A stretch of DNA of 64,000 nucleotides from an uncultured Lactobacillus sp. (GTDB lineage: Bacteria > Bacillota > Bacilli > Lactobacillales > Lactobacillaceae), in assembly GCA_946481335.1 (NCBI GenBank), contig CAMLMR010000001.1, positions 10,187-74,186 of the forward strand, given 5' to 3'. A program made the translations under genes and the position numbers. Shown here in pieces: positions 1 through 64,000 of this stretch (the stretch's first letter is position 1; every line of letters begins with the position of its first letter). Below the pieces are notes generated by a model. That model searched no databases, was not told where the DNA came from, and saw only the letters and a program-made list of their open reading frames with translations.

Positions 1-474
1 TCTGTTGGTATGTTCGAACACGTTGGTAAAGAAAACTTAAACGAATACTTCTCATGCATTAACAAATACCTAAAGGATCATGGTGTTGCTTTGATTCATG
101 GAATTACAAGACAACAAGGTGGTGCTTACAACGGTTGGATTAACAAGTACATCTTCCCTGGTGGATATGTTCCAGGTATGACTGAAAACTTAGATCACAT
201 AGTTAACAATGGTCTTCAAATTTATGATTTAGAATCATTAAGAAGACACTACCAATACACATTGGAACACTGGGACAAAAACTTTAACGAACATATTGAT
301 GAAGTTAAAGAAGTTATGGGTGATGACGAACGCTTCTTAAGAATGTGGGACTTATACCTAAAGACATGTGCTGGTTCATTCAAGGCTGGTAACATTGACG
401 TTATGCAATACTTAATCTCAAAGGGTCCTTCAGGACAAGAACTACCAATTACTAGAGATTACATGTACAAATAA
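1..474 (+). CDS. cfa: Cyclopropane-fatty-acyl-phospholipid synthase, C-terminal part (5' end outside window)
   Basis: Frame is open from base 1 (SVGMFEHVG). The [10 protein letters not shown] and LRMWDLYL motifs match CFA synthases. Confidence 0.93.
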
Positions 475-488
475 ATATAAAAACCATT

Positions 489-527
489 AAAAAAACATCG
501 GTGAAAAAATTTCACCGATGTTTTTTT
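489..527 (+). terminator. Rho-independent terminator after cfa
   Basis: Inverted repeat aaaaaaacatcggtgaaa / tttcaccgatgttttttt with a T tract. Confidence 0.9.
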
Positions 528-539
528 ATACATTTTGTC

Positions 540-569
540 TTGACATTCATTTCTAACTTATGGTTTAAT
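540..569 (+). promoter_or_regulatory. Sigma-A promoter of the first EIIC-like gene
   Basis: TTGACA (540-545), 18 nt spacer, TG-n-TTTAAT (561-569). Confidence 0.65.
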
Positions 570-647
570 TATAAAAATTTTAATTAGTTTCTAATCTAAT
601 TTTAATTTAAAATATAATTACTTTTTAAGTAAGGGAGTTGATTCAAT

Positions 648-1772
648 ATGATAAATGCAACAAAAGATGATTCACCTCAGATGAATGCTGCGAATTTCGC
701 ACAAGTCAAAGTTAAATCTGGGTTTAAGGAAAGTGCATATTTAGTGTTCAATGGGGTGTCTAATGCGATTTTAGTCACATTAGGTGTTGGTTTATTATTA
801 GGTGCTATTGCCAACTTTGTCCACTGGACGGCTTTAGCCGAAATTGGATTAATTTGCCAATACTTAATGGCCCCAGCCATAGGTGCTGCCGTTGCTTCTC
901 AATTAAAAACTAATACTTTGGTATTATTTAGTTCAATGATTGCCGCAACGGTCGGAGCAAATAACGTATTCTTCACATCAGCTGTGACTAATGCAGTTAC
1001 TGCAACCGGACACGTATTACCTCAACCTGTAGGATCAGCTGTCTTCATGATTGGTCAACCTGTTAGTGCATTAGGTGGCGCTGTTGTCGCCACAATCGTT
1101 GGTAAATACTTAACCGGTAAAACTCCTTTGGATATGTTCTTAGTACCATTTGCAGCTACATTCGTAGGAACCGTTGCCGCTTTAGGTTTCGCAACCGTTA
1201 CTACCCCTGCTCTTGTATGGTTATCAGGTGTAATTGCCAAAACAATGGCTATCAACCCATTCATTGGTGGACTGGTAATCTCAGTAGTATGGGCAATTTT
1301 CCTATTAACTCCAGCTTCATCAGCAGCATTATCAATCGCTGTTATGCTGGATCCATTATCTTCAGGAGCTGCACTACTTGGAACTACTGCGCAATTCATT
1401 TCATACACAGTGATGTCATTTAGAGAAAACAAATCAGGTGCAAACATTGCTCAAGGTCTAATTACTCCTAAGGTTCAATTCGGTAACATTACTAAGAACC
1501 CTTACATCGCACTTCCTGGAATTGTCTCTGCTGCAATTATCGGACCAATTGGAACTTTAGTATTCCACTTCTCAGTATCTTACAAGATTGCTGGTTTGGG
1601 ACTAAACTCACTAATCGCTCCAATTACCCTTGCTTCAGAAAGTATACCAAAACTAGCTGTCTACGTAGTTTTGGGTGTAGTTGTACCAGCTGTAATTTCA
1701 GTGGTACTTGTTAGAGTTCTAAAGGCTGCTCATAAAATCAAAAAGGACGATATGAAAATCGATATTGTCTAA
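648..1772 (+). CDS. PfoR-like / PTS EIIC_2-family membrane protein, paralog 1
   Basis: Multi-TM protein with GKTPLDMFLVP, LLTPASSAAL and ITPKVQFGNI motifs typical of the PfoR family; RBS aagggag. Confidence 0.75.
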   Translation: MINATKDDSPQMNAANFAQVKVKSGFKESAYLVFNGVSNAILVTLGVGLLLGAIANFVHWTALAEIGLICQYLMAPAIGAAVASQLKTNTLVLFSSMIAATVGANNVFFTSAVTNAVTATGHVLPQPVGSAVFMIGQPVSALGGAVVATIVGKYLTGKTPLDMFLVPFAATFVGTVAALGFATVTTPALVWLSGVIAKTMAINPFIGGLVISVVWAIFLLTPASSAALSIAVMLDPLSSGAALLGTTAQFISYTVMSFRENKSGANIAQGLITPKVQFGNITKNPYIALPGIVSAAIIGPIGTLVFHFSVSYKIAGLGLNSLIAPITLASESIPKLAVYVVLGVVVPAVISVVLVRVLKAAHKIKKDDMKIDIV

Positions 1773-1777
1773 TCTTC

Positions 1778-1810
1778 AAAAAGTACTGGCGGTTATCGCT
1801 GGTGCTTTTT
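1778..1810 (+). terminator. Terminator between the two EIIC-like paralogs
   Basis: aaaagtactggcg-gttat-cgctggtgcttttt; 13-bp stem including 3 G-U pairs, followed by a T tract. Confidence 0.65.
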
Positions 1811-1864
1811 AGTATATTTGCGGCCCGGTAGAACTTAGTTTTCTATATAAGGGAGTGGATTCAA

Positions 1865-2974
1865 ATGATTGATGTAGCAAAAAAAGACGCCCCACAAATT
1901 GATATGGTAAAGCCTTTGTCTTCCGTCAAAGAAAATATCTTTTTGGTTGTTACTGGAGTCTCAAACGCGATTTTTGTTACGCTAGGTATCGGAATGTTGA
2001 TAGTTGCCATCGCCAACTTGATACACTGGTCTGCACTATACCAGATCGGTATCATTGACCAGGTACTAATGGCCCCCGCCATCGGTGCTGCCGTTGCTCA
2101 TCAGCTAAAAACCAATACTTTGGTTATGTTTAGCTCGATGATTGCCGCAACGGTTGGTGCCAACAATGTCTTTTTCACAGAAAAAACCATCAACGCCGTC
2201 ACAGCAACAGGTCACTTGCTATCCCAGCCTACCGGGTCATCAGTATTTATGATTGGACAACCAATTAGTGCTTTAGGTGGTGCTATTATCGCAACACTTA
2301 TCGGAAAGTATCTATCAGGAAAGACACCATTGGATATGTTCTTAGTACCCTTTTGTGCAACAATGCTGGGATCAATAATTGCGTTAGGATTAGCAGCAAT
2401 CACAACCCCTGCTTTAGTATGGGTATCAAAAGTAATTGCTAAAAGCATGATTGTAAACCCCATCGTGGGTTCAATTACCGTTGCGTTAGTCTGGTCAGTA
2501 TTTTTAATGACACCAGCATCATCGGCGGCACTGGCGATTGCGGTGATGCTCGATCCTCTATCTTCTGGAGCTGCATTGCTTGGCACTACCGCTCAATACG
2601 TTTCATACACGGTAATGTCATTTAGAGTAAATCGACCTGGTGCCAACATCGCCCAAGGGTTAATTACCCCTAAGGTGCAATTCGGCAACATTACCAAGAA
2701 TCCATATATCTTAATTCCTGGTATGGTATCTTCCGCAATTGTAGCACCAATTGGAACATTATTATTCCATTTCTCCACGACATATAAACTAGCAGGATTA
2801 GGAACTAATTCATTAATCGTTCCTCTTACCTTCGCTAGTCAAAGCCTATCCAAACTAGCAATTTACATTGCTCTAGGCATCGTCATGCCATCGATTATCT
2901 CATTAACTGTCTTAAAGATATTAAAGGCGTGTCATAAGGTAAAAGACGATGATATGAAGATGCACATCGTATAA
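1865..2974 (+). CDS. PfoR-like / PTS EIIC_2-family membrane protein, paralog 2
   Basis: Colinear and highly similar to 648..1772 over its full length. Confidence 0.75.
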   Translation: MIDVAKKDAPQIDMVKPLSSVKENIFLVVTGVSNAIFVTLGIGMLIVAIANLIHWSALYQIGIIDQVLMAPAIGAAVAHQLKTNTLVMFSSMIAATVGANNVFFTEKTINAVTATGHLLSQPTGSSVFMIGQPISALGGAIIATLIGKYLSGKTPLDMFLVPFCATMLGSIIALGLAAITTPALVWVSKVIAKSMIVNPIVGSITVALVWSVFLMTPASSAALAIAVMLDPLSSGAALLGTTAQYVSYTVMSFRVNRPGANIAQGLITPKVQFGNITKNPYILIPGMVSSAIVAPIGTLLFHFSTTYKLAGLGTNSLIVPLTFASQSLSKLAIYIALGIVMPSIISLTVLKILKACHKVKDDDMKMHIV

Positions 2975-2983
2975 AAACAAATT

Positions 2984-3015
2984 AAAAAGCACTGGTCGAT
3001 TGACCAGTGCTTTTA
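2984..3015. terminator. Bidirectional terminator between paralog 2 and azlD
   Basis: aaaaagcactggtc-gatt-gaccagtgcttttt between convergent genes. Confidence 0.9.
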
Positions 3016-3027
3016 TTATTATCTAAT

Positions 3028-3360
3028 TTAAATAAATACTGCTAATACTAGTACAGCAGCTAATCCCAAAATAACAGATAGCGCCATTGATCTTGTCCAA
3101 TAAGCAATAATAAACACGATTAAGGCAGCTACTAGTTCAGGTGCTTTTCCTGATACCGATAAAGTATATGATGATGTAATACATAAATCCTTAACAACCA
3201 ATGAGGTAAATAAGGCTATAGGTATGTAACCCATCCATTCGTTAAACCACTTAGGAATCTTTCTAGTTCGAAAGAATGCTAGTGGGACGAATCTAGGGAT
3301 AAAAGCAACCACAAAACATAATATAATCAACCAAAAATGTTGAGTTGAATTCCATTCCAT
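3028..3360 (-). CDS. azlD: AzlD-family branched-chain amino acid transport protein
   Basis: 110 aa hydrophobic protein with FIPRFVP and MALSVILG motifs, directly downstream of azlC; RBS aggag. Confidence 0.8.
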   Translation of the reverse strand: MEWNSTQHFWLIILCFVVAFIPRFVPLAFFRTRKIPKWFNEWMGYIPIALFTSLVVKDLCITSSYTLSVSGKAPELVAALIVFIIAYWTRSMALSVILGLAAVLVLAVFI

Positions 3361-3387
3361 AGAATATCTCCTAATCCGTTTTTAAAG

Positions 3388-4188
3388 TTATTCAGTCTCT
3401 TCTTCTTCATCAAACTTATCTTCAGGGGTACCCGCAGGGTTCTTAAATAAGCGAAGCAAGCGATTCTTCTTGTACTTTTCATAGTGGCTTCTAATCCATG
3501 ATTCAATAAAGAATCCAACGAATGAAGCTAACAGAGTTGAAACGACTAATCCTAAAGTGGATTTCATCAATAACATGAATGCAATTGCCAATACAATTGT
3601 TAATAGAATGATTAACACCTTTAGTAATGACTTCATTTGCATAACGATCATATAAATAAATAGTGCAGTTAGCGCAAAGTGAACGACTGTTAAATTAATT
3701 GAAAGTGATGAACCCACTAGACTACCAATAATGGTACTAATTGTCCAAACAACTAAAGCGTAGTGTTCAATTTGCAAAGCATCTTGAGCAGTAAACTTCT
3801 TATCAGTTGATAGTTTCAAATAATTTACAGCATATGTTTCATCGTTCAATGAAACTGCAAATAACACAGTAAACCAAAATGACTTACCTTGTAAATATTT
3901 AGAAATACTGGATCCTAATAATGCGTATCTTAACTCTAGGAAAAACATCATAATTACAATCGATAATAATGGTGAGTTAATGGTTAACATGGAGGCAATT
4001 AAAAATTGCGCACCACCAGAGAAAACCATTAATGATACTAAAGCTGTTAATAAAGTATTAAATCCAGCTGCATGAAGTAAAATCCCACATGCAATTCCAA
4101 TGGGAACGTAGCTAATATTCAAGGGCATTGCCGTCTTCAAGTTGGTTAGCCAACGCGGTTCATTTGGATTTGGTACTTGCTTTGTCAA
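3388..4188 (-). CDS. azlC: AzlC-family branched-chain amino acid permease
   Basis: SYVPIGIACG, VFSGGAQF and LNDETYA motifs; TTG start. Confidence 0.88.
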   Translation of the reverse strand: MTKQVPNPNEPRWLTNLKTAMPLNISYVPIGIACGILLHAAGFNTLLTALVSLMVFSGGAQFLIASMLTINSPLLSIVIMMFFLELRYALLGSSISKYLQGKSFWFTVLFAVSLNDETYAVNYLKLSTDKKFTAQDALQIEHYALVVWTISTIIGSLVGSSLSINLTVVHFALTALFIYMIVMQMKSLLKVLIILLTIVLAIAFMLLMKSTLGLVVSTLLASFVGFFIESWIRSHYEKYKKNRLLRLFKNPAGTPEDKFDEEEETE

Positions 4189-4384
4189 ATAATATTCCCC
4201 CGTTTAAAAACAATAGGTCTTAATTTTCAACGATTTGTAAACAGTCAGATAAAAATCAAACTTTATCTATTATTATAACGCAAAATAGTTTGTTTTATCT
4301 AACTTATTTACATAATTTTAATAAAACATCATTGTTTTATTATTATAAACACAGTAAATATATTGAGTAAACAACGTTTCCAAT

Positions 4385-4418
4385 AAAAAAAGAGTTATCA
4401 TTTTAATAACTCTTTTTT
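4385..4418 (-). terminator. Terminator after dacA
   Basis: aaaaaagagttat...ataactctttttt inverted repeat at the dacA stop codon. Confidence 0.8.
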
Positions 4419-5787
4419 AAAATAGATTAACAATCCATCTCCAGGCTCTAACGAAAATGTTAGGTTTATCACCATCATGATTAGCGATTAAATCAAATCT
4501 GTGGGATACGCCCTTCATATACTTAACGTGGGCGACTTTGGCGGTGGCAATTTTATCGCCCTTATCAAAACCAGCATCAACGCTTGATCCGTCAGCATAT
4601 TCACCTGTTGACTTGATGTCTTTAATATTTAATTTTTGTTTCTTTGTTAGCCATACACCTTGAGTGTTAGAAATTGCTAAATCAGAAGTATTGCTCTTAC
4701 CACCCTTTACCTTAATCTTGCCGTTATTTCTACCATTAGTAGCACTCTTAACGGTTTGACCATGTGAAAGTTTAACGTAGTGGTATTTAGCGTATACGAA
4801 CTTCATTAGCTTTCTAGTTTGGATAAATCTAGCTGGATCGTATTGGCCAGAATTAGGAACACCCATCACAACCGTGATGATTCTGTGGCCATTCTTAACC
4901 GCGGTCCCTGTAAAACATGCCTTGGCGGTATCAGAGGTTCCGGTTTTTAGACCATCGACTTTGATATCAGGTAGTTCTTGGCTACGTCCCTTAATCATCC
5001 AATTCCAGTTCAGCATTGTTTGACCATCAAACTTAGTGGTATTAGCTGAAGTTGTCTTTAAGATATTTGGGTAATATTTTAAAATCTTCATTGCCAATAA
5101 AGCCATGTCTCTTGCGGATAACTTGTTTTCGGCATCAGAAGAAACGCCCTTAAAGCCAAGTGAACCAACTTCACCATTTGTTAGACCACAGGCGGTATAA
5201 ATCTTGGCATCAGTGATACCAATTTTTTTGGCCTCTTTACGCATTAATAAAGCAAACTTTTGAGTACTTCCCGCCACTCCATATCCTAATGCCATGGTAG
5301 CGGCATTTTCTGAATAGATGGCGGTTTGATAAAGTTGTCTAATCGTATAAGAATGACCTAAACGTAATTTTACGTTGGCATAATTATGATTAACACTTAA
5401 ATCATGAAGTGCCTTATTAATTTTTACTTTATCATCCCAATGAATCTTGCCTTCTTTAATGTACTTCAAAGTGACATATAAAGTTAGTAGCTTACTCATT
5501 GAAGCTGTTGGTAGTGATTCATTAATGTTTTTTGCGTACAACAATTGTCCTGTTTGATAATCAATTGCAATTGCTGATTTAGCAGTTAGTGTTAGTGGTT
5601 GGTTCGTCTTTAATAACGTTTTAACCTGAGCATCCAATTCTTTACTACGCTGCATTTCAACAGCCTTTGATGTATTTGAATTAGACGATGTAGTCGTTGT
5701 TTGAGCACTTGCTGTTAAAGGCATTGTAATGAATATAACTAATGCAATTAAAGCAATACTAAGCTTGTGAACAAGCTTACTTTGCAT
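4417..5787 (-). CDS. dacA: D-alanyl-D-alanine carboxypeptidase (peptidase S11)
   Basis: Signal peptide; SxxK (TASMSK), SxN (YSEN) and KTG (GLKTGT) motifs; overlaps the kinase stop codon. Confidence 0.9.
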   Translation of the reverse strand: MQSKLVHKLSIALIALVIFITMPLTASAQTTTTSSNSNTSKAVEMQRSKELDAQVKTLLKTNQPLTLTAKSAIAIDYQTGQLLYAKNINESLPTASMSKLLTLYVTLKYIKEGKIHWDDKVKINKALHDLSVNHNYANVKLRLGHSYTIRQLYQTAIYSENAATMALGYGVAGSTQKFALLMRKEAKKIGITDAKIYTACGLTNGEVGSLGFKGVSSDAENKLSARDMALLAMKILKYYPNILKTTSANTTKFDGQTMLNWNWMIKGRSQELPDIKVDGLKTGTSDTAKACFTGTAVKNGHRIITVVMGVPNSGQYDPARFIQTRKLMKFVYAKYHYVKLSHGQTVKSATNGRNNGKIKVKGGKSNTSDLAISNTQGVWLTKKQKLNIKDIKSTGEYADGSSVDAGFDKGDKIATAKVAHVKYMKGVSHRFDLIANHDGDKPNIFVRAWRWIVNLF

Positions 5788-6985
5788 TATCGATAACCTC
5801 CTGTTGCCCTTCTTCTTTTTTGGTTGGTGTTAACTTGTCACCGTGTTTAATTGGTAGATGGAGTGTAAACGTAGTCAATTCATCGTTAGATGCAACTGAA
5901 CAGTAACCACCATGGATATTAACAACTTCGTATACGATTGCTAAACCAAGTCCAGTTCCCCCAGTTGACTTATTACGTGAATTTTCAACGCGGTAGAAAC
6001 GATCGAAAACGTGTTTAATTGAGTCTTCTGGAATCTTTTCACCGTCATTTGAAACCTTGATTTCTAATTCTTTTTCATTGACACGAAAACCTTCAACATA
6101 AATGTTATGACCATCATGACCGTACTTCAAAGCATTGTTAATTAGATTGTTAACCGCACGAGCCAAGTCGGTCGGACTACCATCAATAACTAAATTATCA
6201 AAGTTGGTCTTGCTATGCATTTGCATATCCTTTTCGGCCATTTCTAAATCAAATCCAGCAGCAATTTGGTCAATCATTGCCTTCATTTCAATCTTTCTAG
6301 TGTTTAACTTACTGTAATCTTTATCAGTAATTTTTGTGTATTCAAATAAATCATCAGCTAAAGTCTTCATTTGTCTAGCCTTTGAATAGGCAATATGAAC
6401 ATACTTAGCTAAATCTTCTTCACTAGTATATTGTTTATTCTCAATTAATCCTAAATACCCAATGATTGAAGTCAATGGAGTTCTAATATCATGAGAAACG
6501 TTAGAAATTAATTCATCCTTCGATTTTTCCGTCTTTAATTCTTCAGACATCGAATGAATAACATTATTTACCAATACATTAATACTTTCGACGATTCTTT
6601 GATCATCACCGATTAGTTTATATGGAATTGTGTAATCGAAATTACCATCCGCAATATAATGCAAATCGTTAATAATATGTTGCTCTTGAATACGTTTATA
6701 ATGCATGAACAAACGAATATACAACACAAACATATCCAATGCGGCAATCATAACTACAAACCCGTTGCTCCAACTCCATAGTTGGATATGATTTCCTGCA
6801 ATTAGAGAATTACCAAAACGAATTAACTGATTACGCCAATCCGGATGGGTTGTGTAATACACCTCTGTTGCAAAGAAAACCAAGAAATTAACTATCAATA
6901 TAAATAAACTAGTTAGAATAGCATCAGTTACTAATCCAATTCGTTCTTTATGTGTTAACTTAATTGATTTACTATTACTCTTCAT
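5777..6985 (-). CDS. Sensor histidine kinase, CroS-like
   Basis: Two TM helices and a HAMP-like linker; H-box SHDIRTPLTSI, N-box NNALKYG, G-box GGTGLGL. Confidence 0.92.
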   Translation of the reverse strand: MKSNSKSIKLTHKERIGLVTDAILTSLFILIVNFLVFFATEVYYTTHPDWRNQLIRFGNSLIAGNHIQLWSWSNGFVVMIAALDMFVLYIRLFMHYKRIQEQHIINDLHYIADGNFDYTIPYKLIGDDQRIVESINVLVNNVIHSMSEELKTEKSKDELISNVSHDIRTPLTSIIGYLGLIENKQYTSEEDLAKYVHIAYSKARQMKTLADDLFEYTKITDKDYSKLNTRKIEMKAMIDQIAAGFDLEMAEKDMQMHSKTNFDNLVIDGSPTDLARAVNNLINNALKYGHDGHNIYVEGFRVNEKELEIKVSNDGEKIPEDSIKHVFDRFYRVENSRNKSTGGTGLGLAIVYEVVNIHGGYCSVASNDELTTFTLHLPIKHGDKLTPTKKEEGQQEVIDNAK

Positions 6986-7664
6986 TGATTCTGTATCCTA
7001 CTCCCCAGACAGTTTCAATAATCTTCTTACCATCTGTAGCATCTTCTAACTTATCACGTAAGTGACTCACGTGAACCATAACGGTCTTAGCAGAAATAAT
7101 GCTTTCTTGGCGCCATACTCGTTCAAAAATTTCATTTGCTGAGTAAACACGACCAGGATGACTTGCTAGTAAGTATAAAATACCAAATTCAATGGCAGTT
7201 AATTGAATGGATTTGCCTTCGCTAGTCTTAACTTCGTGAGATTCACGATTAATGGTTAAAGTCGCAACGTTAAGCACTTCTGGTTCACCTACAACAACCT
7301 TGTCGGTGTATCTTCTTAGAATTGAGTGCATTCGAGCCATTACTTCTAGCGGATTAAATGGTTTTGTTATGTAGTCATCAGCACCACCAACGAGTCCTTC
7401 AATCTTATCAATGTCTTCTGTCTTGGCAGATAGAATCATGATTGGTAAACTAATTTCTCTTCTGACACGTTTTAATACTTCGAAACCAGACAATTTTGGC
7501 ATCATAATGTCTAGAATCATAAGTCCAATTTCACTATTTTTTCTTAATTCTGTTAGGGCGGCTTCTCCGTCATTTACAATGACAGTTTCGTATCCTTCGT
7601 TTCGTATGTAAATCTTTAATAATTCAGCAATTTCTTGATCATCGTCTACTACTAAAACTTTCAT
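6975..7664 (-). CDS. OmpR-family response regulator, CroR-like
   Basis: Receiver motifs VVDDD, LDIMMP and DDYITKPF plus a winged-helix C-terminus (ETVWGVGY); closely resembles enterococcal CroR. Confidence 0.93.
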   Translation of the reverse strand: MKVLVVDDDQEIAELLKIYIRNEGYETVIVNDGEAALTELRKNSEIGLMILDIMMPKLSGFEVLKRVRREISLPIMILSAKTEDIDKIEGLVGGADDYITKPFNPLEVMARMHSILRRYTDKVVVGEPEVLNVATLTINRESHEVKTSEGKSIQLTAIEFGILYLLASHPGRVYSANEIFERVWRQESIISAKTVMVHVSHLRDKLEDATDGKKIIETVWGVGYRINEE

Positions 7665-7738
7665 TGAGACGCCTTCTTTCTTTAATTAATATATTTTTAT
7701 ATTAACACAACATAAGGATTTGTTATATAAAACAAAAG

Positions 7739-7767
7739 AAAAAAGACGCTAAAATTAGCATCTTTTT
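7739..7767 (-). terminator. Terminator after guaB
   Basis: aaaaagacgcta-aaat-tagcatcttttt. Confidence 0.7.
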
Positions 7768-7786
7768 AATGGTTTTAATGTATATC

Positions 7787-8944
<1,158 letters not shown>

Positions 8945-9013
8945 TTATTTTTTAATGTCTAATATACAAAAAATGCCAGAGAAAATCAAATTTAATTTTC
9001 ACTGACATTATTT

Positions 9014-9742
9014 TTATCTTCTATTTGGTGTTCTAGGTGTCATCACATTAACTGTAATTTCGTAGTTTTTGTGAATCCAGAACGCTGCGAATGCTGAGAT
9101 TGCAGCTAAAATAAAGTTAACAATTGGTGATACGGCCATGTTAATTCCTGCTTGTGGAATTTGAACAATAACCATGAACGCACCAATCCACACAATTACT
9201 GATAGGATCAATAAACCAAAACGCACTAATCCACTGTACTTATGTTTTACGTTTCCGTCCAATAACCTAGTCATAATTGGCATAAAGATACCAAATACTA
9301 GAGAAATCAATACTAGAGATAAAATCCCTACTGATTGTTTTTCTTTGGCGTTAGTTTGAATTAACAAAGTAATTCCGTATAACAAGTTAAAAATCACAAA
9401 GAAGAACAATGCGTTGAAGATTGCGTTAGGAGCAAAGTTATCCATCATTGAAATCTTTTTCTTTGGTGGATTCATAATGAAGTTAATACGATCTTCAACA
9501 ATACCATATAAATTACGCGCAGTTGCACCGTGCTTTTGTTCAACTAGCAATTCGTCCTTCATTTGGTTAACAATTTCAACCTTACGTTCGTCTGATAGCT
9601 TAGTCTTCTTTAACTCTTTGTTAAATCTAAACATGTAATCTGAATTACGTTTAGTCAAACCAATCCCATCAAATTGTTGACGAGTCTTTTGTTCTGCTTC
9701 ATGTCTGTTTTGTTGTACATGAGCATTTCTCTTTTCAGTCAT
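9014..9742 (-). CDS. DUF1129-family membrane protein
   Basis: N-terminal LTKRNSDYM and QKHGATARNLYG motifs followed by 4 TM helices; usual position between ychF and guaB. Confidence 0.8.
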   Translation of the reverse strand: MTEKRNAHVQQNRHEAEQKTRQQFDGIGLTKRNSDYMFRFNKELKKTKLSDERKVEIVNQMKDELLVEQKHGATARNLYGIVEDRINFIMNPPKKKISMMDNFAPNAIFNALFFFVIFNLLYGITLLIQTNAKEKQSVGILSLVLISLVFGIFMPIMTRLLDGNVKHKYSGLVRFGLLILSVIVWIGAFMVIVQIPQAGINMAVSPIVNFILAAISAFAAFWIHKNYEITVNVMTPRTPNRR

Positions 9743-9760
9743 TGATGTCGTCCTTTCCGA

Positions 9761-10861
9761 TTAAACGTTGAATCTGAAGTTTACAATGTCACCATCTTGC
9801 ATAACATAATCTTTACCTTCAACACGTAGTTTACCTGCTTCCTTAACAGCTTGTTCGCTACCTAGCTTGTCTAGGTCGTCAAAAGCCATTACTTCAGCTC
9901 TGATGAAACCACGTTCGAAGTCTGAGTGAATAATTCCGGCAGCTTGAGGAGCCTTAGTACCCTTTAGGTAAGTCCAAGCCTTAGTTTCCTTACCACCAGC
10001 AGTGAAGAAGGTTTCTAGACCCAATAGGTTGTATGAAGCACGAATTAGCTTGTTTAGACCTGGTTCAGTAACCCCTTCAGCTTCTAGGAAAGTAGCCTTA
10101 TCTTCGTCATCTAATTCAGCGATTTCTTCTTCAGTTTCAGCAGCAATACCGATTGCTTGAGCATTTTCGTTTGCAGCGTATTCCTTAACTAATTGGAAGT
10201 ACTTTGAGCCTTCTGGATCAGCCATGTCATCTTCAGAGATGTTCGCTACGTATAGAACTGGTTTTGAAGTTAATAGGAATAATCCCTTAACAATCTTTTG
10301 TTCATCTTCGTCAAAGTCAATTGAACGAACTGGTTTACCAGCTTCTAGAACTGGCTTAATCTTTTCCAATACAGCTAATTCAGCAAGAGCATCTTCGTCC
10401 TTACCCTTAGCCGCCTTTTGAACACGACCTAAACGCTTAGTAACTGCATCTAAATCAGAGATACCTAGTTCTAAGTTAATTGTTTCAATATCAGCAATTG
10501 GATCAACCTTACCAGTAACGTGGGTAATGTTGTCATCATCAAAAGAACGAACAACGTGAACAATTGCGTCCACTTGTCTGATGTTTTCTAGGAACTTGTT
10601 ACCAAGACCTTCACCCTTACTTGCACCCTTAACAATACCGGCAATATCGGTAAATTCAAAGGTAGTAGGAACAATCTTCTTAGCTGGAATTAGTTCTTGA
10701 ATTCGATCAAGTCTGTCATCTGGTACTTCCACCATCCCTACGTTTGGATCAATTGTGGCAAATGGGTAGTTAGCCATTTCCGCACCAGCTTTAGTAATCG
10801 CATTAAATAGTGTAGATTTACCAACGTTTGGTAAACCAACAATTCCTGCTGTTAATGACAT
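9761..10861 (-). CDS. ychF: Redox-regulated ATPase/GTPase YchF
   Basis: [25 protein letters not shown] and [13 protein letters not shown] motifs. Confidence 0.98.
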
Positions 10862-10888
10862 ATTAATAATTCACTCTTTTCTTTAGAT

Positions 10889-11077
10889 TTAATCTTCTTG
10901 TGTACTTTGAATTACTTTTTTCATTTTCTTTTCAAATTCACGACGTGGAAGCATAACCACATGGCCGCACTTTTGACATTCAATCTTAATGTCTGCACCC
11001 ATTCGAATAATCTTCCAACTATTCTCTCCACATGGGTGGGCTTTCTTCATCATAACAACATCATTTAATGAATACAT
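10889..11077 (-). CDS. DUF951 (YyzM-like) small protein
   Basis: MKKAHPCG and RMGADIKIECQKCG motifs; start moved to the ATG at 11077, downstream of RBS aggag. Confidence 0.9.
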   Translation of the reverse strand: MYSLNDVVMMKKAHPCGENSWKIIRMGADIKIECQKCGHVVMLPRREFEKKMKKVIQSTQED

Positions 11078-11091
11078 ATTGAGCACTCCTT

Positions 11092-11973
11092 TTAGTCTAA
11101 ATTAATATCTAAAATTTGCAAAATGCGGTTTAAATCATCATCTGATGCGTAACTGATTTCAATCTTACCAGTTCCCTTCTTAGAACGGTTATTTGAGATT
11201 GAAACGGATGTTTGGAATTTATCTTGTAGTTCATTTTCAGAAGCACGCAAGAATGGTGACTTCTTAGTTGAACGACGTGGCTTCTTTTTCTTCTTAGGTG
11301 ATGAACTTAGGTTTTCAATTTCTTTTTCAAGTTGGCGAACAGTCATTGTTTGTTCATATGCCTTCTTGGCAAGCTTGATTAGTTCATCTTTCTTCTTAAC
11401 TGATAGTAAAGTTCTGGCTTGACCCATTGAAAGTTGATTCTTGGTTAACATGTCCTTTACTTCAGTTGGTAAACCTAATAGACGTAAGTAGTTAGCGATG
11501 TATGGACGTGATTTACCTAAACGTTTTGAAACTTCAGCTTGAGTAATATCTAGCTTAGTCATCAAAGTGTTGTAAGCTTCTGCTTCTTCGATTGGGTTTA
11601 AATCCTCTCTTTGAAGGTTTTCCATCACGGCAATTTCCATCATTTGTTCATCAGAAGCATCACGAACAATTGCTGGAATCTTTTCCTTACCTGCCATGCG
11701 TGAAGCACGATAACGTCTTTCACCAGCAAGAATTTCGTATGCGTCCTTGCTGCCGCTGGTCTTTCTTACAATGATTGGTTGGAATACCCCAGATTTTTCA
11801 ATCGAACGGGTCAAATCTTTAAGTGCATTTGTATCGAAATGCGTTCTTGGTTGGAAAGGATTTGGAGATAACTTGGTTAGCTCTAATTCCAATACGTCTT
11901 CTGAGTTGGCGTCGATGTCATTATCAGCAAACAATGCTTGAATGCCTCGACCTAGTCCTTTGTTATTCACCAT
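11092..11973 (-). CDS. parB: Chromosome partitioning protein ParB/Spo0J
   Basis: GLGRG N-terminus, NPFQPR, ILAGERRYRA, ENLQREDLNPIEEA and SRPYIANYLRLL motifs. Confidence 0.96.
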   Translation of the reverse strand: MVNNKGLGRGIQALFADNDIDANSEDVLELELTKLSPNPFQPRTHFDTNALKDLTRSIEKSGVFQPIIVRKTSGSKDAYEILAGERRYRASRMAGKEKIPAIVRDASDEQMMEIAVMENLQREDLNPIEEAEAYNTLMTKLDITQAEVSKRLGKSRPYIANYLRLLGLPTEVKDMLTKNQLSMGQARTLLSVKKKDELIKLAKKAYEQTMTVRQLEKEIENLSSSPKKKKKPRRSTKKSPFLRASENELQDKFQTSVSISNNRSKKGTGKIEISYASDDDLNRILQILDINLD

Positions 11974-12730
11974 GAGCAGCTAACACTTCCTTTGCAAATT
12001 GCATGTATAATTCTGAACCCTTTGAATTTGGATCGTAATCAATAATTGGTAATCCGTAACTTGGGGCTTCTGATAAACGAACATTTCTGGTGATAATAGT
12101 GTCGTAAACTTTGTCACCAAAGTACTTACGAACTTCATCATTAACTTGTTGACCTAGCTTAGTACGTGAGTCATACATGGTTAGAAGTACTCCTTCAACG
12201 TCTAAGTCTGGGTTAAAGTGTTTTTTCACTAATTGAACAGTGTTTAATAATTGACTTAAACCTTCTAGTGCATAATATTCAGTTTGCACTGGAATTAAGA
12301 TTGAATCACTGGCTGTAAATGCGTTCACAGTGATTAGTCCTAATGAAGGTGGGCAGTCAACTAGCACGTAATCGTATTGATCTGAGACTGATTTTAGGGC
12401 ATTTAATAAACGTGTTTCTCTCGCCATTTGAGGAGTCAATTCAATGTCCGCCCCTGATAGTTGAATTGTTGCTGGTACAATATCTAATCCTTCGTGCTTT
12501 GAAGGAATAATGGCTTCTGAGATTGGTTCTTCATTAACCAAGATATCGTAAATATCTTTTTGGATGTCGGATTTTTGAATCCCCACTCCTGAAGTTGCAT
12601 TTCCTTGGGCATCAGCATCAATTAATAGAACTTTTTTACCCATTGTTGCAAGATCTGCACCTAGGTTAACGGATGTGGTAGTCTTACCGACTCCACCCTT
12701 TTGATTAGCTAATGATATAACGTGTCCCAT
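11963..12730 (-). CDS. parA: Chromosome partitioning ATPase ParA/Soj
   Basis: Deviant Walker A NQKGGVGKTT, plus DCPPSLG and RNVRLSEAPSYG. Confidence 0.97.
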   Translation of the reverse strand: MGHVISLANQKGGVGKTTTSVNLGADLATMGKKVLLIDADAQGNATSGVGIQKSDIQKDIYDILVNEEPISEAIIPSKHEGLDIVPATIQLSGADIELTPQMARETRLLNALKSVSDQYDYVLVDCPPSLGLITVNAFTASDSILIPVQTEYYALEGLSQLLNTVQLVKKHFNPDLDVEGVLLTMYDSRTKLGQQVNDEVRKYFGDKVYDTIITRNVRLSEAPSYGLPIIDYDPNSKGSELYMQFAKEVLAAHGE

Positions 12731-12748
12731 TAAAACCCCTCCTCTAGT

Positions 12749-13486
12749 CTACTTATTACTTGAACCGATTGGTTTCTTGTTTGGTGTACCCGCTTTTCGT
12801 GGGTATTGTTTTGGTGTGTTCTTTACTTTTTCCAACACGACCATGTTACGTGGATCATTTGAGACTGGAAGATTGAACTCATCATCTGAAATCATCTTAC
12901 CACCTAAAGTAGTAATCGCGCTTTTTCCATCAGATAGTTCATCTTTCGCCTTAGATGCTTTTAGTGCAATCATTTTTCCGCCTACCTTAACTAGTGGCAA
13001 ACAGAATTCTGCAAGTACACTCATACGCGCAACTGCACGGGCGGTTGCCACATCGAATGATTCACGGTATTTAGATTTTTTACCACCAAATTCTTCTGCT
13101 CTGGCATGGTGTAATTCAACATTAGTTAGTCCTAACTTGTTAACTAGTTCGTCCAAGAAGTTGATTCGTTTGTTCAATGAATCAATAATTGTGACCTTTA
13201 AATTAGGAAAAACAATTTTTAACGGAATGGATGGGAAACCAGCTCCAGCTCCAACATCACATAAGGTTAATTCTTCTGTTCTCAAGTCTTCCGCAAAGAA
13301 CGCTGGAGTAATTGAGTCAAAGAAATGCTTTAAATATACCTCATCCCTATCAACAATTGTTGTCAGGTTAACATGTTCGTTAGTAGCAACTAACAATTCA
13401 TAGTAATCGGCAAATTGTTGCATTTGATGGTCAGTCAATTCTATATTGTGTTTTGCTAATTGACTCTTAAATTCTTCTGGATTCAT
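12749..13486 (-). CDS. rsmG: 16S rRNA m7G527 methyltransferase RsmG (GidB)
   Basis: [24 protein letters not shown] and YPRKAGTP motifs; start moved to the ATG at 13486, downstream of aggagg. Confidence 0.96.
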
Positions 13487-13661
13487 GCAAATCCTCCTAT
13501 TGTGAAACATGATTGTTTCACATCTATCTATACTTTAACTGATATTAATCTTTTTTACAATCATGAAACATATACTTCTCCATTATAACCAAAATTAGGC
13601 TAATTCGTCACTAGATTATCAAAAAAATACATATAAAAAGACGATCGTTTGATCGCCTCTT

Positions 13662-14981
13662 TTATAGCATTGCTGTCATTATCAAGTTGATTAAAAACAA
13701 TGCGCTTAAAATATAGTTAATGGTACTAATTGATTTGATTTGGCCATTGAAGATTTTAACGATTGGGTAAGCAACGAAACCGAATGCCAATCCAATTGAA
13801 ATACTCCCGGTCAATGGTATCAATACCACGATTAGAAATGCCGGGAACCATTCAGCAAAGTCGTCCATGTTAATTGTCTTTAAATTGGATAACATCAACG
13901 CACCCGTAATAATGATGACCGGTGCAATCGCTGCTTGTGGTACTAAGTCCAAGAAGCTAATGAAAAATGTGGAAAGTAAAAACATAACTCCAGCAGTAAT
14001 CGACATAATTCCAGTTCTAGCCCCTAATTGAAAACCTGCCACACTTTCGGCAGCAGATACGGTCGGACTAGTGCCCAAGATACTAGAAATAATTCCAGTA
14101 ATCGATACACTTCTAAACGTCTTCTTGAATTTCTTCATATCAGGCAAGATGCCGGCGTTTAATCCCATCGATTCAAACACTAGAATCATCGTCATTGAAA
14201 ATGATGCCATGATAAATGGTGTCGTCCAGACGTTTGCAAAACTAAAATCAAATAGTGACTTGTGGTATTGCAAGATATCAATTAAGTGCGTGGTCTTTAC
14301 GCCACTATCATGAATATGAAAGATAATTCCAACGATTGTGGTAATCACAATTCCAATGAAGAAGTTTCCCTTCACATTCTTAATGTATAGAACAATCGTT
14401 AGGATTAGGCCAAAGATTGCTAATAACAAGGATGGATTCTTAAATGATCCAATGGTTAACAAAGAGTTTTTCCCTTGTTGGATTAATCCAGCCTTTTGAA
14501 GACCAATTTCAACTAAAAATAAGCCAATGCCGGCGGTAATCGCCGACTTCAATGAATCAGGTATTCCACCCTGTAAAATGTCGGTAAACCGACTAAATGC
14601 GATTAATGCAAACGCGATTGTCGATACCAGAGAAACAGTCAACGCTTCCTTGTATGACAATCCCATATTCAACACCATCGTGTAGGTGAAAAAAGCATTC
14701 ACACCCATCCCCGGGGTAATCACTACCGGAGAATTAGCATAAAATCCCATGATGAAACAACCAATTACTGAACTAATAATTGTCGCAAAGACGGTCTGGT
14801 GAACATCCATTCCTGCATCAGCCAATATCATTGGATTAACCACCAAGATATAGGAGATGGCAAAGAATCCGGTGATGCCTCCTAAGACCTCTGTCTTAAA
14901 AATTTCTTTATCCCTTAAAACGTCTAAAAGAGACAGCGAGGCTGTCTCTTTTTTTGACGTTTTGTTCAACTTATTACTCAT
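13662..14981 (-). CDS. NCS2/AzgA-family nucleobase (purine) permease
   Basis: SYILVVNPMIL, PGMGVNAFF, IGLFLVEIGL and GARTG motifs; about 12 TM helices. Confidence 0.88.
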   Translation of the reverse strand: MSNKLNKTSKKETASLSLLDVLRDKEIFKTEVLGGITGFFAISYILVVNPMILADAGMDVHQTVFATIISSVIGCFIMGFYANSPVVITPGMGVNAFFTYTMVLNMGLSYKEALTVSLVSTIAFALIAFSRFTDILQGGIPDSLKSAITAGIGLFLVEIGLQKAGLIQQGKNSLLTIGSFKNPSLLLAIFGLILTIVLYIKNVKGNFFIGIVITTIVGIIFHIHDSGVKTTHLIDILQYHKSLFDFSFANVWTTPFIMASFSMTMILVFESMGLNAGILPDMKKFKKTFRSVSITGIISSILGTSPTVSAAESVAGFQLGARTGIMSITAGVMFLLSTFFISFLDLVPQAAIAPVIIITGALMLSNLKTINMDDFAEWFPAFLIVVLIPLTGSISIGLAFGFVAYPIVKIFNGQIKSISTINYILSALFLINLIMTAML

Positions 14982-15020
14982 TAAACAAAATCCTTAATCT
15001 ATATATATTATGATTCTATT

Positions 15021-16268
15021 TTACCATACAAATAGACCAACGATTCCTGCAGATAGTAGAGAAACTAAAATTCCTGATAGAATCATGTAACCTACACTCT
15101 TTGAAATAGCGTTGTTTACTTCACGGTTAACGATACCCTTGAATGCACCGATGATCATTCCTACTGTAGAAAGGTTAGCAAATGAAGTTAGGAAGACGGT
15201 TAATTGTGCACGGTAGTGAGGAGCGTATGAAGCAATATGTGGTGATACTTTACCCATAACAACGAATTCGTTAGTTACCAGCTTAGTACCCATGTTTTGT
15301 GCAAAGTCAAATGCAGTATGCACGTTTGAACCCATTAACCAAGCGAATGGGAACATGATGATTCCTAAGATGTGTTCTAGGGATAAACTAGGGTTGATTG
15401 CACCCAAGATCTTATCAATCAATGCGGCTAAAGCAACGAATGCAATAACGTTAGCAGTAATGATTAAGATTAATTTACCGGCACCTAGGATTGAGTCCCC
15501 CAAGAATGAGAAGAATGGTTCTTTCTTAGCTTCTTCTGCGTTTTCAGGATGTTCACCAACGGCAACTTCAGCAGTTTGTGAAGAACTACCTAACTTAGCG
15601 ATAGTGTCTTCTTCTGGGGTAACTGAAGTTGGCATTAAAATACTAGTTACAATAACAGCATTTAAGATGTTCAATGGAACGGCAGTCAATACGTATTGAC
15701 CTGGAACCATTTGAGTGTATGCGCCAAGAATTGAGGCAGTCACACATGACATTGACATCATGGCAATGACAACATTTCTCACGGCTGAAATTTGTTTTAA
15801 TTGTAGAGTTGAAACAGCTAGTGCTTCAGTGTTACCTAAAAACATCATTTCAACAGCGAAGAATGATTCAAACTTAGGTTGGCCAGTTATGTATGCCAAA
15901 CCTTTACCTACCCACTTGATAATCCAAGGTAGGATTCCAATGTAAGTTAAGATATCAAACACTGGAACGATTAATAAAATTGGTAGAAGTGCTGAAGTTA
16001 CGAAGTCCATTGACTTAACGTGAACCCAACTTGGTAATGCAAAAGCAATTCCTTGGTAGGCTACTTCAACTAATGCTGAGAAACCATTGGCAGCAGCTTC
16101 AACAGCAGCACGACCCCATGAAAATTGTGTTAAACAGTAAGCGATTACTAGGTTTAACACTAAAACAGTAATTACTGAACGCCATTTAATTTCTTTCTTG
16201 TTCTTTGAAAAAATAAATGCAATCCCTAAGAATACAATAATTCCTAAAATATTAACTAACAAATACAT
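15021..16268 (-). CDS. nupC: Concentrative nucleoside transporter (CNT/NupC family)
   Basis: FLGNTEA, GTKLVTNEFV and SFANLSTVG motifs. Confidence 0.92.
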   Translation of the reverse strand: MYLLVNILGIIVFLGIAFIFSKNKKEIKWRSVITVLVLNLVIAYCLTQFSWGRAAVEAAANGFSALVEVAYQGIAFALPSWVHVKSMDFVTSALLPILLIVPVFDILTYIGILPWIIKWVGKGLAYITGQPKFESFFAVEMMFLGNTEALAVSTLQLKQISAVRNVVIAMMSMSCVTASILGAYTQMVPGQYVLTAVPLNILNAVIVTSILMPTSVTPEEDTIAKLGSSSQTAEVAVGEHPENAEEAKKEPFFSFLGDSILGAGKLILIITANVIAFVALAALIDKILGAINPSLSLEHILGIIMFPFAWLMGSNVHTAFDFAQNMGTKLVTNEFVVMGKVSPHIASYAPHYRAQLTVFLTSFANLSTVGMIIGAFKGIVNREVNNAISKSVGYMILSGILVSLLSAGIVGLFVW

Positions 16269-16356
16269 AAAATTTCTAATCCTTTCTCTGCGACAAAAAA
16301 ATATAGTGACAAATAGCTTATTTTAGTTGCGCAACACCCCTTTCAATATAATTTAA

Positions 16357-17172
16357 CTACTTAACTTCGTTGATAAAGTTTGGTTTAGTAATTTCCCCAT
16401 CATCTAAATCGAAGAACGCAACGATTGCATTTGCAACCGCGCCTAGTGAACGTTTAATGCCTAATGATTTTCCTTCATCCTTATTTGGATTGAAAACAAT
16501 TAGTGGCAGATATTCACGCGTAATTCGATTATCCCTTGTTGGATCAATTGCATATGAAGATGTGATGATTAGTAGATCGTTATCCCTTAGTCGCTCTAAG
16601 ACTTTCCCAATCGTTTCATCTAACACATTTAATTGCTTAGCATAACCTACACCATCGTTCATTCTAGCGAAGTGTCTTAGTTCTGGTAACTGACAGTAAA
16701 TTAACCCGCTTTTTTGGGTTCTCATTTTAGCTGACAATTCAATAAAAGCCTTGCTATCATCGGGAACTTGGACCATTGAAATATCGTCCTGCTTTTCCCA
16801 ATAATAAGCAAAGCTTGAAATAATTGAAACGCTATGTTGTTTTTCTGACAATAAGTCCATAACAGAAGCGGTACGGACACCGGCAGTGTAGTCAAACATC
16901 TCACGAAATGAGGCACTACCCCTGTTGCTGTCAACAGTGGTAACCATTTTTCCAAAGAAGCCACGAGGAGCATCAACCTGTGGAATTGATTCGATCTCGT
17001 TGTCCCAGCGAACATTGCCAAGACCTAGGTTAATTAAATTAGAAACACTTAGCCCGTTATCAGCGATGTGGCCTAATGTGTCGGCACCAACAGAATCAAA
17101 GCGATTGGCATCGGGAGCTTCGCCTAAACCAAGTGAAGCAATATCCAAAACAATCATTCTTTTGTGTGTCAT
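16357..17172 (-). CDS. Truncated, catalytically degenerate phosphopentomutase (DeoB)-like protein
   Basis: N-terminus LGEAPDA...GADTLGHI and C-terminus TREYLP match DeoB, but the protein is only 271 aa and lacks the metal-ligand and nucleophile motifs. Confidence 0.75.
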   Translation of the reverse strand: MTHKRMIVLDIASLGLGEAPDANRFDSVGADTLGHIADNGLSVSNLINLGLGNVRWDNEIESIPQVDAPRGFFGKMVTTVDSNRGSASFREMFDYTAGVRTASVMDLLSEKQHSVSIISSFAYYWEKQDDISMVQVPDDSKAFIELSAKMRTQKSGLIYCQLPELRHFARMNDGVGYAKQLNVLDETIGKVLERLRDNDLLIITSSYAIDPTRDNRITREYLPLIVFNPNKDEGKSLGIKRSLGAVANAIVAFFDLDDGEITKPNFINEVK

Positions 17173-17206
17173 TGTGTGCCCTCCTAATTTTATTTATTAA
17201 CAAATG

Positions 17207-17234
17207 AGTATATCATAAATGGCATTCGTGTCAA
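17207..17234 (-). promoter_or_regulatory. Sigma-A promoter of the deoB-like gene
   Basis: Minus strand TTGACA (17234-17229), 16 nt spacer, TG-a-TATACT (17212-17207). Confidence 0.75.
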
Positions 17235-17235
17235 T

Positions 17236-17290
17236 AAAAAAAGGCGCAAATCAATGCGTCTTTTTCGGCTAATTCGCCCCTGCCAAGGAC
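17236..17290 (-). ncRNA. Candidate ~55-nt small RNA
   Basis: Extended -10 TGtTATAAT (17303-17295, minus strand), a GC-rich segment and a terminator hairpin (17236-17265), all upstream of the separate deoB-like promoter. Confidence 0.35.
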
Positions 17291-17392
17291 CCTCATTATA
17301 ACAAATATTTTTACAATTATATAAATTTAATTGTTTCATATTTTTTTGATACAATAGTGGGTGTTATATACATACCAATCGGAGTTGATGAA

Positions 17393-17992
17393 ATGGATTT
17401 AAAAGATAAAACAATCGCGGTTTTAGGTGATTCTGTTACCAAAGGTTTTGACGGCACCGCTAATCTACGATACAACTACCCACGATACTTAGCCAAATAC
17501 TACAATTGCCATGTTTTCAATAAGGGCATTAACGGCGCAACTATATATGAAACACTAGAAAAAGAAATCGAAAAAATCAAAGACAAACAATACGACGTTA
17601 TCATCCTAATGATTGGTACTAACGATTACGGTCATCTAGACGTTCCTTTAGTAAGAATATTGTCGAAACTAACCACCCTGGTTCGTAAGCTAATAAGTCA
17701 ACATAGTAAAGCTAAGATTTACACCGTCTTACCACTAACTCGTTATGATAACGATCAAAATGCAGCTAATGTTGTTCGTTACGCGGACTATACCTTTAAC
17801 GACTTATTAAATGGTATCGCAGACGTTTACTCTGCCTTCCAGTTGCCATTCATCGACTGGCGCGAATATAATCCAGAGTTCATTACCGACTTTAACTATA
17901 AGGAAATGTATCAGGATCAACACGTCCACCCAAACGCCTATACCTATCGTAAACTCGCCTTTTACATCGGTGACTTCATCAAAAATAATTAA
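17393..17992 (+). CDS. SGNH/GDSL hydrolase family esterase
   Basis: Block I LGDSVT, block II GING, block III GTND, block V DQHVHP; ATG 17393 follows RBS ggag. Confidence 0.9.
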   Translation: MDLKDKTIAVLGDSVTKGFDGTANLRYNYPRYLAKYYNCHVFNKGINGATIYETLEKEIEKIKDKQYDVIILMIGTNDYGHLDVPLVRILSKLTTLVRKLISQHSKAKIYTVLPLTRYDNDQNAANVVRYADYTFNDLLNGIADVYSAFQLPFIDWREYNPEFITDFNYKEMYQDQHVHPNAYTYRKLAFYIGDFIKNN

Positions 17993-18080
17993 GATTTTGT
18001 TAAATTGGCCAAAATAATTCGCCTAAAAAATCCTCCCGTGCTAGCTTAAAAAAGCAAAACATACGAGAGGACTTTTTTTT

Positions 18081-18803
18081 ATGAATGAAACAAATTTGAA
18101 AAACGAAGCGATTAGCAACAAGGATGGTACCACCTTCGTCGACATCGATGCGCTCCCAATCAGTATGGTTAACCATCGTTTTAACTTCAAACCAGTCAAC
18201 TGGCATAACCTATTGATGTTAGTCGACGTCGCCGATCGCAGTAAACGTTATTCCACCATGGTGATTGAAAATGGCTTCAATTTTTACTTACTAAAATCGT
18301 CTACAACCGCTTTAATTAACCGTAAATTAAGTATGGAATGTGTGCTGCATAAGCATTTTAATCGCAGCGTTTGTGAAGAATTAAATATCAAAAATAAGTT
18401 TCCCATCTTAACTACGGAAGCATCCCTCATTCCACTCCCCACTGGTCATCGCAGCCGCTCATATTCATGGTTCAATGCGAATCTATTAAGTTATTGTATT
18501 CCCTATTCAAATGATAAGTTCGCCTATTTGTATTTGCACGGTAAAGAAACGCACCTAAAGGTGAACGCCAGTGGCTATTATCTCCAAAACAAGTTCAAGG
18601 ACTTAATGATGATTCATAACTTCATCCTCTATTACACGCAAAGAAGCCTTAGTTGTATCAACTTCGTCAAACAAAGTCGATTTAATAATCCCAATTTGCC
18701 AAATACGAACTCTATTTTGTTTGATGACCAAATATATCACGACATCTATTTAAAGACAGCTAAGTACATGTATGAGGATTATTTAGCAAATAAAAAAGGG
18801 TAA
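18081..18803 (+). CDS. ComK-family transcription-factor-like protein
   Basis: Segments TMVIENGFNFY, LNIKNKFPI, SLIP...SYSWF and VNASGYYLQNKF align by eye with B. subtilis ComK (SKIIEKDCVFY, TKISHKPPI, LFP...CGWI, LPISYNSFENQV). Confidence 0.6.
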   Translation: MNETNLKNEAISNKDGTTFVDIDALPISMVNHRFNFKPVNWHNLLMLVDVADRSKRYSTMVIENGFNFYLLKSSTTALINRKLSMECVLHKHFNRSVCEELNIKNKFPILTTEASLIPLPTGHRSRSYSWFNANLLSYCIPYSNDKFAYLYLHGKETHLKVNASGYYLQNKFKDLMMIHNFILYYTQRSLSCINFVKQSRFNNPNLPNTNSILFDDQIYHDIYLKTAKYMYEDYLANKKG

Positions 18804-18824
18804 CCACTATTGGTTATCCTTTTT
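18792..18824. terminator. Bidirectional terminator overlapping both stop codons
   Basis: aaaaaagggtaacca-ctat-tggttatccttttt. Confidence 0.75.
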
Positions 18825-20609
18825 GTTTTTAAATTTTCTCACGATAACGTATCCGAAGACACCCACCCAACTAAGTGTGGTAACCAAGAAGATAATATCC
18901 ATCCCAATCCCAGTACGGTAAGAAATCGTCAAAATGTTCTTACCTGGTTTAGCCTTCACGGTAACAGCACCAACTTGACTTAAGCGGGCTGGTTTAATTC
19001 TTTTACCATTTAAGACTAACTTAGTAGCTGAGTACTTCACCACTGTGACGCGATAACGAGTGGTCTTAGCATGATGGTTATGCCATGTGACTGTCAATGA
19101 ACCATCCTTGTTAACCTTCTTGGTATAACCACCCTTGATCTTAAAGTTGTGTTTAATCAATTGACGGTGATTATTTAGATAAGGATGAAGATCAGCGTAA
19201 TTATCCTCGTTAACCGCCTGAGTGGTTGGTAAGTAATCAGGCGTCGTCTTTAGAATATCGTTAACTAAATATGATTTATTATGACTTTCAAAATCTTGAA
19301 TGAAAGTACGATTATATTTTTGGTTGTAGCTAAATGCATGTGTTATTGGAATTTGTGCGTTATTGTTTTCTTTCATTGCAATCGTTTGGGAGATTCCAAT
19401 ATTCATTGCTTGGAAGTTGGCTTCCATATTCAACGCAAAAACAAAGAACAACATTGCATAGGTAAATAAACGACTTGGGTATTGCAATGGCTTTAATGTT
19501 AAAGCATGCTTGTCATTTGTCAAAATCATTCCTAGTAACAAGAAGAATAAGATAAATGGAACAACCGCAAAACGTTTAGGGAATTGAACTAGAGTTGTTA
19601 GTTTTGGAAATTCAACTTGCAAACGGGTCCATGGCACGATGTTAGTCGATAGTACCAAGAAACCAAAAGCCACACATCCTAATGTTTTAACAACATAGTT
19701 TAGCTTCTTCCATCTAGTGATGATGTAGTAAATCACATACAAGAATATTAATAATTCCATTGGTTTCACAACACTTTGGATTGATTCGCCATGAAGTGAA
19801 ACCGTAAATAGTTGCATGCTAGTTTCAGGGAATGTTGGTATCAAGAAGTTATGCTTAAAGATTGAAATCATAACTCCCCAGACGTTGAAGGTCAACGCAA
19901 GCGTTAATGCAATTGCAATCAAACCGTCCTTAATCATCTTCCATTTTTCTTTAGTAAGCACTAAAGAAACGATGATGATTGGAAGTGCCGCACCAAAGGC
20001 AATCAAACTTGAAACCACATGGGTTTGAATCAATACTGCCATTCCAACTGAAACGCCTAATACCGGAATCCTTAATTTTTGTAGCATCAAAGTAATCCCG
20101 ATAAAAAAGATTGGCATTACTGCCGCACCCACTCCGGTAAATTGTTGGTTAATCACCCATACGAATACGGATGAACCAATCATGTAAAGACACCCGATTA
20201 AAATCGAGTAGTCACGACTAACGCCGTTAACTTTACATAGCCAATACATTGAAAATGCGGATATCAACATGATGATCAATGAAATAGTTATTTCAAAAAC
20301 AATCCAGTTGTAGCAAAGTAACAATATAAAACCAGCCAAATAAGCAAATATTGGTCCGTATAATGCATTAACAATTCTACCTGTTTGCAAGAAACCATAG
20401 TTCATTTGGAAGTAGTTAAAACTTCCATTTCTGATTTGCTCAGCAGTGTCATAGAAACGATTAAAGTGAAAGAGCGTATCATAGCTTAAAATTAACGTAT
20501 TGTTTAAAATCAAACCGCTAAGCGCAATCAGCCCCAATAATCCAAATACGAGCAGCGGGAAAAAACGACTTTCATGTATTTTCTTAGCCGCATTCCTCAG
20601 TTGTTCCAA
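18807..20609 (-). CDS. Polytopic membrane protein, YfhO/PTPS-related (putative GT-C glycosyltransferase), paralog 1
   Basis: N-terminal TM then DTLFHFNRF loop motif, LYGP, QTH and LVQFPKRF; many TM helices, a large basic extracellular domain and a C-terminal TM; TTG start with RBS ggagg. Confidence 0.65.
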   Translation of the reverse strand: MEQLRNAAKKIHESRFFPLLVFGLLGLIALSGLILNNTLILSYDTLFHFNRFYDTAEQIRNGSFNYFQMNYGFLQTGRIVNALYGPIFAYLAGFILLLCYNWIVFEITISLIIMLISAFSMYWLCKVNGVSRDYSILIGCLYMIGSSVFVWVINQQFTGVGAAVMPIFFIGITLMLQKLRIPVLGVSVGMAVLIQTHVVSSLIAFGAALPIIIVSLVLTKEKWKMIKDGLIAIALTLALTFNVWGVMISIFKHNFLIPTFPETSMQLFTVSLHGESIQSVVKPMELLIFLYVIYYIITRWKKLNYVVKTLGCVAFGFLVLSTNIVPWTRLQVEFPKLTTLVQFPKRFAVVPFILFFLLLGMILTNDKHALTLKPLQYPSRLFTYAMLFFVFALNMEANFQAMNIGISQTIAMKENNNAQIPITHAFSYNQKYNRTFIQDFESHNKSYLVNDILKTTPDYLPTTQAVNEDNYADLHPYLNNHRQLIKHNFKIKGGYTKKVNKDGSLTVTWHNHHAKTTRYRVTVVKYSATKLVLNGKRIKPARLSQVGAVTVKAKPGKNILTISYRTGIGMDIIFLVTTLSWVGVFGYVIVRKFKNKKDNQ

Positions 20610-20674
20610 AACTATCCCTCCAGTAATCGGAAACCATTAGTTTCCTTTAAAGCGATAAAAGCCCCCACTGGGAC

Positions 20675-22444
20675 TTATTTGTTACGCTTAATTTTTGTTA
20701 TTGCAAAAATACCAAACAAAATCCAACTAATCCATGTGATTACCATCATCAAACGAGTAATAAATGAAGTTACATATTTAATGTTAACCCGATTATTCCC
20801 TTTCTTGGCTGAGACGATAATTGCACCAAGTTTAGTTGTTTTAACATTCTTAACGGTTCCATTAACCGTTACTTGTGTCTGGGAATACTTAACTAATGGA
20901 ACTTGAATCTTTTGTGCCTTCTTTAGTTTAAACTTAACAGTCAACGATCCATCATTTTTCACAATATGTTTAAAATGAATCTTCTTATCATGATTCTTTG
21001 CAATATATTGTTGGTAATACAACTTATATGGATCGAACTTATCGTATTCACTGTGTCCCTTAATTTGTTTGTATGAAGGAACGTAGTCAGGAGTTGCCTT
21101 GATAATATCTTCTAGCAAATTAGATAATTTGTGACTTTGAGTGTCCTTTTGAATCGTTCTATGATGTTTTTTCATGTAGTAATAAATAGAGTTATCGTTT
21201 TTATTATTCTTGTGGTGCTTAGTATTTAATGAAACATAGTTAACACTACGTTGGTGGATGGCATAGAAATCCAATCCAGCACTACCAATAATTAACAATA
21301 AGATTGTTACTACAACGGCATAGTTACTCTTATGCGTATTGTTTTTAATTTCATAAGTTAAAATTCGACCGAAAGTTACCAATAAGCATACAAACGCAAT
21401 TACCAAGAAACGCTTTGGAAATTGGAGTGTGTATGATAACTGTGGAATAAGATATTGAATAACTCCCCATGGGAAGTGACTCCAAGAAATAACTAGGAAG
21501 AAAAATCCAGTTAGTGCAGTTGTTTTAGTTAAGATATCAACTTGTTTGAATCTTCTTATAACAAAGTATAATACAAAAATAAATAAAATAAACTCGGTCG
21601 GTTTCATAATGTTCATTAATGATTGAACATTGAAATTATATCCGTAGGTACGAACTTCTGGCACCGGGTATACCGGAAGCAAGTGATTGGTTGCTGAAAT
21701 GTAAATTAAGTTGTACCAAACATTGATGGTTAGAACCAATGTTATCAAGGCCGCATACACTGTATGTAATAACATTGAAACACGTTGTTTTTTATCAACA
21801 GCCTTGATCATTCCAACTACAAAGAACGGAAGAATCCCAATCATTGTAATCATGGCACTCATCAAATGAGTTTGAATCAATATGCTCATGACAAAGGCGA
21901 AACCGAATACGGAGACGTCATTTTTTCTGACCATTTGGGTAGCATAAATCATTACGAATGGAACAATCATTGCCCCTACTCCGGTAAATTGTTGGGCAGT
22001 AACCCATTGCATTACCATTGAAGAATACATGTAAATAAAGCCCATGAAAATAGCTGGGTACTTATCAACACTATTAACACGACATAGCTTGTACATTCCA
22101 AGTGCTGATACCACTAGAACAATCAAATCGGTTAAAATTTCAAACTTAAACCAAGTTCCTGCTACTAATAGAAGAAAGCCACCGACATAAGCAGCGACAG
22201 GTCCATACAAGGTACTTAACATTCTTCCAGTACCTAGGAAACCATAGTTAGTTTGGAAGTAGCTAATTTTATGCGTCTTTAGTTGCATTGCTGCATCGTA
22301 AAAACGGTTAAAGTGAAAGAGCGAATCTGATCCTAAGAAAGTTTGTTTCTTAATTAGCGGAATCGCAACGACTAATAACGCTAGAACTAAAAAGATAATA
22401 AATGGCATTAACCATTTTAAAAATTGTTTTGCTTTTTCCATCAT
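20675..22444 (-). CDS. Polytopic membrane protein, YfhO/PTPS-related (putative GT-C glycosyltransferase), paralog 2
   Basis: DSLFHFNRFYD, LYGP, QTH, LQFPKRF and KATPDYVP motifs; colinear with 18807..20609. Confidence 0.65.
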   Translation of the reverse strand: MMEKAKQFLKWLMPFIIFLVLALLVVAIPLIKKQTFLGSDSLFHFNRFYDAAMQLKTHKISYFQTNYGFLGTGRMLSTLYGPVAAYVGGFLLLVAGTWFKFEILTDLIVLVVSALGMYKLCRVNSVDKYPAIFMGFIYMYSSMVMQWVTAQQFTGVGAMIVPFVMIYATQMVRKNDVSVFGFAFVMSILIQTHLMSAMITMIGILPFFVVGMIKAVDKKQRVSMLLHTVYAALITLVLTINVWYNLIYISATNHLLPVYPVPEVRTYGYNFNVQSLMNIMKPTEFILFIFVLYFVIRRFKQVDILTKTTALTGFFFLVISWSHFPWGVIQYLIPQLSYTLQFPKRFLVIAFVCLLVTFGRILTYEIKNNTHKSNYAVVVTILLLIIGSAGLDFYAIHQRSVNYVSLNTKHHKNNKNDNSIYYYMKKHHRTIQKDTQSHKLSNLLEDIIKATPDYVPSYKQIKGHSEYDKFDPYKLYYQQYIAKNHDKKIHFKHIVKNDGSLTVKFKLKKAQKIQVPLVKYSQTQVTVNGTVKNVKTTKLGAIIVSAKKGNNRVNIKYVTSFITRLMMVITWISWILFGIFAITKIKRNK

Positions 22445-22456
22445 TAATTCTCCTCA

Positions 22457-23323
22457 TCATTCAACTACGCTGGTCCCATTAGCGTAGTTAAGTTTGAATC
22501 CATTTTGAATATTTTTAATGTAAATATTAAACGAAATTGCATTGCTACCAACTGACTTAGCACGCATAATCACACCGGAAGCTAGTAGATTTTTCTTCTT
22601 AAAGACCGGCTTGACCTGATATCTTACATAGTGGTGGTGATTACTGCGTAGGTAATATGCAACCTTGTTTTCAAACGTACTCATTGCAGGATCATTTAAT
22701 GAACGCGTTCCTGTCATCAGATTACGTAAATTATTATTTTGACCCGTAAACTGATAGCCAATTAGGTGGCTACGATTGTACAACCATGTACCGCCATCTT
22801 TTTTATTATGCCAACCGGTTGGATCGACATATAAAGGTTCTCTTTTAACCTTTGGCATCAGTGAATAGTTTAACATTGCATTTGCAGTGGTTGAACGATT
22901 AAGCTTATCCAAGCTACCGTATCTAGCCCATGCCCCATGTTTGAGTGACATTTCTGCTTTGCTAAAAGCCGGATTATTGCCGTTTAAAATCACAATTTGA
23001 TTCTTGGCAATCTTAGTCTTTCCACTATGACTAACTGCTTGTTTATGTATCTTTTTCGCCTTTTTAGCTGATACTTTAGCCACAACTGTCCTGTGACTAC
23101 TTTCATCCCTAGCTAAGGTTAGTCCCCTTGATTGAGCTTGACTCAGTGAGACACGATAAACCTTGCGTGCTCTCTTTAGGCCCCAATCATTTCGGTTATA
23201 GTAATATCTCTTACCAGTTCTGGTAACGTACACATAAGTTTGTGCGTTTACCGAAATTTCTGATGCTGAAAAACACATTAAAAATGCAGCTATCAATGAT
23301 AAGAAAACTAAGAATTTTTTCAA
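22457..23323 (-). CDS. Secreted DNA/RNA non-specific endonuclease (EndA/streptodornase-like)
   Basis: Signal peptide; LDKLNRS, active-site NRSHLIG, NLMTGTRSLN and MSTFEN motifs. Confidence 0.88.
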   Translation of the reverse strand: MKKFLVFLSLIAAFLMCFSASEISVNAQTYVYVTRTGKRYYYNRNDWGLKRARKVYRVSLSQAQSRGLTLARDESSHRTVVAKVSAKKAKKIHKQAVSHSGKTKIAKNQIVILNGNNPAFSKAEMSLKHGAWARYGSLDKLNRSTTANAMLNYSLMPKVKREPLYVDPTGWHNKKDGGTWLYNRSHLIGYQFTGQNNNLRNLMTGTRSLNDPAMSTFENKVAYYLRSNHHHYVRYQVKPVFKKKNLLASGVIMRAKSVGSNAISFNIYIKNIQNGFKLNYANGTSVVE

Positions 23324-23402
23324 CTTTTATCACTCCGTTTTAATCTTATACATTAATAATAATACATATCTATATAATATTCACTGAAAATTAAAGAAAA
23401 GT

Positions 23403-23435
23403 AAAAAAGCCTTCCCGAATTGAGAAGACTTTTTT
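23403..23435 (-). terminator. Terminator after the S-layer-like gene
   Basis: aaaaaagccttc...gaagactttttt. Confidence 0.65.
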
Positions 23436-23443
23436 ATTTTTTA

Positions 23444-24811
23444 TTATTTGTAGTAAAGAGTAACTGTTGGGTTACTTGGATCAATAGCAGTTGTATCAAC
23501 ACCTACGAATTGAAGTGATCCTGCACCAGTAGTTGATAGCTTGGTTTGATCGATACTTAATAGGTCACGGTTAGTTAAGATTGACTTAACAACGTTAGCA
23601 TCAACACTTTGATCGTTTAATACAACCTTTTGGTTTAATAAATCTTGACCAGCTTGGTTTAGTGTTGTTACTAAATCAGATGATGGGTTCAAGACTGCAC
23701 CAGTATCTTTTTGCTTAATTGTAATGGTCAAACGAGTTGCTGGAACTGGAGCTAAGTTAATGATAGCAGTTCCACCGTTAACGATTGGTCCATCAGTATT
23801 AATGGCATTTGCATCAGTAGTTACTTGGTAATTACTTGGAATGAACTTAGCAATTGAATCAGCAGTTACCACTGGTTTAGCGTTGTTTACTGATAAGTCT
23901 GATAAGTTCACAATCTTAGTGCTTACAAAGTTACCGTTGTACTTGAATACTAGGTTGTAAGTACTTTGTTTTGGAGTAGTTGTTGTAGGAGTAGTTTGAG
24001 TTTGTTGGTTATTAGTTGGTGTCTTAGTAGTATCTTTCTTCTTGTCGTCCTTCTTTGTTTCCTTCTTAGTAGAACGAGCAACAGTGCTACCACCGTAAAT
24101 CCAACCATTAACACTCTTCTTCTTGGTATCTTGAACGTAGTAGTATAACCAACCACGAGTGTTATAAACAGCTGATTCAACAACGAAGTCGTCATTGATG
24201 TATGAGGCCTTCTTGTGGCTGATAACACGAGCGTTGTAACGACTAAACTTAGGGTAAGTCCAAAGCTTGTCTAGAATTTTAACGTTAACATTGCTTGGCT
24301 TAGCACCGTATCTTAGAGTTCTAGTAGCTGAAATACCAGTTTTTTTAGTGATGTTTTCCAAATTGTATTGGAAATCGTTTTTACCGACGTAGATCCAACC
24401 TCTGTACTTACCACCTAATGTAACAACATGGGCATAGTATAGGCCAGTATTAGTCTTGGCCATTCCATATACATGGAAAATATTTTCTGGTAACTTAGAC
24501 TTAGCTAAACGACGCATTGTTGCTTTGTTGGCAACAACCTTAGCATTACCTAGTTTACCAGGTTTATTCATGATACTAACTACACCGTTTGACTTGGCGT
24601 ATGCAGCGTTTTCTGCGAAATGTACTTTGTAATATGTTGCGGTAACTTTAATGTGTTTTTTTGTGTGCTTAGTTGTTTTTACCTTTTTGGCAACACGCTT
24701 AGTAGTAACGTGTTTCTTGGCATTAGCTGTAGTTGAGTTAGCTACAGTTAATGAACCTAATGCAAAAAGAGTTAGTCCAGCATAGACTGTCTTCTTCAAA
24801 AATGATTGCAT
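23444..24811 (-). CDS. S-layer protein homolog (Levilactobacillus brevis SlpA / Lentilactobacillus type)
   Basis: MQSFLKKTVYAGL signal peptide. KPGKLGNAKVVANKATM, YYAHVVTLGGKYRGWIY and LWTYPKF match the SlpA cell-wall-binding region. ATG 24811 follows ggagg. Confidence 0.75.
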   Translation of the reverse strand: MQSFLKKTVYAGLTLFALGSLTVANSTTANAKKHVTTKRVAKKVKTTKHTKKHIKVTATYYKVHFAENAAYAKSNGVVSIMNKPGKLGNAKVVANKATMRRLAKSKLPENIFHVYGMAKTNTGLYYAHVVTLGGKYRGWIYVGKNDFQYNLENITKKTGISATRTLRYGAKPSNVNVKILDKLWTYPKFSRYNARVISHKKASYINDDFVVESAVYNTRGWLYYYVQDTKKKSVNGWIYGGSTVARSTKKETKKDDKKKDTTKTPTNNQQTQTTPTTTTPKQSTYNLVFKYNGNFVSTKIVNLSDLSVNNAKPVVTADSIAKFIPSNYQVTTDANAINTDGPIVNGGTAIINLAPVPATRLTITIKQKDTGAVLNPSSDLVTTLNQAGQDLLNQKVVLNDQSVDANVVKSILTNRDLLSIDQTKLSTTGAGSLQFVGVDTTAIDPSNPTVTLYYK

Positions 24812-24990
24812 TTTGATTCCTCCAATTATTTTATAATCTAGATTATAACACATTTTGTTTTTTTAACTATTCCATTAGTAAAAACAGTGTTTTCATTAAA
24901 TAATTTTAAAAAGCAATGCCATACTTTAGACATTTAGTCGGAAAAATATTAAAGTGAAGGTGAAAAGATTATCGAATGGAGGGAACGTCA

Positions 24991-25248
24991 ATGGCAGATA
25001 CATTAAACTCAAGTAATCCAAGCATGCACTTATTAGCACAACTAAGACTACGTAACTACTTTGCTGGCTACTTAAAGAAAATTGTATCTAATCGATTTGG
25101 TGACGATGAAAAATACCCTTTATTCGAAAAACTACTAAATAAACAAAATAATTTTGAAATTGTTAACTACCTACTGATTATGACAGATAGATATCGTAAC
25201 GAAGAAAAGCTATTAAATACGTTGATTGAAATCATGCAAAGAGACTGA
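24991..25248 (+). CDS. Small hypothetical protein (85 aa), paralog of 25321..25626
   Basis: RBS ggaggg before ATG 24991; ungapped similarity to the next ORF. Confidence 0.7.
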   Translation: MADTLNSSNPSMHLLAQLRLRNYFAGYLKKIVSNRFGDDEKYPLFEKLLNKQNNFEIVNYLLIMTDRYRNEEKLLNTLIEIMQRD

Positions 25249-25320
25249 TAACGTCTCATTCGCCATTTTATTCGCGAACTCTTCTACTATCTAATATAGA
25301 TATTTGAAGGGAGGGATTCT

Positions 25321-25626
25321 TTGCGTAAATTATATAGAGGACTTAAATTAGATGCTAAATTTGAGCAAGCCAATCTACATCTTCGTCGTAAACTACGTCA
25401 ACAAATTCAAAATAGACTTCAAAAATATGTCGGAGATAAACACTATTACCCATGCAATAAGGCACTAGATAAAATTTATTGTGCTAATGATATGCACTAC
25501 ATGCTTGCCATCATCACTAGCACACGACCGAAACCGCTGGAGTATATTATCAAATGTGTAAACAATATGGATGAACGCAGATACCAACGTTGGTCAGAAG
25601 AAGCCTTTGGTTTTTGGTATCCTTAA
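25321..25626 (+). CDS. Small hypothetical protein (101 aa)
   Basis: TTG start with strong RBS gaaggaggg; followed by a terminator. Confidence 0.7.
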   Translation: MRKLYRGLKLDAKFEQANLHLRRKLRQQIQNRLQKYVGDKHYYPCNKALDKIYCANDMHYMLAIITSTRPKPLEYIIKCVNNMDERRYQRWSEEAFGFWYP

Positions 25627-25629
25627 TGC

Positions 25630-25663
25630 AAAAAGACGCCATCATTTTGATAGCGTCTTTTTT
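25630..25663 (+). terminator. Terminator after the two small ORFs
   Basis: aaaaagacgc...gcgtctttttt. Confidence 0.75.
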
Positions 25664-25775
25664 ACTGGCAGAATTTATTTCGATAGTTTACATAATTTTT
25701 TTCAAATGGTTGTTACATATTTTTACAAAAACATATATAATCTAAAACAATAAGTTTTTATTGTAGACGAGAGGA

Positions 25776-26678
25776 TTGATGTACATGATTTCTTTTTCAT
25801 ACCAAGCTTTTGTAACCGTAGTTAGCGAAGAGAGCTTTCACCACGCTGCTCAAAAGCTAGAAGTAACACCTTCTGCAATTTCTCATTCAATTGATAAACT
25901 AGAAAAACAACTTGGTTTTTCACTACTTATTCGTGATAGATCCGGAGTTAAATTAACCGAAGATGGTAAAGATGTGCTTCCAATCATTCAAGACATCTTA
26001 AACAACGAAGAACGCCTTCAACAAGAAGCCAATAAAATCAAAGGACTAACTTCTGGAACCGTTAGACTAGGTGCCTTTAGTAGTGTCTGCATTAATTGGT
26101 TACCAACAATTATACATAACTTTCATAGTCAATTTCCAAACGTTAAAGTTGAACTAATTCAAAGTGACTTTAACGACATCACTTTGCAGGCTCGTCAAGG
26201 TAAAATTGACCTAGGTTTCACCTGTCAACCCATCAATGAAAGATTAGTAAAAGCCCTATTAGTAAAAGATAAAATCTATTGTATTACCCCTAAAGACTTC
26301 GTTCCCGCAAACGGAAAGTCAATCACCAAGAAAGATGTTGAAAACCAACACTTCATACTTCAAAAATCAGATTACGATGGTGATACCAAGGCTGTCTTGG
26401 ATCAATACAATGTTGCACCAAACTCAATTCAATTCAGTATCGATGACCAATCAATCATTGCGATGGTTGAATCCGGTCTAGGAATGGGAATCTTACCTAA
26501 GTTAGCTTTCCAAAGAATCAATGGTGATGTTTCCCTATACCCATTTGACGATGACTTCTACCGTTCCATTTTTATGGTAATGAACTCTGTTCAAATGAAA
26601 ACACCAGCCGCACAAAAAATGGTTTCATGTATTCGTGAATTCATCGAATCCAACTATCCTGATGGATACTTAAAATAA
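25776..26678 (+). CDS. LysR-family transcriptional regulator
   Basis: HTH motif SFHHAAQKLEVTPSAISHSIDKLEKQLGF, LLIRDRSGVKLTEDG, GTVRLG; 300 aa. Confidence 0.95.
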   Translation: MMYMISFSYQAFVTVVSEESFHHAAQKLEVTPSAISHSIDKLEKQLGFSLLIRDRSGVKLTEDGKDVLPIIQDILNNEERLQQEANKIKGLTSGTVRLGAFSSVCINWLPTIIHNFHSQFPNVKVELIQSDFNDITLQARQGKIDLGFTCQPINERLVKALLVKDKIYCITPKDFVPANGKSITKKDVENQHFILQKSDYDGDTKAVLDQYNVAPNSIQFSIDDQSIIAMVESGLGMGILPKLAFQRINGDVSLYPFDDDFYRSIFMVMNSVQMKTPAAQKMVSCIREFIESNYPDGYLK

Positions 26679-26713
26679 AAAAGACGTGTTGCTTAATGCA
26701 ACACGCCTTTTTT
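26677..26713. terminator. Bidirectional terminator between LysR and DUF2922
   Basis: aaaaaagacgtgttgc-ttaat-gcaacacgcctttttt. Confidence 0.85.
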
Positions 26714-26714
26714 A

Positions 26715-26960
26715 TTACTTAGCTGACTTTACAGTCTTAATTCGGTTATCAAACAACACTTGATCATTGGTATCAATAATCTTAGCTGCCACTGGTTCTT
26801 TGTATAGGTTACCGTATTCATCTCTGAAGATGTTTAGTTCAGATAGGCGTTGCATTGCTGGCATCACCTTGTCTGCGGTCAAATCCCCTTCAACGTAGTT
26901 AAATCCTAAGTTCTTGTTTTTACCGTTTTCGCTCTTGAATGTTAGTTCCAGTTTTTTCAT
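26715..26960 (-). CDS. DUF2922-family protein
   Basis: MKKLELTFKSENGK...LTADKVMPAM...AAKIIDT pattern; ATG 26960 follows ggagg. Confidence 0.8.
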   Translation of the reverse strand: MKKLELTFKSENGKNKNLGFNYVEGDLTADKVMPAMQRLSELNIFRDEYGNLYKEPVAAKIIDTNDQVLFDNRIKTVKSAK

Positions 26961-26981
26961 TAATTTATCCTCCAATTAAGA

Positions 26982-27182
26982 TTAGGCAAAGTAGCCATTT
27001 TCTTGCACTAATGTGGCACCTCTTGAAGTACTACCGGTTAATTCAGTGATAATTGCAGTTAGTTCTGCCATTTGTTCAGGTGACACTTCTTGAATTGCAT
27101 TGGCCATGTTACGTTTTCTGATAACTTGGTCGCTTCCTACTGTGTTAACTGTAACTTTTGACTTATTCCATTGCTTTTGCAT
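26982..27182 (-). CDS. DUF1659-like small protein
   Basis: 66 aa with the R-x-x-x-N...EVSPEQM pattern, immediately upstream of DUF2922 as is usual for this pair. Confidence 0.6.
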   Translation of the reverse strand: MQKQWNKSKVTVNTVGSDQVIRKRNMANAIQEVSPEQMAELTAIITELTGSTSRGATLVQENGYFA

Positions 27183-27242
27183 TGTGATTTACCTCTTTTC
27201 AAATCTTCATAAGTGATTAGCGCTAACCCTTACACTATTAAT

Positions 27243-27268
27243 AACGTGTCGGGACTAAAAAGTGTTAC
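27243..27268 (-). promoter_or_regulatory. Candidate ECF-type promoter for DUF1659-DUF2922
   Basis: Minus strand GTAAC-N17-CGTT, overlapping the stop codon of the sigma gene. Confidence 0.45.
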
Positions 27269-27777
27269 TTTAATTTATAAAATTCTTCTTGAACGCCTTT
27301 TTTCCACTGATAGACCGTCTTTCGACTGACATGATACTTTCTGGCAATCTGTGTAATCGTCATCGATTCATTATAGGCACAACACAAAAATTTGCGTTGA
27401 TTACCAGTACATCTCAGCCACAACTGATTCAATAGATCAATTCCATCAATCTCTTCTTGAGGGCTAAAACTATCATCCACGCATTCGTCATCGTTGCCCT
27501 TCATCTCCATCACGTGGTTATTTATACGTTGTTGTTTTCTTAGGATATCTAACAGGTGCCAATAAACCGCTTGAAACAAATATCCACACACCCTGTCGTC
27601 ATCTATTTCTTCATTATATTGACTATACTTAATTGCCAAGTGGATAAATCCCTCTTGTTTTAAGTCCTCAAACTGTGGATTATCCATTCTGATGTTTAAT
27701 CGTTTCAACACTCCGTATACAATTCCAATATGGTTTTCATTCATTAAAAAAGTAAAACCATTGTCTAAATCGTTCAT
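27265..27777 (-). CDS. Small sigma-70-family RNA polymerase sigma factor (region 2 + region 4)
   Basis: Region-2-like EDLKQEGFIHL and YLFQAVYWHLLDILRK; C-terminal HTH MTITQIARKYHVSRKTVYQWK; ATG 27777 follows aaagga. Confidence 0.8.
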   Translation of the reverse strand: MNDLDNGFTFLMNENHIGIVYGVLKRLNIRMDNPQFEDLKQEGFIHLAIKYSQYNEEIDDDRVCGYLFQAVYWHLLDILRKQQRINNHVMEMKGNDDECVDDSFSPQEEIDGIDLLNQLWLRCTGNQRKFLCCAYNESMTITQIARKYHVSRKTVYQWKKGVQEEFYKLK

Positions 27778-27943
27778 CTTAATCAATCCTTTATCGTATT
27801 GATCAAGGGCCCTTGAACATCTAAAAAGATAACAACAATCAGTAAAAATAACACCGCGCCTTTTTTCACTTTAAACTGCAAAATCTTACACTTTCAATTT
27901 AAAAAATAGTAGAATGAGAATAATCAATCTGGGAGGTTGTGTC

Positions 27944-28378
27944 ATGGAATGGAAAGTAAAAACTTTTGATGAAATCACAAGAGATGAACTATGGGCCATC
28001 TACTTCGCTCGTGTTCAAACCTTTGTGGTCGAACAAAAACGTCCTTACCAAGAAGTCGATGACGTCGACAAAAAAGCACTACATATCTGGGCTGAAGAAG
28101 ATGGGCAACTACTAGCCTACGCAAGAGTCTTTCATGGAGAAGACCACACTTCATTTGGCAGAGTGCTTACCACACCTGCGGCTCGCGGAAAAGGATTGGG
28201 CAAAAAATTAATTGAACGCGTATTAAAAGAAATCGACGAACACTTCGATCATCCAAGAGTTGAAATTGATTCACAAGATGATAAAGAAGGTTTTTATGCC
28301 AAGTTTGGTTTTAAATCAGTCGGTGATGTTTACGAGTTCCACCAAACTCCACACATTAAAATGATTTTAAACAAATAA
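27944..28378 (+). CDS. GNAT N-acetyltransferase, ElaA-like
   Basis: RVQTFVVEQ, YARV, FGRVLT and acetyl-CoA motif ARGKGLG; ATG 27944 follows ggagg. Confidence 0.9.
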   Translation: MEWKVKTFDEITRDELWAIYFARVQTFVVEQKRPYQEVDDVDKKALHIWAEEDGQLLAYARVFHGEDHTSFGRVLTTPAARGKGLGKKLIERVLKEIDEHFDHPRVEIDSQDDKEGFYAKFGFKSVGDVYEFHQTPHIKMILNK

Positions 28379-28418
28379 AAAAATGCATGCAGATAATTTA
28401 TATCTACATGCATTTTTT
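28377..28418. terminator. Bidirectional terminator
   Basis: aaaaaatgcatg...catgcatttttt between convergent genes. Confidence 0.8.
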
Positions 28419-28980
28419 AGTGCATATATTCCTTAATTTTGTTCATATTAATCACGCTGGATTCCTCTAGTTTCTTCAAGTTAAACTCGACGGGATTCAA
28501 ATGAACCCTTGGATCATTAACCATGAACTCAAAGCCCAATTGAAAATCCTTCTTTGAAATATCATTATGAGAAACATCATCGTGTTCATGTTTAGCAATC
28601 GAAAACGCCTCTGCAATGATGCGGTTCAGTTGTTCGTCGTCACTACTTCGTTTGATTGAAATCGTTACAATGTAGTCGTTAGAAATTGGTCGCCACCTGG
28701 TTAACCCTTCTCGAAACAAATCGAGGTTAACACTGTGTGCTAACTCCTCACCGTGAAGCGTCATGTAAATCCGGTTTAATTTAATAAACCCACTGGTATT
28801 CAACTTTTCATCTAGGAAGTAAATGAAAACTCCCTGCCCATTAACGGATGACCGATCCACTCTAATTCTCATTGGGGGTTGACGTCTATTCAAATACAAC
28901 GCAATATATGCGGTAATAAAAGTTCCAATCGCACTGGCTAATTCAAAAATATCATTCCAGCTTAGTGGTTCTAAGTGCAT
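28417..28980 (-). CDS. Hypothetical protein with a single N-terminal TM helix
   Basis: 187-aa ORF, RBS agggg; hydrophobic segment ASAIGTFITAYIALYL. Confidence 0.7.
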   Translation of the reverse strand: MHLEPLSWNDIFELASAIGTFITAYIALYLNRRQPPMRIRVDRSSVNGQGVFIYFLDEKLNTSGFIKLNRIYMTLHGEELAHSVNLDLFREGLTRWRPISNDYIVTISIKRSSDDEQLNRIIAEAFSIAKHEHDDVSHNDISKKDFQLGFEFMVNDPRVHLNPVEFNLKKLEESSVINMNKIKEYMH

Positions 28981-29058
28981 TTAAACATCCCCCTTCTAAT
29001 ATCTACTTAGTTGTTTTTCGCTAAATAAATCATAACATTTTTTACAATCAGCAAAAAT

Positions 29059-29091
29059 AAAAAAGCAACCACACTTTGTGGTTGCTTTTTT
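29059..29091 (-). terminator. Terminator after the 590-aa secreted protein
   Basis: aaaaaagcaaccaca-ctt-tgtggttgctttttt. Confidence 0.85.
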
Positions 29092-29096
29092 GATTG

Positions 29097-30869
29097 TTAA
29101 TTAATTGGTGTGGTTGATTTCAATACTTCGGATCTCCAAAGTACGACTAAATAACCATAACCATTGTTATCGAATGATAGACTTTCGAATTCGCGGTTGG
29201 TACCAAAAGTTGTGTAGTGCACATCTTGTGGTTGAATGTTGTCGTTTCTAACTTCATCCACCGGAATAGAAATAATCATATCGTTTGATAGTAGGTATAA
29301 ACGGTTATTATTACGGTTGTAAGTAACCCCTTGATTGAAACTACCTGGCCACTTAATCAATCCTTTGACTGGTGAGAATTGGATTTCACTATCCTCCATC
29401 TTCCCATGAAATAGTGTGTAAGTGTTTTGCATTCCTTTAGGCCCACCCTTGATTCCAAAGTACGCATTTCCTTCAATATCAAAGGTTAATGTATGCAATG
29501 CATAGTAGTGCCCCTTATTGTTTAGTTTGAAACGGTAAACATGAACCGGCTTCATATTTTCGGCGTCCATTTCAGTCACTTGATTGTAGAAGTCACCCTT
29601 CACAGTACCTAGCTTGTCGTCTTGTGCCAAGTAGACATGGTTGTTACTTGGGTTGTATGACAATGTTTGACCATGACCGATATTGGTAACCGGACTAATT
29701 GTTAATATTTTGGATAAGTCAAAGTATTTTTTAAACAAATCGTTGCGTTGACCAATTCGGTTAATCTCACGTTTATTATGATTAATCTTAGCGTTCCATT
29801 CCTTTATCTTGTTCTTGCCATTGTTAATCAACTTACCTTGCGCCTTTTTAACACGGTTGTACTTCTTGAACGCCTTAGGTACCAGTTTAACAATATTATT
29901 CTTTTTCTTCTTGTTGTTTAAATTCTTATAAGCCTTATTCAACTTGGCAATACGTTTTTTAATCGCTCTTGTCTTGTGAATCTTACTTAACTTTTTAAAG
30001 GTTTTTCTGTTAGCCTTAATCGATTTATTAATTTTGTTTCTTACTTGCTTAATCGCATTAGTGAAAGTCTTTTCGTTATTTTTAGCTTTAACATTAGATG
30101 TATTAACTGCCTTTCTCATCTTAATAATTTTTGCTTGTAAGTTATTGTTATCTCTTCTGTATATATCGGTATTAACAATGAAACTAGATAGTTTCTTGTT
30201 ATTATCCTTACCGTATGTAGAATTACGATTAAAGAAGTTAAAGACCTTTGCCATAATATTTTGTTGTGTGCTGGTATCAATACCTAACTTATCAAGTGCA
30301 TCCAATTTAATTTTTACTATGGCACCCTTGTTGGTATTAGTTCCAGCTGATTCAACAAAGTAGATACTATCGTTTGCAATAATGCCACCTTGGTAGTTAC
30401 CGTGTTCACCTGGACTAACGTGAAAACCCTCTGGTAGGAACCACTTAGTCTTAAATGTAGTCGATCCGGTATTCACTGAATCAATTGATGTGTAATTACT
30501 TGGTACGGCCATGTTGCGTACACGTGTGTAATTCCCCCATGTTGCATTAATCTTTGGTATCTTGGTGTCAATTACGTGGTAATTGGCGTTATTGTTATCG
30601 ACATAGGCATTCTCAGTGGTAGTGGTTGGAATCCCATTGGTATCGATAGAATCACTGATGGTCTTATTATCGTTAAATTTATCACCAGTCTTTTGTGTGC
30701 CCTCGTTCGGCTTTGTATCTCCATCGATTGATTCCGGATCTTTGTCATCAATGATGTTTGAAGCGCTATGGGCATCTGCTGATGCCTTTATCCCAAAGTC
30801 AATTGAAGGCAATGACATTAACATTGAAATGATTGTCAAAAGTAAGAATGCATTTCTTATTTTTTTCAT
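29097..30869 (-). CDS. Secreted extracellular protein, probable beta-propeller with a Lys-rich helical insert
   Basis: Signal peptide MKKIRNAF; GHGQTLSYNP, NQGVTYN and REFESLSFD blade-like motifs; central basic coiled-coil-like segment. Confidence 0.6.
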   Translation of the reverse strand: MKKIRNAFLLLTIISMLMSLPSIDFGIKASADAHSASNIIDDKDPESIDGDTKPNEGTQKTGDKFNDNKTISDSIDTNGIPTTTTENAYVDNNNANYHVIDTKIPKINATWGNYTRVRNMAVPSNYTSIDSVNTGSTTFKTKWFLPEGFHVSPGEHGNYQGGIIANDSIYFVESAGTNTNKGAIVKIKLDALDKLGIDTSTQQNIMAKVFNFFNRNSTYGKDNNKKLSSFIVNTDIYRRDNNNLQAKIIKMRKAVNTSNVKAKNNEKTFTNAIKQVRNKINKSIKANRKTFKKLSKIHKTRAIKKRIAKLNKAYKNLNNKKKKNNIVKLVPKAFKKYNRVKKAQGKLINNGKNKIKEWNAKINHNKREINRIGQRNDLFKKYFDLSKILTISPVTNIGHGQTLSYNPSNNHVYLAQDDKLGTVKGDFYNQVTEMDAENMKPVHVYRFKLNNKGHYYALHTLTFDIEGNAYFGIKGGPKGMQNTYTLFHGKMEDSEIQFSPVKGLIKWPGSFNQGVTYNRNNNRLYLLSNDMIISIPVDEVRNDNIQPQDVHYTTFGTNREFESLSFDNNGYGYLVVLWRSEVLKSTTPIN

Positions 30870-31032
30870 GTTAAAACTTGCCCCTCTCAAATTTAATCAC
30901 TGTTTTTATTTATAACCCTTTACTCAACGTTTTGCAATAAAATAATTGCTAAATAATGCGCTGATAATTTAAAAACATTTTTAACATGATATAATGTTAA
31001 ATAATATTGTATAAATGAAAAGGACGTTTTTA

Positions 31033-32436
31033 ATGGCATACAAAAATCGCAACAATCGTTCCAACTATGACGACGTAAATGTTGAAGTTGGACAACAATT
31101 TAAAATGACCATCAAAAGAATGGGCATTAACGGTGAAGGAATTGGTTTTTACGAACACAAGCTTGTCTTTGTTACCGGTGCTTTCACCGATGAAAAAGTG
31201 GTCGCTGAAGTAACTAAGGTTTATCCTAACTATATCAAGGCCAAAGCTGTAAAGATTAATCGTGTCTCACCAGATCGTGTTGAACCTCGCGATAGCTATG
31301 CTGGTAATGTTGGTGGATTTGAACTTGAATCCCTTTCATATCCTGCTCAACTTCGTTTCAAACGTGATTTAATCAAACAGGCATTAGAAAAGTTCCAACC
31401 ACAAGGTTACAAGAACTTTAAAATCCGTTCTACTATGGGAATGGAAGATCCTTACGAATACCGTAACAAGGCTCAATTCCCCGTTAGAATAAAAGACGGC
31501 AAGGTAATTGCCGGCCTATTCAAGGAAGGTACTCACGAATTAGTTGACCTTCCAGAATGTTCAGTTCAATATCCAGCAACCATGAAGGTAATGAGAAAGA
31601 TTGTTGAATTCATTCAAGAACTTGAAATTCCCGTTTTTGATGAATCAAACAATTCTGGAATCATCAAGACCGTGATTGTCCGTGCTGCGTTAAACACCGA
31701 CGACGTTCAAGTTGTATTCGTAACCAACACTCCTAAGTTCGTTAAAAAAGGATTTATGCTAAAGAAAATCATGATGGAACTACCTGAAGTAACATCCGTT
31801 ATGCAAAACATCAACCCCGGTGACTCCCCTCTTATCTGGGGTGACAAAACAGTTCACCTTGCTGGTAAGGATACCATCGTTGAAAAGATTAAGGGGCTTA
31901 GCTTCGAACTATCAGCTCGTGCTTTCCTACAATTAAACTCAATCATGTTGCCAAGGCTTTATGAAGTTGCAATTTCAGCACTTGAACTTACTGGAAACGA
32001 AAAGATTGTCGATGCATATTCAGGTGTTGGTACCATCGGTTTACCTTTAGCAAAACACGCTGAAGAAATTCGTGGAATGGATATCATCCCCGAAGCCGTT
32101 GAAGATGCCAATCACAATGCCATCATCAACAAGATCAGAAACGCCTACTACGAAGTAGGTAAAGCCGAAGACTTACTACCAGAGTGGTTAGAAGAAGGCT
32201 TCAAGCCGGATGCCATCATTGTTGACCCACCACGTACTGGACTAGACGATAAATTAATCGATGCGATCTTAAAGAGTGCGCCAGAAAAATTCGTATATGT
32301 ATCATGTAACCCTTCAACCATGGCTTCCGATTTAGTTCAACTAACTCGCAAGTACAAAGTTGACTTCATTCAACCAATTGACATGATGCCACAAACACCA
32401 CGCTGTGAAGCAGTTGTTAAATTCACTAGAAAATAA
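31033..32436 (+). CDS. rlmD: 23S rRNA (uracil-C5)-methyltransferase RlmD/TrmA family
   Basis: TRAM domain (MGINGEGIG), YRNKAQFP, AFLQLN, DAYSGVGTIG, VDPPRTG and catalytic YVSCNPST. Confidence 0.9.
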   Translation: MAYKNRNNRSNYDDVNVEVGQQFKMTIKRMGINGEGIGFYEHKLVFVTGAFTDEKVVAEVTKVYPNYIKAKAVKINRVSPDRVEPRDSYAGNVGGFELESLSYPAQLRFKRDLIKQALEKFQPQGYKNFKIRSTMGMEDPYEYRNKAQFPVRIKDGKVIAGLFKEGTHELVDLPECSVQYPATMKVMRKIVEFIQELEIPVFDESNNSGIIKTVIVRAALNTDDVQVVFVTNTPKFVKKGFMLKKIMMELPEVTSVMQNINPGDSPLIWGDKTVHLAGKDTIVEKIKGLSFELSARAFLQLNSIMLPRLYEVAISALELTGNEKIVDAYSGVGTIGLPLAKHAEEIRGMDIIPEAVEDANHNAIINKIRNAYYEVGKAEDLLPEWLEEGFKPDAIIVDPPRTGLDDKLIDAILKSAPEKFVYVSCNPSTMASDLVQLTRKYKVDFIQPIDMMPQTPRCEAVVKFTRK

Positions 32437-32458
32437 TCGATAGAAAGTAGGTATTCAC

Positions 32459-32896
32459 ATGAATAACTTCCCTAAACCACCAGATTTTAAGCAAAATTTC
32501 GTTTTTATGATTAAACGTGACGATCGCATCAAGTTTGGTCGTTTTGGATTTTCAATTCTATCATTCTTGTTACACTGGATTCCTTCAATCTTGCGTTCTG
32601 ATTATTACAACACTGCTTGTATCATCGGTGTTGATACTTGTATCTACATGGCTGTTCATATGTTCTTACAACTAGTATTGAACGTCGACCCTAGCAGTTC
32701 AGCAAACATTACCTACTTTGTAGGTGCCGTTATCTGGGGACTAGGATACAACAGCATGTACATCAGACGCTTAGTTAACAAAGGCTTTAAGCCAATTGAT
32801 GTCGATTCTCAAAATGTTTTGAAAGACCATCGCATTAACTGTGAACTAACCGACATGACTCCAGACGAAATTAACAATCAAGGACCAACATTATAA
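32459..32896 (+). CDS. Membrane protein, DUF2628-like
   Basis: KFGRFGFSILSFLLHWIPSILRSDY resembles the GFSWxxFFFGxxxxLFRGD pattern; YNSMYIRRLVNKGF. Confidence 0.5.
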   Translation: MNNFPKPPDFKQNFVFMIKRDDRIKFGRFGFSILSFLLHWIPSILRSDYYNTACIIGVDTCIYMAVHMFLQLVLNVDPSSSANITYFVGAVIWGLGYNSMYIRRLVNKGFKPIDVDSQNVLKDHRINCELTDMTPDEINNQGPTL

Positions 32897-32899
32897 AAG

Positions 32900-32932
32900 A
32901 AAAGACTCAAGAATATATCTTGAGTCTTTTTT
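32900..32932. terminator. Bidirectional terminator
   Basis: aaaagactcaaga-atata-tcttgagtctttttt. Confidence 0.85.
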
Positions 32933-32954
32933 ATTTGCGATTTTTTTATTAGTA

Positions 32955-33185
32955 TTATTTGCTAATCTTTAAATCTAAATCGTCACCAATATGTTCGGTG
33001 TAATTAAAGCCAGCTTCTTTGAAGTATTTCTTTAATTCATCATTCACATTTTTTAGTGGACGGCGATCTTCTTTTTGTTGAAACGCCTTAATGTCATATG
33101 TGGAATTATCTGAGTCCACATTTACAAAGTTATATTCCACATCGACTGTGTTTAAAATTTGTTGAATTAATTGTCTTTCTGTCAT
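32955..33185 (-). CDS. Small acidic hypothetical protein (76 aa)
   Basis: RBS gggagg, ATG start, intergenic position. Confidence 0.65.
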   Translation of the reverse strand: MTERQLIQQILNTVDVEYNFVNVDSDNSTYDIKAFQQKEDRRPLKNVNDELKKYFKEAGFNYTEHIGDDLDLKISK

Positions 33186-33340
33186 AATTATCCTCCCAAT
33201 AATACTTCACCCTTTATTGTAAAACTAATTTTTATATTTGTTAAAAATGATTGAAAAAACTTTTCTTTAGATTTTCTTTACTCAAATTTTACTCTCACTG
33301 CGTTATAATAATTGTGATTACATAAAAAGGAGTATCTAAT

Positions 33341-34975
33341 ATGAATTTCTTCTTAAACTCTAGCTTTAACGCTAAAAATTCGGGGATTGAACATGCCCAA
33401 CTAAAGCGTGCTAAATTATTTGAAAAATTTAATGAAGACTACCGCTTAGTATTTCGCGAATGGAATCCATTATTACACTTTCATTTGAACAACAATGGCA
33501 TCGAAGACAAATACATTCTAAGTATTTTTGACTACTTTCAAGAAGCAACTGACGTCAAAAGACAAATCGTTCATCCCAAAGATATTGATTTTGGGGTAGA
33601 TGACCTAAAGTATGAAGAAGAAAAAGACCAGGACAGACTGATTGTCTACCACAACAAACAAATCGTGGCTAGAATCAATCTATTTGATAAGGAAGTTACC
33701 GATGATCAAATCGTTAAGTCTGTCGAATTATTCGATGGTTTTTCTAACCTATATCGTGTCGACTTTTACGACTACCGTGGTTTCCTATCAATGGCACAAT
33801 GGTATACTCCTGATAACAAAATCGCCACTGAAACTTGGTACACCCCTAGTGGCCGTCCAGCCGTTGAAGATTACTTCAGATTAAATGCCCAAGGCAAACT
33901 AAAAAAATCTGGTTTTAAAACCATCGATAAGAAAGGTAGTGTGCGCACTTACAATAATATTGTTGGAATCATTAAAGAATTCCTTGAACATGTCAACGTC
34001 CAATTCATGGATGAAAACCACCCCAATATTTACGTAATGGATCGTTCAGATTACTTTGAAGAAATTCTAGAAACATTAAATTCCCCTACCTACACTGTCT
34101 TACATCTACATAACTCACATGCCGGAGACGCGCAAAAACCTGATACATCCATCATGAATAATAACTACGAATATTCATTAACTGATGTTAACAGATATGA
34201 TGCACTAGTCTCTGCGACCGAAAAGCAAACAGTAGATGTTAAGCGTCGTTTTAACCCATCAATCGATATGTTTACCATCCCTGTTGGTGTGATTAAAAAC
34301 GAAGACCTAAAACGCAAACGTGTCCCTATGAGCGACCGTAAAAAACACAGTATTGTGGTGACCGCTCGTGTGGCTCCAGAAAAACAAATCAACAAAATCA
34401 TCGATGCCATGGGAATGGCAAAAAAACAGGTTCCAGACATCAACTTAGACGTTTATGGATATGTAGACCATTCTAACGATGACATCGCCATGAAACGCAT
34501 TAATGCGGCTCTAGACGAGTATGATTTGAAGGATGCCGTTCATTTACACAGCTACACCAACGACGTTGCTGGCGTGCAAAGAAATGCTCAAATCTATGCT
34601 TTAGCATCCGTGATGGAAGGTTTCAACCTTGCCTTAATGGAAGCCCAAGCTCAAGGTGATGTCGGTATTACCTTCGATACTAACTACGGACCAAACGAAT
34701 TAATCGTTAACAATGAAAATGGTTATGTCGTGGAATACAACGACACCAAAGCCCTTTCAGACAAGATGGTAGAACTATTCACTAACGATGAGTTACTACA
34801 ACAAATGTCCGATCAATCTTACGAACTATCCAATCGTTTCTCAGAAGACAGTGTCTGGGCTGATTGGCAAGAACTAATTAATGCGGCTAAGAGTACTTGG
34901 CACGACAAACTAAAAACATATCACTTCGATACCAAAGATGGTCTAAGTGATATGGAACACACAGAGGAGGCTTAA
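33341..34975 (+). CDS. GT4 glycosyltransferase (GtfA/TagE-like), gene 1
   Basis: SGIEHAQLKR N-terminus, HLHNSH, RVAPEKQ and Ex7E motif EGFNLALME. Confidence 0.88.
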   Translation: MNFFLNSSFNAKNSGIEHAQLKRAKLFEKFNEDYRLVFREWNPLLHFHLNNNGIEDKYILSIFDYFQEATDVKRQIVHPKDIDFGVDDLKYEEEKDQDRLIVYHNKQIVARINLFDKEVTDDQIVKSVELFDGFSNLYRVDFYDYRGFLSMAQWYTPDNKIATETWYTPSGRPAVEDYFRLNAQGKLKKSGFKTIDKKGSVRTYNNIVGIIKEFLEHVNVQFMDENHPNIYVMDRSDYFEEILETLNSPTYTVLHLHNSHAGDAQKPDTSIMNNNYEYSLTDVNRYDALVSATEKQTVDVKRRFNPSIDMFTIPVGVIKNEDLKRKRVPMSDRKKHSIVVTARVAPEKQINKIIDAMGMAKKQVPDINLDVYGYVDHSNDDIAMKRINAALDEYDLKDAVHLHSYTNDVAGVQRNAQIYALASVMEGFNLALMEAQAQGDVGITFDTNYGPNELIVNNENGYVVEYNDTKALSDKMVELFTNDELLQQMSDQSYELSNRFSEDSVWADWQELINAAKSTWHDKLKTYHFDTKDGLSDMEHTEEA

Positions 34976-34977
34976 TC

Positions 34978-36492
34978 ATGACCAAGAAATTTTTATTCGT
35001 GAATGAAAACATTTTTACTTTCAATTCTGGAACTGAATTTTCAGCCATGAACCGAATCAAACTGTTCAAACAAAATCACATTGATGCCAAAATTGTTACC
35101 AGAAACTTCAACCCTAGTTTGCATCAAGAAATCAAAAAGTACGGTCTAGACGATAGCGACGTCATCAACATGTACGACTATTTTCAAGGTGAGATGGGTG
35201 GCAAAACTCATCACGAATACCTTCGATACTCTAATCTAGTTGATAAACATGAATTTAAAATCAACGGTGTTGATAATAACAAGTCCTACATCGAACGTTT
35301 GGGTCAACGTGTTGCCAAAGTATCAATCTTCCCACTAACCGTTGGTGAAATTGGTAATGTCGATTACTACGACAACTTCGGTAACGTCGCCAGTCGTGAC
35401 GTCTTTGACTACCGTGGTTTCAAATCAAAAGAAATTTACATGCATCCGGATGGCAACATTGGTCATGAATTAATCTTCAACACTAATGGAGTTCCGGTAA
35501 TGGAAATCACCCACATGAACGTCGGTGAACAGTTAATGCCAACCATGTTCAAACTGCTAAACTATCATGGTAAGACTTATCGTTTTAACACCGAAGATGA
35601 ACTATACACATTCTTCTTAGATGAGATTTCTGATGAAGAAACCGTCGTTATCAACGATCGTCCATCATTAACTGTTGTCGTCAGTGAAATGAAATCCACC
35701 AACCACAAATACCAGGTGATGCATAACGAACACACCGAAAATCCTGCTGAAGCTGGCAATAAAAAGGCAAAGTTATTTAACAACTTAATTCCCCTATTTG
35801 AAAGCAACAGCGATTCTTATAGCGGTGTCATCGTTCCAACCGATGAACAACGAAATGACTTGGCTAAGCGTTTCCATAAGATGAACTTCTACACCATTTT
35901 TGACACCGCCATTTTGGAAATGCATCAACCTGAAACTGAAGTTACCAACCATGAAATTACATACATGGGAAGAGTCTTTCGGGATAAGAATGTCACAGAG
36001 TTGCTATCAATCATTCCAGCAATTAAGCAATCCGTCCCAGACGTTCATTTAACTATGATGGGATACTTTGAATCAGCTCAATTCAAGAATGAATTAGATG
36101 AAATCATTAAACAGTTAGACATCAAAGATAATGTTTCAATGGTTGATTACAAGACCGGTAAAGATAAGGATAAAATCCTAAGAGATACCCGCGTGTTAGT
36201 ACAATCATCTAAGGGTGAAGGATTAAGTATGGCTTTAATCGAAGGATTAGCTTACGGGATTCCCGAAGTTGCCTACGACGTTAATTACGGTCCTAACCAA
36301 ATCATCGATGATCAAAGAAATGGTTTCCTAGTTCCTGCCGGAGACCTTGGAACATTCGCTGGTAAAGTTCTTTCCGTCTTAAATGATAATAATCTCCACA
36401 AGACGCAAAGCGATTTTGCGATTGTCCAAGCTGATAAGTTCAGCGCTGACAACGTTATGAAACAATGGAATGAATTCTTCAAAACAATCTAA
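34978..36492 (+). CDS. GT4 glycosyltransferase (GtfA/TagE-like), gene 2
   Basis: SGTEFSAMNR, MHNEH, GRVFRDKN, Ex7E motif EGLSMALIE and YGPNQII; starts 2 nt after the gene 1 stop. Confidence 0.88.
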   Translation: MTKKFLFVNENIFTFNSGTEFSAMNRIKLFKQNHIDAKIVTRNFNPSLHQEIKKYGLDDSDVINMYDYFQGEMGGKTHHEYLRYSNLVDKHEFKINGVDNNKSYIERLGQRVAKVSIFPLTVGEIGNVDYYDNFGNVASRDVFDYRGFKSKEIYMHPDGNIGHELIFNTNGVPVMEITHMNVGEQLMPTMFKLLNYHGKTYRFNTEDELYTFFLDEISDEETVVINDRPSLTVVVSEMKSTNHKYQVMHNEHTENPAEAGNKKAKLFNNLIPLFESNSDSYSGVIVPTDEQRNDLAKRFHKMNFYTIFDTAILEMHQPETEVTNHEITYMGRVFRDKNVTELLSIIPAIKQSVPDVHLTMMGYFESAQFKNELDEIIKQLDIKDNVSMVDYKTGKDKDKILRDTRVLVQSSKGEGLSMALIEGLAYGIPEVAYDVNYGPNQIIDDQRNGFLVPAGDLGTFAGKVLSVLNDNNLHKTQSDFAIVQADKFSADNVMKQWNEFFKTI

Positions 36493-36493
36493 C

Positions 36494-36528
36494 AAAAAAG
36501 CCCCTATCTATTCGATAGGAGCTTTTTT
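36494..36528. terminator. Bidirectional terminator between the GT pair and the 3004-aa gene
   Basis: aaaaaagc(c)cctatc...gatagg(a)gctttttt. Confidence 0.8.
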
Positions 36529-36529
36529 A

Positions 36530-39500
36530 TTACTCTTTATTAATCCAAGTCTTATTGGCGGTAATGTACTTACCATGACCAATGTATAGTCTTGTAATGT
36601 TCTTGTATTCAACGGCCTTCAATACCTTGATCTTAGCGCCAGCCTTAATACGTCCAACAGCGTGCTTCTTAGTGAAGCTTGGACTGTTATAGATAACAAT
36701 ACCTTGACGTCTAATTACACGGTAAGATTTCTTGTTATTTTGCTTATTAACTGCATAATAACCATCGGCATAGTCATAACTGTCTACATACTTGCCACGG
36801 ACCTTCAATAATAGGTGACCTGCAGAATACTTGTATCCGGTTACCTTATGAACTGAAGTGTGGTTTCTGGTTGCGTTTAGACTAAATACATACTTAGGAA
36901 CACTATCAAAGTCATTCTTTAGACTTACATAATGTTTATTAGCGGAAACGTATTCGCCATTACCTAATGATAGTCTGGTAATTCCATTTGATTCCACAAC
37001 CTTTTCAACATGGAATTGAGAACCGTATGCCATGAAACGTTTACGATTGCGTTTTTCGAAACTGGTTCCTTCATATACCCATACACCTTTATGAGCTGAA
37101 ACAATGTAATCGTTGGTAGGTTCATTGATTGAGTAGTACTTTCCATTTTTCTTCTTAATATCATTCAATTGTTCTTGAAGATCATTAATATCGGATTGGT
37201 CTTGCTTAATTGTCTTAGCACTTTGAGCATCCCTATCATTGAATGATTGAGTTGCCTTGGCTAACTCATCCTTGTATTGAGCTTGCAATGATTGAGCTTG
37301 ACTTGCTAATTGTGATTGTTGAAGAGCATATGCTTCGTTTGAAGCAGCTTCTGATTTAGCTTTAATAAATGCAATTGCTGTTTCGTATTCTGAAGTCACT
37401 GTTTGCTTAATTAACTTAGCTTGGACGTCAGCTTGACTAGCAGCTTGGCTCTTGGCTGCACTTAAAGCAGCTTCATTTTCAATCGCTTGTGAGCTTAGTT
37501 GAGCATCTCTTTGTGCATTTAGTGAAGCAATTGCACTTGAGTAGTCAGTGCTCATTGCAGCGATTAAGCTATCAGCCTTGGAGTTAGCAGCACTAACTGC
37601 AGCTTGTTTGTCTCTATCAACTTGTGAACTCAATGATGCAATTTGACTAGCAAATTCAGAGTTAGCTGAATTTGATGAGGCAAAGTATTGGCTTTCAAGA
37701 GCAGCTTGCTTAGAAGCAATTTCGCTATCAGCAACACTTCTTGCAACGCTAGCTGCACTTGATGTAGCACTATCAATTTCTGCTTGGGCAGAACTTCTTT
37801 GATTTGCCATCAAACTGTCGTACTTGTCTTTAATAGCTTTGGCTGCATCTGCATTAGATTTAGCAAGACTATCAAATTGGGCTTGAGCTGAGCTATTCAT
37901 TGCGTTTCTAACGTCTTCAATTGCTTGACTTGCGGCTCTAGATTGTTGGTCATTCTTATCGTTTAATGACTTAACTTGGTCGCCGAATGATTGAGCATAT
38001 GAATCTGCAATTGACTTAGCATAGCTAGTAGCTGAACTTGATGCGGAATTAACAGTTGAATCAATGATTGATTGGGCAACTGATGAAGCAGCTTCACTGT
38101 CTGCACTAGCCTTGGACATTGCTTGGTTCAATGCAGCTTCATTGGCTTTTGAAGTCGCAATTGATTGTTGAGTAGCAATGCTTTGTGCAGTTGATCTGGC
38201 AGAAGCGACAACTGAATTTTGGATTGATTGAGCGTTTTGTGAAGCAAAAACGCTATCGTTGTAGGCTTTTTGTTGAGCCAAACTCAATGCTTGTGAGTTT
38301 GCAACTGATAATGAATCCATGTTTGATTGAGCAATACTTTGCGCTGTTGATTGAGCTGATTGCATTGCTGCTTGAACACTTTGTGCTACTGATTGACTAT
38401 CAGCAATTGATTTAGCTTCAGCTGCACTTTGTGCTGATGAGTTAGAAGCATTCATTGAATCAATTGCAGCCTTGGCTTGTGCTGATGATAGGCTTCTAGC
38501 TGATTCAACCGCACTAGCAATGTCTGCTTCAGCCTTTTGTTGAGCAGCCCTACTATCTGCCAATGATTGAGCGTTGGCTGAACTCAATGCACTTTGGAAT
38601 TGAGCTTGCAATGAAGCAATGTTTGCAGCAGCAACGCTTCTTTCCATGCTTTGTGCTAATTCAACGTCATTTTCTGCGCTTTGAACAGCAGCTAAACTGT
38701 CTTGTTGAGCCTTTAATTGAGCAGCTGAAATTGCAGCTTGGTTGGCACTATTTAGTGATGAAATCAAAGAGTTGGCTGAGTCTTGAGCTGATTGGCGAGC
38801 TGAATCTAATGCTGAGTTCTTAACAGATTCGGCACGGCTTGATGCAGAAACACTATCATCTTGAGCCTTTTGTTGGGCTGAGCTTAATGCTTGTGAATTA
38901 GCAGCTGATTGACTGTCTAATGCAGCTGTAATTGATTGTTGAGCAAAAGAACTAGCAGCACTTAGTTTAATATCATATAGACTTTGTGCCATCATGCTAT
39001 CTTCTAATGCCTTTCTTTGAGCATCGGCTAAAGCCTTTGAGTTTGCAGATGAAACTTCTTTAGATTGTTCAATTGCAATGCTTTGTGCTACTGATTGAGC
39101 AGAAGAAACAGCATCTGTCTTTTCTGATTCGGCAGCTTGACTCGCTTTAATGATACTTGCTTGATAACTTGATGCTTGATCATTTAATGCTTGTGCATAT
39201 GAGTTTTCAATTGTTTGAATTTGCGCATCTGTAACAGTCTTAGCGGCTGACTTAGCAGATGATACCGCATCATCAATCAATGATTTTGCATAGCTTGAAG
39301 CAGCTTCACTGTCAGATGATGACTTAGATTGGGCATCAGCCAATGATTGAGCGTTGGCAGAAGATTGACTTGCAAAGACAGAGTTTGCTGAATTTTGAAC
39401 AGATTGGGTAGCGGAAGCAACCGCTGAGTTCAAGATTGATTGAGCAATTGAAGATGCTGCCAAACTATCTGTTCTAGCCTTTGTAACGGCTGATGATAAT

Positions 39501-42500
39501 GCCGCTGAATTAGCCAATGATGTTGCTGTGGATTGAGCTGAGGCTAATGATTGGGCAGATGCAATCGCATCGTTAACAGCTTTTTGCATTGCTGCTTGAG
39601 CTGATGATGATGCGTTTTCACTGTCAGCAATCGCCTTATTCTTAGCAGCTTCTAATACTGCTGCATTGGATGATGCTACAGAATTTGCTTGTTGTTGTGC
39701 CAAACTATTTGCAGCACTAACAGCACTTTCTACCGCTTTAGTTTGGGCAGCTTCGTATGATTGAGCCATTTGGGTTTGCTTGTCAGCATATGAACTGTTC
39801 AATGAATTAATTGCGTTTGAATTATTCAATGCCAATTGGCTAGCATAGCTTTGTAGTGAGCTAATGCTATTAGCCGCGTTTAGCGAATCCTTGCGGTAAG
39901 CGTCAGTCAAACTGCTTAGTTGATCTGAATATGAGTCGGCGATACTGTCGGCCCTACTGTTAGCAGCTGACATTGCTAAACTATTCTTAAGAACAGCTGC
40001 CAAACTATCAGCCATCAAACTACTAATCTTTGTGGAGTAGCTATTCATTTGAGAAGTAGCACTATCAATCTTAGATTGGGCAGCCAACGAACTAGCTTCT
40101 GAGTCCTTTTGCAGTCCTTCAATGTAACTGCTGTATGAATTAGCTAAAGATTGTCTTTCAGCGGCAACTGAACTTCTAGCGCTATCAGCAGCAACACTTT
40201 GTTCATATGAGTTCTTTGATTGTTCGGATGCAATTGATGCCGCCTTTGATGCAGCATTTGCAATAGCAGCTGATGATTGCAATGCTGCTTGCTGAGCTTC
40301 GCTTTGTGCCTTTGAAATTGTGGCGTTAAAGCTACCTTGCAAACTACTCAATTGACTTTCGTATTGAGTAACTTGGTTAGAAGCTTGAACTTGTTCGGCT
40401 TCTAGACTATCAATTACTGCTTCGTATGAAGCAACTACTGAGCTATAAGCACTTGAAGCAGCTGAGCTAGCTGCGCTAGCTTCACTGGATGAAGCGATAC
40501 TTTCAGCAGTGATACTACTAATTGCATCAGCATTGATACTTTTTTGGTAATTTGCGCTAGATTGTAAATCAGCCAATGACTTGTTGGCATCGGTAATTTC
40601 TTCTTTTAGTTGTTTAATAACCTTGTCATAGTCTTTATTCAAACTATTAATTTGTGCTTGATATGAATCGTTCAATACTTGTTGAGCGGAAGAAACCGCA
40701 ATACTCTTATCATTACTTGCAGCAGACGCAGCTGATTTAGCATCCGCAATTGATTGCTTAGTTAGACTACCAATCTTCTTATCGTTCTCAATAGATGTTG
40801 CAAGTGATTGTGCACTCGCAGCTTCTTCGGCTTGGCTCTTAGCCTTTGCAATTGCGTCGTTTACTGCTGATGACATCAATGATTGAGCGGCATTGGAGTC
40901 ACTAATTGCCTTTGCCTTCAAATCATCGATGGCTTTCGAGTTGGCAGCTGACATTTGTTGAATTTGATCGGAAGCTTGCTTAGAAGCAATATCTTGAGCG
41001 GACTTAACAGCTGCAGCAATAGCAGTTTGCGCACTGTTTGATGCACTAGTTAAATCTTGTTCATTCTTCTTGTTCAAAGCATCAACTGCAACCGAGTTAG
41101 CGCTACTTTGAGCAGCAAATTCAACGGAAGCTTGACTTGATGCTTCACTGGTTGCCTTTGCGGCAGCGTCGCTAATTGCTGTATTGGCACTACTTTGGTC
41201 TTGTTCTAATTGTTGTGCCTTTTGGGCATTAATTGCGGCAATGGCCTTTGAATTAGCTTCAGCCAATGATGATAGCTTAGAATCAGCTTCTGTTTGTGCT
41301 GATGATACAGCAGAATCGACTGCTGATTTAATGCTAGCTTGAGCATTTTTAGCTGCAGCTTCTGAGTCAGCTTTGGATTTGGCAGTTAAATCATCAATCG
41401 CCTTTGAATTAGCAATAGAAGTATTGTATGCTTCAGTGCTTGCGCTATCTTGGGCAGATTTAATTGCACTCTTCATTGTTTCTTCAGCTTGACTGGATGC
41501 GTTTGTTGAATCAAGTGCTGCTTGACTCTTCAAACTATCGATTGCGGCTGCATTAGATTGTGCAACAGCAATTGAATCTGCAGTAGCCTTTGCTTGAGCT
41601 TCTTGTTGGGCCTTAGCAACTGCTTCTGCAATTGCAGATTGAGCACTGTTTGATGCATTGATTGAGTCTTGTTGACCCTTTGCTTGAAGACTATTAATTA
41701 CATTCGCATTATCATCGGCAACTGATTTAGCCACTGAACTTGCTGAATCTTGTGCCGACTTAACGGCATCACTCATTGCCTTAGCAGCTGCATTAGAAGC
41801 ATTTACTAAACTAATATTGTATTGTGTTTGAAGATTATTAATTTGTTTTTCATTAGCCAATGAAGCTTCAATTGATTGCACCTTAGCGTTGCTTACTGCT
41901 ACAGATTGAGCACTTGATGCTGCTAATGAAATAGCTATTTGAGCACTGTTTGATGCATTGATTGAATCTTGTTGGCTTTTAGCTTGAAGACTACTAATTG
42001 CATTTGCATTATCATCAGCGATTGATTTAGCCACTGAACTTGCTGAATCTTGGGCTGACTTAATCGCACTTTGCACTGTTGATTGAGCGTTGCTAGATGC
42101 ATTAATTGAATCTTCTCTAGATTGATCTTGCAAACTCTTAACAGCTTTTGAGTTGCTGATTGATGTTGCAGTTGATTGTTCTGCAGCAGAATCGATTGCA
42201 GACTTAATTGCGCTGTTAATTGCTGAATTTGCACTTTGAGCAGCAGCCAAAGAATTCGATTCACTCTTTTGTTGTAGTGAACTAATAGCTGAATTATTAG
42301 CTTCAGTAATTGATTGAATTATGCTATCAGCACTTTGTTTAGCGGCAGCACTCGCTGATGATACAGCATTTGACAAAGCTTTAGCCGCTTGGTCAGCAGC
42401 TGCCTTGGAATCGGCTAAACTTTTGTTCTTAAGAACTTCAATTGCATTAGCATTTTCCATACTTTGTTTAGCAAAAGTATCGTTAGCTGAATTAGTAATG

Positions 42501-45500
42501 CTTGTAATTGCACTACTCAATGCTGTAGATGCAGCATTAGAAGCTGCAGTTGAGTCAGCAATGTATTGAGCTTGTTGAGCAGAACTGCTTTGCGCGAATT
42601 CTTGTCTCAATGATGCAATTGTGCTGTCTAAGATAAATTGTGCTGAAGAACTTACTGCAGTCGCAGTAGAACTTTGGGCACTTGTGACAGCTGCATTAGC
42701 TGAGTTGTTCAAATTTTGAACCGCTGTTTGATAGCTAGTTGTTAGACTATCAGTTAAGCTTTGGTTGGCACTAGTTAAATTAGCCATTGCTGTCACAGCC
42801 GAATTTTGGACGCTGGTAATTGTGCTCGAACGCAATGAGTCAGCTAGTGATTGAGCCGCCTTTGAATCAGCAATTGATTTTTGAGCAAAGTCATTAATCA
42901 TTTGTTGGATTTGCGCATTAATTTGTGCTGTCCTTTGACGATTAATTTCTTGCATTGAGTCTGTTGCTGATTGAATTGCAGCAGCCTTGTCAATCGCTGC
43001 TTGACTGGATGCAGCAGATAGACTGTCGTTAAATTGATTTTGAATTTGTGATAATTGTAGAGAATTTTGGGTGCTTATTTGATCTTGGATAGCTTTTGCA
43101 GATGATTGCAATGAGCTAATAGCTTGAGCCACCGCATTATTTTTATCGATTGCGGCTGAGTTAATAATGTTTTGCACTTGAATTGCAGCTGAATCAATCA
43201 ATGCTTGTTGGCTGTTAGCCGCATTAATTGATGCTTGTTGTGATGCCAAGGCTGCTTGTTGTGAAATATTATCAGCACGTTGTGATGCATCAGAAACTTG
43301 GCTTTGCAAAGCATTAATTGAATTTTGGTAATTAGCACTAGCAATTGCTGAATTACTTGCTGCAATACTGTTGGCAATTGAATTAGCGGTGCTAGAAGCT
43401 TGATTAATTGCATTAGCAATTGATTGAGCTAGTGCAGCCTTTGAATTGGCAATGTATGCAGCAGCTGATGAATCATTGGCAGCTGCGATTGAATCGGCAC
43501 TTTCTGGCTTTGGTTTTACATACATTAAGAAACCATACTTATCCTTTAACAAAGAACCTGTAAGGTAGTAGTTTGGATTCAAGTTATTGGCATTCAATAA
43601 TGATGCATTAAGTTGTTGAGGACTAGCAGCGTCATAAGAAGAAACCTTTGTTGGATCGTATGAATATGCAACAGTCCCTGTTCCATACGCATTTCCTTGA
43701 GAGTCAATAAAATCAACAGTTGTTGTTCCGTAAACATAGTTACCATTAACAGCAACTTGATATTGACCACCATTATTAATGACAGTTCCATCAACTAAGT
43801 GGTAGCTGTTGGAATCAAGATTTCCTAGATCGACTAGTCTTGGATTGTTATTGTTATCAAAGACGATGGTTCCGGTTCCATGAGTATTTCCTTTGCTATC
43901 AACGAAGGTAGCACTCATTGTCTTTCCAATGTTATTTGGAAGAACTTCCATTGTGAAGTTATCGTCGTTAGTATCCTTAATTAGTTGGGCGTTTGGACTG
44001 ATGTGGTAGTTACTGCTACCTAAATTTCCATAATCAACTAATTGAGGCACGTTGCTTCCACTAACGTTAACTTGACCAGTGTATGGATTACCGTTGCCAT
44101 CAAGAACGGCAACTCCGTTGTTGGTAAAAGTTACTGTTGATGTTCTCGCGTTCTTTAATACACCGATTGTGTAGACACCATTTGATGATTGTTGGGCAGA
44201 TGTATTGTAACCAACATGATAACCACTGGCGTTCAAACTAGTGGTATCACCCAATGTAGTAGTTCCGTCATCATTCAAGTAGACAGTTCCAGTAAGTGGA
44301 TTATTGTTGCTATCAGTCAAAACTTGGTTATTAGGTGTCACAAAGTTTAATGTTGCACTTTGTTGATTAACCACTACCGCATATTGACCACTGTTACGAC
44401 TATCGGCTGAAATGCTTGGGTTACTTGCATTTGGCACATAGTAATATTGAGTTTGTAAGTTACCCAATGTGTAAGTGTTTGTAATACTTCCGTCGTTATT
44501 GACGTTAACAGTCCCTGTCCCAACCTTTTTACCAGTCGTGCTGTAGAAGTTTAGTGGTTGTGGTGTCGCTGCAACCTTCAATGTAACAATATAGTTGTAG
44601 TTACCATCCATTTTTAGTTGTGAACCAACATTAGCTACATAGTTAGTTGAATTAATATTGTAGTAGTTAGTGACACTGTTCAAAGTATTATTGGAACTGT
44701 TTAGTACCGCCATCCCCATTGCTGTGGTACCATCGGTTCCGGTAAGTGATTTACCGTTGACATCATAGAAAACAACCGGAGTCAAAAATGTTGGATGCGT
44801 TCCCTTAGCTTCAACGGTAGCGTTTGCACTATATGCACTAACGGTAGGTGTTGAATTGACAGTTAGAACATATACGGTTGAGTTGTTAGGGTTATTTAAT
44901 TGGTTTACAGATTGATAAGGAGCTGAACTTAAGATTTGGAAATTATTTGGATTTGTATTATTAGGTACTAATCCACCAGAGGCACCAGATCCAGCAAATT
45001 GAGGGTTACCATTAGCATCATAGAAATAAACGGTGACAGGAGAACTATAGCTATCGCGGTAGCCTAGACCTTGTGCTAAATTAGCACGATACACAGCCGC
45101 ATTACTATCGATATCACTTTGTGCGGATGAAGCCATTTGATCAATTGCATCTTGGGCTTCAGATAAGCTAAGTCCACTTAGTGAGTTTTGGGTATTACTG
45201 CTTGAACTACTTTGGTTTACGCTAGTGTTATTACTTGAAACACTAGTTACGTTCGCAGATGAACTATTTGTTTCTGATGAAAAGCTACTTGCTTGCGTAT
45301 TTGATGAAACGTTGCTTGAGCTAGCAGATTGTGCAGTTGCTTTTGCACTGCTGCTTTTCACCACCGCAGCTTGTCCCCCGTTTTTAGAAGCAGCGCTCGC
45401 GTTTACTTGATTAGTCATCAAGGTAAAGCTGGCCGCACCAAAAAGAGCAAAGGAGGAAACGGATACTACGACCCAATTCTTCTTTACTTTTTTCATCATT

Positions 45501-45544
45501 TTCTTGTCATTAATTTTTCTAATTTTTTGCTTATTGTATTTCAT
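36530..45544 (-). CDS. Giant secreted surface protein (3004 aa): beta-repeat head, Ser/Ala/Gln-rich helical stalk, basic C-terminal module (DUF5776-like)
   Basis: Uninterrupted ORF; KKVKKNW signal peptide; about 7 beta modules; about 2100-aa periodic S/A/Q region; two ITRL.(L/I)G.G.Y..ANK C-terminal modules; no LPXTG. Confidence 0.9.
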   Translation of the reverse strand: MKYNKQKIRKINDKKMMKKVKKNWVVVSVSSFALFGAASFTLMTNQVNASAASKNGGQAAVVKSSSAKATAQSASSSNVSSNTQASSFSSETNSSSANVTSVSSNNTSVNQSSSSSNTQNSLSGLSLSEAQDAIDQMASSAQSDIDSNAAVYRANLAQGLGYRDSYSSPVTVYFYDANGNPQFAGSGASGGLVPNNTNPNNFQILSSAPYQSVNQLNNPNNSTVYVLTVNSTPTVSAYSANATVEAKGTHPTFLTPVVFYDVNGKSLTGTDGTTAMGMAVLNSSNNTLNSVTNYYNINSTNYVANVGSQLKMDGNYNYIVTLKVAATPQPLNFYSTTGKKVGTGTVNVNNDGSITNTYTLGNLQTQYYYVPNASNPSISADSRNSGQYAVVVNQQSATLNFVTPNNQVLTDSNNNPLTGTVYLNDDGTTTLGDTTSLNASGYHVGYNTSAQQSSNGVYTIGVLKNARTSTVTFTNNGVAVLDGNGNPYTGQVNVSGSNVPQLVDYGNLGSSNYHISPNAQLIKDTNDDNFTMEVLPNNIGKTMSATFVDSKGNTHGTGTIVFDNNNNPRLVDLGNLDSNSYHLVDGTVINNGGQYQVAVNGNYVYGTTTVDFIDSQGNAYGTGTVAYSYDPTKVSSYDAASPQQLNASLLNANNLNPNYYLTGSLLKDKYGFLMYVKPKPESADSIAAANDSSAAAYIANSKAALAQSIANAINQASSTANSIANSIAASNSAIASANYQNSINALQSQVSDASQRADNISQQAALASQQASINAANSQQALIDSAAIQVQNIINSAAIDKNNAVAQAISSLQSSAKAIQDQISTQNSLQLSQIQNQFNDSLSAASSQAAIDKAAAIQSATDSMQEINRQRTAQINAQIQQMINDFAQKSIADSKAAQSLADSLRSSTITSVQNSAVTAMANLTSANQSLTDSLTTSYQTAVQNLNNSANAAVTSAQSSTATAVSSSAQFILDSTIASLRQEFAQSSSAQQAQYIADSTAASNAASTALSSAITSITNSANDTFAKQSMENANAIEVLKNKSLADSKAAADQAAKALSNAVSSASAAAKQSADSIIQSITEANNSAISSLQQKSESNSLAAAQSANSAINSAIKSAIDSAAEQSTATSISNSKAVKSLQDQSREDSINASSNAQSTVQSAIKSAQDSASSVAKSIADDNANAISSLQAKSQQDSINASNSAQIAISLAASSAQSVAVSNAKVQSIEASLANEKQINNLQTQYNISLVNASNAAAKAMSDAVKSAQDSASSVAKSVADDNANVINSLQAKGQQDSINASNSAQSAIAEAVAKAQQEAQAKATADSIAVAQSNAAAIDSLKSQAALDSTNASSQAEETMKSAIKSAQDSASTEAYNTSIANSKAIDDLTAKSKADSEAAAKNAQASIKSAVDSAVSSAQTEADSKLSSLAEANSKAIAAINAQKAQQLEQDQSSANTAISDAAAKATSEASSQASVEFAAQSSANSVAVDALNKKNEQDLTSASNSAQTAIAAAVKSAQDIASKQASDQIQQMSAANSKAIDDLKAKAISDSNAAQSLMSSAVNDAIAKAKSQAEEAASAQSLATSIENDKKIGSLTKQSIADAKSAASAASNDKSIAVSSAQQVLNDSYQAQINSLNKDYDKVIKQLKEEITDANKSLADLQSSANYQKSINADAISSITAESIASSSEASAASSAASSAYSSVVASYEAVIDSLEAEQVQASNQVTQYESQLSSLQGSFNATISKAQSEAQQAALQSSAAIANAASKAASIASEQSKNSYEQSVAADSARSSVAAERQSLANSYSSYIEGLQKDSEASSLAAQSKIDSATSQMNSYSTKISSLMADSLAAVLKNSLAMSAANSRADSIADSYSDQLSSLTDAYRKDSLNAANSISSLQSYASQLALNNSNAINSLNSSYADKQTQMAQSYEAAQTKAVESAVSAANSLAQQQANSVASSNAAVLEAAKNKAIADSENASSSAQAAMQKAVNDAIASAQSLASAQSTATSLANSAALSSAVTKARTDSLAASSIAQSILNSAVASATQSVQNSANSVFASQSSANAQSLADAQSKSSSDSEAASSYAKSLIDDAVSSAKSAAKTVTDAQIQTIENSYAQALNDQASSYQASIIKASQAAESEKTDAVSSAQSVAQSIAIEQSKEVSSANSKALADAQRKALEDSMMAQSLYDIKLSAASSFAQQSITAALDSQSAANSQALSSAQQKAQDDSVSASSRAESVKNSALDSARQSAQDSANSLISSLNSANQAAISAAQLKAQQDSLAAVQSAENDVELAQSMERSVAAANIASLQAQFQSALSSANAQSLADSRAAQQKAEADIASAVESARSLSSAQAKAAIDSMNASNSSAQSAAEAKSIADSQSVAQSVQAAMQSAQSTAQSIAQSNMDSLSVANSQALSLAQQKAYNDSVFASQNAQSIQNSVVASARSTAQSIATQQSIATSKANEAALNQAMSKASADSEAASSVAQSIIDSTVNSASSSATSYAKSIADSYAQSFGDQVKSLNDKNDQQSRAASQAIEDVRNAMNSSAQAQFDSLAKSNADAAKAIKDKYDSLMANQRSSAQAEIDSATSSAASVARSVADSEIASKQAALESQYFASSNSANSEFASQIASLSSQVDRDKQAAVSAANSKADSLIAAMSTDYSSAIASLNAQRDAQLSSQAIENEAALSAAKSQAASQADVQAKLIKQTVTSEYETAIAFIKAKSEAASNEAYALQQSQLASQAQSLQAQYKDELAKATQSFNDRDAQSAKTIKQDQSDINDLQEQLNDIKKKNGKYYSINEPTNDYIVSAHKGVWVYEGTSFEKRNRKRFMAYGSQFHVEKVVESNGITRLSLGNGEYVSANKHYVSLKNDFDSVPKYVFSLNATRNHTSVHKVTGYKYSAGHLLLKVRGKYVDSYDYADGYYAVNKQNNKKSYRVIRRQGIVIYNSPSFTKKHAVGRIKAGAKIKVLKAVEYKNITRLYIGHGKYITANKTWINKE
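41641..42063. repeat. Imperfect direct repeat inside the stalk-coding region
   Basis: 41641-41763 versus 41941-42063: 110 of 123 nt identical by manual count, exactly 300 nt apart. Confidence 0.9.
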
Positions 45545-45741
45545 TGAAAGGGCACCTCCTTTAATAACATATGTAATAATCTCATCAAATGGTTCTTATA
45601 CAACGAATATAATATCTCATTAGAATGGACAAAACTTCTAAAAAAAGCCGTTTTTAATGAAACTTAAAAAAATAAATATCTTCTTAATAATTTATAAATT
45701 TTCTTTATTATTTATTAACCTAAGGCCTTGACATCATGTAT

Positions 45742-45783
45742 AAAAAAGACCCGTTAGGATCAATTCCTAACGAGTCTTTTTTT
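45742..45783 (-). terminator. Terminator after the 5649-aa gene
   Basis: aaaaaagac(c)cgttagga-tcaat-tcctaacg(a)gtcttttttt. Confidence 0.85.
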
Positions 45784-48700
45784 ATTTAATTCTATTTACC
45801 CAAGTCTTATTAGCAGTGATGTATTCACCGTGGCCAATGTAGAATCTGGTAATTCCATAGAATTTCATTACTTTTCTTACTCGCACTAATGTGTTCTTGC
45901 GGATGTGATTTACAGCATTGCGATTAGTAAATTTCTTAGCCTTGTGAACCAAGATTCCATGGTTTCTAATTACGAGAACTTGTTTAGTTGGACGTACATA
46001 GTATGCATGGATTGTGCCCTTAGCATTAATGAATCCCTTCTTGATACGGTACTTAGTGCCGTTCTTGGTATTAACGATTCTTAATACCTTGTATGCATTT
46101 GCCTTGTTTCTTGGTCTCTTGGCGAAGTACTTAACAGCATTTTTACGAGTGAAGTGAGTATTTACGTATACTCCACGTTTGTTAGTCCAGTATACATAAA
46201 GCGGTGTCTTCTTACGTCCTAATGCAACGTAAGTCTTGTTAGAAGTTACGTAACGGCCGTTGCCTAGGTATAGACGAGTAATACCGTAGAACTTAACAAC
46301 CTTCTTCACATGGATTAATGCACCTTGACGTAGTCTAGTTACACGTCTGCGATTGCCATAGTGGAACTTCTTATCGGTATGAACTAATACACCAGTCTTT
46401 CTGATTACACGGAATAATGAATGGTTGGTACGGTAGTATGCATCCCTAATATTCTTGTTGAAGTAGATGTATCCACCATCAACCTTCAAACGAGGATACT
46501 TATTATGATCTAAGACAACGCCTCTAACCTTGAAGACATGTGCTAATCTTCTTGGCTTCTTAGCATAGCCCTTCACACGGTTCTTAATTGTGAAGTGAGC
46601 TGAACTGTGTAGGTAAAGTCCCTTAACACTGTATACGTATGAAGGAGCCTTTCTCATCAATTCACTCTTGTATGCTTGCATATATCTGTTTACATAATCA
46701 GCATCTTTGTTCTTCATATTTTCAACAGGTAATAATTTAGCAGCACGACTGCGTCCAGCAGATTCAGGGGATTGACCTGCAAATGACTTAGTTGCGACTA
46801 CATGCATTGATGTAGTGCCATCACTATTAACAACTGTCTTAATGACTGTGTTTTCGTATGTGGTGTAATTGTAGCCATGACCATTATTAACAACCACTTT
46901 GTGTTGAACTGTTAATGAACCATCTTCATTGACGTGAGCAACAACGTTACCAATTGTAGAAGTACCGTCACTAGCATCGAAATGAACATTATCGACATTG
47001 ACAGTTCCGTCAGCATTGATTGGGAAGGATTCAACATGGTAGTCACCATCATTATCCTTAACAACCTTTGAACCAGCAGGAACAATGTACTTGCCATCTG
47101 ATGACTTAGTATTCTTAGTTACAACAATTTCACCCTTGTCGTTTCCCTTTACAGGAAGCTTACCAACAGATTGTGTATCCTTACCATCGTGGTTAAAGTG
47201 AACGTTATTGATTTCATCTTTTACCGGTGTCAATACAGGAGTAGTTGGTTCAGGTTCATTATTTGGAATAGTTTCACCAGTGTATCCAGGAATGTTGGAT
47301 TCAATTGTCTTGCTACCATCGTCATTAACGTGAACAGTGGCCGCATTTTCAATTGGTTGAGAATCAGCACCTGGACGAGCAGGTTCTTTTTGATTTTGTT
47401 CAATTGGTGTTGCTGAAACGTGATATGAAACGTTCTTGTGTGCATCCATTCCAATGGTAATTGGTTCACCAGCATCAGCTTGGTAAGCACGATTTGGCAC
47501 AGTTGGATCTGTCACAACCGCGGTCTTATCAACAGTTAAATCACCAGTATCTGGGTCAACCTTAGCCACTAACTTGCCAACTACCGACTTAGTCTTATCA
47601 TCCTTATCGTCAAAGAATGCATTTTCGATATCAATAGTGCCATCGGAATTCATTGATAACTTGTTACCAGTAACTTCGTATTCACCAGTAGCTTTATTCT
47701 TTGTGACAGCTGAACCAGCTGGAATGATGTAGTAGTTACCATCATTACCCTTAACTACCTTGGTCTTAGTTGTGGTAATGTTTCCATCATCATCAACTTT
47801 AGCCTTGAAGTTAGTTTGGGATTGTGGCTTACCACTAGCGTCATTGACGTTTGCGTTGGCAATTTCTACTTCACCATTACCATTTACAGGTAATGAGTTG
47901 CCATGATAAGTGCCATCATCATGCTTGGTAATGATTGTACCAGCTGGAATGATGTACTTGCCGTCAGATGACTTAGTAGTCTTAGTTACGACAATGTTGC
48001 CATCTGAATCACCCTTAACAGGCAAATCAGCTGAAGAACCAGTGTCCTTACCGTCATTGTCGAAGTGGACATTAGATGCTGTGGCTTGAACTGGTGTCAA
48101 GATAGCATGACTAGTATCTTCATCGGCTGGTAAGTTGGTTTGACCCTTGAAACCAGGAACGTTAGAAATGATGTTCTTAGTTCCGTCACCATTATAGTGT
48201 AGTGTAGCTGCATCAGATTGAGTCTTACCGTTTTCACCTAATTGAGCAGGAATCTTTGCATCTTGTTGAATTGGAGTGGCATCAACGTGGTATTCAACTC
48301 CGCCTTTGCCATCAGGTTTAATAATAATAGTGTCACCGGAGTTAACCTTGTATGCCTTGTTTGGATCAGTTGGGTCCAATACTACAGTATCGTTCTTAAC
48401 GGTTAGCTTACCAGTGTTTTCATCAACGTTAGCAACCAAACTACTGATGGTTCCCTTACCAGGTTCGAACTTATCGTCGTAATGAGCATTGTCGATAGTT
48501 ACGGTTCCGTTATTAACAGGAAGAGCGGTTCCAGGAACTTCATATTCTCCAGTTGATGGGTTCTTAGTTACCTTTGAACCAGCTGGGATGATGTAGTCAT
48601 TGCCATCATCACCCTTGGCGATTTCATCCTTAGCAGTTGTGATGTTACCTTGGTCGTCGACCTTAGCCACAATGTCCTTGTGAGCCTTAGTATCACCCTT

Positions 48701-51700
48701 TGCATCATTAACGTTGGCGTTATTGATGGTGATAGTTCCGTCTTCATTGACAGGGAATGAATCACCGTGATACTTGCCGTCATCACCCTTAACAAGTTCT
48801 GATCCCTTTGGAATCATGTACTTGCCATCTGATGACTTAGTGTTTTGAGTAACAATGATATTACCTTTATCGTCACCCTTAACAGGAACATCACCAGTTG
48901 AACCGGTCGCCTTCTTGTTGTTATCGAATGAAACATCATGCGCAACGTCAGTAACTGGTGTCAAAACTGCTTTAGATGTATCAGCATCGTTAGCAAGTCC
49001 CTTTTTACCAGTGTATCCTGGCACATTGGAAATGATGTCCTTAGTTCCATCATTGTTGTAATGAACCTTAGCAGCATCTTTTTCAACCTTACCATCGTTA
49101 CCCAATTGAGCATCGATATTCTTATCTTGGTCAACTGGAGTAGCGTCAACGTGGTATTCAATACCACCCTTACCATCTGACTTGATGGTAACTGTTGTCC
49201 CTTCGTTAACTTGGTAAGCCTTAGTTGGGTCGTTTGGATCTGTGACAACAGAAGTCTTGTTAACGGTCATTGTACCGTTATCAGGATTTACTTGAGCGGT
49301 AATTGGTCCAACGACTGACTTAGTCTTATCATCCTTGTCATCGTAATGAGCATCAGAGATGTTAACGACACCATCACTTGGTGAAGGCAACTTGTCTCCA
49401 ACAGTTTCGTATGAACCATCATCTGGGTTCATATTAACGTTAGAACCACTTGGTACGATGTAGTAATTACCATCGTCACCCTTGGTAATGACGTTACTGC
49501 TTGTAGTGATGTTACCTTGATCATCTGTATCAACCGGTAGTTTTTGACTACGGTTTACTTCAACGTGACCTGCTTGGTCAACAACGGAAGCATTATCAAT
49601 TTCACCGTTTGATGGGTAAATTGGTACTTGATACAAGGTCTTGGATGGTTGAGTTGAATCAGTTACTGTTTGAATTTGTCTACCGGTTGCAAACTTGTAG
49701 CCATCTGGAATAGCTGAAACTGCTTTGTAAGCATCGCTAGTACCAGCGAAGATTGGAGTGTTGTCCTTATCGTTGGCGTATACGAAGTACTTGTCAGTAT
49801 CAACGGAAACAGTCTTGTTAGTGTAAATATTGATGAATTGAACGTTATGTCTTGCTGAGTAAGGTGAGTTATCAGCGATGACAACCTTCGCATTTTCATC
49901 AACGTTGCCGTTATTATCCATCCAGTCAACTACTTGTGAACCTGGTTGGAATACATGGTATCCATGACCTTCATATCCACCATCTGGCAACTTGGCGTCT
50001 AGAACATGACCAGTGGTCTTATCAATAATGACTTGGCCAGTTCCCTTGTTCAAACCATCGTTGTTATCGATGAAGTTAGCGTTATTAATAACGGCTGTAT
50101 CATCTTTAGCAGTCAATGAGTATGAACCGTCATCGTTATTAATTGGTGTACCAGCATTTGCTTGGTATGCATGATTACCCTTAACAACGTGAACACCGTT
50201 ATCGTCAGCTAGTGTCATCTTACCAGTGTTCAAATCAATGGTTGCATGAACATCAACAACATCGATTACATTGCCTTGTTCATCCTTAACGGCAACGTTT
50301 GGAAGTGTTACCTCACGTTTGCCAGCATCGTATTCGTATGATGGAACGGTCCAGTTACCATTGCTATCCTTAGTAACTTCACTACCTGGAAGAATAATTC
50401 TGCCATTTGGTGTTGTTGCTGGAGAAGTAACCTTAATGGTTCCGTCATCTTGACCTTGAACAGGTAGGTTATCAACTGTTGAGTTGGTATCTTTACCTTG
50501 ATTATCCAAGACATGGACATTGTTCATAGTACCAGTAGTTGGTTTCAATACTGGGTTAGTTGGTAGTGGATCACCGTTTGGAATGGTTTCACCAGTAAAT
50601 CCAGGGATGTTAGAAATAATAGTCTTGCTACCGTCTTCGTTAACATGAACGCTGGCAGCACCATCTTGAGCAGTTCCCTTTGGACCAACTTGGGCACTAA
50701 TCTTCTTATCTTGTTCAATTACAGTTGCAGGGATGTGGTATTCAGGTTCACCATTAGCATCCTTTTCAATTGTAATCGCATCACCTGGGTTTACTTGGTA
50801 AGCCTTGGTTGGATCGTTTGGATCAGTAACAACAGTGGTCTTGTTAACGGTCATTGTCCCGTTAGTTGGATCAACGGTTGCTGAAACACTACCGATGACT
50901 GACTTAGATGGATCAGCCTTATCGTCTAGATGAGCTTGGTTAATAGTTACGGTACCATCAGCGTTAGCTGGTAACTTGGTACCTTGAGCTGTGTAACTGC
51001 CATCATCTGAACTGTTTGGTACAACTGAGCTGCCCTTGGTAATGACGTAGTAATTGTTGTCCTTCCCCTTGGAAATGACATCCTTAGTTGTGCTAATTGA
51101 GCCATCATCATTAGTCTTAACAGGTAATGTTTGGCTGTGGTCGACCTTCACGTCACCCTTTTGGTCCAATACACTAGCGTTGGTGATTTCACCTTGGGCC
51201 GGAATGACTGGAACGATGTAGGTGCGCTTATCCTTATCGGTATTGTCATCATTGTTAGTTTGTTCAACGATAATTTGCTTGCCACTAGCATATTGATATC
51301 CGTTTGGAATACCACTGACAGCTCTTTGAGCTTCAGTACTACCTGCAAATAGTGGTAGTAAATCATCATCGTTAATGTTAACAGTTGGGTTATTAGTATC
51401 GTCTGTAAATACTTGGTTGTTGTAAATGTTTAAGAACTTAACGTGAGTGTTTGAATGGTATGGTGCGTTATCAGTAACTCTGACAATTGCATTGTCATCA
51501 ACGTTACCATTTGCATCACTCCATTGAACGACTTGACCAGTTGGATCGTAAACATGGAATCCGGCGTCTTGGTTACCACCCTTAGTTGGTAGTTGGGCAA
51601 TCAAAACAGTTCCGTTTGACTTATCAACTCTGACGGTTCCAGTACCAACATGGTTGTTGTTAATAACATCAATCAATGTAGCATTGTGAATTACGGCAGT

Positions 51701-54700
51701 GTCGTTGTAAGTGTTTACGTACAACTTATCATTATCACGAACGACTGGAGTACCAACGTCGGATTGGTAAGCATCGGTGCTTGTAGTTGCGTGAATTCCT
51801 TGAATATTGGCAACAGTAAGTGTTCCGTGTTCTAGGTCAACGTTTGCAATTACATCTTGGTGATCAACGACGTTACCCTTATCATCCTTGATTGGAAGTT
51901 GAGGTAAAGTAACTTGTCTGTTTCCGGCATCGTAGTCGAATGCTTGGGCATGCCAGTTATCATCCTTGTCCTTGGTTACCTGAGTATTAGCAAGAATAAT
52001 CTTACCATCAGGTGTGATGGTTGATTTGTTGGTCTTGATAGTACCGTCATCACTACCGATTACTGATAAACCGTCAGCGGTATCGCCGGTATTATTACCG
52101 TTAATGTCGTCAATGTGAACACCATTTAGTGTTTGTTCAGCAGGTGTTAATACTACTGGAGATGGGATTGGTTGGCCTTCAGGAACGTTAAAGCCTGTAA
52201 AACCAGGAACGTTTGAAACAATTGACTTGCTACCATCATCATTTACATGAATCTTAGCTGCGCCATCAACTGATTGACCGTTCTTACCTGTCTTAGCAGC
52301 GATGGCTTGGTCTTGGGCGACCTTTTCAGCGTTGACGTGGTATGAAACATTGCCGTTTCCATCAACCACCTTAGTAATTGGTGAATTACTGTGGGCAATG
52401 TATACGTTGCCTTGGCTATCCTTAGTAACTGTTGGTTTGGCAACGCTCATGTTTCCGTTGTCATCCACCTTAGCAACTAGGCTACCTGATTGAGAAGTGT
52501 TATCTGATGCATCATAACTTCCGTTTGGAATGTTAATTGTGCCATCAGCGTTAAGTGGGAATGATGGAGCGTGGTAGTTGTTATCTGAACCCTTGGTTAC
52601 AGTTGAACCAGCAGGAATCATGTACTTACCATCAGATGACTTAGTGTTCTTAGTAACAACAATGTCACCATTTTCATTACCCTTAACAGGAACGCTTCCA
52701 GTGGAACCAGAATCAGTACCATTGTCATCGAAATGAACACCATTAATGACGTCATTAGTTGGTGTTAGGACAACGTTACCAGTATCTTGATCGACAGGAA
52801 CGTTGGTTTGACCAGCAAATCCTGGGATATTTGATGTAATTGTCTTAGTTCCGTTATCAGGATTGATTGTTACGGTTGCGGCATTGTCAATGCGTTGACC
52901 GTTATCACCGGTCTTGGCAGGGATATTTTGCTTTTCGTTTACAGCATGTGCAGCAACGTGGTATTGAACATCCCCATTTTCAAACTTAGGAGTAACTGTT
53001 TCACCTTCGTCGACTTGATAAATAGTACCATCCGGTGCCTTAGTTACTGATGCTTTGGCAATTGTGATGTCACCAGTATCAGAATCAACATTGACCGTAA
53101 TCTTACCTGGATATGAAGTATTAGCGTCCTTATCATATTGACCAGTTGTAATACTAAATGTTCCGTCTTGGTTTGCTGCGATTGTGTAACCATCAGCATG
53201 GTAAGTTCCATCTGCTTCTTTACGAACATTGGAACCTGCTGGAACAAAGTAATAGTTAGGGTCATCATTCATACCCTTAGCAACATGGTCTTTAGTAGTA
53301 GTGATAGTACCATCTTCGCTTGTGTTAACAGGTAGAGTGGTAACCGCCTTTTCTTGATTATCCCTACCATCAATAATGGCAGTTGGTAATTCAGCTTCGG
53401 TAGGAAGTACTGGAATGATGTATTCAGTATTTCCACCAGCAGTCTTGTTTACAATAATGTTCTTTGAAACATCATATACATATCCATCAGGTAATTTATC
53501 AATTGCTTGATATCCATCCTTAGTACCATAGTTGATTGGCAATCCATCAGAATGAGTTACCTTCAATGTATATTTCTTACTACTGTCGGTGAAGGTTTCA
53601 CCAGTGTATGAGTTCTTAAATGAAACATTGTTGATGAAGTCATATGGGTAGTTTTCAACAACCTTAACCGCAGCATTTGGATTAACATTGCCTTTTCCAT
53701 CATCCCATTGAACGACTTGAGTATCAGGGTCGTAAATGTGATAACCTTCTTTGTTACCACCTAGATGTGAAACGGAAGATAGGTCTGAACTAGGTAGTAC
53801 CTTACCAGTTGATTTATCGACATTAATAACGGCGGTTCCATCAATCTTGTCATTGTTTTGATCATACAAAGTAGCGTTGGTAATGGTTGCAGTGTCGTTC
53901 TTACTGTTTACGGTATATCCGTTACCAGTCTTAACAACTTCGGTACCATTATCGGCTTGATATGCGTAACCATTAGTTGTAATTGTGTGGATACCATTAT
54001 CAGAAGTTGGTTGATTCAAAGTAAGAGTTCCGTCAGGATTTAGCTTAGCGTAAATCAATTGACTGTTGATCTTCTTACCTTGGTCGTCATTGATAGTAGC
54101 ATCGTTAATTGTCACGTTACCATTTTTATCGATTGGAAGTGTTTGAACGTGATAGCTGCCATCAGTATTGATAGTTACTGGTGATTTAGCCATTGCGACA
54201 TTACTACCATCATCAGTATTAGTGTTGTTAACGACGGTGACAGTTCCATCATCATGACCTTCTACTTGCATGTTGGTGATAGTCTTTCCAGTATCATTAC
54301 TGTTGATATCATCAGCATGTGCAACAGGTAATGTGGTCTTACCTGGTGTTAATGTAGGAAGACTGGTATCTGTATCCATTGGAACGTTTTGGCTGCCAAC
54401 AAATCCAGGTACGTTTGATGTAATTGTCTTAGTACCATCAGCATTGGTATGGATGGTAGCTCCACCTTGAACAGTCTTACCGTTAGCACCGGTCTTAGCA
54501 GGCACTACTTGGTCTTGTTGTTGAACTTGTGAACTGATGTGGTATGAAGTTGTGCCATCAGCGTTAACGACTGGGGTAATCTTACTACCCTTCTTAGCAA
54601 CGTAAACATTGCCTTTTCCATCATCAACAGCAGTATCTGAGTTTACTTCTAATGAACCATCATCGTTTAAGTGAGCAACGACTGGTTTAACTGTGTTGGT

Positions 54701-57700
54701 TCCATTAGTACCATCGTATGAAGCATCATTAATTGTAATTGTGCCGTCAGCATTTCTAGGTAATGATTCAGCATGGAAAGTACCATCACTGTTCTTAGTT
54801 ACCTTAGCTCCGGCAGGAATTACATACTTACCGTCGTTTGAAACGGTGTTTGAAACAACAGTAACACTACCATCATCATGACCTTGAATGGTCAACTTAT
54901 CGGTAGTTGAACCTGTGTCTTGGTTGTCTTTATCGTTGTGAACACCATCAATCGTTTCTTTTAATGGTGTTAGTTTGAATTGAGAAATACTTGTGTTAAG
55001 TGGAATTACTTCACTCTTTTGTCCGTTATCCAAACCAAATCCAGCAACGTTGGAAGTAACTGTCTTAATTCCAGTATTTGGATCGTAATTTACAATTGCA
55101 CCGTCGTTAATAACAGGTCCATTTGCACCGGCTTGGGCTGGAACGTATTTCTTAATCTTGTGTTCTACGGTTTGAACATGGTATTCAGCAACGACATTGT
55201 TCATAACCTTTTCGATTACTGTATTGTCCTTAGCAGTGTAAGCATCGTTATTGTGACCAACGATAGTAGTATCGTTAACTACTCTAATCTTACCGTCAGG
55301 TCCGACGATTCCTTTAACTGTCCCGGTCAATCCAGTATCTTTGTGACGGTGTTCGTAGTGAACATCGTTGATTGTTACTGTTTTATCATTTGCATTGTAT
55401 GGTAGTCCTTCAACACTTGGTTGGTTTTGACTATTGTTAGATACAACTGTACCGGCTGGAATCATGTACTTGCCATCGGCACTGGTTGTATTTTGAGTTA
55501 CGTAAAGGTTGCCTTCAATGTTTGTTGAAACAGGTAGGTTACTGATTGTTGATGATGTTGGTTGTCCGTTGGATGTAACAGCCACATTACCCATACCAAC
55601 TAGTTGACCAGTTGTGTTATAACCTTTACCAACTGTATTAGCCACGTTTGGTTGAATGGTTTGACCAGTGTGGACTTGGTAAGTGTTACCATCGCTACCC
55701 TTAACAACACCATTGTTAGCTACATTCGTAATTGTAGTATTACCGTTAGCGTCACCACTTACCGTTACATTGACGTTATTAGCAACGACGTTACCATTTC
55801 CGTCAGTAACAGAAATGGTGGTTTGTGATGAAGTTGGTGTCACGATATATGCATCTTGACCATTGTACTTCTTAGCGGTTGTAGTGGTGTAACCAGGGTT
55901 GTCAGGTGTAACGAATGGCTTACCATTACCACTATTTGAGTTGTAAGTACCTACCCCAACGCTTGAACCGTTGGCAGTAACTACCTTCACTGTTTGTTGA
56001 TCATCAGGTGTGCCATCAGGTAATAGTGATAGGTAGTAGTAATTTGAATCATTAGTATTTGCTGAAGTATGAACTAAGACGTCCTTGTTAACACGCAATA
56101 CATTTGAGATGGTGTATTGGTTACCGTCAGCATCTGTAATCTTAGCAACTGGCTTAGAAGTATCACTACTATCAGCGACAACACCGGTTGATTGTTTGTC
56201 TGGTACCGCAATAATTTCGACATAAACTGGTTTGCTATCTAGTTTAGCTGAATCATTGTGACCTGTTAGTAATACGCTCAATACTCTATTAGTATCTTGA
56301 CCAGTCAATGCATTGTAGATGTGGATGTTAACTGGTTGTTGAGTGTAGTTAGTTGCGACATTGAAAGTACCATCTTTATCGTTTTGTTCTGGACTGTATC
56401 CTGGCAAATCAGGAGTGACAATCATGTGACCGTCTTGGTCATAACTAATTGTTCCTGAGAATGGAAGAATAGTACCATCTTCACGTTTGATTGGCACCTT
56501 ATCACCAGTATTGTAGTTAAATGCCTTCTTGGCTACTTGGATGATTGGTGTGTAATTGCCTTGGCTATCCTTATTCAAACCAATTGCACTACCGGCACTA
56601 ACGGTGTAGCTAATGTGCTTACCATCAGCGTCTTGCATACCAACGAATCCACCGCTAACAACGCTAGTAATACGGGAAGTACCATCTTCGTTACCTTGAA
56701 CCATCACGGTTGCGGTACCAACCTTTTGACCGGAATCTTGATCAATAATGTCAACATTAGTTTGAACTGGTGCGGTAGTTGGTTGTAAAACAGCGTTACC
56801 ATTATCATCAAATTGAGCATTTGGTGATGGTGCAAATCCTGGTAAGTTGGCAGTAGCTTGTTTACCACCAGATACGTTGGCAGATATTGTTGCACCACCT
56901 TGAATTTGGTTACCAGAATCTGTAACCGCATTAACTTGTTCAGTACCAACATACTTTGAACTTACATTAATACTAAATTGACCTTGGTTAAATGGATCAA
57001 TGCTGATTGCAGTACCTGCAGTAATGTTGTATCCGTTGTGACCATCGACTAAGTTGGCATCTGAAGGAGTTTGTGTTGAAGTAATGTAAGAATTACCGTC
57101 TGAATTACCTTGAACGTTTACATTAACAGTACCAATCTTCTTACCAGTGTCAGCATCGTATACGTTCACTGATATTGGTACCGGATTCTTGGATGGAGTT
57201 AGGACTGCGCTACCATTAGCATCAATTGTGGCTGGAGTACTGCCATCGAAACCAGGCATATTAGATACGGATGTCTTCACACCATCTTTAGTCTTAATGG
57301 TTGCTCCGGCAGCAATGTCATTACCTTGATCAGTAACAGCATCTACTTGATAGTCGGCTGGAACTTCTGGATCAACGATAATTGATGGAATAAAGGTAGT
57401 AGACTTAGCTGGTGATTTAATTGCATCACCCTTCTTAACAGTGTAAGTATTACCCTTACTGTCCTTAAATTGTGATGGGCTATCGATATTTTCGATGTAA
57501 GAGTGACCATCACTTTGTCCTTGGACTTCAACTACAACAACTCCGACGTGACTGCCATCTGCACTGCTAATAACTGGAAGTGTTACTTTAACAGGACTAG
57601 CAGATGGAGTTACTACGGCACTGTTACCCTTCATTTGTCCAGGGTTGCTGCCATCGAAACCTGGTAGGTTTGGTTTAACAGTCAAAGTACCATCACTATT

Positions 57701-60700
57701 AGTAACGACGGCACCACCATCAACGACTACTCCGTCTCTGGTGATTGCTGGGGTATTATCAACGATATCTTTGTCAGCAGTACCTTCAACATAAACAACC
57801 ACGTTTCCGTTTGAATCAGTGTATGCCTTTACGTTGTCGCCGGTGCTTACCTTGTATCTACCATTATTGGTGTTGTAGATACCTCTGCCCTTGATATCAG
57901 TAATCTTAGAAGTACCATCACTTTGTCCTTGAGCAGAAACTTCAACGAAGACTTGTTTGCCATCACTTGAGACTAATGGGGTCTTAGTGTTTGGTTGGAA
58001 TACCGGTAGCTTAACGCTTACTGGAGTAGCTGATGGACTTACAACATCCTTTTGGTTTGCACCTGTTCCAGTAGTCTTAGTTGCACTGGTAGAGTCGAAA
58101 CCTGGTAGGTAGGTAACGGTGTGTAAAGTTCCGTCAGCACTTTGTTGTCTGTAACCACCTTGGTCAACTGAAGAACCACTTGGAGTTACAACATTAACGA
58201 ATTTCTTGTCAGATGTTGCTGTTAGTTGAACATGGTAAGTTGGGTTACCTTTGGAATCAGTGACAATTCCAATCTTGGTCTTGTTGTCGATGGTGTATTG
58301 TAATCCATCGTTTTTACCTGATGAAACGACCACCGGTTTAACAGCGTTGACAGTACCATCACTGTTACCTTTAATTTGAACAGATGCTGATAATCCAGTT
58401 GGGTTACCGTTTGCATCATCAATGTAAACAGTAGCGGTTCCGATAGCTGGTTGAACGGTGTACATTCCATAACTATCCACGTTTAATCCAGTTGTATTTG
58501 CTGAGATTGCAAAACCAGGTAGTTGTGGAGTAATTGAAACAACGTTTCCGTTGCTATCTACTTTGGCAACCCCCTTGAATGGAATCTTAGTACCTGAAGG
58601 TGTGTCGATTGGTAGTAATGATCCATCCTTGATGAATTGAACATCTGGAACGTAGATATCGTAAGTTGACTTATCATATTGCTTCATTGGAGTTTGTGAT
58701 AAATCAAGAGTGTAACCTTTGTTATTGGCAGCGACGTCATTAGTTAATTTGGTCAAAGCTGTCTTAGCTTGATAATTTGAAGTATCTAAAGAACCACCAG
58801 CAAGAATTGTTTCCAATGGAACCTTGGTGATTGCGACCAATCTAGTCTTATCACCGTTTGAAGCGATAACTCTCACTGTTGCGTACTTAGTATCCTTATT
58901 ATTGGTATCAACACCACTGTATGATGAATCATCAAATGGTGTGATGTTTTGGTTATTAATTAAATATTCACGATATTCGGGTGATGGCAATGGATCACTT
59001 GAAGTCTTGTTAGTGTAGTATTGAGCTTCGTTTGTATCACGATCATTTAAGTGGTTCAAAATACCACTAATGTTCTTCAAGAATCCTTGAGCAGTAGGCA
59101 TTGCAGCAATTGAGTGCATGTCGTTATCTGGACCGAAGTCATTTAGTAGTTTAAGTTCTTTTCCATCATCTAGACGAGTTCTAACACTGTTGAAACCTTC
59201 AACGTTGGTTTGGTAACTGTCATTACCGGGACGAAGAGAACTTGATACACTAGCGATTGGTGCGTATGCTGGTCCTTGCCAATCTTGTAGTCCGGTACCC
59301 ATGAATGTATTCAAACGGATTCCGACTGTGTCGATTGGATTAGTACCTAAATCAATATCACCATCGAAGACAATGCTGCCATCACTTAGTGTGGTTGAGT
59401 TGCTTGAATTTAGTGAAATGGTTTCGGCTAATGTTTCCTTATTACTATTAGCTTTGTACATATTACGGTATACATCACCATTGTTGGACTTAGCATCAAA
59501 TGAACCAGTTACATAGTGAACTTCTACTTGGTGTTCTTTAGCATCACTACCGGCATTGTTCAAAGTTGCTTCAAACTTAGCGTGGTAATGACCATCTGCA
59601 CCCTTGTAGGTTTGAATGTTGTGGTTAAATTCAATTGATGGCGAACCGGTGAATGTAATTGAAGTATCATTTCTGGCGTTTTGACCTGAAATAACCTTTG
59701 GATTATTACCGTTGAAGGCTTCATTAAAGCGGTTAACAACAGTACTATTGTCTGACATGCTGGCAACAGTTTGTCCTAATGCCTTGGCAACATTAATGAT
59801 AAGACCAGGTAGGTCTGGATCATTGATGTTCTTTAACTTATTAACAAAGTCTCGCTTACTCATCCCTACTAATTCAGGGAATGTGCTACCACTTAGGTAT
59901 TGTCTTTGTTGATTAAGCGAATTAGCGTAGTTAGTATCGTTTAAAATACTGGTGCTTCCACTAATCTTATTAATATCATTCTTCCAAACGTTAGCAATTG
60001 CAGTTTTAATGTCTGCTTGAGTTGGGTTAACATAACCTAATTTACCCTTATCTGGGTTGTAGGCACCACTTCTATCACTATCAGAAGTAACAATGTTACC
60101 GTTTTGTGATTGATCGGCGAAATCTTGGTTATTTGCGATGATATCTTCGTATAATTGAACGAAGTATTGTAAGTAATCAAAGGCGGTATCAAATGACACA
60201 CCATTAACGGTTACACCCGTTGATGGAATGGTCTTCCAAGTGTATGGATAACTGAAACTAAAGCGTTTCTTGGTATCTTGACCTGATGGCTTGTAACCAT
60301 TGGTAGTTCCATTAATATCTTGGAAAATTTCACTACTATTGAAGTTCTTATCATTTTCATCTAGGGCTGTACCGTTACGACGATAATGATAGATGTATGG
60401 ATTCAATAGGTAACCACTGCTTGTCTTGATACTTGCAATGTTACCTTGGTCTAGAATTGCACCAAAGACATCAATAGAAGAAAGACTTAGCTTTGGTCCA
60501 GCAGCACCATTAGGTGAAGTTCCTGGAGTTACGTTCAAGGTTAAATTAAAGACCTTTGGATTAAATGCAACGATTGGTAGAAAGGCAACACGAATTGGGT
60601 GACTTTTGTCACCAGTGTTCATGTTGATATTCAATGAACCGTTTTGTTGCACGATAATCATACTGCTTGATTGGTTTCTACGTGCACCTGATTTCTTCAT

Positions 60701-62731
60701 TGAAGAGTATGGTCCGTAAATAAATGCGTTGTACAAACCGGCATTGGCAGTATCAGCAGTCTTAGCGTCGACGTTAAATGCACCACCACTTAGGATTTGC
60801 ATTCCATGACCTAACCAAACAACTGCTTCTGTTTTCTTGAAACTCCATTCACCACTTATTCTACCGGTATTACCCTGGCCTCTTGCCAAATTATTTGATA
60901 GTGAAGTTGGTGTAACACCATTTGGTACGACTAGGTTAATAGTACCTTTAATAACAACGTTACCACTGTCACCTGAACCGGTATCTGTTGGATCGTTTAA
61001 GTTACCAACACGAATACCATTGGTATTGTTGCTTAGTGTGATATTAACGGTGGCACCTTTGTGCACGTTAATGTTGTTGTTAGCCATAATTCCATAACTA
61101 GGTCTAACTGTTGAATCGATGTAGTCGGTTTTAACTAGTTTTCCCCAACTTTTTTGGTAGACGTAATTATCAAGTTCAACTGGGTTCAAACTAACGTTGG
61201 CGTTTTCTTGGAACACGATGTAGTTTACAACCAATGAATTAAATTTGTAATTAGCTTTGTCACCTATAACAAACTTACCACCTAATTTATTCAAGTCGTT
61301 GTAAGTTTCTGCATAGGTAATTGATCCATCAGCATTGGTGTTTGCATCTGAAGTTACCACATTTCTGCCTAAGACGAAGTTACCATTACCATTGTTGGCG
61401 TTGAATAAACTGTCAAAGGTGCCTGTGTAGTTAACATTATCATATTCAACAAATCCATTTCCGTTTACAACGTATGGAGATGACAAACTAGTCATGTTTT
61501 GAATCTTAACAATTGAGCTATTGTCAGACTTATTGAATGTGTATGCACCACTTAGTGAGAATTGGTTTTGACCATCAATTACTAGGTTACCTAGATTAGT
61601 TACAGTTCCACTAGCATTGATGTTGTTAGTCAAAACAATCTTTTGAACGCTGTTAGTACCTGATGCAACCAATGAGTTGTTAAATTGAGCATTGTTATTA
61701 GCATAAACAATTCCGTTATTAAAATCATTTATCATTTTATTGAAGGTTGCTTTGTATTGAGCAGAACTAGTATCTGTGTTGTTTTCTGGAACGTTCTTGT
61801 CGTCTGGTTTGGCATCATATCCTGAAACATTAAAATTATTATTTGCATTGAATTGTTGATTTAATGCGTTTCTTACTCCCATGTATGCGTTGTCATACAT
61901 AGCTTGTAGTCCTGAATCTGCACTAGGACGGTTGCTTCCGCTAGTGTAGCCATCAGAACCTGAAGTTGTCGCGTCTTTGAAAGCACTGTCGGCAGTCTTC
62001 TTGAAATCAACACCATACTTATATGCAATGTATAGCATTGAAGTGTTATTTGCAGATGCCTTCTTGATGTCATCGATTGAAGAACTAGCCATGTTATCTG
62101 AAATGCTCTTTGATTGATCAGCATTTACCCCTTCATAGGCTGCGCTGTATAATTCCTTGCTATTGTTATCAGTAAAGTAATCATTATCAGCACTGCGATT
62201 ACTGTAAGCATCGTTTACCCCTTTATTGATAGCTTGCGTGTATTGCTTATATGAATCATTACTGTTCTTAGTGTTACCATTTAAGTTCTTTTGATAATTA
62301 GCAGCATCACTAGCAGATTGGTTGGAAACAATATCTGTAGATTGTTGTTGGTTAGTAGTTTGATTATCTGAACCTAAATGATTAGATAGTTGTATGTCAT
62401 TACTATCCTTTTGTTGGTAACTGTTACCAGTATTTTGATTATTGCTGCTTTGTTGATTGGTATATTGATCAGCATTTGAATTATTATGTTGGTCACTATC
62501 AGATGATTGGTTGGATGAAGATTGATTGGTAGTATTTTGTTGCACTACTTCAGTCTTTGTTCCGTTATCATCAGTATCAGCGTTAGCTATTACACCATGG
62601 GACATTAAAGCCATTGATGTAGCTCCCAAGAAAGCAAAAGATGACAATGAGACAACAACCCATTGCTTCTTTACTTTTCTTAGAATTTTTTTATCATTGG
62701 TTTTCTGAAATTCATTCTTATTGTATTGCAA
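45782..62731 (-). CDS. Giant secreted adhesin-like protein (5649 aa) with a beta-helix-like N-terminal region, multi-level repeats and DUF5776-like C-terminal modules
   Basis: Uninterrupted 16.9-kb ORF; TTG start with RBS aggggagg; RKVKKQW signal peptide; about 15 PG(F/Y)-marked modules; two GITR(L/F)Y.G C-terminal modules; no LPXTG. Confidence 0.9.
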   Translation of the reverse strand: MQYNKNEFQKTNDKKILRKVKKQWVVVSLSSFAFLGATSMALMSHGVIANADTDDNGTKTEVVQQNTTNQSSSNQSSDSDQHNNSNADQYTNQQSSNNQNTGNSYQQKDSNDIQLSNHLGSDNQTTNQQQSTDIVSNQSASDAANYQKNLNGNTKNSNDSYKQYTQAINKGVNDAYSNRSADNDYFTDNNSKELYSAAYEGVNADQSKSISDNMASSSIDDIKKASANNTSMLYIAYKYGVDFKKTADSAFKDATTSGSDGYTSGSNRPSADSGLQAMYDNAYMGVRNALNQQFNANNNFNVSGYDAKPDDKNVPENNTDTSSAQYKATFNKMINDFNNGIVYANNNAQFNNSLVASGTNSVQKIVLTNNINASGTVTNLGNLVIDGQNQFSLSGAYTFNKSDNSSIVKIQNMTSLSSPYVVNGNGFVEYDNVNYTGTFDSLFNANNGNGNFVLGRNVVTSDANTNADGSITYAETYNDLNKLGGKFVIGDKANYKFNSLVVNYIVFQENANVSLNPVELDNYVYQKSWGKLVKTDYIDSTVRPSYGIMANNNINVHKGATVNITLSNNTNGIRVGNLNDPTDTGSGDSGNVVIKGTINLVVPNGVTPTSLSNNLARGQGNTGRISGEWSFKKTEAVVWLGHGMQILSGGAFNVDAKTADTANAGLYNAFIYGPYSSMKKSGARRNQSSSMIIVQQNGSLNINMNTGDKSHPIRVAFLPIVAFNPKVFNLTLNVTPGTSPNGAAGPKLSLSSIDVFGAILDQGNIASIKTSSGYLLNPYIYHYRRNGTALDENDKNFNSSEIFQDINGTTNGYKPSGQDTKKRFSFSYPYTWKTIPSTGVTVNGVSFDTAFDYLQYFVQLYEDIIANNQDFADQSQNGNIVTSDSDRSGAYNPDKGKLGYVNPTQADIKTAIANVWKNDINKISGSTSILNDTNYANSLNQQRQYLSGSTFPELVGMSKRDFVNKLKNINDPDLPGLIINVAKALGQTVASMSDNSTVVNRFNEAFNGNNPKVISGQNARNDTSITFTGSPSIEFNHNIQTYKGADGHYHAKFEATLNNAGSDAKEHQVEVHYVTGSFDAKSNNGDVYRNMYKANSNKETLAETISLNSSNSTTLSDGSIVFDGDIDLGTNPIDTVGIRLNTFMGTGLQDWQGPAYAPIASVSSSLRPGNDSYQTNVEGFNSVRTRLDDGKELKLLNDFGPDNDMHSIAAMPTAQGFLKNISGILNHLNDRDTNEAQYYTNKTSSDPLPSPEYREYLINNQNITPFDDSSYSGVDTNNKDTKYATVRVIASNGDKTRLVAITKVPLETILAGGSLDTSNYQAKTALTKLTNDVAANNKGYTLDLSQTPMKQYDKSTYDIYVPDVQFIKDGSLLPIDTPSGTKIPFKGVAKVDSNGNVVSITPQLPGFAISANTTGLNVDSYGMYTVQPAIGTATVYIDDANGNPTGLSASVQIKGNSDGTVNAVKPVVVSSGKNDGLQYTIDNKTKIGIVTDSKGNPTYHVQLTATSDKKFVNVVTPSGSSVDQGGYRQQSADGTLHTVTYLPGFDSTSATKTTGTGANQKDVVSPSATPVSVKLPVFQPNTKTPLVSSDGKQVFVEVSAQGQSDGTSKITDIKGRGIYNTNNGRYKVSTGDNVKAYTDSNGNVVVYVEGTADKDIVDNTPAITRDGVVVDGGAVVTNSDGTLTVKPNLPGFDGSNPGQMKGNSAVVTPSASPVKVTLPVISSADGSHVGVVVVEVQGQSDGHSYIENIDSPSQFKDSKGNTYTVKKGDAIKSPAKSTTFIPSIIVDPEVPADYQVDAVTDQGNDIAAGATIKTKDGVKTSVSNMPGFDGSTPATIDANGSAVLTPSKNPVPISVNVYDADTGKKIGTVNVNVQGNSDGNSYITSTQTPSDANLVDGHNGYNITAGTAISIDPFNQGQFSINVSSKYVGTEQVNAVTDSGNQIQGGATISANVSGGKQATANLPGFAPSPNAQFDDNGNAVLQPTTAPVQTNVDIIDQDSGQKVGTATVMVQGNEDGTSRITSVVSGGFVGMQDADGKHISYTVSAGSAIGLNKDSQGNYTPIIQVAKKAFNYNTGDKVPIKREDGTILPFSGTISYDQDGHMIVTPDLPGYSPEQNDKDGTFNVATNYTQQPVNIHIYNALTGQDTNRVLSVLLTGHNDSAKLDSKPVYVEIIAVPDKQSTGVVADSSDTSKPVAKITDADGNQYTISNVLRVNKDVLVHTSANTNDSNYYYLSLLPDGTPDDQQTVKVVTANGSSVGVGTYNSNSGNGKPFVTPDNPGYTTTTAKKYNGQDAYIVTPTSSQTTISVTDGNGNVVANNVNVTVSGDANGNTTITNVANNGVVKGSDGNTYQVHTGQTIQPNVANTVGKGYNTTGQLVGMGNVAVTSNGQPTSSTISNLPVSTNIEGNLYVTQNTTSADGKYMIPAGTVVSNNSQNQPSVEGLPYNANDKTVTINDVHYEHRHKDTGLTGTVKGIVGPDGKIRVVNDTTIVGHNNDAYTAKDNTVIEKVMNNVVAEYHVQTVEHKIKKYVPAQAGANGPVINDGAIVNYDPNTGIKTVTSNVAGFGLDNGQKSEVIPLNTSISQFKLTPLKETIDGVHNDKDNQDTGSTTDKLTIQGHDDGSVTVVSNTVSNDGKYVIPAGAKVTKNSDGTFHAESLPRNADGTITINDASYDGTNGTNTVKPVVAHLNDDGSLEVNSDTAVDDGKGNVYVAKKGSKITPVVNADGTTSYHISSQVQQQDQVVPAKTGANGKTVQGGATIHTNADGTKTITSNVPGFVGSQNVPMDTDTSLPTLTPGKTTLPVAHADDINSNDTGKTITNMQVEGHDDGTVTVVNNTNTDDGSNVAMAKSPVTINTDGSYHVQTLPIDKNGNVTINDATINDDQGKKINSQLIYAKLNPDGTLTLNQPTSDNGIHTITTNGYAYQADNGTEVVKTGNGYTVNSKNDTATITNATLYDQNNDKIDGTAVINVDKSTGKVLPSSDLSSVSHLGGNKEGYHIYDPDTQVVQWDDGKGNVNPNAAVKVVENYPYDFINNVSFKNSYTGETFTDSSKKYTLKVTHSDGLPINYGTKDGYQAIDKLPDGYVYDVSKNIIVNKTAGGNTEYIIPVLPTEAELPTAIIDGRDNQEKAVTTLPVNTSEDGTITTTKDHVAKGMNDDPNYYFVPAGSNVRKEADGTYHADGYTIAANQDGTFSITTGQYDKDANTSYPGKITVNVDSDTGDITIAKASVTKAPDGTIYQVDEGETVTPKFENGDVQYHVAAHAVNEKQNIPAKTGDNGQRIDNAATVTINPDNGTKTITSNIPGFAGQTNVPVDQDTGNVVLTPTNDVINGVHFDDNGTDSGSTGSVPVKGNENGDIVVTKNTKSSDGKYMIPAGSTVTKGSDNNYHAPSFPLNADGTINIPNGSYDASDNTSQSGSLVAKVDDNGNMSVAKPTVTKDSQGNVYIAHSNSPITKVVDGNGNVSYHVNAEKVAQDQAIAAKTGKNGQSVDGAAKIHVNDDGSKSIVSNVPGFTGFNVPEGQPIPSPVVLTPAEQTLNGVHIDDINGNNTGDTADGLSVIGSDDGTIKTNKSTITPDGKIILANTQVTKDKDDNWHAQAFDYDAGNRQVTLPQLPIKDDKGNVVDHQDVIANVDLEHGTLTVANIQGIHATTSTDAYQSDVGTPVVRDNDKLYVNTYNDTAVIHNATLIDVINNNHVGTGTVRVDKSNGTVLIAQLPTKGGNQDAGFHVYDPTGQVVQWSDANGNVDDNAIVRVTDNAPYHSNTHVKFLNIYNNQVFTDDTNNPTVNINDDDLLPLFAGSTEAQRAVSGIPNGYQYASGKQIIVEQTNNDDNTDKDKRTYIVPVIPAQGEITNASVLDQKGDVKVDHSQTLPVKTNDDGSISTTKDVISKGKDNNYYVITKGSSVVPNSSDDGSYTAQGTKLPANADGTVTINQAHLDDKADPSKSVIGSVSATVDPTNGTMTVNKTTVVTDPNDPTKAYQVNPGDAITIEKDANGEPEYHIPATVIEQDKKISAQVGPKGTAQDGAASVHVNEDGSKTIISNIPGFTGETIPNGDPLPTNPVLKPTTGTMNNVHVLDNQGKDTNSTVDNLPVQGQDDGTIKVTSPATTPNGRIILPGSEVTKDSNGNWTVPSYEYDAGKREVTLPNVAVKDEQGNVIDVVDVHATIDLNTGKMTLADDNGVHVVKGNHAYQANAGTPINNDDGSYSLTAKDDTAVINNANFIDNNDGLNKGTGQVIIDKTTGHVLDAKLPDGGYEGHGYHVFQPGSQVVDWMDNNGNVDENAKVVIADNSPYSARHNVQFINIYTNKTVSVDTDKYFVYANDKDNTPIFAGTSDAYKAVSAIPDGYKFATGRQIQTVTDSTQPSKTLYQVPIYPSNGEIDNASVVDQAGHVEVNRSQKLPVDTDDQGNITTSSNVITKGDDGNYYIVPSGSNVNMNPDDGSYETVGDKLPSPSDGVVNISDAHYDDKDDKTKSVVGPITAQVNPDNGTMTVNKTSVVTDPNDPTKAYQVNEGTTVTIKSDGKGGIEYHVDATPVDQDKNIDAQLGNDGKVEKDAAKVHYNNDGTKDIISNVPGYTGKKGLANDADTSKAVLTPVTDVAHDVSFDNNKKATGSTGDVPVKGDDKGNIIVTQNTKSSDGKYMIPKGSELVKGDDGKYHGDSFPVNEDGTITINNANVNDAKGDTKAHKDIVAKVDDQGNITTAKDEIAKGDDGNDYIIPAGSKVTKNPSTGEYEVPGTALPVNNGTVTIDNAHYDDKFEPGKGTISSLVANVDENTGKLTVKNDTVVLDPTDPNKAYKVNSGDTIIIKPDGKGGVEYHVDATPIQQDAKIPAQLGENGKTQSDAATLHYNGDGTKNIISNVPGFKGQTNLPADEDTSHAILTPVQATASNVHFDNDGKDTGSSADLPVKGDSDGNIVVTKTTKSSDGKYIIPAGTIITKHDDGTYHGNSLPVNGNGEVEIANANVNDASGKPQSQTNFKAKVDDDGNITTTKTKVVKGNDGNYYIIPAGSAVTKNKATGEYEVTGNKLSMNSDGTIDIENAFFDDKDDKTKSVVGKLVAKVDPDTGDLTVDKTAVVTDPTVPNRAYQADAGEPITIGMDAHKNVSYHVSATPIEQNQKEPARPGADSQPIENAATVHVNDDGSKTIESNIPGYTGETIPNNEPEPTTPVLTPVKDEINNVHFNHDGKDTQSVGKLPVKGNDKGEIVVTKNTKSSDGKYIVPAGSKVVKDNDGDYHVESFPINADGTVNVDNVHFDASDGTSTIGNVVAHVNEDGSLTVQHKVVVNNGHGYNYTTYENTVIKTVVNSDGTTSMHVVATKSFAGQSPESAGRSRAAKLLPVENMKNKDADYVNRYMQAYKSELMRKAPSYVYSVKGLYLHSSAHFTIKNRVKGYAKKPRRLAHVFKVRGVVLDHNKYPRLKVDGGYIYFNKNIRDAYYRTNHSLFRVIRKTGVLVHTDKKFHYGNRRRVTRLRQGALIHVKKVVKFYGITRLYLGNGRYVTSNKTYVALGRKKTPLYVYWTNKRGVYVNTHFTRKNAVKYFAKRPRNKANAYKVLRIVNTKNGTKYRIKKGFINAKGTIHAYYVRPTKQVLVIRNHGILVHKAKKFTNRNAVNHIRKNTLVRVRKVMKFYGITRFYIGHGEYITANKTWVNRIK
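47000..54300. repeat. Hierarchical tandem coding repeats of the 5649-aa gene
   Basis: SSDGKY codons at 47088, 47955 and 48819 (867 and 864 nt apart); NYY motifs at 47730, 48594, 49461 and 51048; TP.G.II at 50390 and 51992 (1602 nt apart). Confidence 0.85.
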
Positions 62732-62999
62732 AAAGAAAGCCTCCCCTGTTATTTTTTGACTCTCTAAATTTTTAATTTAATTTAGTGTTTATACAAACAG
62801 AATAACTAAATTGACCAATTTGAAGATCATTGAATTAGGAACGACAAATTATCTTAATATAAAACTATCAATAATCCATTATTTTTTTAAATTAGCATCC
62901 CCAAAAAATCAACAATTTAATTCTACTACTTGCATAAGTTTTGGTTAATATTTCTTAATAATACTTAAGAAAAACTTAAAATTTATGGATAATATGTAT

Positions 63000-63035
63000 A
63001 AAAAAAGACCTAGCAAAAATTGCTAGGTCTTTTTT
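63000..63035 (-). terminator. Terminator after the third surface-protein gene
   Basis: aaaaaagacctagca-aaaat-tgctaggtctttttt. Confidence 0.88.
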
Positions 63036-63037
63036 GA

Positions 63038-64000
63038 CTATCTTATCTTCTTAACAAAAGTCTTGTTGGAAGTGAAGTATCTGTGGTGTCCTAGATATAG
63101 TCTAGTGATTCCGTAGTACTTAACAACCTTAACAACGTGAATTAGTTGGCCTCGACCAATTCTTCTAATCACATTGTGCTTGGTGTACTTCTTACCTGTA
63201 TGGATCAATGCTCCAGTAGGTTTGATTACACGGAATACCATTGGCTTGTTCTTGGTCTTCTTAGTGTTAGTGCTGTTATTAGTGGTCTTAGCAGTATTAC
63301 CACGGTAATATGCATCTTGGACCTTTTGACCAGCAGTAACAAGATGACCGCCAGCAATTACATATCTTGGTACACGGTTCTTGTAGTACTTGATACCAAC
63401 AACCTTAAACACTTGTGAATTATATCTTCTTGAGTACTTAAGTTTAACGACTCTTGAACCTTTAGAGAACTTGGTTCTTCTGTGGATGTAGATAGTCTTA
63501 ACGTTGTAGATATATCTTGGCATGTGTGCCTTGAATTGACGTTTGTATTCTGCAATATATGCTTTAGCATATGCTGCTGAATGGTTCTTAGTAATGCTCA
63601 TTGGAATTGGGCTACGCTTGATAGCACGCTTGCTTCCGTAAGTAGTACCAAGCTTAGTTTGACGGGCAGTTTCAATCTTAAATCCTTGGTTGTAAGTATA
63701 GGCGAATACTTGACCCTTAGCAGCTAATTGTTGTGCAGTTAGCTTCTTGTGAGTACGAGCACTTGCTTGAGCTGCCTTAACACCTTGACGGTACCCGTTG
63801 AAGGCGTTGGCATAAGTTTGACCACCTAGATCTAATAGTTCTTGGTTGGTCAATTGTGCCTTAGTCTTAGCCTTCTTCAGTGCGGCAATCGCAGTCTTAG
63901 CAGCTTTATAACCATTTACATAGTAACCAGAATTTGGATTTTGCATTTCGATGTTGTTAATTCCATCATTGAAACCATTACCAGTTAAATCGTAAGCCTT
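63038..64000 (-). CDS. C-terminal part of a third DUF5776-like surface protein (5' end beyond window)
   Basis: Frame is open from 64000 (KAYDLTGNGFNDG...), so the ATG at 63946 is probably internal. Contains Y..GY..G helical repeats and the same C-terminal module (YGITRLYLGHHRYFTSNK). Confidence 0.85.
   Translation of the reverse strand, partial: KAYDLTGNGFNDGINNIEMQNPNSGYYVNGYKAAKTAIAALKKAKTKAQLTNQELLDLGGQTYANAFNGYRQGVKAAQASARTHKKLTAQQLAAKGQVFAYTYNQGFKIETARQTKLGTTYGSKRAIKRSPIPMSITKNHSAAYAKAYIAEYKRQFKAHMPRYIYNVKTIYIHRRTKFSKGSRVVKLKYSRRYNSQVFKVVGIKYYKNRVPRYVIAGGHLVTAGQKVQDAYYRGNTAKTTNNSTNTKKTKNKPMVFRVIKPTGALIHTGKKYTKHNVIRRIGRGQLIHVVKVVKYYGITRLYLGHHRYFTSNKTFVKKIR

Follow-up and report, generated by a model that had tools for sequence, protein, structure and literature searches.

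Giant surface proteins and non-heptad stalks

The closest described system is Giant5 of Apilactobacillus kunkeei, a protein found in the extracellular proteome (PMC12863079, PMC10496945) and modelled by AlphaFold3 with a "2,000 aa single helix" (Pedersen et al., Genome Biol Evol 2026, PMC12863079). The authors already proposed a dimer or trimer, possibly a coiled coil, and took the fold-backs of the AlphaFold models as artefacts (PMC12863079). Sequence-based coiled-coil predictors and AlphaFold3 multimer runs gave no consistent support for Giant5 in that work (PMC12863079), a point against a coiled-coil rod. Stacked helical repeats were predicted for Giant1-3, which carry 103-residue repeats, and SH3b similarity with a positive surface charge was described for the C-termini of Giant1-5 (PMC12863079).

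An undistorted helix has a period of 3.63 residues, hendecads are nearly straight and pentadecads right-handed, and dimeric hendecad coiled coils, e.g. Scy and FilP of Streptomyces, typically have Ala cores (PMC9858780). Like the stalk presented here, these two proteins are very long (Scy >1,000 residues), almost wholly non-heptad and Ala-rich in the core (PMC9858780). They differ in being non-homologous proteins of the cytoplasmic actinobacterial cytoskeleton, with a DivIVA-like N-terminal domain and a period of ~3.64 (near straight) against 3.70 in the Giant5 stalk. A super-repeat of ~51 residues is said to have been described in Scy/FilP by Walshaw et al. in 2010. Trimeric autotransporter stalks, of the STEC autoagglutinating adhesin type or represented by the right-handed YadA stalk segment, are likewise surface-adhesin stalks built of pentadecad and hendecad repeats; those of the STEC adhesin combine one pentadecad with one or two hendecads and have polar cores, the high fraction of polar core residues being a further likeness (PMC13580157). 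These adhesins are Gram-negative, obligate trimers with a C-terminal outer-membrane beta-barrel anchor and no sequence homology, whereas the present protein is Gram-positive, with an SH3b-like wall-binding anchor, an Ala- rather than Asn/Ile-dominated core and a stalk roughly ten times longer. The tetrabrachion stalk of Staphylothermus marinus is also extracellular, holds functional domains off the cell and is non-heptad, straight to right-handed. It belongs, however, to an archaeal S-layer and forms a right-handed tetramer of ~70 nm, with pure hendecads (3.67) and a large-hydrophobic core with cavities, in contrast to the Ala/Ser/Asn-rich seam of Giant5 and its 11- and 15-residue segments (3.70).

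GspB, Fap1, the L. reuteri SRRP and the staphylococcal SD-repeat adhesins with their SdgA/SdgB enzymes resemble Giant5 in coming from Gram-positive bacteria, in having the binding region at the N-terminus, a long spacer rich in Ser and a signal peptide of the KxYKxGKxW type, and in being encoded next to GtfA/Sdg-family GT4 glycosyltransferases. They differ by their SX or SD dipeptide spacers, which are non-helical and heavily O-glycosylated, by sortase anchoring and, for the SRRPs, by SecA2/SecY2 export. None of these hallmarks (dipeptide spacer, SecY2 above the cut-off, sortase motif) was found for the Giant5 protein or its genome.

A Giant5 orthologue and its locus

The window analysed here, a stretch of 64,000 nucleotides, contains the following genes.

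36530..45544, minus strand: Giant5-type gene, 3004 aa (ORF call), orthologue of Apilactobacillus kunkeei Giant5
45782..62731, minus strand: Giant4 orthologue, 5649 aa, upstream neighbour, beta-domain array with a DUF5776-type C-terminus (synteny in all loci; PMC12863079)
33341..36492, plus strand: GT4 glycosyltransferase pair, convergent, 544 and 504 aa, SdgA/SdgB/GtfA/TarM type

On the basis of its sequence, the 3004-aa ORF is an orthologue of Giant5, an already-published surface protein of bee-gut Apilactobacillus, and the host of this copy is a kunkeei-group Apilactobacillus. Identity to the orthologues of A. zhangqiuensis, A. nanyangensis, A. waqarii, A. kunkeei and A. apinorum is 44-64% across residues 1-3004 (55-57% to the A. 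kunkeei loci). The architecture is that described for Giant5, i.e. a signal peptide, ~nine beta domains, a ~2,000-aa helix and a DUF5776/SH3b-like C-terminus in a Ser-rich protein (PMC12863079). The Giant5 gene is invariably downstream of a Giant4 orthologue in the loci compared; the synteny is that of A. kunkeei A0901, where Giant5 closes the giant cluster, with Giant4 preceding it and a tarM/gtfA-like pair and rlmD following. This copy nevertheless belongs to a different species or subtype of the kunkeei group, with ~90% nucleotide identity in rlmD but only 55-65% amino-acid identity in Giant5, and has 48/52-residue units where "13 repeats of 50 aa" were published. The 48/52 units, the 3.70 period, the 11/15 parse, the Ala seam, the phase-preserving indels and the outward Ser are not described in PMC12863079.

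The top NCBIfam matches of the GT4 pair are SdgA and SdgB, with full-length alignments (E 9e-75 and 9e-60) that fall under the equivalog cut-offs; Pfam Glycos_transf_1 is matched as well. The pair adjoins Giant5 in 9/9 loci, and SdgA/SdgB-like pairs are present also in congeners without a Giant5-type protein. These enzymes are unproven candidate O-glycosyltransferases of the giant proteins.

Domain layout

The 3004-aa protein comprises the following parts.

45395..45544, minus strand: signal peptide, KxYKxGKxW type, residues ~1-50, reading KVKKNWVVVSVSSFALFGAASF, with a weak Pfam PF19258 match (residues 19-47, E 0.0054, under the curated cut-off)
45170..45394, minus strand: low-complexity Ser/Asn/Thr-rich linker, residues ~51-125 (sequence and composition, 22 Ser per 100 residues)
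45077..45166, minus strand: conserved N-terminal helix, residues ~127-156, LSEAQ.AIDQMASSAQS... (AF2 head model, orthologue alignment)
43505..44872, minus strand: head, a string of small MucBP/Mub-like beta modules, residues ~225-680 (AF2 and Foldseek)
42908..43504, minus strand: degenerate N-terminal part of the stalk, residues 681-879, Pro-free, local period 3.68-3.69
40628..42907, minus strand: stalk repeat array A, residues 880-1639, ~15 units of 52/48 (HMM self-search spacings, stacked units; regional spectrum with period 3.71)
39668..40627, minus strand: stalk centre, residues 1640-1959, without clean repeats, period 3.62, several phase shifts
37823..39667, minus strand: stalk repeat array B, residues 1960-2574, ~12 units of 52/48 (HMM self-search, stacked units; regional spectrum with period 3.71)
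37145..37822, minus strand: C-terminal part of the stalk, residues 2575-2800, no significant rhythm
36530..37138, minus strand: two C-terminal DUF5776 domains, SH3b-like (Pfam PF19087, E 2.8e-26, two stretches)

The N-terminal helix (positions 8-37 of the AF2 head model) has many invariant columns in nine orthologues, and its motif recurs in a divergent, shorter homologue (G003). No match to the head was found by sequence in Pfam or PDB. Its AF2 model consists of beta strands throughout (pLDDT 70-92 in most modules), and Foldseek matched it in the PDB to the Lactococcus cell-surface protein YwfG (7yl4, E 1.3e-5, top match) and to a Ruminococcus gnavus Ig-binding protein (7kpj, E 4e-5, prob 1.0). 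At the other end, LPXTG is absent from the 3004-aa sequence and the two DUF5776 domains are probably a non-covalent cell-wall anchor. Serines of the stalk may be glycosylated, the Ser/Asn/Thr-rich linker being presumably a likelier O-glycosylation target than the helix.

Composition and repeat units of the stalk

The stalk occupies 37145-43504 on the minus strand (residues 681-2800, ~2,100 residues). It is ~23% Ala, ~21% Ser and ~11% Gln, with ~16% large hydrophobics (ILVMF) and ~16% charged residues, and residues 701-2800 hold 0 Pro and 5 Gly, a composition compatible with a helix. A preliminary description, made from the letters of this DNA, had denied that this S/A/Q-rich region is a (Ser-X)n repeat. 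Indeed, the lag-2 identity autocorrelation (0.082) is below the shuffled baseline (0.133), and the peaks are at lags 52 (0.243), 100 (0.238), 48 (0.223) and 4 (0.215). HMM self-search of the stalk resolves ~40 tandem units of 52 or 48 residues and reproduces, at residues 1231-1587, the series 52, 48, 52, 48, 52, 52, 52, 52 formerly counted by hand. The best parse is 11-11-15-15 for the 52-residue unit (14 turns, 3.714) and 11-11-15-11 for the 48-residue unit (13 turns, 3.69), the difference of 4 residues being in the last segment, 15 or 11. The hendecad stalk first proposed is therefore only half of the picture: 11-residue segments are present, but 15-residue segments are mixed in, and the signal of a pure 11-residue repeat is weak (0.143 at lag 11).

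Small and hydrophobic residues occupy the hendecad a/d/e/h positions, as formerly suggested. Among 215 units from ten orthologues, position 5 (Leu/Ile) is hydrophobic in 100%, Ala is found in 87-98% at positions 19, 23, 30, 34, 38 and 42, and Asn1 (85%), at -5 degrees, marks the middle of the seam. The serines face outward, in agreement with the same description, with just 2-5% Ser at seam positions and 20-45% elsewhere. Polar residues are also conserved within the core (Asn1, Asp15, Ser16), a point against a coiled-coil rod.

A seam recurring every 3.70 residues

The Fourier check formerly proposed, 3.67-3.7 against 3.5, came out in favour of 3.70. The global spectrum peaks at 3.70 residues, with a power of 33 (Kyte-Doolittle) or 42 (AILVMF indicator) against shuffle maxima of 11-12, and the power at 3.5 in the hydrophobicity spectrum is at background; exact tandem repeats concentrate spectral power at their harmonics, and the sharpness of the global peak therefore partly reflects the 100-residue super-period. 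Local windows of 154 residues have a power of 5.2-6.4 at 3.70, 1.9-2.0 at 3.60 and 0.7-0.9 at 3.50, and windows of 44 residues still give 3.70-3.72. The local period has a median of 3.70 (interquartile range 3.68-3.72), and the N-terminal head, used as a control, has no periodicity peak. The seam recurs at 3.70, and not 3.67, because the units mix 11- and 15-residue segments. A seam at 3.70 rather than 3.5 may explain the lack of consistent support from the published coiled-coil predictors.

The phase at 3.70 holds within about +/-30 degrees over residues ~1010-1570 and runs through unit boundaries. The ~2100-residue stalk previously placed at 37140-43500 (residues 682-2802) can be retained in part: the 3.7 rhythm spans residues 690-1640 and 1960-2575, but the period is 3.62 in the centre (1640-1960), and the regional spectrum shows no significant rhythm for the last ~225 residues. 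In residues 681-879, the rhythm slightly exceeds the shuffle 95% level, and stretches at ~700-760 resemble heptads. The short heptad segments mentioned before are present and have local periods of 3.4-3.6: INSLNKDYDKVIKQLKEEI (residue 1632) lies shortly before the centre, and INDLQEQLNDIKKK (residue 2786) ends the C-terminal part. It is doubtful that the stalk is continuous along its whole 2,100 residues, given several phase changes in the central 320 residues and the lack of rhythm in the last 225.

Conservation among orthologues

The stalk is Pro-free in 10/10 Apilactobacillus orthologues (length 2038-2241 residues, 2-7 Gly). Any given stalk Gly is shared by at most 6/10 of them, and Gly1737 and Gly1810, in the centre, are not kept. 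The top spectral peak is 3.70 in 8/10; in both copies from A. apinorum it is 4.34, which is the 52/12 harmonic. The conservation profile itself has a single peak, at 3.70 (power 30, shuffle maximum 10), and the divergent homologue, whose stalk is 1253 aa long, has an even sharper one at 3.71 (power 75). Stalk-internal indels at 46-65% identity measure 4, 4, 4, 7, 7, 7, 19, 52 and 52 residues, each about 0.15-0.3 off a whole number of turns, and none of 1-3 or 5-6 residues occurs inside the stalk alignments; two larger deletions, of 36 and 25 residues, are at the stalk ends. Conservation in ten orthologues and phase-preserving indels lend independent support to a continuous helical seam.

The AF2 monomer model of six units has an unbroken 202-residue helix through four unit boundaries. 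Its moderate confidence (mean pLDDT 65) and one low-confidence fold-back are points against a coiled-coil rod.

Models of the stalk

For the stalk of the Giant5 orthologue we favor, with a probability of roughly 55%, two or three parallel strands wound into a weakly right-handed coiled coil around an Ala-rich core. Four other explanations were weighed.

A monomeric or marginally stable lone helix, in which the 3.70 period would be an amphipathic face for lateral contacts (wall polysaccharide, dextran, other Giants), is unlikely. Stable single alpha-helices are E/K/R-rich, unlike this stalk with just ~16% charged residues, and 21% Ser is unfavourable to an isolated helix. A seam at 3.70 and not 3.6, coherent over >500 residues and kept in 11 species, is moreover hard to account for without helix-helix packing. 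Even so, AF2 and AF3 both produce a single helix and the published multimer predictions gave no consistent oligomer (PMC12863079). A hydration-dependent variant would recall LEA proteins, among which amphipathic 11-mer repeats folding only on drying are known (PMC6975979); the organism inhabits high-sugar niches.

An intramolecular fold-back near residue ~1800, pairing arrays A and B in an antiparallel, ~150 nm Alacoil-like two-helix hairpin that brings head and anchor together at one end, is improbable. Ala-rich seams such as that of the stalk are classic for antiparallel Alacoils, and the centre (1640-1960) differs in period, with several phase jumps. The unit boundaries of A and B are near mirror-symmetric (paired sums 3599 +/- 4 in 13/13 pairs, by arithmetic on HMM boundaries), but this is expected by chance because both arrays consist mostly of 52s and an alternating 48/52 block. 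AF2 and AF3 models do fold back, but at varying low-confidence sites taken as artefacts by the authors (PMC12863079). Conserved Gly or Pro is absent at the putative turn, 4-residue offsets would put roughly half of the Asn layers out of register, the binding head would return to the wall, and the divergent homologue keeps the rhythm in a much shorter stalk.

An alpha-solenoid or helical hairpin, each 48/52-residue unit folding into two or three stacked short helices as predicted for Giant1-3 of the same cluster (PMC12863079), is very improbable. The unit length is within the range of HEAT-type repeats, and Asn1 and Asp15-Ser16 could serve as helix N-caps. However, 2,100 residues are without Pro and essentially without Gly in ten orthologues, unit lengths vary by 4 residues (~one turn), indels keep the helical phase, the hydrophobic phase continues past unit boundaries, the 202-residue AF2 helix passes four of them unbroken, and large hydrophobics are too scarce for a core.

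A classical serine-rich repeat (SRRP-type) or other disordered, glycosylated spacer, for which ~21% Ser, the KxYKxGKxW-type signal peptide and the adjoining GtfA/Sdg-like pair would speak, is hardly credible given the absence of Ser-X dipeptide periodicity (lag 2 below baseline), of Pro/Gly in the stalk and of LPXTG, the strong helical periodicity of sequence and conservation, and a genome search that found neither Asp2 nor SecY2 above the cut-off, and the authors of PMC12863079 likewise conclude against it for all Giants.

In the parallel coiled coil preferred here, the secreted protein would be bound to the wall non-covalently through its two C-terminal SH3b-like DUF5776 domains, with the string of MucBP-like beta modules at the N-terminal, distal end and one very long alpha-helix as the stalk. 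The apolar seam is mostly Ala, with Ile/Leu/Val about every 8-10 residues and one conserved Asn per unit, and drifts right-handed by ~1.9 degrees per residue, because its period of 3.70 exceeds the 3.63 residues per turn of an undistorted helix. Two, possibly three, chains may pair in parallel and in register, with a predicted right-handed pitch of ~190 residues (~28 nm), about double that of a canonical left-handed coiled coil. If the chains form a C2 dimer, large hydrophobics from each would lie against the Ala stripe of its partner, while Ser, Gln and charged residues would point to the solvent. The stability of the stalk is uncertain, because it has few large hydrophobics (~16% ILVMF) and Ser forms helices poorly; the phase jumps at 1640-1960 and the arrhythmic last 225 residues imply that the rod may be segmented. 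Arrays A and B by themselves would make a rod of ~200 nm, and an uninterrupted stalk of 2,100 residues one of up to ~310 nm. Such a rod would act as a spacer, putting the binding modules of this Apilactobacillus adhesin candidate beyond the cell wall and the exopolysaccharide layer.

Architecture and locus of the giant protein

The Ser/Ala/Gln-rich region located at 37140-43500 corresponds to residues 682-2802 of a 3004-aa ORF carried by the minus strand (36530..45544), and this ORF is an orthologue of a protein family known from the literature. Pedersen et al. (Genome Biol Evol, January 2026, PMC12863079) described five consecutive giant genes in A. kunkeei. One of them, Giant5, is Ser-rich, lies upstream of "tarM and gtfA" and was reported only in A. 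kunkeei and two close relatives. The ORF presented here displays the whole Giant5 architecture: a signal peptide, a string of beta domains without beta-solenoid, a predicted helix of ~2,000 aa and C-terminal DUF5776 domains. The extracellular proteome of strain A0901 includes all five giants, and particles were seen by negative-stain EM in the extracellular particle fraction of A. kunkeei (PMC10496945).

Features of the Giant5 orthologue and of its neighborhood
N-terminus of the ORF: signal peptide of the KxYKxGKxW type (weak Pfam match)
After the signal peptide: Ser/Asn-rich linker
45077-45166, minus strand: conserved N-terminal helix (residues ~127-156)
Up to about residue 680: string of small beta modules (head)
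37140-43500, minus strand: Ser/Ala/Gln-rich region (stalk)
C-terminus, ending ...ITANKTWINKE: two DUF5776 domains (Pfam E 2.8e-26)
45782-62731, minus strand: Giant4 orthologue, 5649 aa, upstream neighbor resembling Giant5 in the type of its signal peptide and C-terminus
63038-64000, minus strand: C-terminus of a further giant gene (DUF5776, E 1.8e-12), presumably Giant3, cut by the end of the window
33341-36492, plus strand: two adjacent GT4 glycosyltransferases, downstream of and convergent to the Giant5 gene

In Pfam, the whole protein matches only DUF5776 and the weak signal-peptide model, with no match for the stalk or the head. Inspection of the C-terminus, which consists of the two DUF5776 domains, revealed no LPXTG sortase anchor. 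Sequence searches of the PDB with the stalk, the head and the C-terminus returned chance matches only, among them the AAV Rep protein (E 0.012), a fragment of Hia (E 0.09) and a heptad-repeat construct of coronavirus S2 (E 0.19). The head was modeled by AF2 as a string of beta modules. Because the best PDB structures found with Foldseek were the Lactococcus cell-surface protein YwfG (7yl4, E 1.3e-5) and the Ruminococcus gnavus immunoglobulin-binding protein (7kpj, E 4e-5), these modules are Mub/MucBP-like as judged from the predicted fold. They are preceded by the short helix LSEAQDAIDQMASSAQSDIDSNAAVYRANLAQGL, which ranks among the most conserved parts of the protein, is also found in a divergent homologue of 2153 aa, and could be a docking or oligomerisation element.

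The genes are ordered as Giant4, Giant5 (the last of the giant cluster), then the convergent tarM/gtfA-like genes and rlmD, an order shared by nine named Apilactobacillus loci. The Giant4 orthologue apparently starts with TTG and carries at least four basic C-terminal repeats related to DUF5776. The published co-divergence of the giant4 and giant5 subtypes raises the possibility of an interaction between the two proteins.

Periodicity of the stalk

Residues 701-2800 contain no proline and five glycines. Ala, Ser and Gln dominate the stalk, which has 123 Asp, 74 Glu and 115 Lys among its ~2128 residues. The identity autocorrelation peaks at lags 52 (0.243), 100 (0.238), 48 (0.223) and 4 (0.215), and an HMM grown from a single unit found about 40 tandem units. 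At residues 1231-1587 this HMM returned the very succession of lengths (52, 48, 52, 48, 52, 52, 52, 52) that had been counted by hand in the preliminary description. The similarity matrix of the units shows only local duplications of 100 and 200 residues, and the idea of a large block duplication relating the two main arrays was abandoned.

In the Fourier spectrum of hydrophobicity, the strongest peak falls at 3.70 residues, with a power of 33-42 as compared with 11-12 in the best shuffles; this peak is absent from the head region used for comparison. Minor peaks at 4.76, 4.34, 4.0 and 2.17 are harmonics of the 52/100-residue super-period. The 3.70 peak goes beyond such harmonics, as short local windows also display it: the mean spectrum of 44-residue windows is maximal at 3.70-3.72, and in 154-residue windows the power reaches 5.2-6.4 at 3.70, 1.9-2.0 at 3.60 and only 0.7-0.9 at 3.50, which settles the choice between 3.67-3.7 and the heptad value of 3.5 as the preliminary description had anticipated. 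Between residues ~1010 and ~1570, the 3.70 component keeps its phase to about +/-30 degrees.

Local period along the stalk
Residues 690-880: 3.68-3.69, just over the shuffle 95% level, some heptad-like stretches
Residues 880-1640 (array A): 3.71-3.72, strong
Residues 1640-1960 (centre): 3.62-3.63, weaker, several phase jumps
Residues 1960-2575 (array B): 3.71-3.72, strong
Residues 2575-2800: no significant period

A right-handed non-heptad coiled coil is expected to have a period above 3.63, in the range of 3.67-3.75, maintained over many turns; the values observed are 3.70 both globally and locally, and 3.71 in both arrays. The claim of a periodicity running over ~2100 residues has to be narrowed: 3.70, built from segments of 11 and 15 residues, holds over about two thirds of the stalk, while the centre and the last segment depart from it. 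The two short heptad-like segments mentioned in the same description are indeed present, at residues 1632 and 2786, with local periods of 3.4-3.6.

Anatomy of the repeat unit

Ten orthologues supplied a set of 215 units, of which 141 have 52 residues and 74 have 48. The first half of the unit consensus reads N1-x-x-A4-[LI]5-x-x-[AL]8-x-x-K11-[AS]12-x-x-D15-S16-x-x-A19-x-x-x-A23 and is followed by -x-x-A26-I27-x-x-A30-V31-x-x-A34-x-x-x-A38-x-x-x-A42-...-[ILVT]49-x-x-A52. Position 5 is hydrophobic in all 215 units, positions 19, 23, 30, 34, 38 and 42 are Ala in 87-98% of them, and Asn1 and Asp15 are kept in 85% and 84%, respectively. The apolar stripe of the helix, hereafter the seam, advances by steps of 3 or 4 residues, 14 per 52-residue unit and 13 per 48-residue unit; the units can therefore be written 11-11-15-15 and 11-11-15-11, the 4-residue difference sitting in the final segment. 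The stalk had been described as hendecad. Segments of 11 residues do exist, but pure 11-residue repetition is weak (lag 11 = 0.143), and it is the mixing of hendecads with pentadecads that brings the period to 3.70 instead of 3.67.

On a helical wheel drawn at the unit's own period, the large hydrophobic residues are centred at 0 degrees and Ala at about -64 degrees, Asn1 and Ser16 lie at mid-seam, and Asp, Glu and Lys are directed away from the seam. Ser occupies 2-5% of the positions between -90 and 0 degrees and 20-45% elsewhere, in agreement with the outward-facing serines proposed earlier.

Conservation in Apilactobacillus

A genome scan detected full-length relatives only in Apilactobacillus, and the stalk is present in 11 of the 17 species genomes of this genus, one of them carrying the divergent 2153-aa homologue. 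Over residues 1-3004, the tblastn identity is 62-64% with zhangqiuensis, nanyangensis and waqarii, 55-57% with the kunkeei strains and 44-45% with apinorum. Every full-length relative has a Giant4-like gene upstream, then Giant5, then the same pair of glycosyltransferases. The flanking rlmD shows ~90% DNA identity to its relatives, and the window therefore represents a species or lineage of its own within the kunkeei group.

The ten orthologous stalks are all Pro-free, with 2038-2241 residues, 2-7 Gly and a similar composition and set of lags. The top spectral peak is 3.70 in eight of them, and 4.34, the 52/12 harmonic, in the two A. apinorum copies. The divergent homologue has a stalk of 1253 residues with one Gly, and its peak is even sharper (3.71, power 75). 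The Pro-free stretch measures 2110 residues in three genomes, 2117 in three and 2128 in one, then 2038, 2227 and 2241 in three others, the 1253-residue version being that of one species; stalk length is thus nearly constant although identity is just 46-65%. This is the opposite of the "periscope" repeat stalks, whose copy number is typically variable.

At this level of identity, the stalk alignment contains very few indels. The independent events inside the repeat arrays measure 4, 4, 4, 7, 7, 7, 19, 52 and 52 residues, none lying more than about 0.15-0.3 away from an integral number of helical turns, and no array indel of 1-3 or 5-6 residues occurs among the ten orthologues. Larger deletions of 36 and 25 residues, in one species, affect the degenerate ends of the stalk. 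The spectrum of conservation along the alignment columns shows one peak only, at 3.70, with a power of 30 as compared with at most 10 in shuffles. Conserved Gly hinges were also considered and discarded, no stalk Gly column being kept in more than six of the ten orthologues. Because these indel, conservation and Gly patterns resemble neither, a disordered spacer or a loop-containing repeat fold is unlikely.

A six-unit profile run against 1.84 billion representative proteins gave three matches. The two true ones are fragments of orthologues, so that the repeat is an orphan of the Apilactobacillus clade; the third (P0005), an unrelated repeat protein whose domains are eukaryote-like and chitinase-like, was dropped on inspection.

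A coiled-coil reading of the stalk and its rivals

Six units modeled by AF2 with the orthologue alignment gave two helices (2-203 and 212-311; mean pLDDT 65), the first of which spans four unit boundaries. The pLDDT is 84-90 over the first 70 residues and below 50 at the single fold-back. A Foldseek search of the PDB with this model found no match, a bare helix making such a search uninformative.

Without distortion, a helix completes one turn in 3.63 residues; hendecads (3.67) leave it nearly straight, whereas pentadecads (3.75) produce a right-handed supercoil equal in strength to the left-handed one of heptads, and coiled-coil dimers built on hendecads, Scy and FilP for example, require small core residues, mainly Ala (Martinez-Goikoetxea and Lupas, PMC9858780). 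By our own arithmetic, a seam of 3.70 drifts by 360/3.63 - 360/3.70 = 1.9 degrees per residue; a full right-handed turn thus takes ~190 residues (~28 nm), a pitch about double the canonical coiled-coil value. The stalk of the STEC autotransporter adhesin is reported to have the same 15+11(+11) build, with polar cores (PMC13580157). On the basis of this drift and of the Ala-core and 15+11(+11) precedents, two or perhaps three chains are proposed to form a parallel, in-register, weakly right-handed coiled coil, which is the best explanation of the stalk on sequence logic.

As read from the helical wheel, each chain of a C2 dimer would turn its Ile/Leu/Val stripe towards its partner's Ala stripe. 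The Asn found once per unit in the seam, together with the fixed irregular order of 48 and 52, would favor a single register. With a rise of 0.148 nm per residue, the rod would measure ~200 nm for the 1,375 residues of the clean arrays and ~310 nm for 2,100 residues, and the C-terminal anchor would hold the MucBP-like modules far beyond the wall.

An antiparallel hairpin formed within one chain has some numerological support, as array A mirrors array B in its boundaries to within 4 residues and the stalk is irregular at its centre; however, it lacks a conserved turn and would return the head to the wall. A lone, unpaired helix does not fit: the composition is unsuitable, single alpha-helices (SAH/ER-K) being characterized by a very high proportion of E/K/R forming i to i+4 salt bridges, and the conserved 3.70 seam would be left unexplained. 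Three defining features of serine-rich repeat (SRRP) stalks are missing. (Ser-X)n dipeptides are absent, as the preliminary description had correctly seen (lag-2 identity of 0.082, under the shuffled baseline of 0.133); there is no LPXTG; and the genome contains neither Asp2 (no match to the TIGR03712 model) nor a SecY2 above cut-off, the lone match to the SecY2 model (187 bits, cut-off 249.6) being the housekeeping SecY. Finally, a solenoid of short helices is contradicted by the absence of helix breakers, by indels that preserve helical phase and by the AF2 helix.

The coiled-coil stalk can be combined with the genomic context into a more ambitious proposal, to which a probability of roughly one in four is given. 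The stalk would be longer than any continuous non-heptad coiled coil so far seen in bacteria: two or three parallel strands, in register, would form a right-handed rod 200-300 nm long with a mostly Ala core and one buried Asn layer per unit. The evolutionarily frozen 48/52 order would act as a register code, since a slip by one unit would misalign the Asn and Asp-Ser layers, and the outward Ser would be O-glycosylated by the adjacent SdgA/SdgB-like pair, producing a sugar-coated helical fibre.

The glycosyltransferase pair

The two GT4 enzymes align over their full length with SdgA and SdgB (E 9e-75 and 9e-60), while their similarity to GtfA and TarM is weaker; the SdgA and SdgB scores are both under the equivalog cut-offs. 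SdgA and SdgB are the staphylococcal O-GlcNAc transferases of Ser-Asp repeats. The published name of these genes is "glycosyl hydrolases (tarM and gtfA)" (PMC12863079). The second gene has an internal TAA stop within the match in two genomes with a Giant5 of A. apinorum length (G001 and G012) and in three other copies.

The adjacency of the pair to Giant5 is conserved among Apilactobacillus loci. The pair is not exclusive to Giant5 genomes: related pairs (52-57% identity) occur in four congeners devoid of Giant5, in one of them beside a different giant gene, and the pair thus appears to be tied to the giant cluster, or to giant genes in general. In this congener (locus L012, G013:C10, 9414-17984), it lies directly upstream of the giant gene, on the same strand; the encoded protein has a KxYKxGKxW-type start and is Ser/Asn-rich, then shows AY.NAQ.AY.AG helical repeats. 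The Ser-rich N-terminal linkers are at least as likely as the helical stalk to be the putative glycosylation substrate.

Significance

The giant proteins represent about 6% of the genome in a honeybee symbiont with a defensive role. The January 2026 study left Giant5 as an unexplained "2,000-residue single helix", standard coiled-coil tools and AF3 multimer runs having given inconsistent results (PMC12863079). The periodic structure is undescribed in that paper, from which the words hendecad, heptad and periodicity are absent. The new element is a concrete structural hypothesis for the stalk, which may explain this negative coiled-coil result: predictors trained on heptads are likely blind to a 3.70 seam, to segments of 11 and 15 residues and to an Ala-rich core. 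The 3.70 seam turns a vague idea into one that can be tested for handedness, strand number and rod length.

On this hypothesis the stalk would join the coiled-coil rods of non-heptad type, among them tetrabrachion, Scy and the autotransporter stalks, as a Gram-positive member of unusual length whose core is Ala/Asn. It would be a natural 26/7-type coiled coil of 1,400-2,100 residues, its core small and polar, and would be relevant to coiled-coil theory and to the design of long rigid spacers. The periodicity leaves the understanding of Giant5 biology unchanged; if the combined proposal is true, the disordered SRRP stalk would have a helical equivalent here, of a kind undescribed for Gram-positive bacteria.
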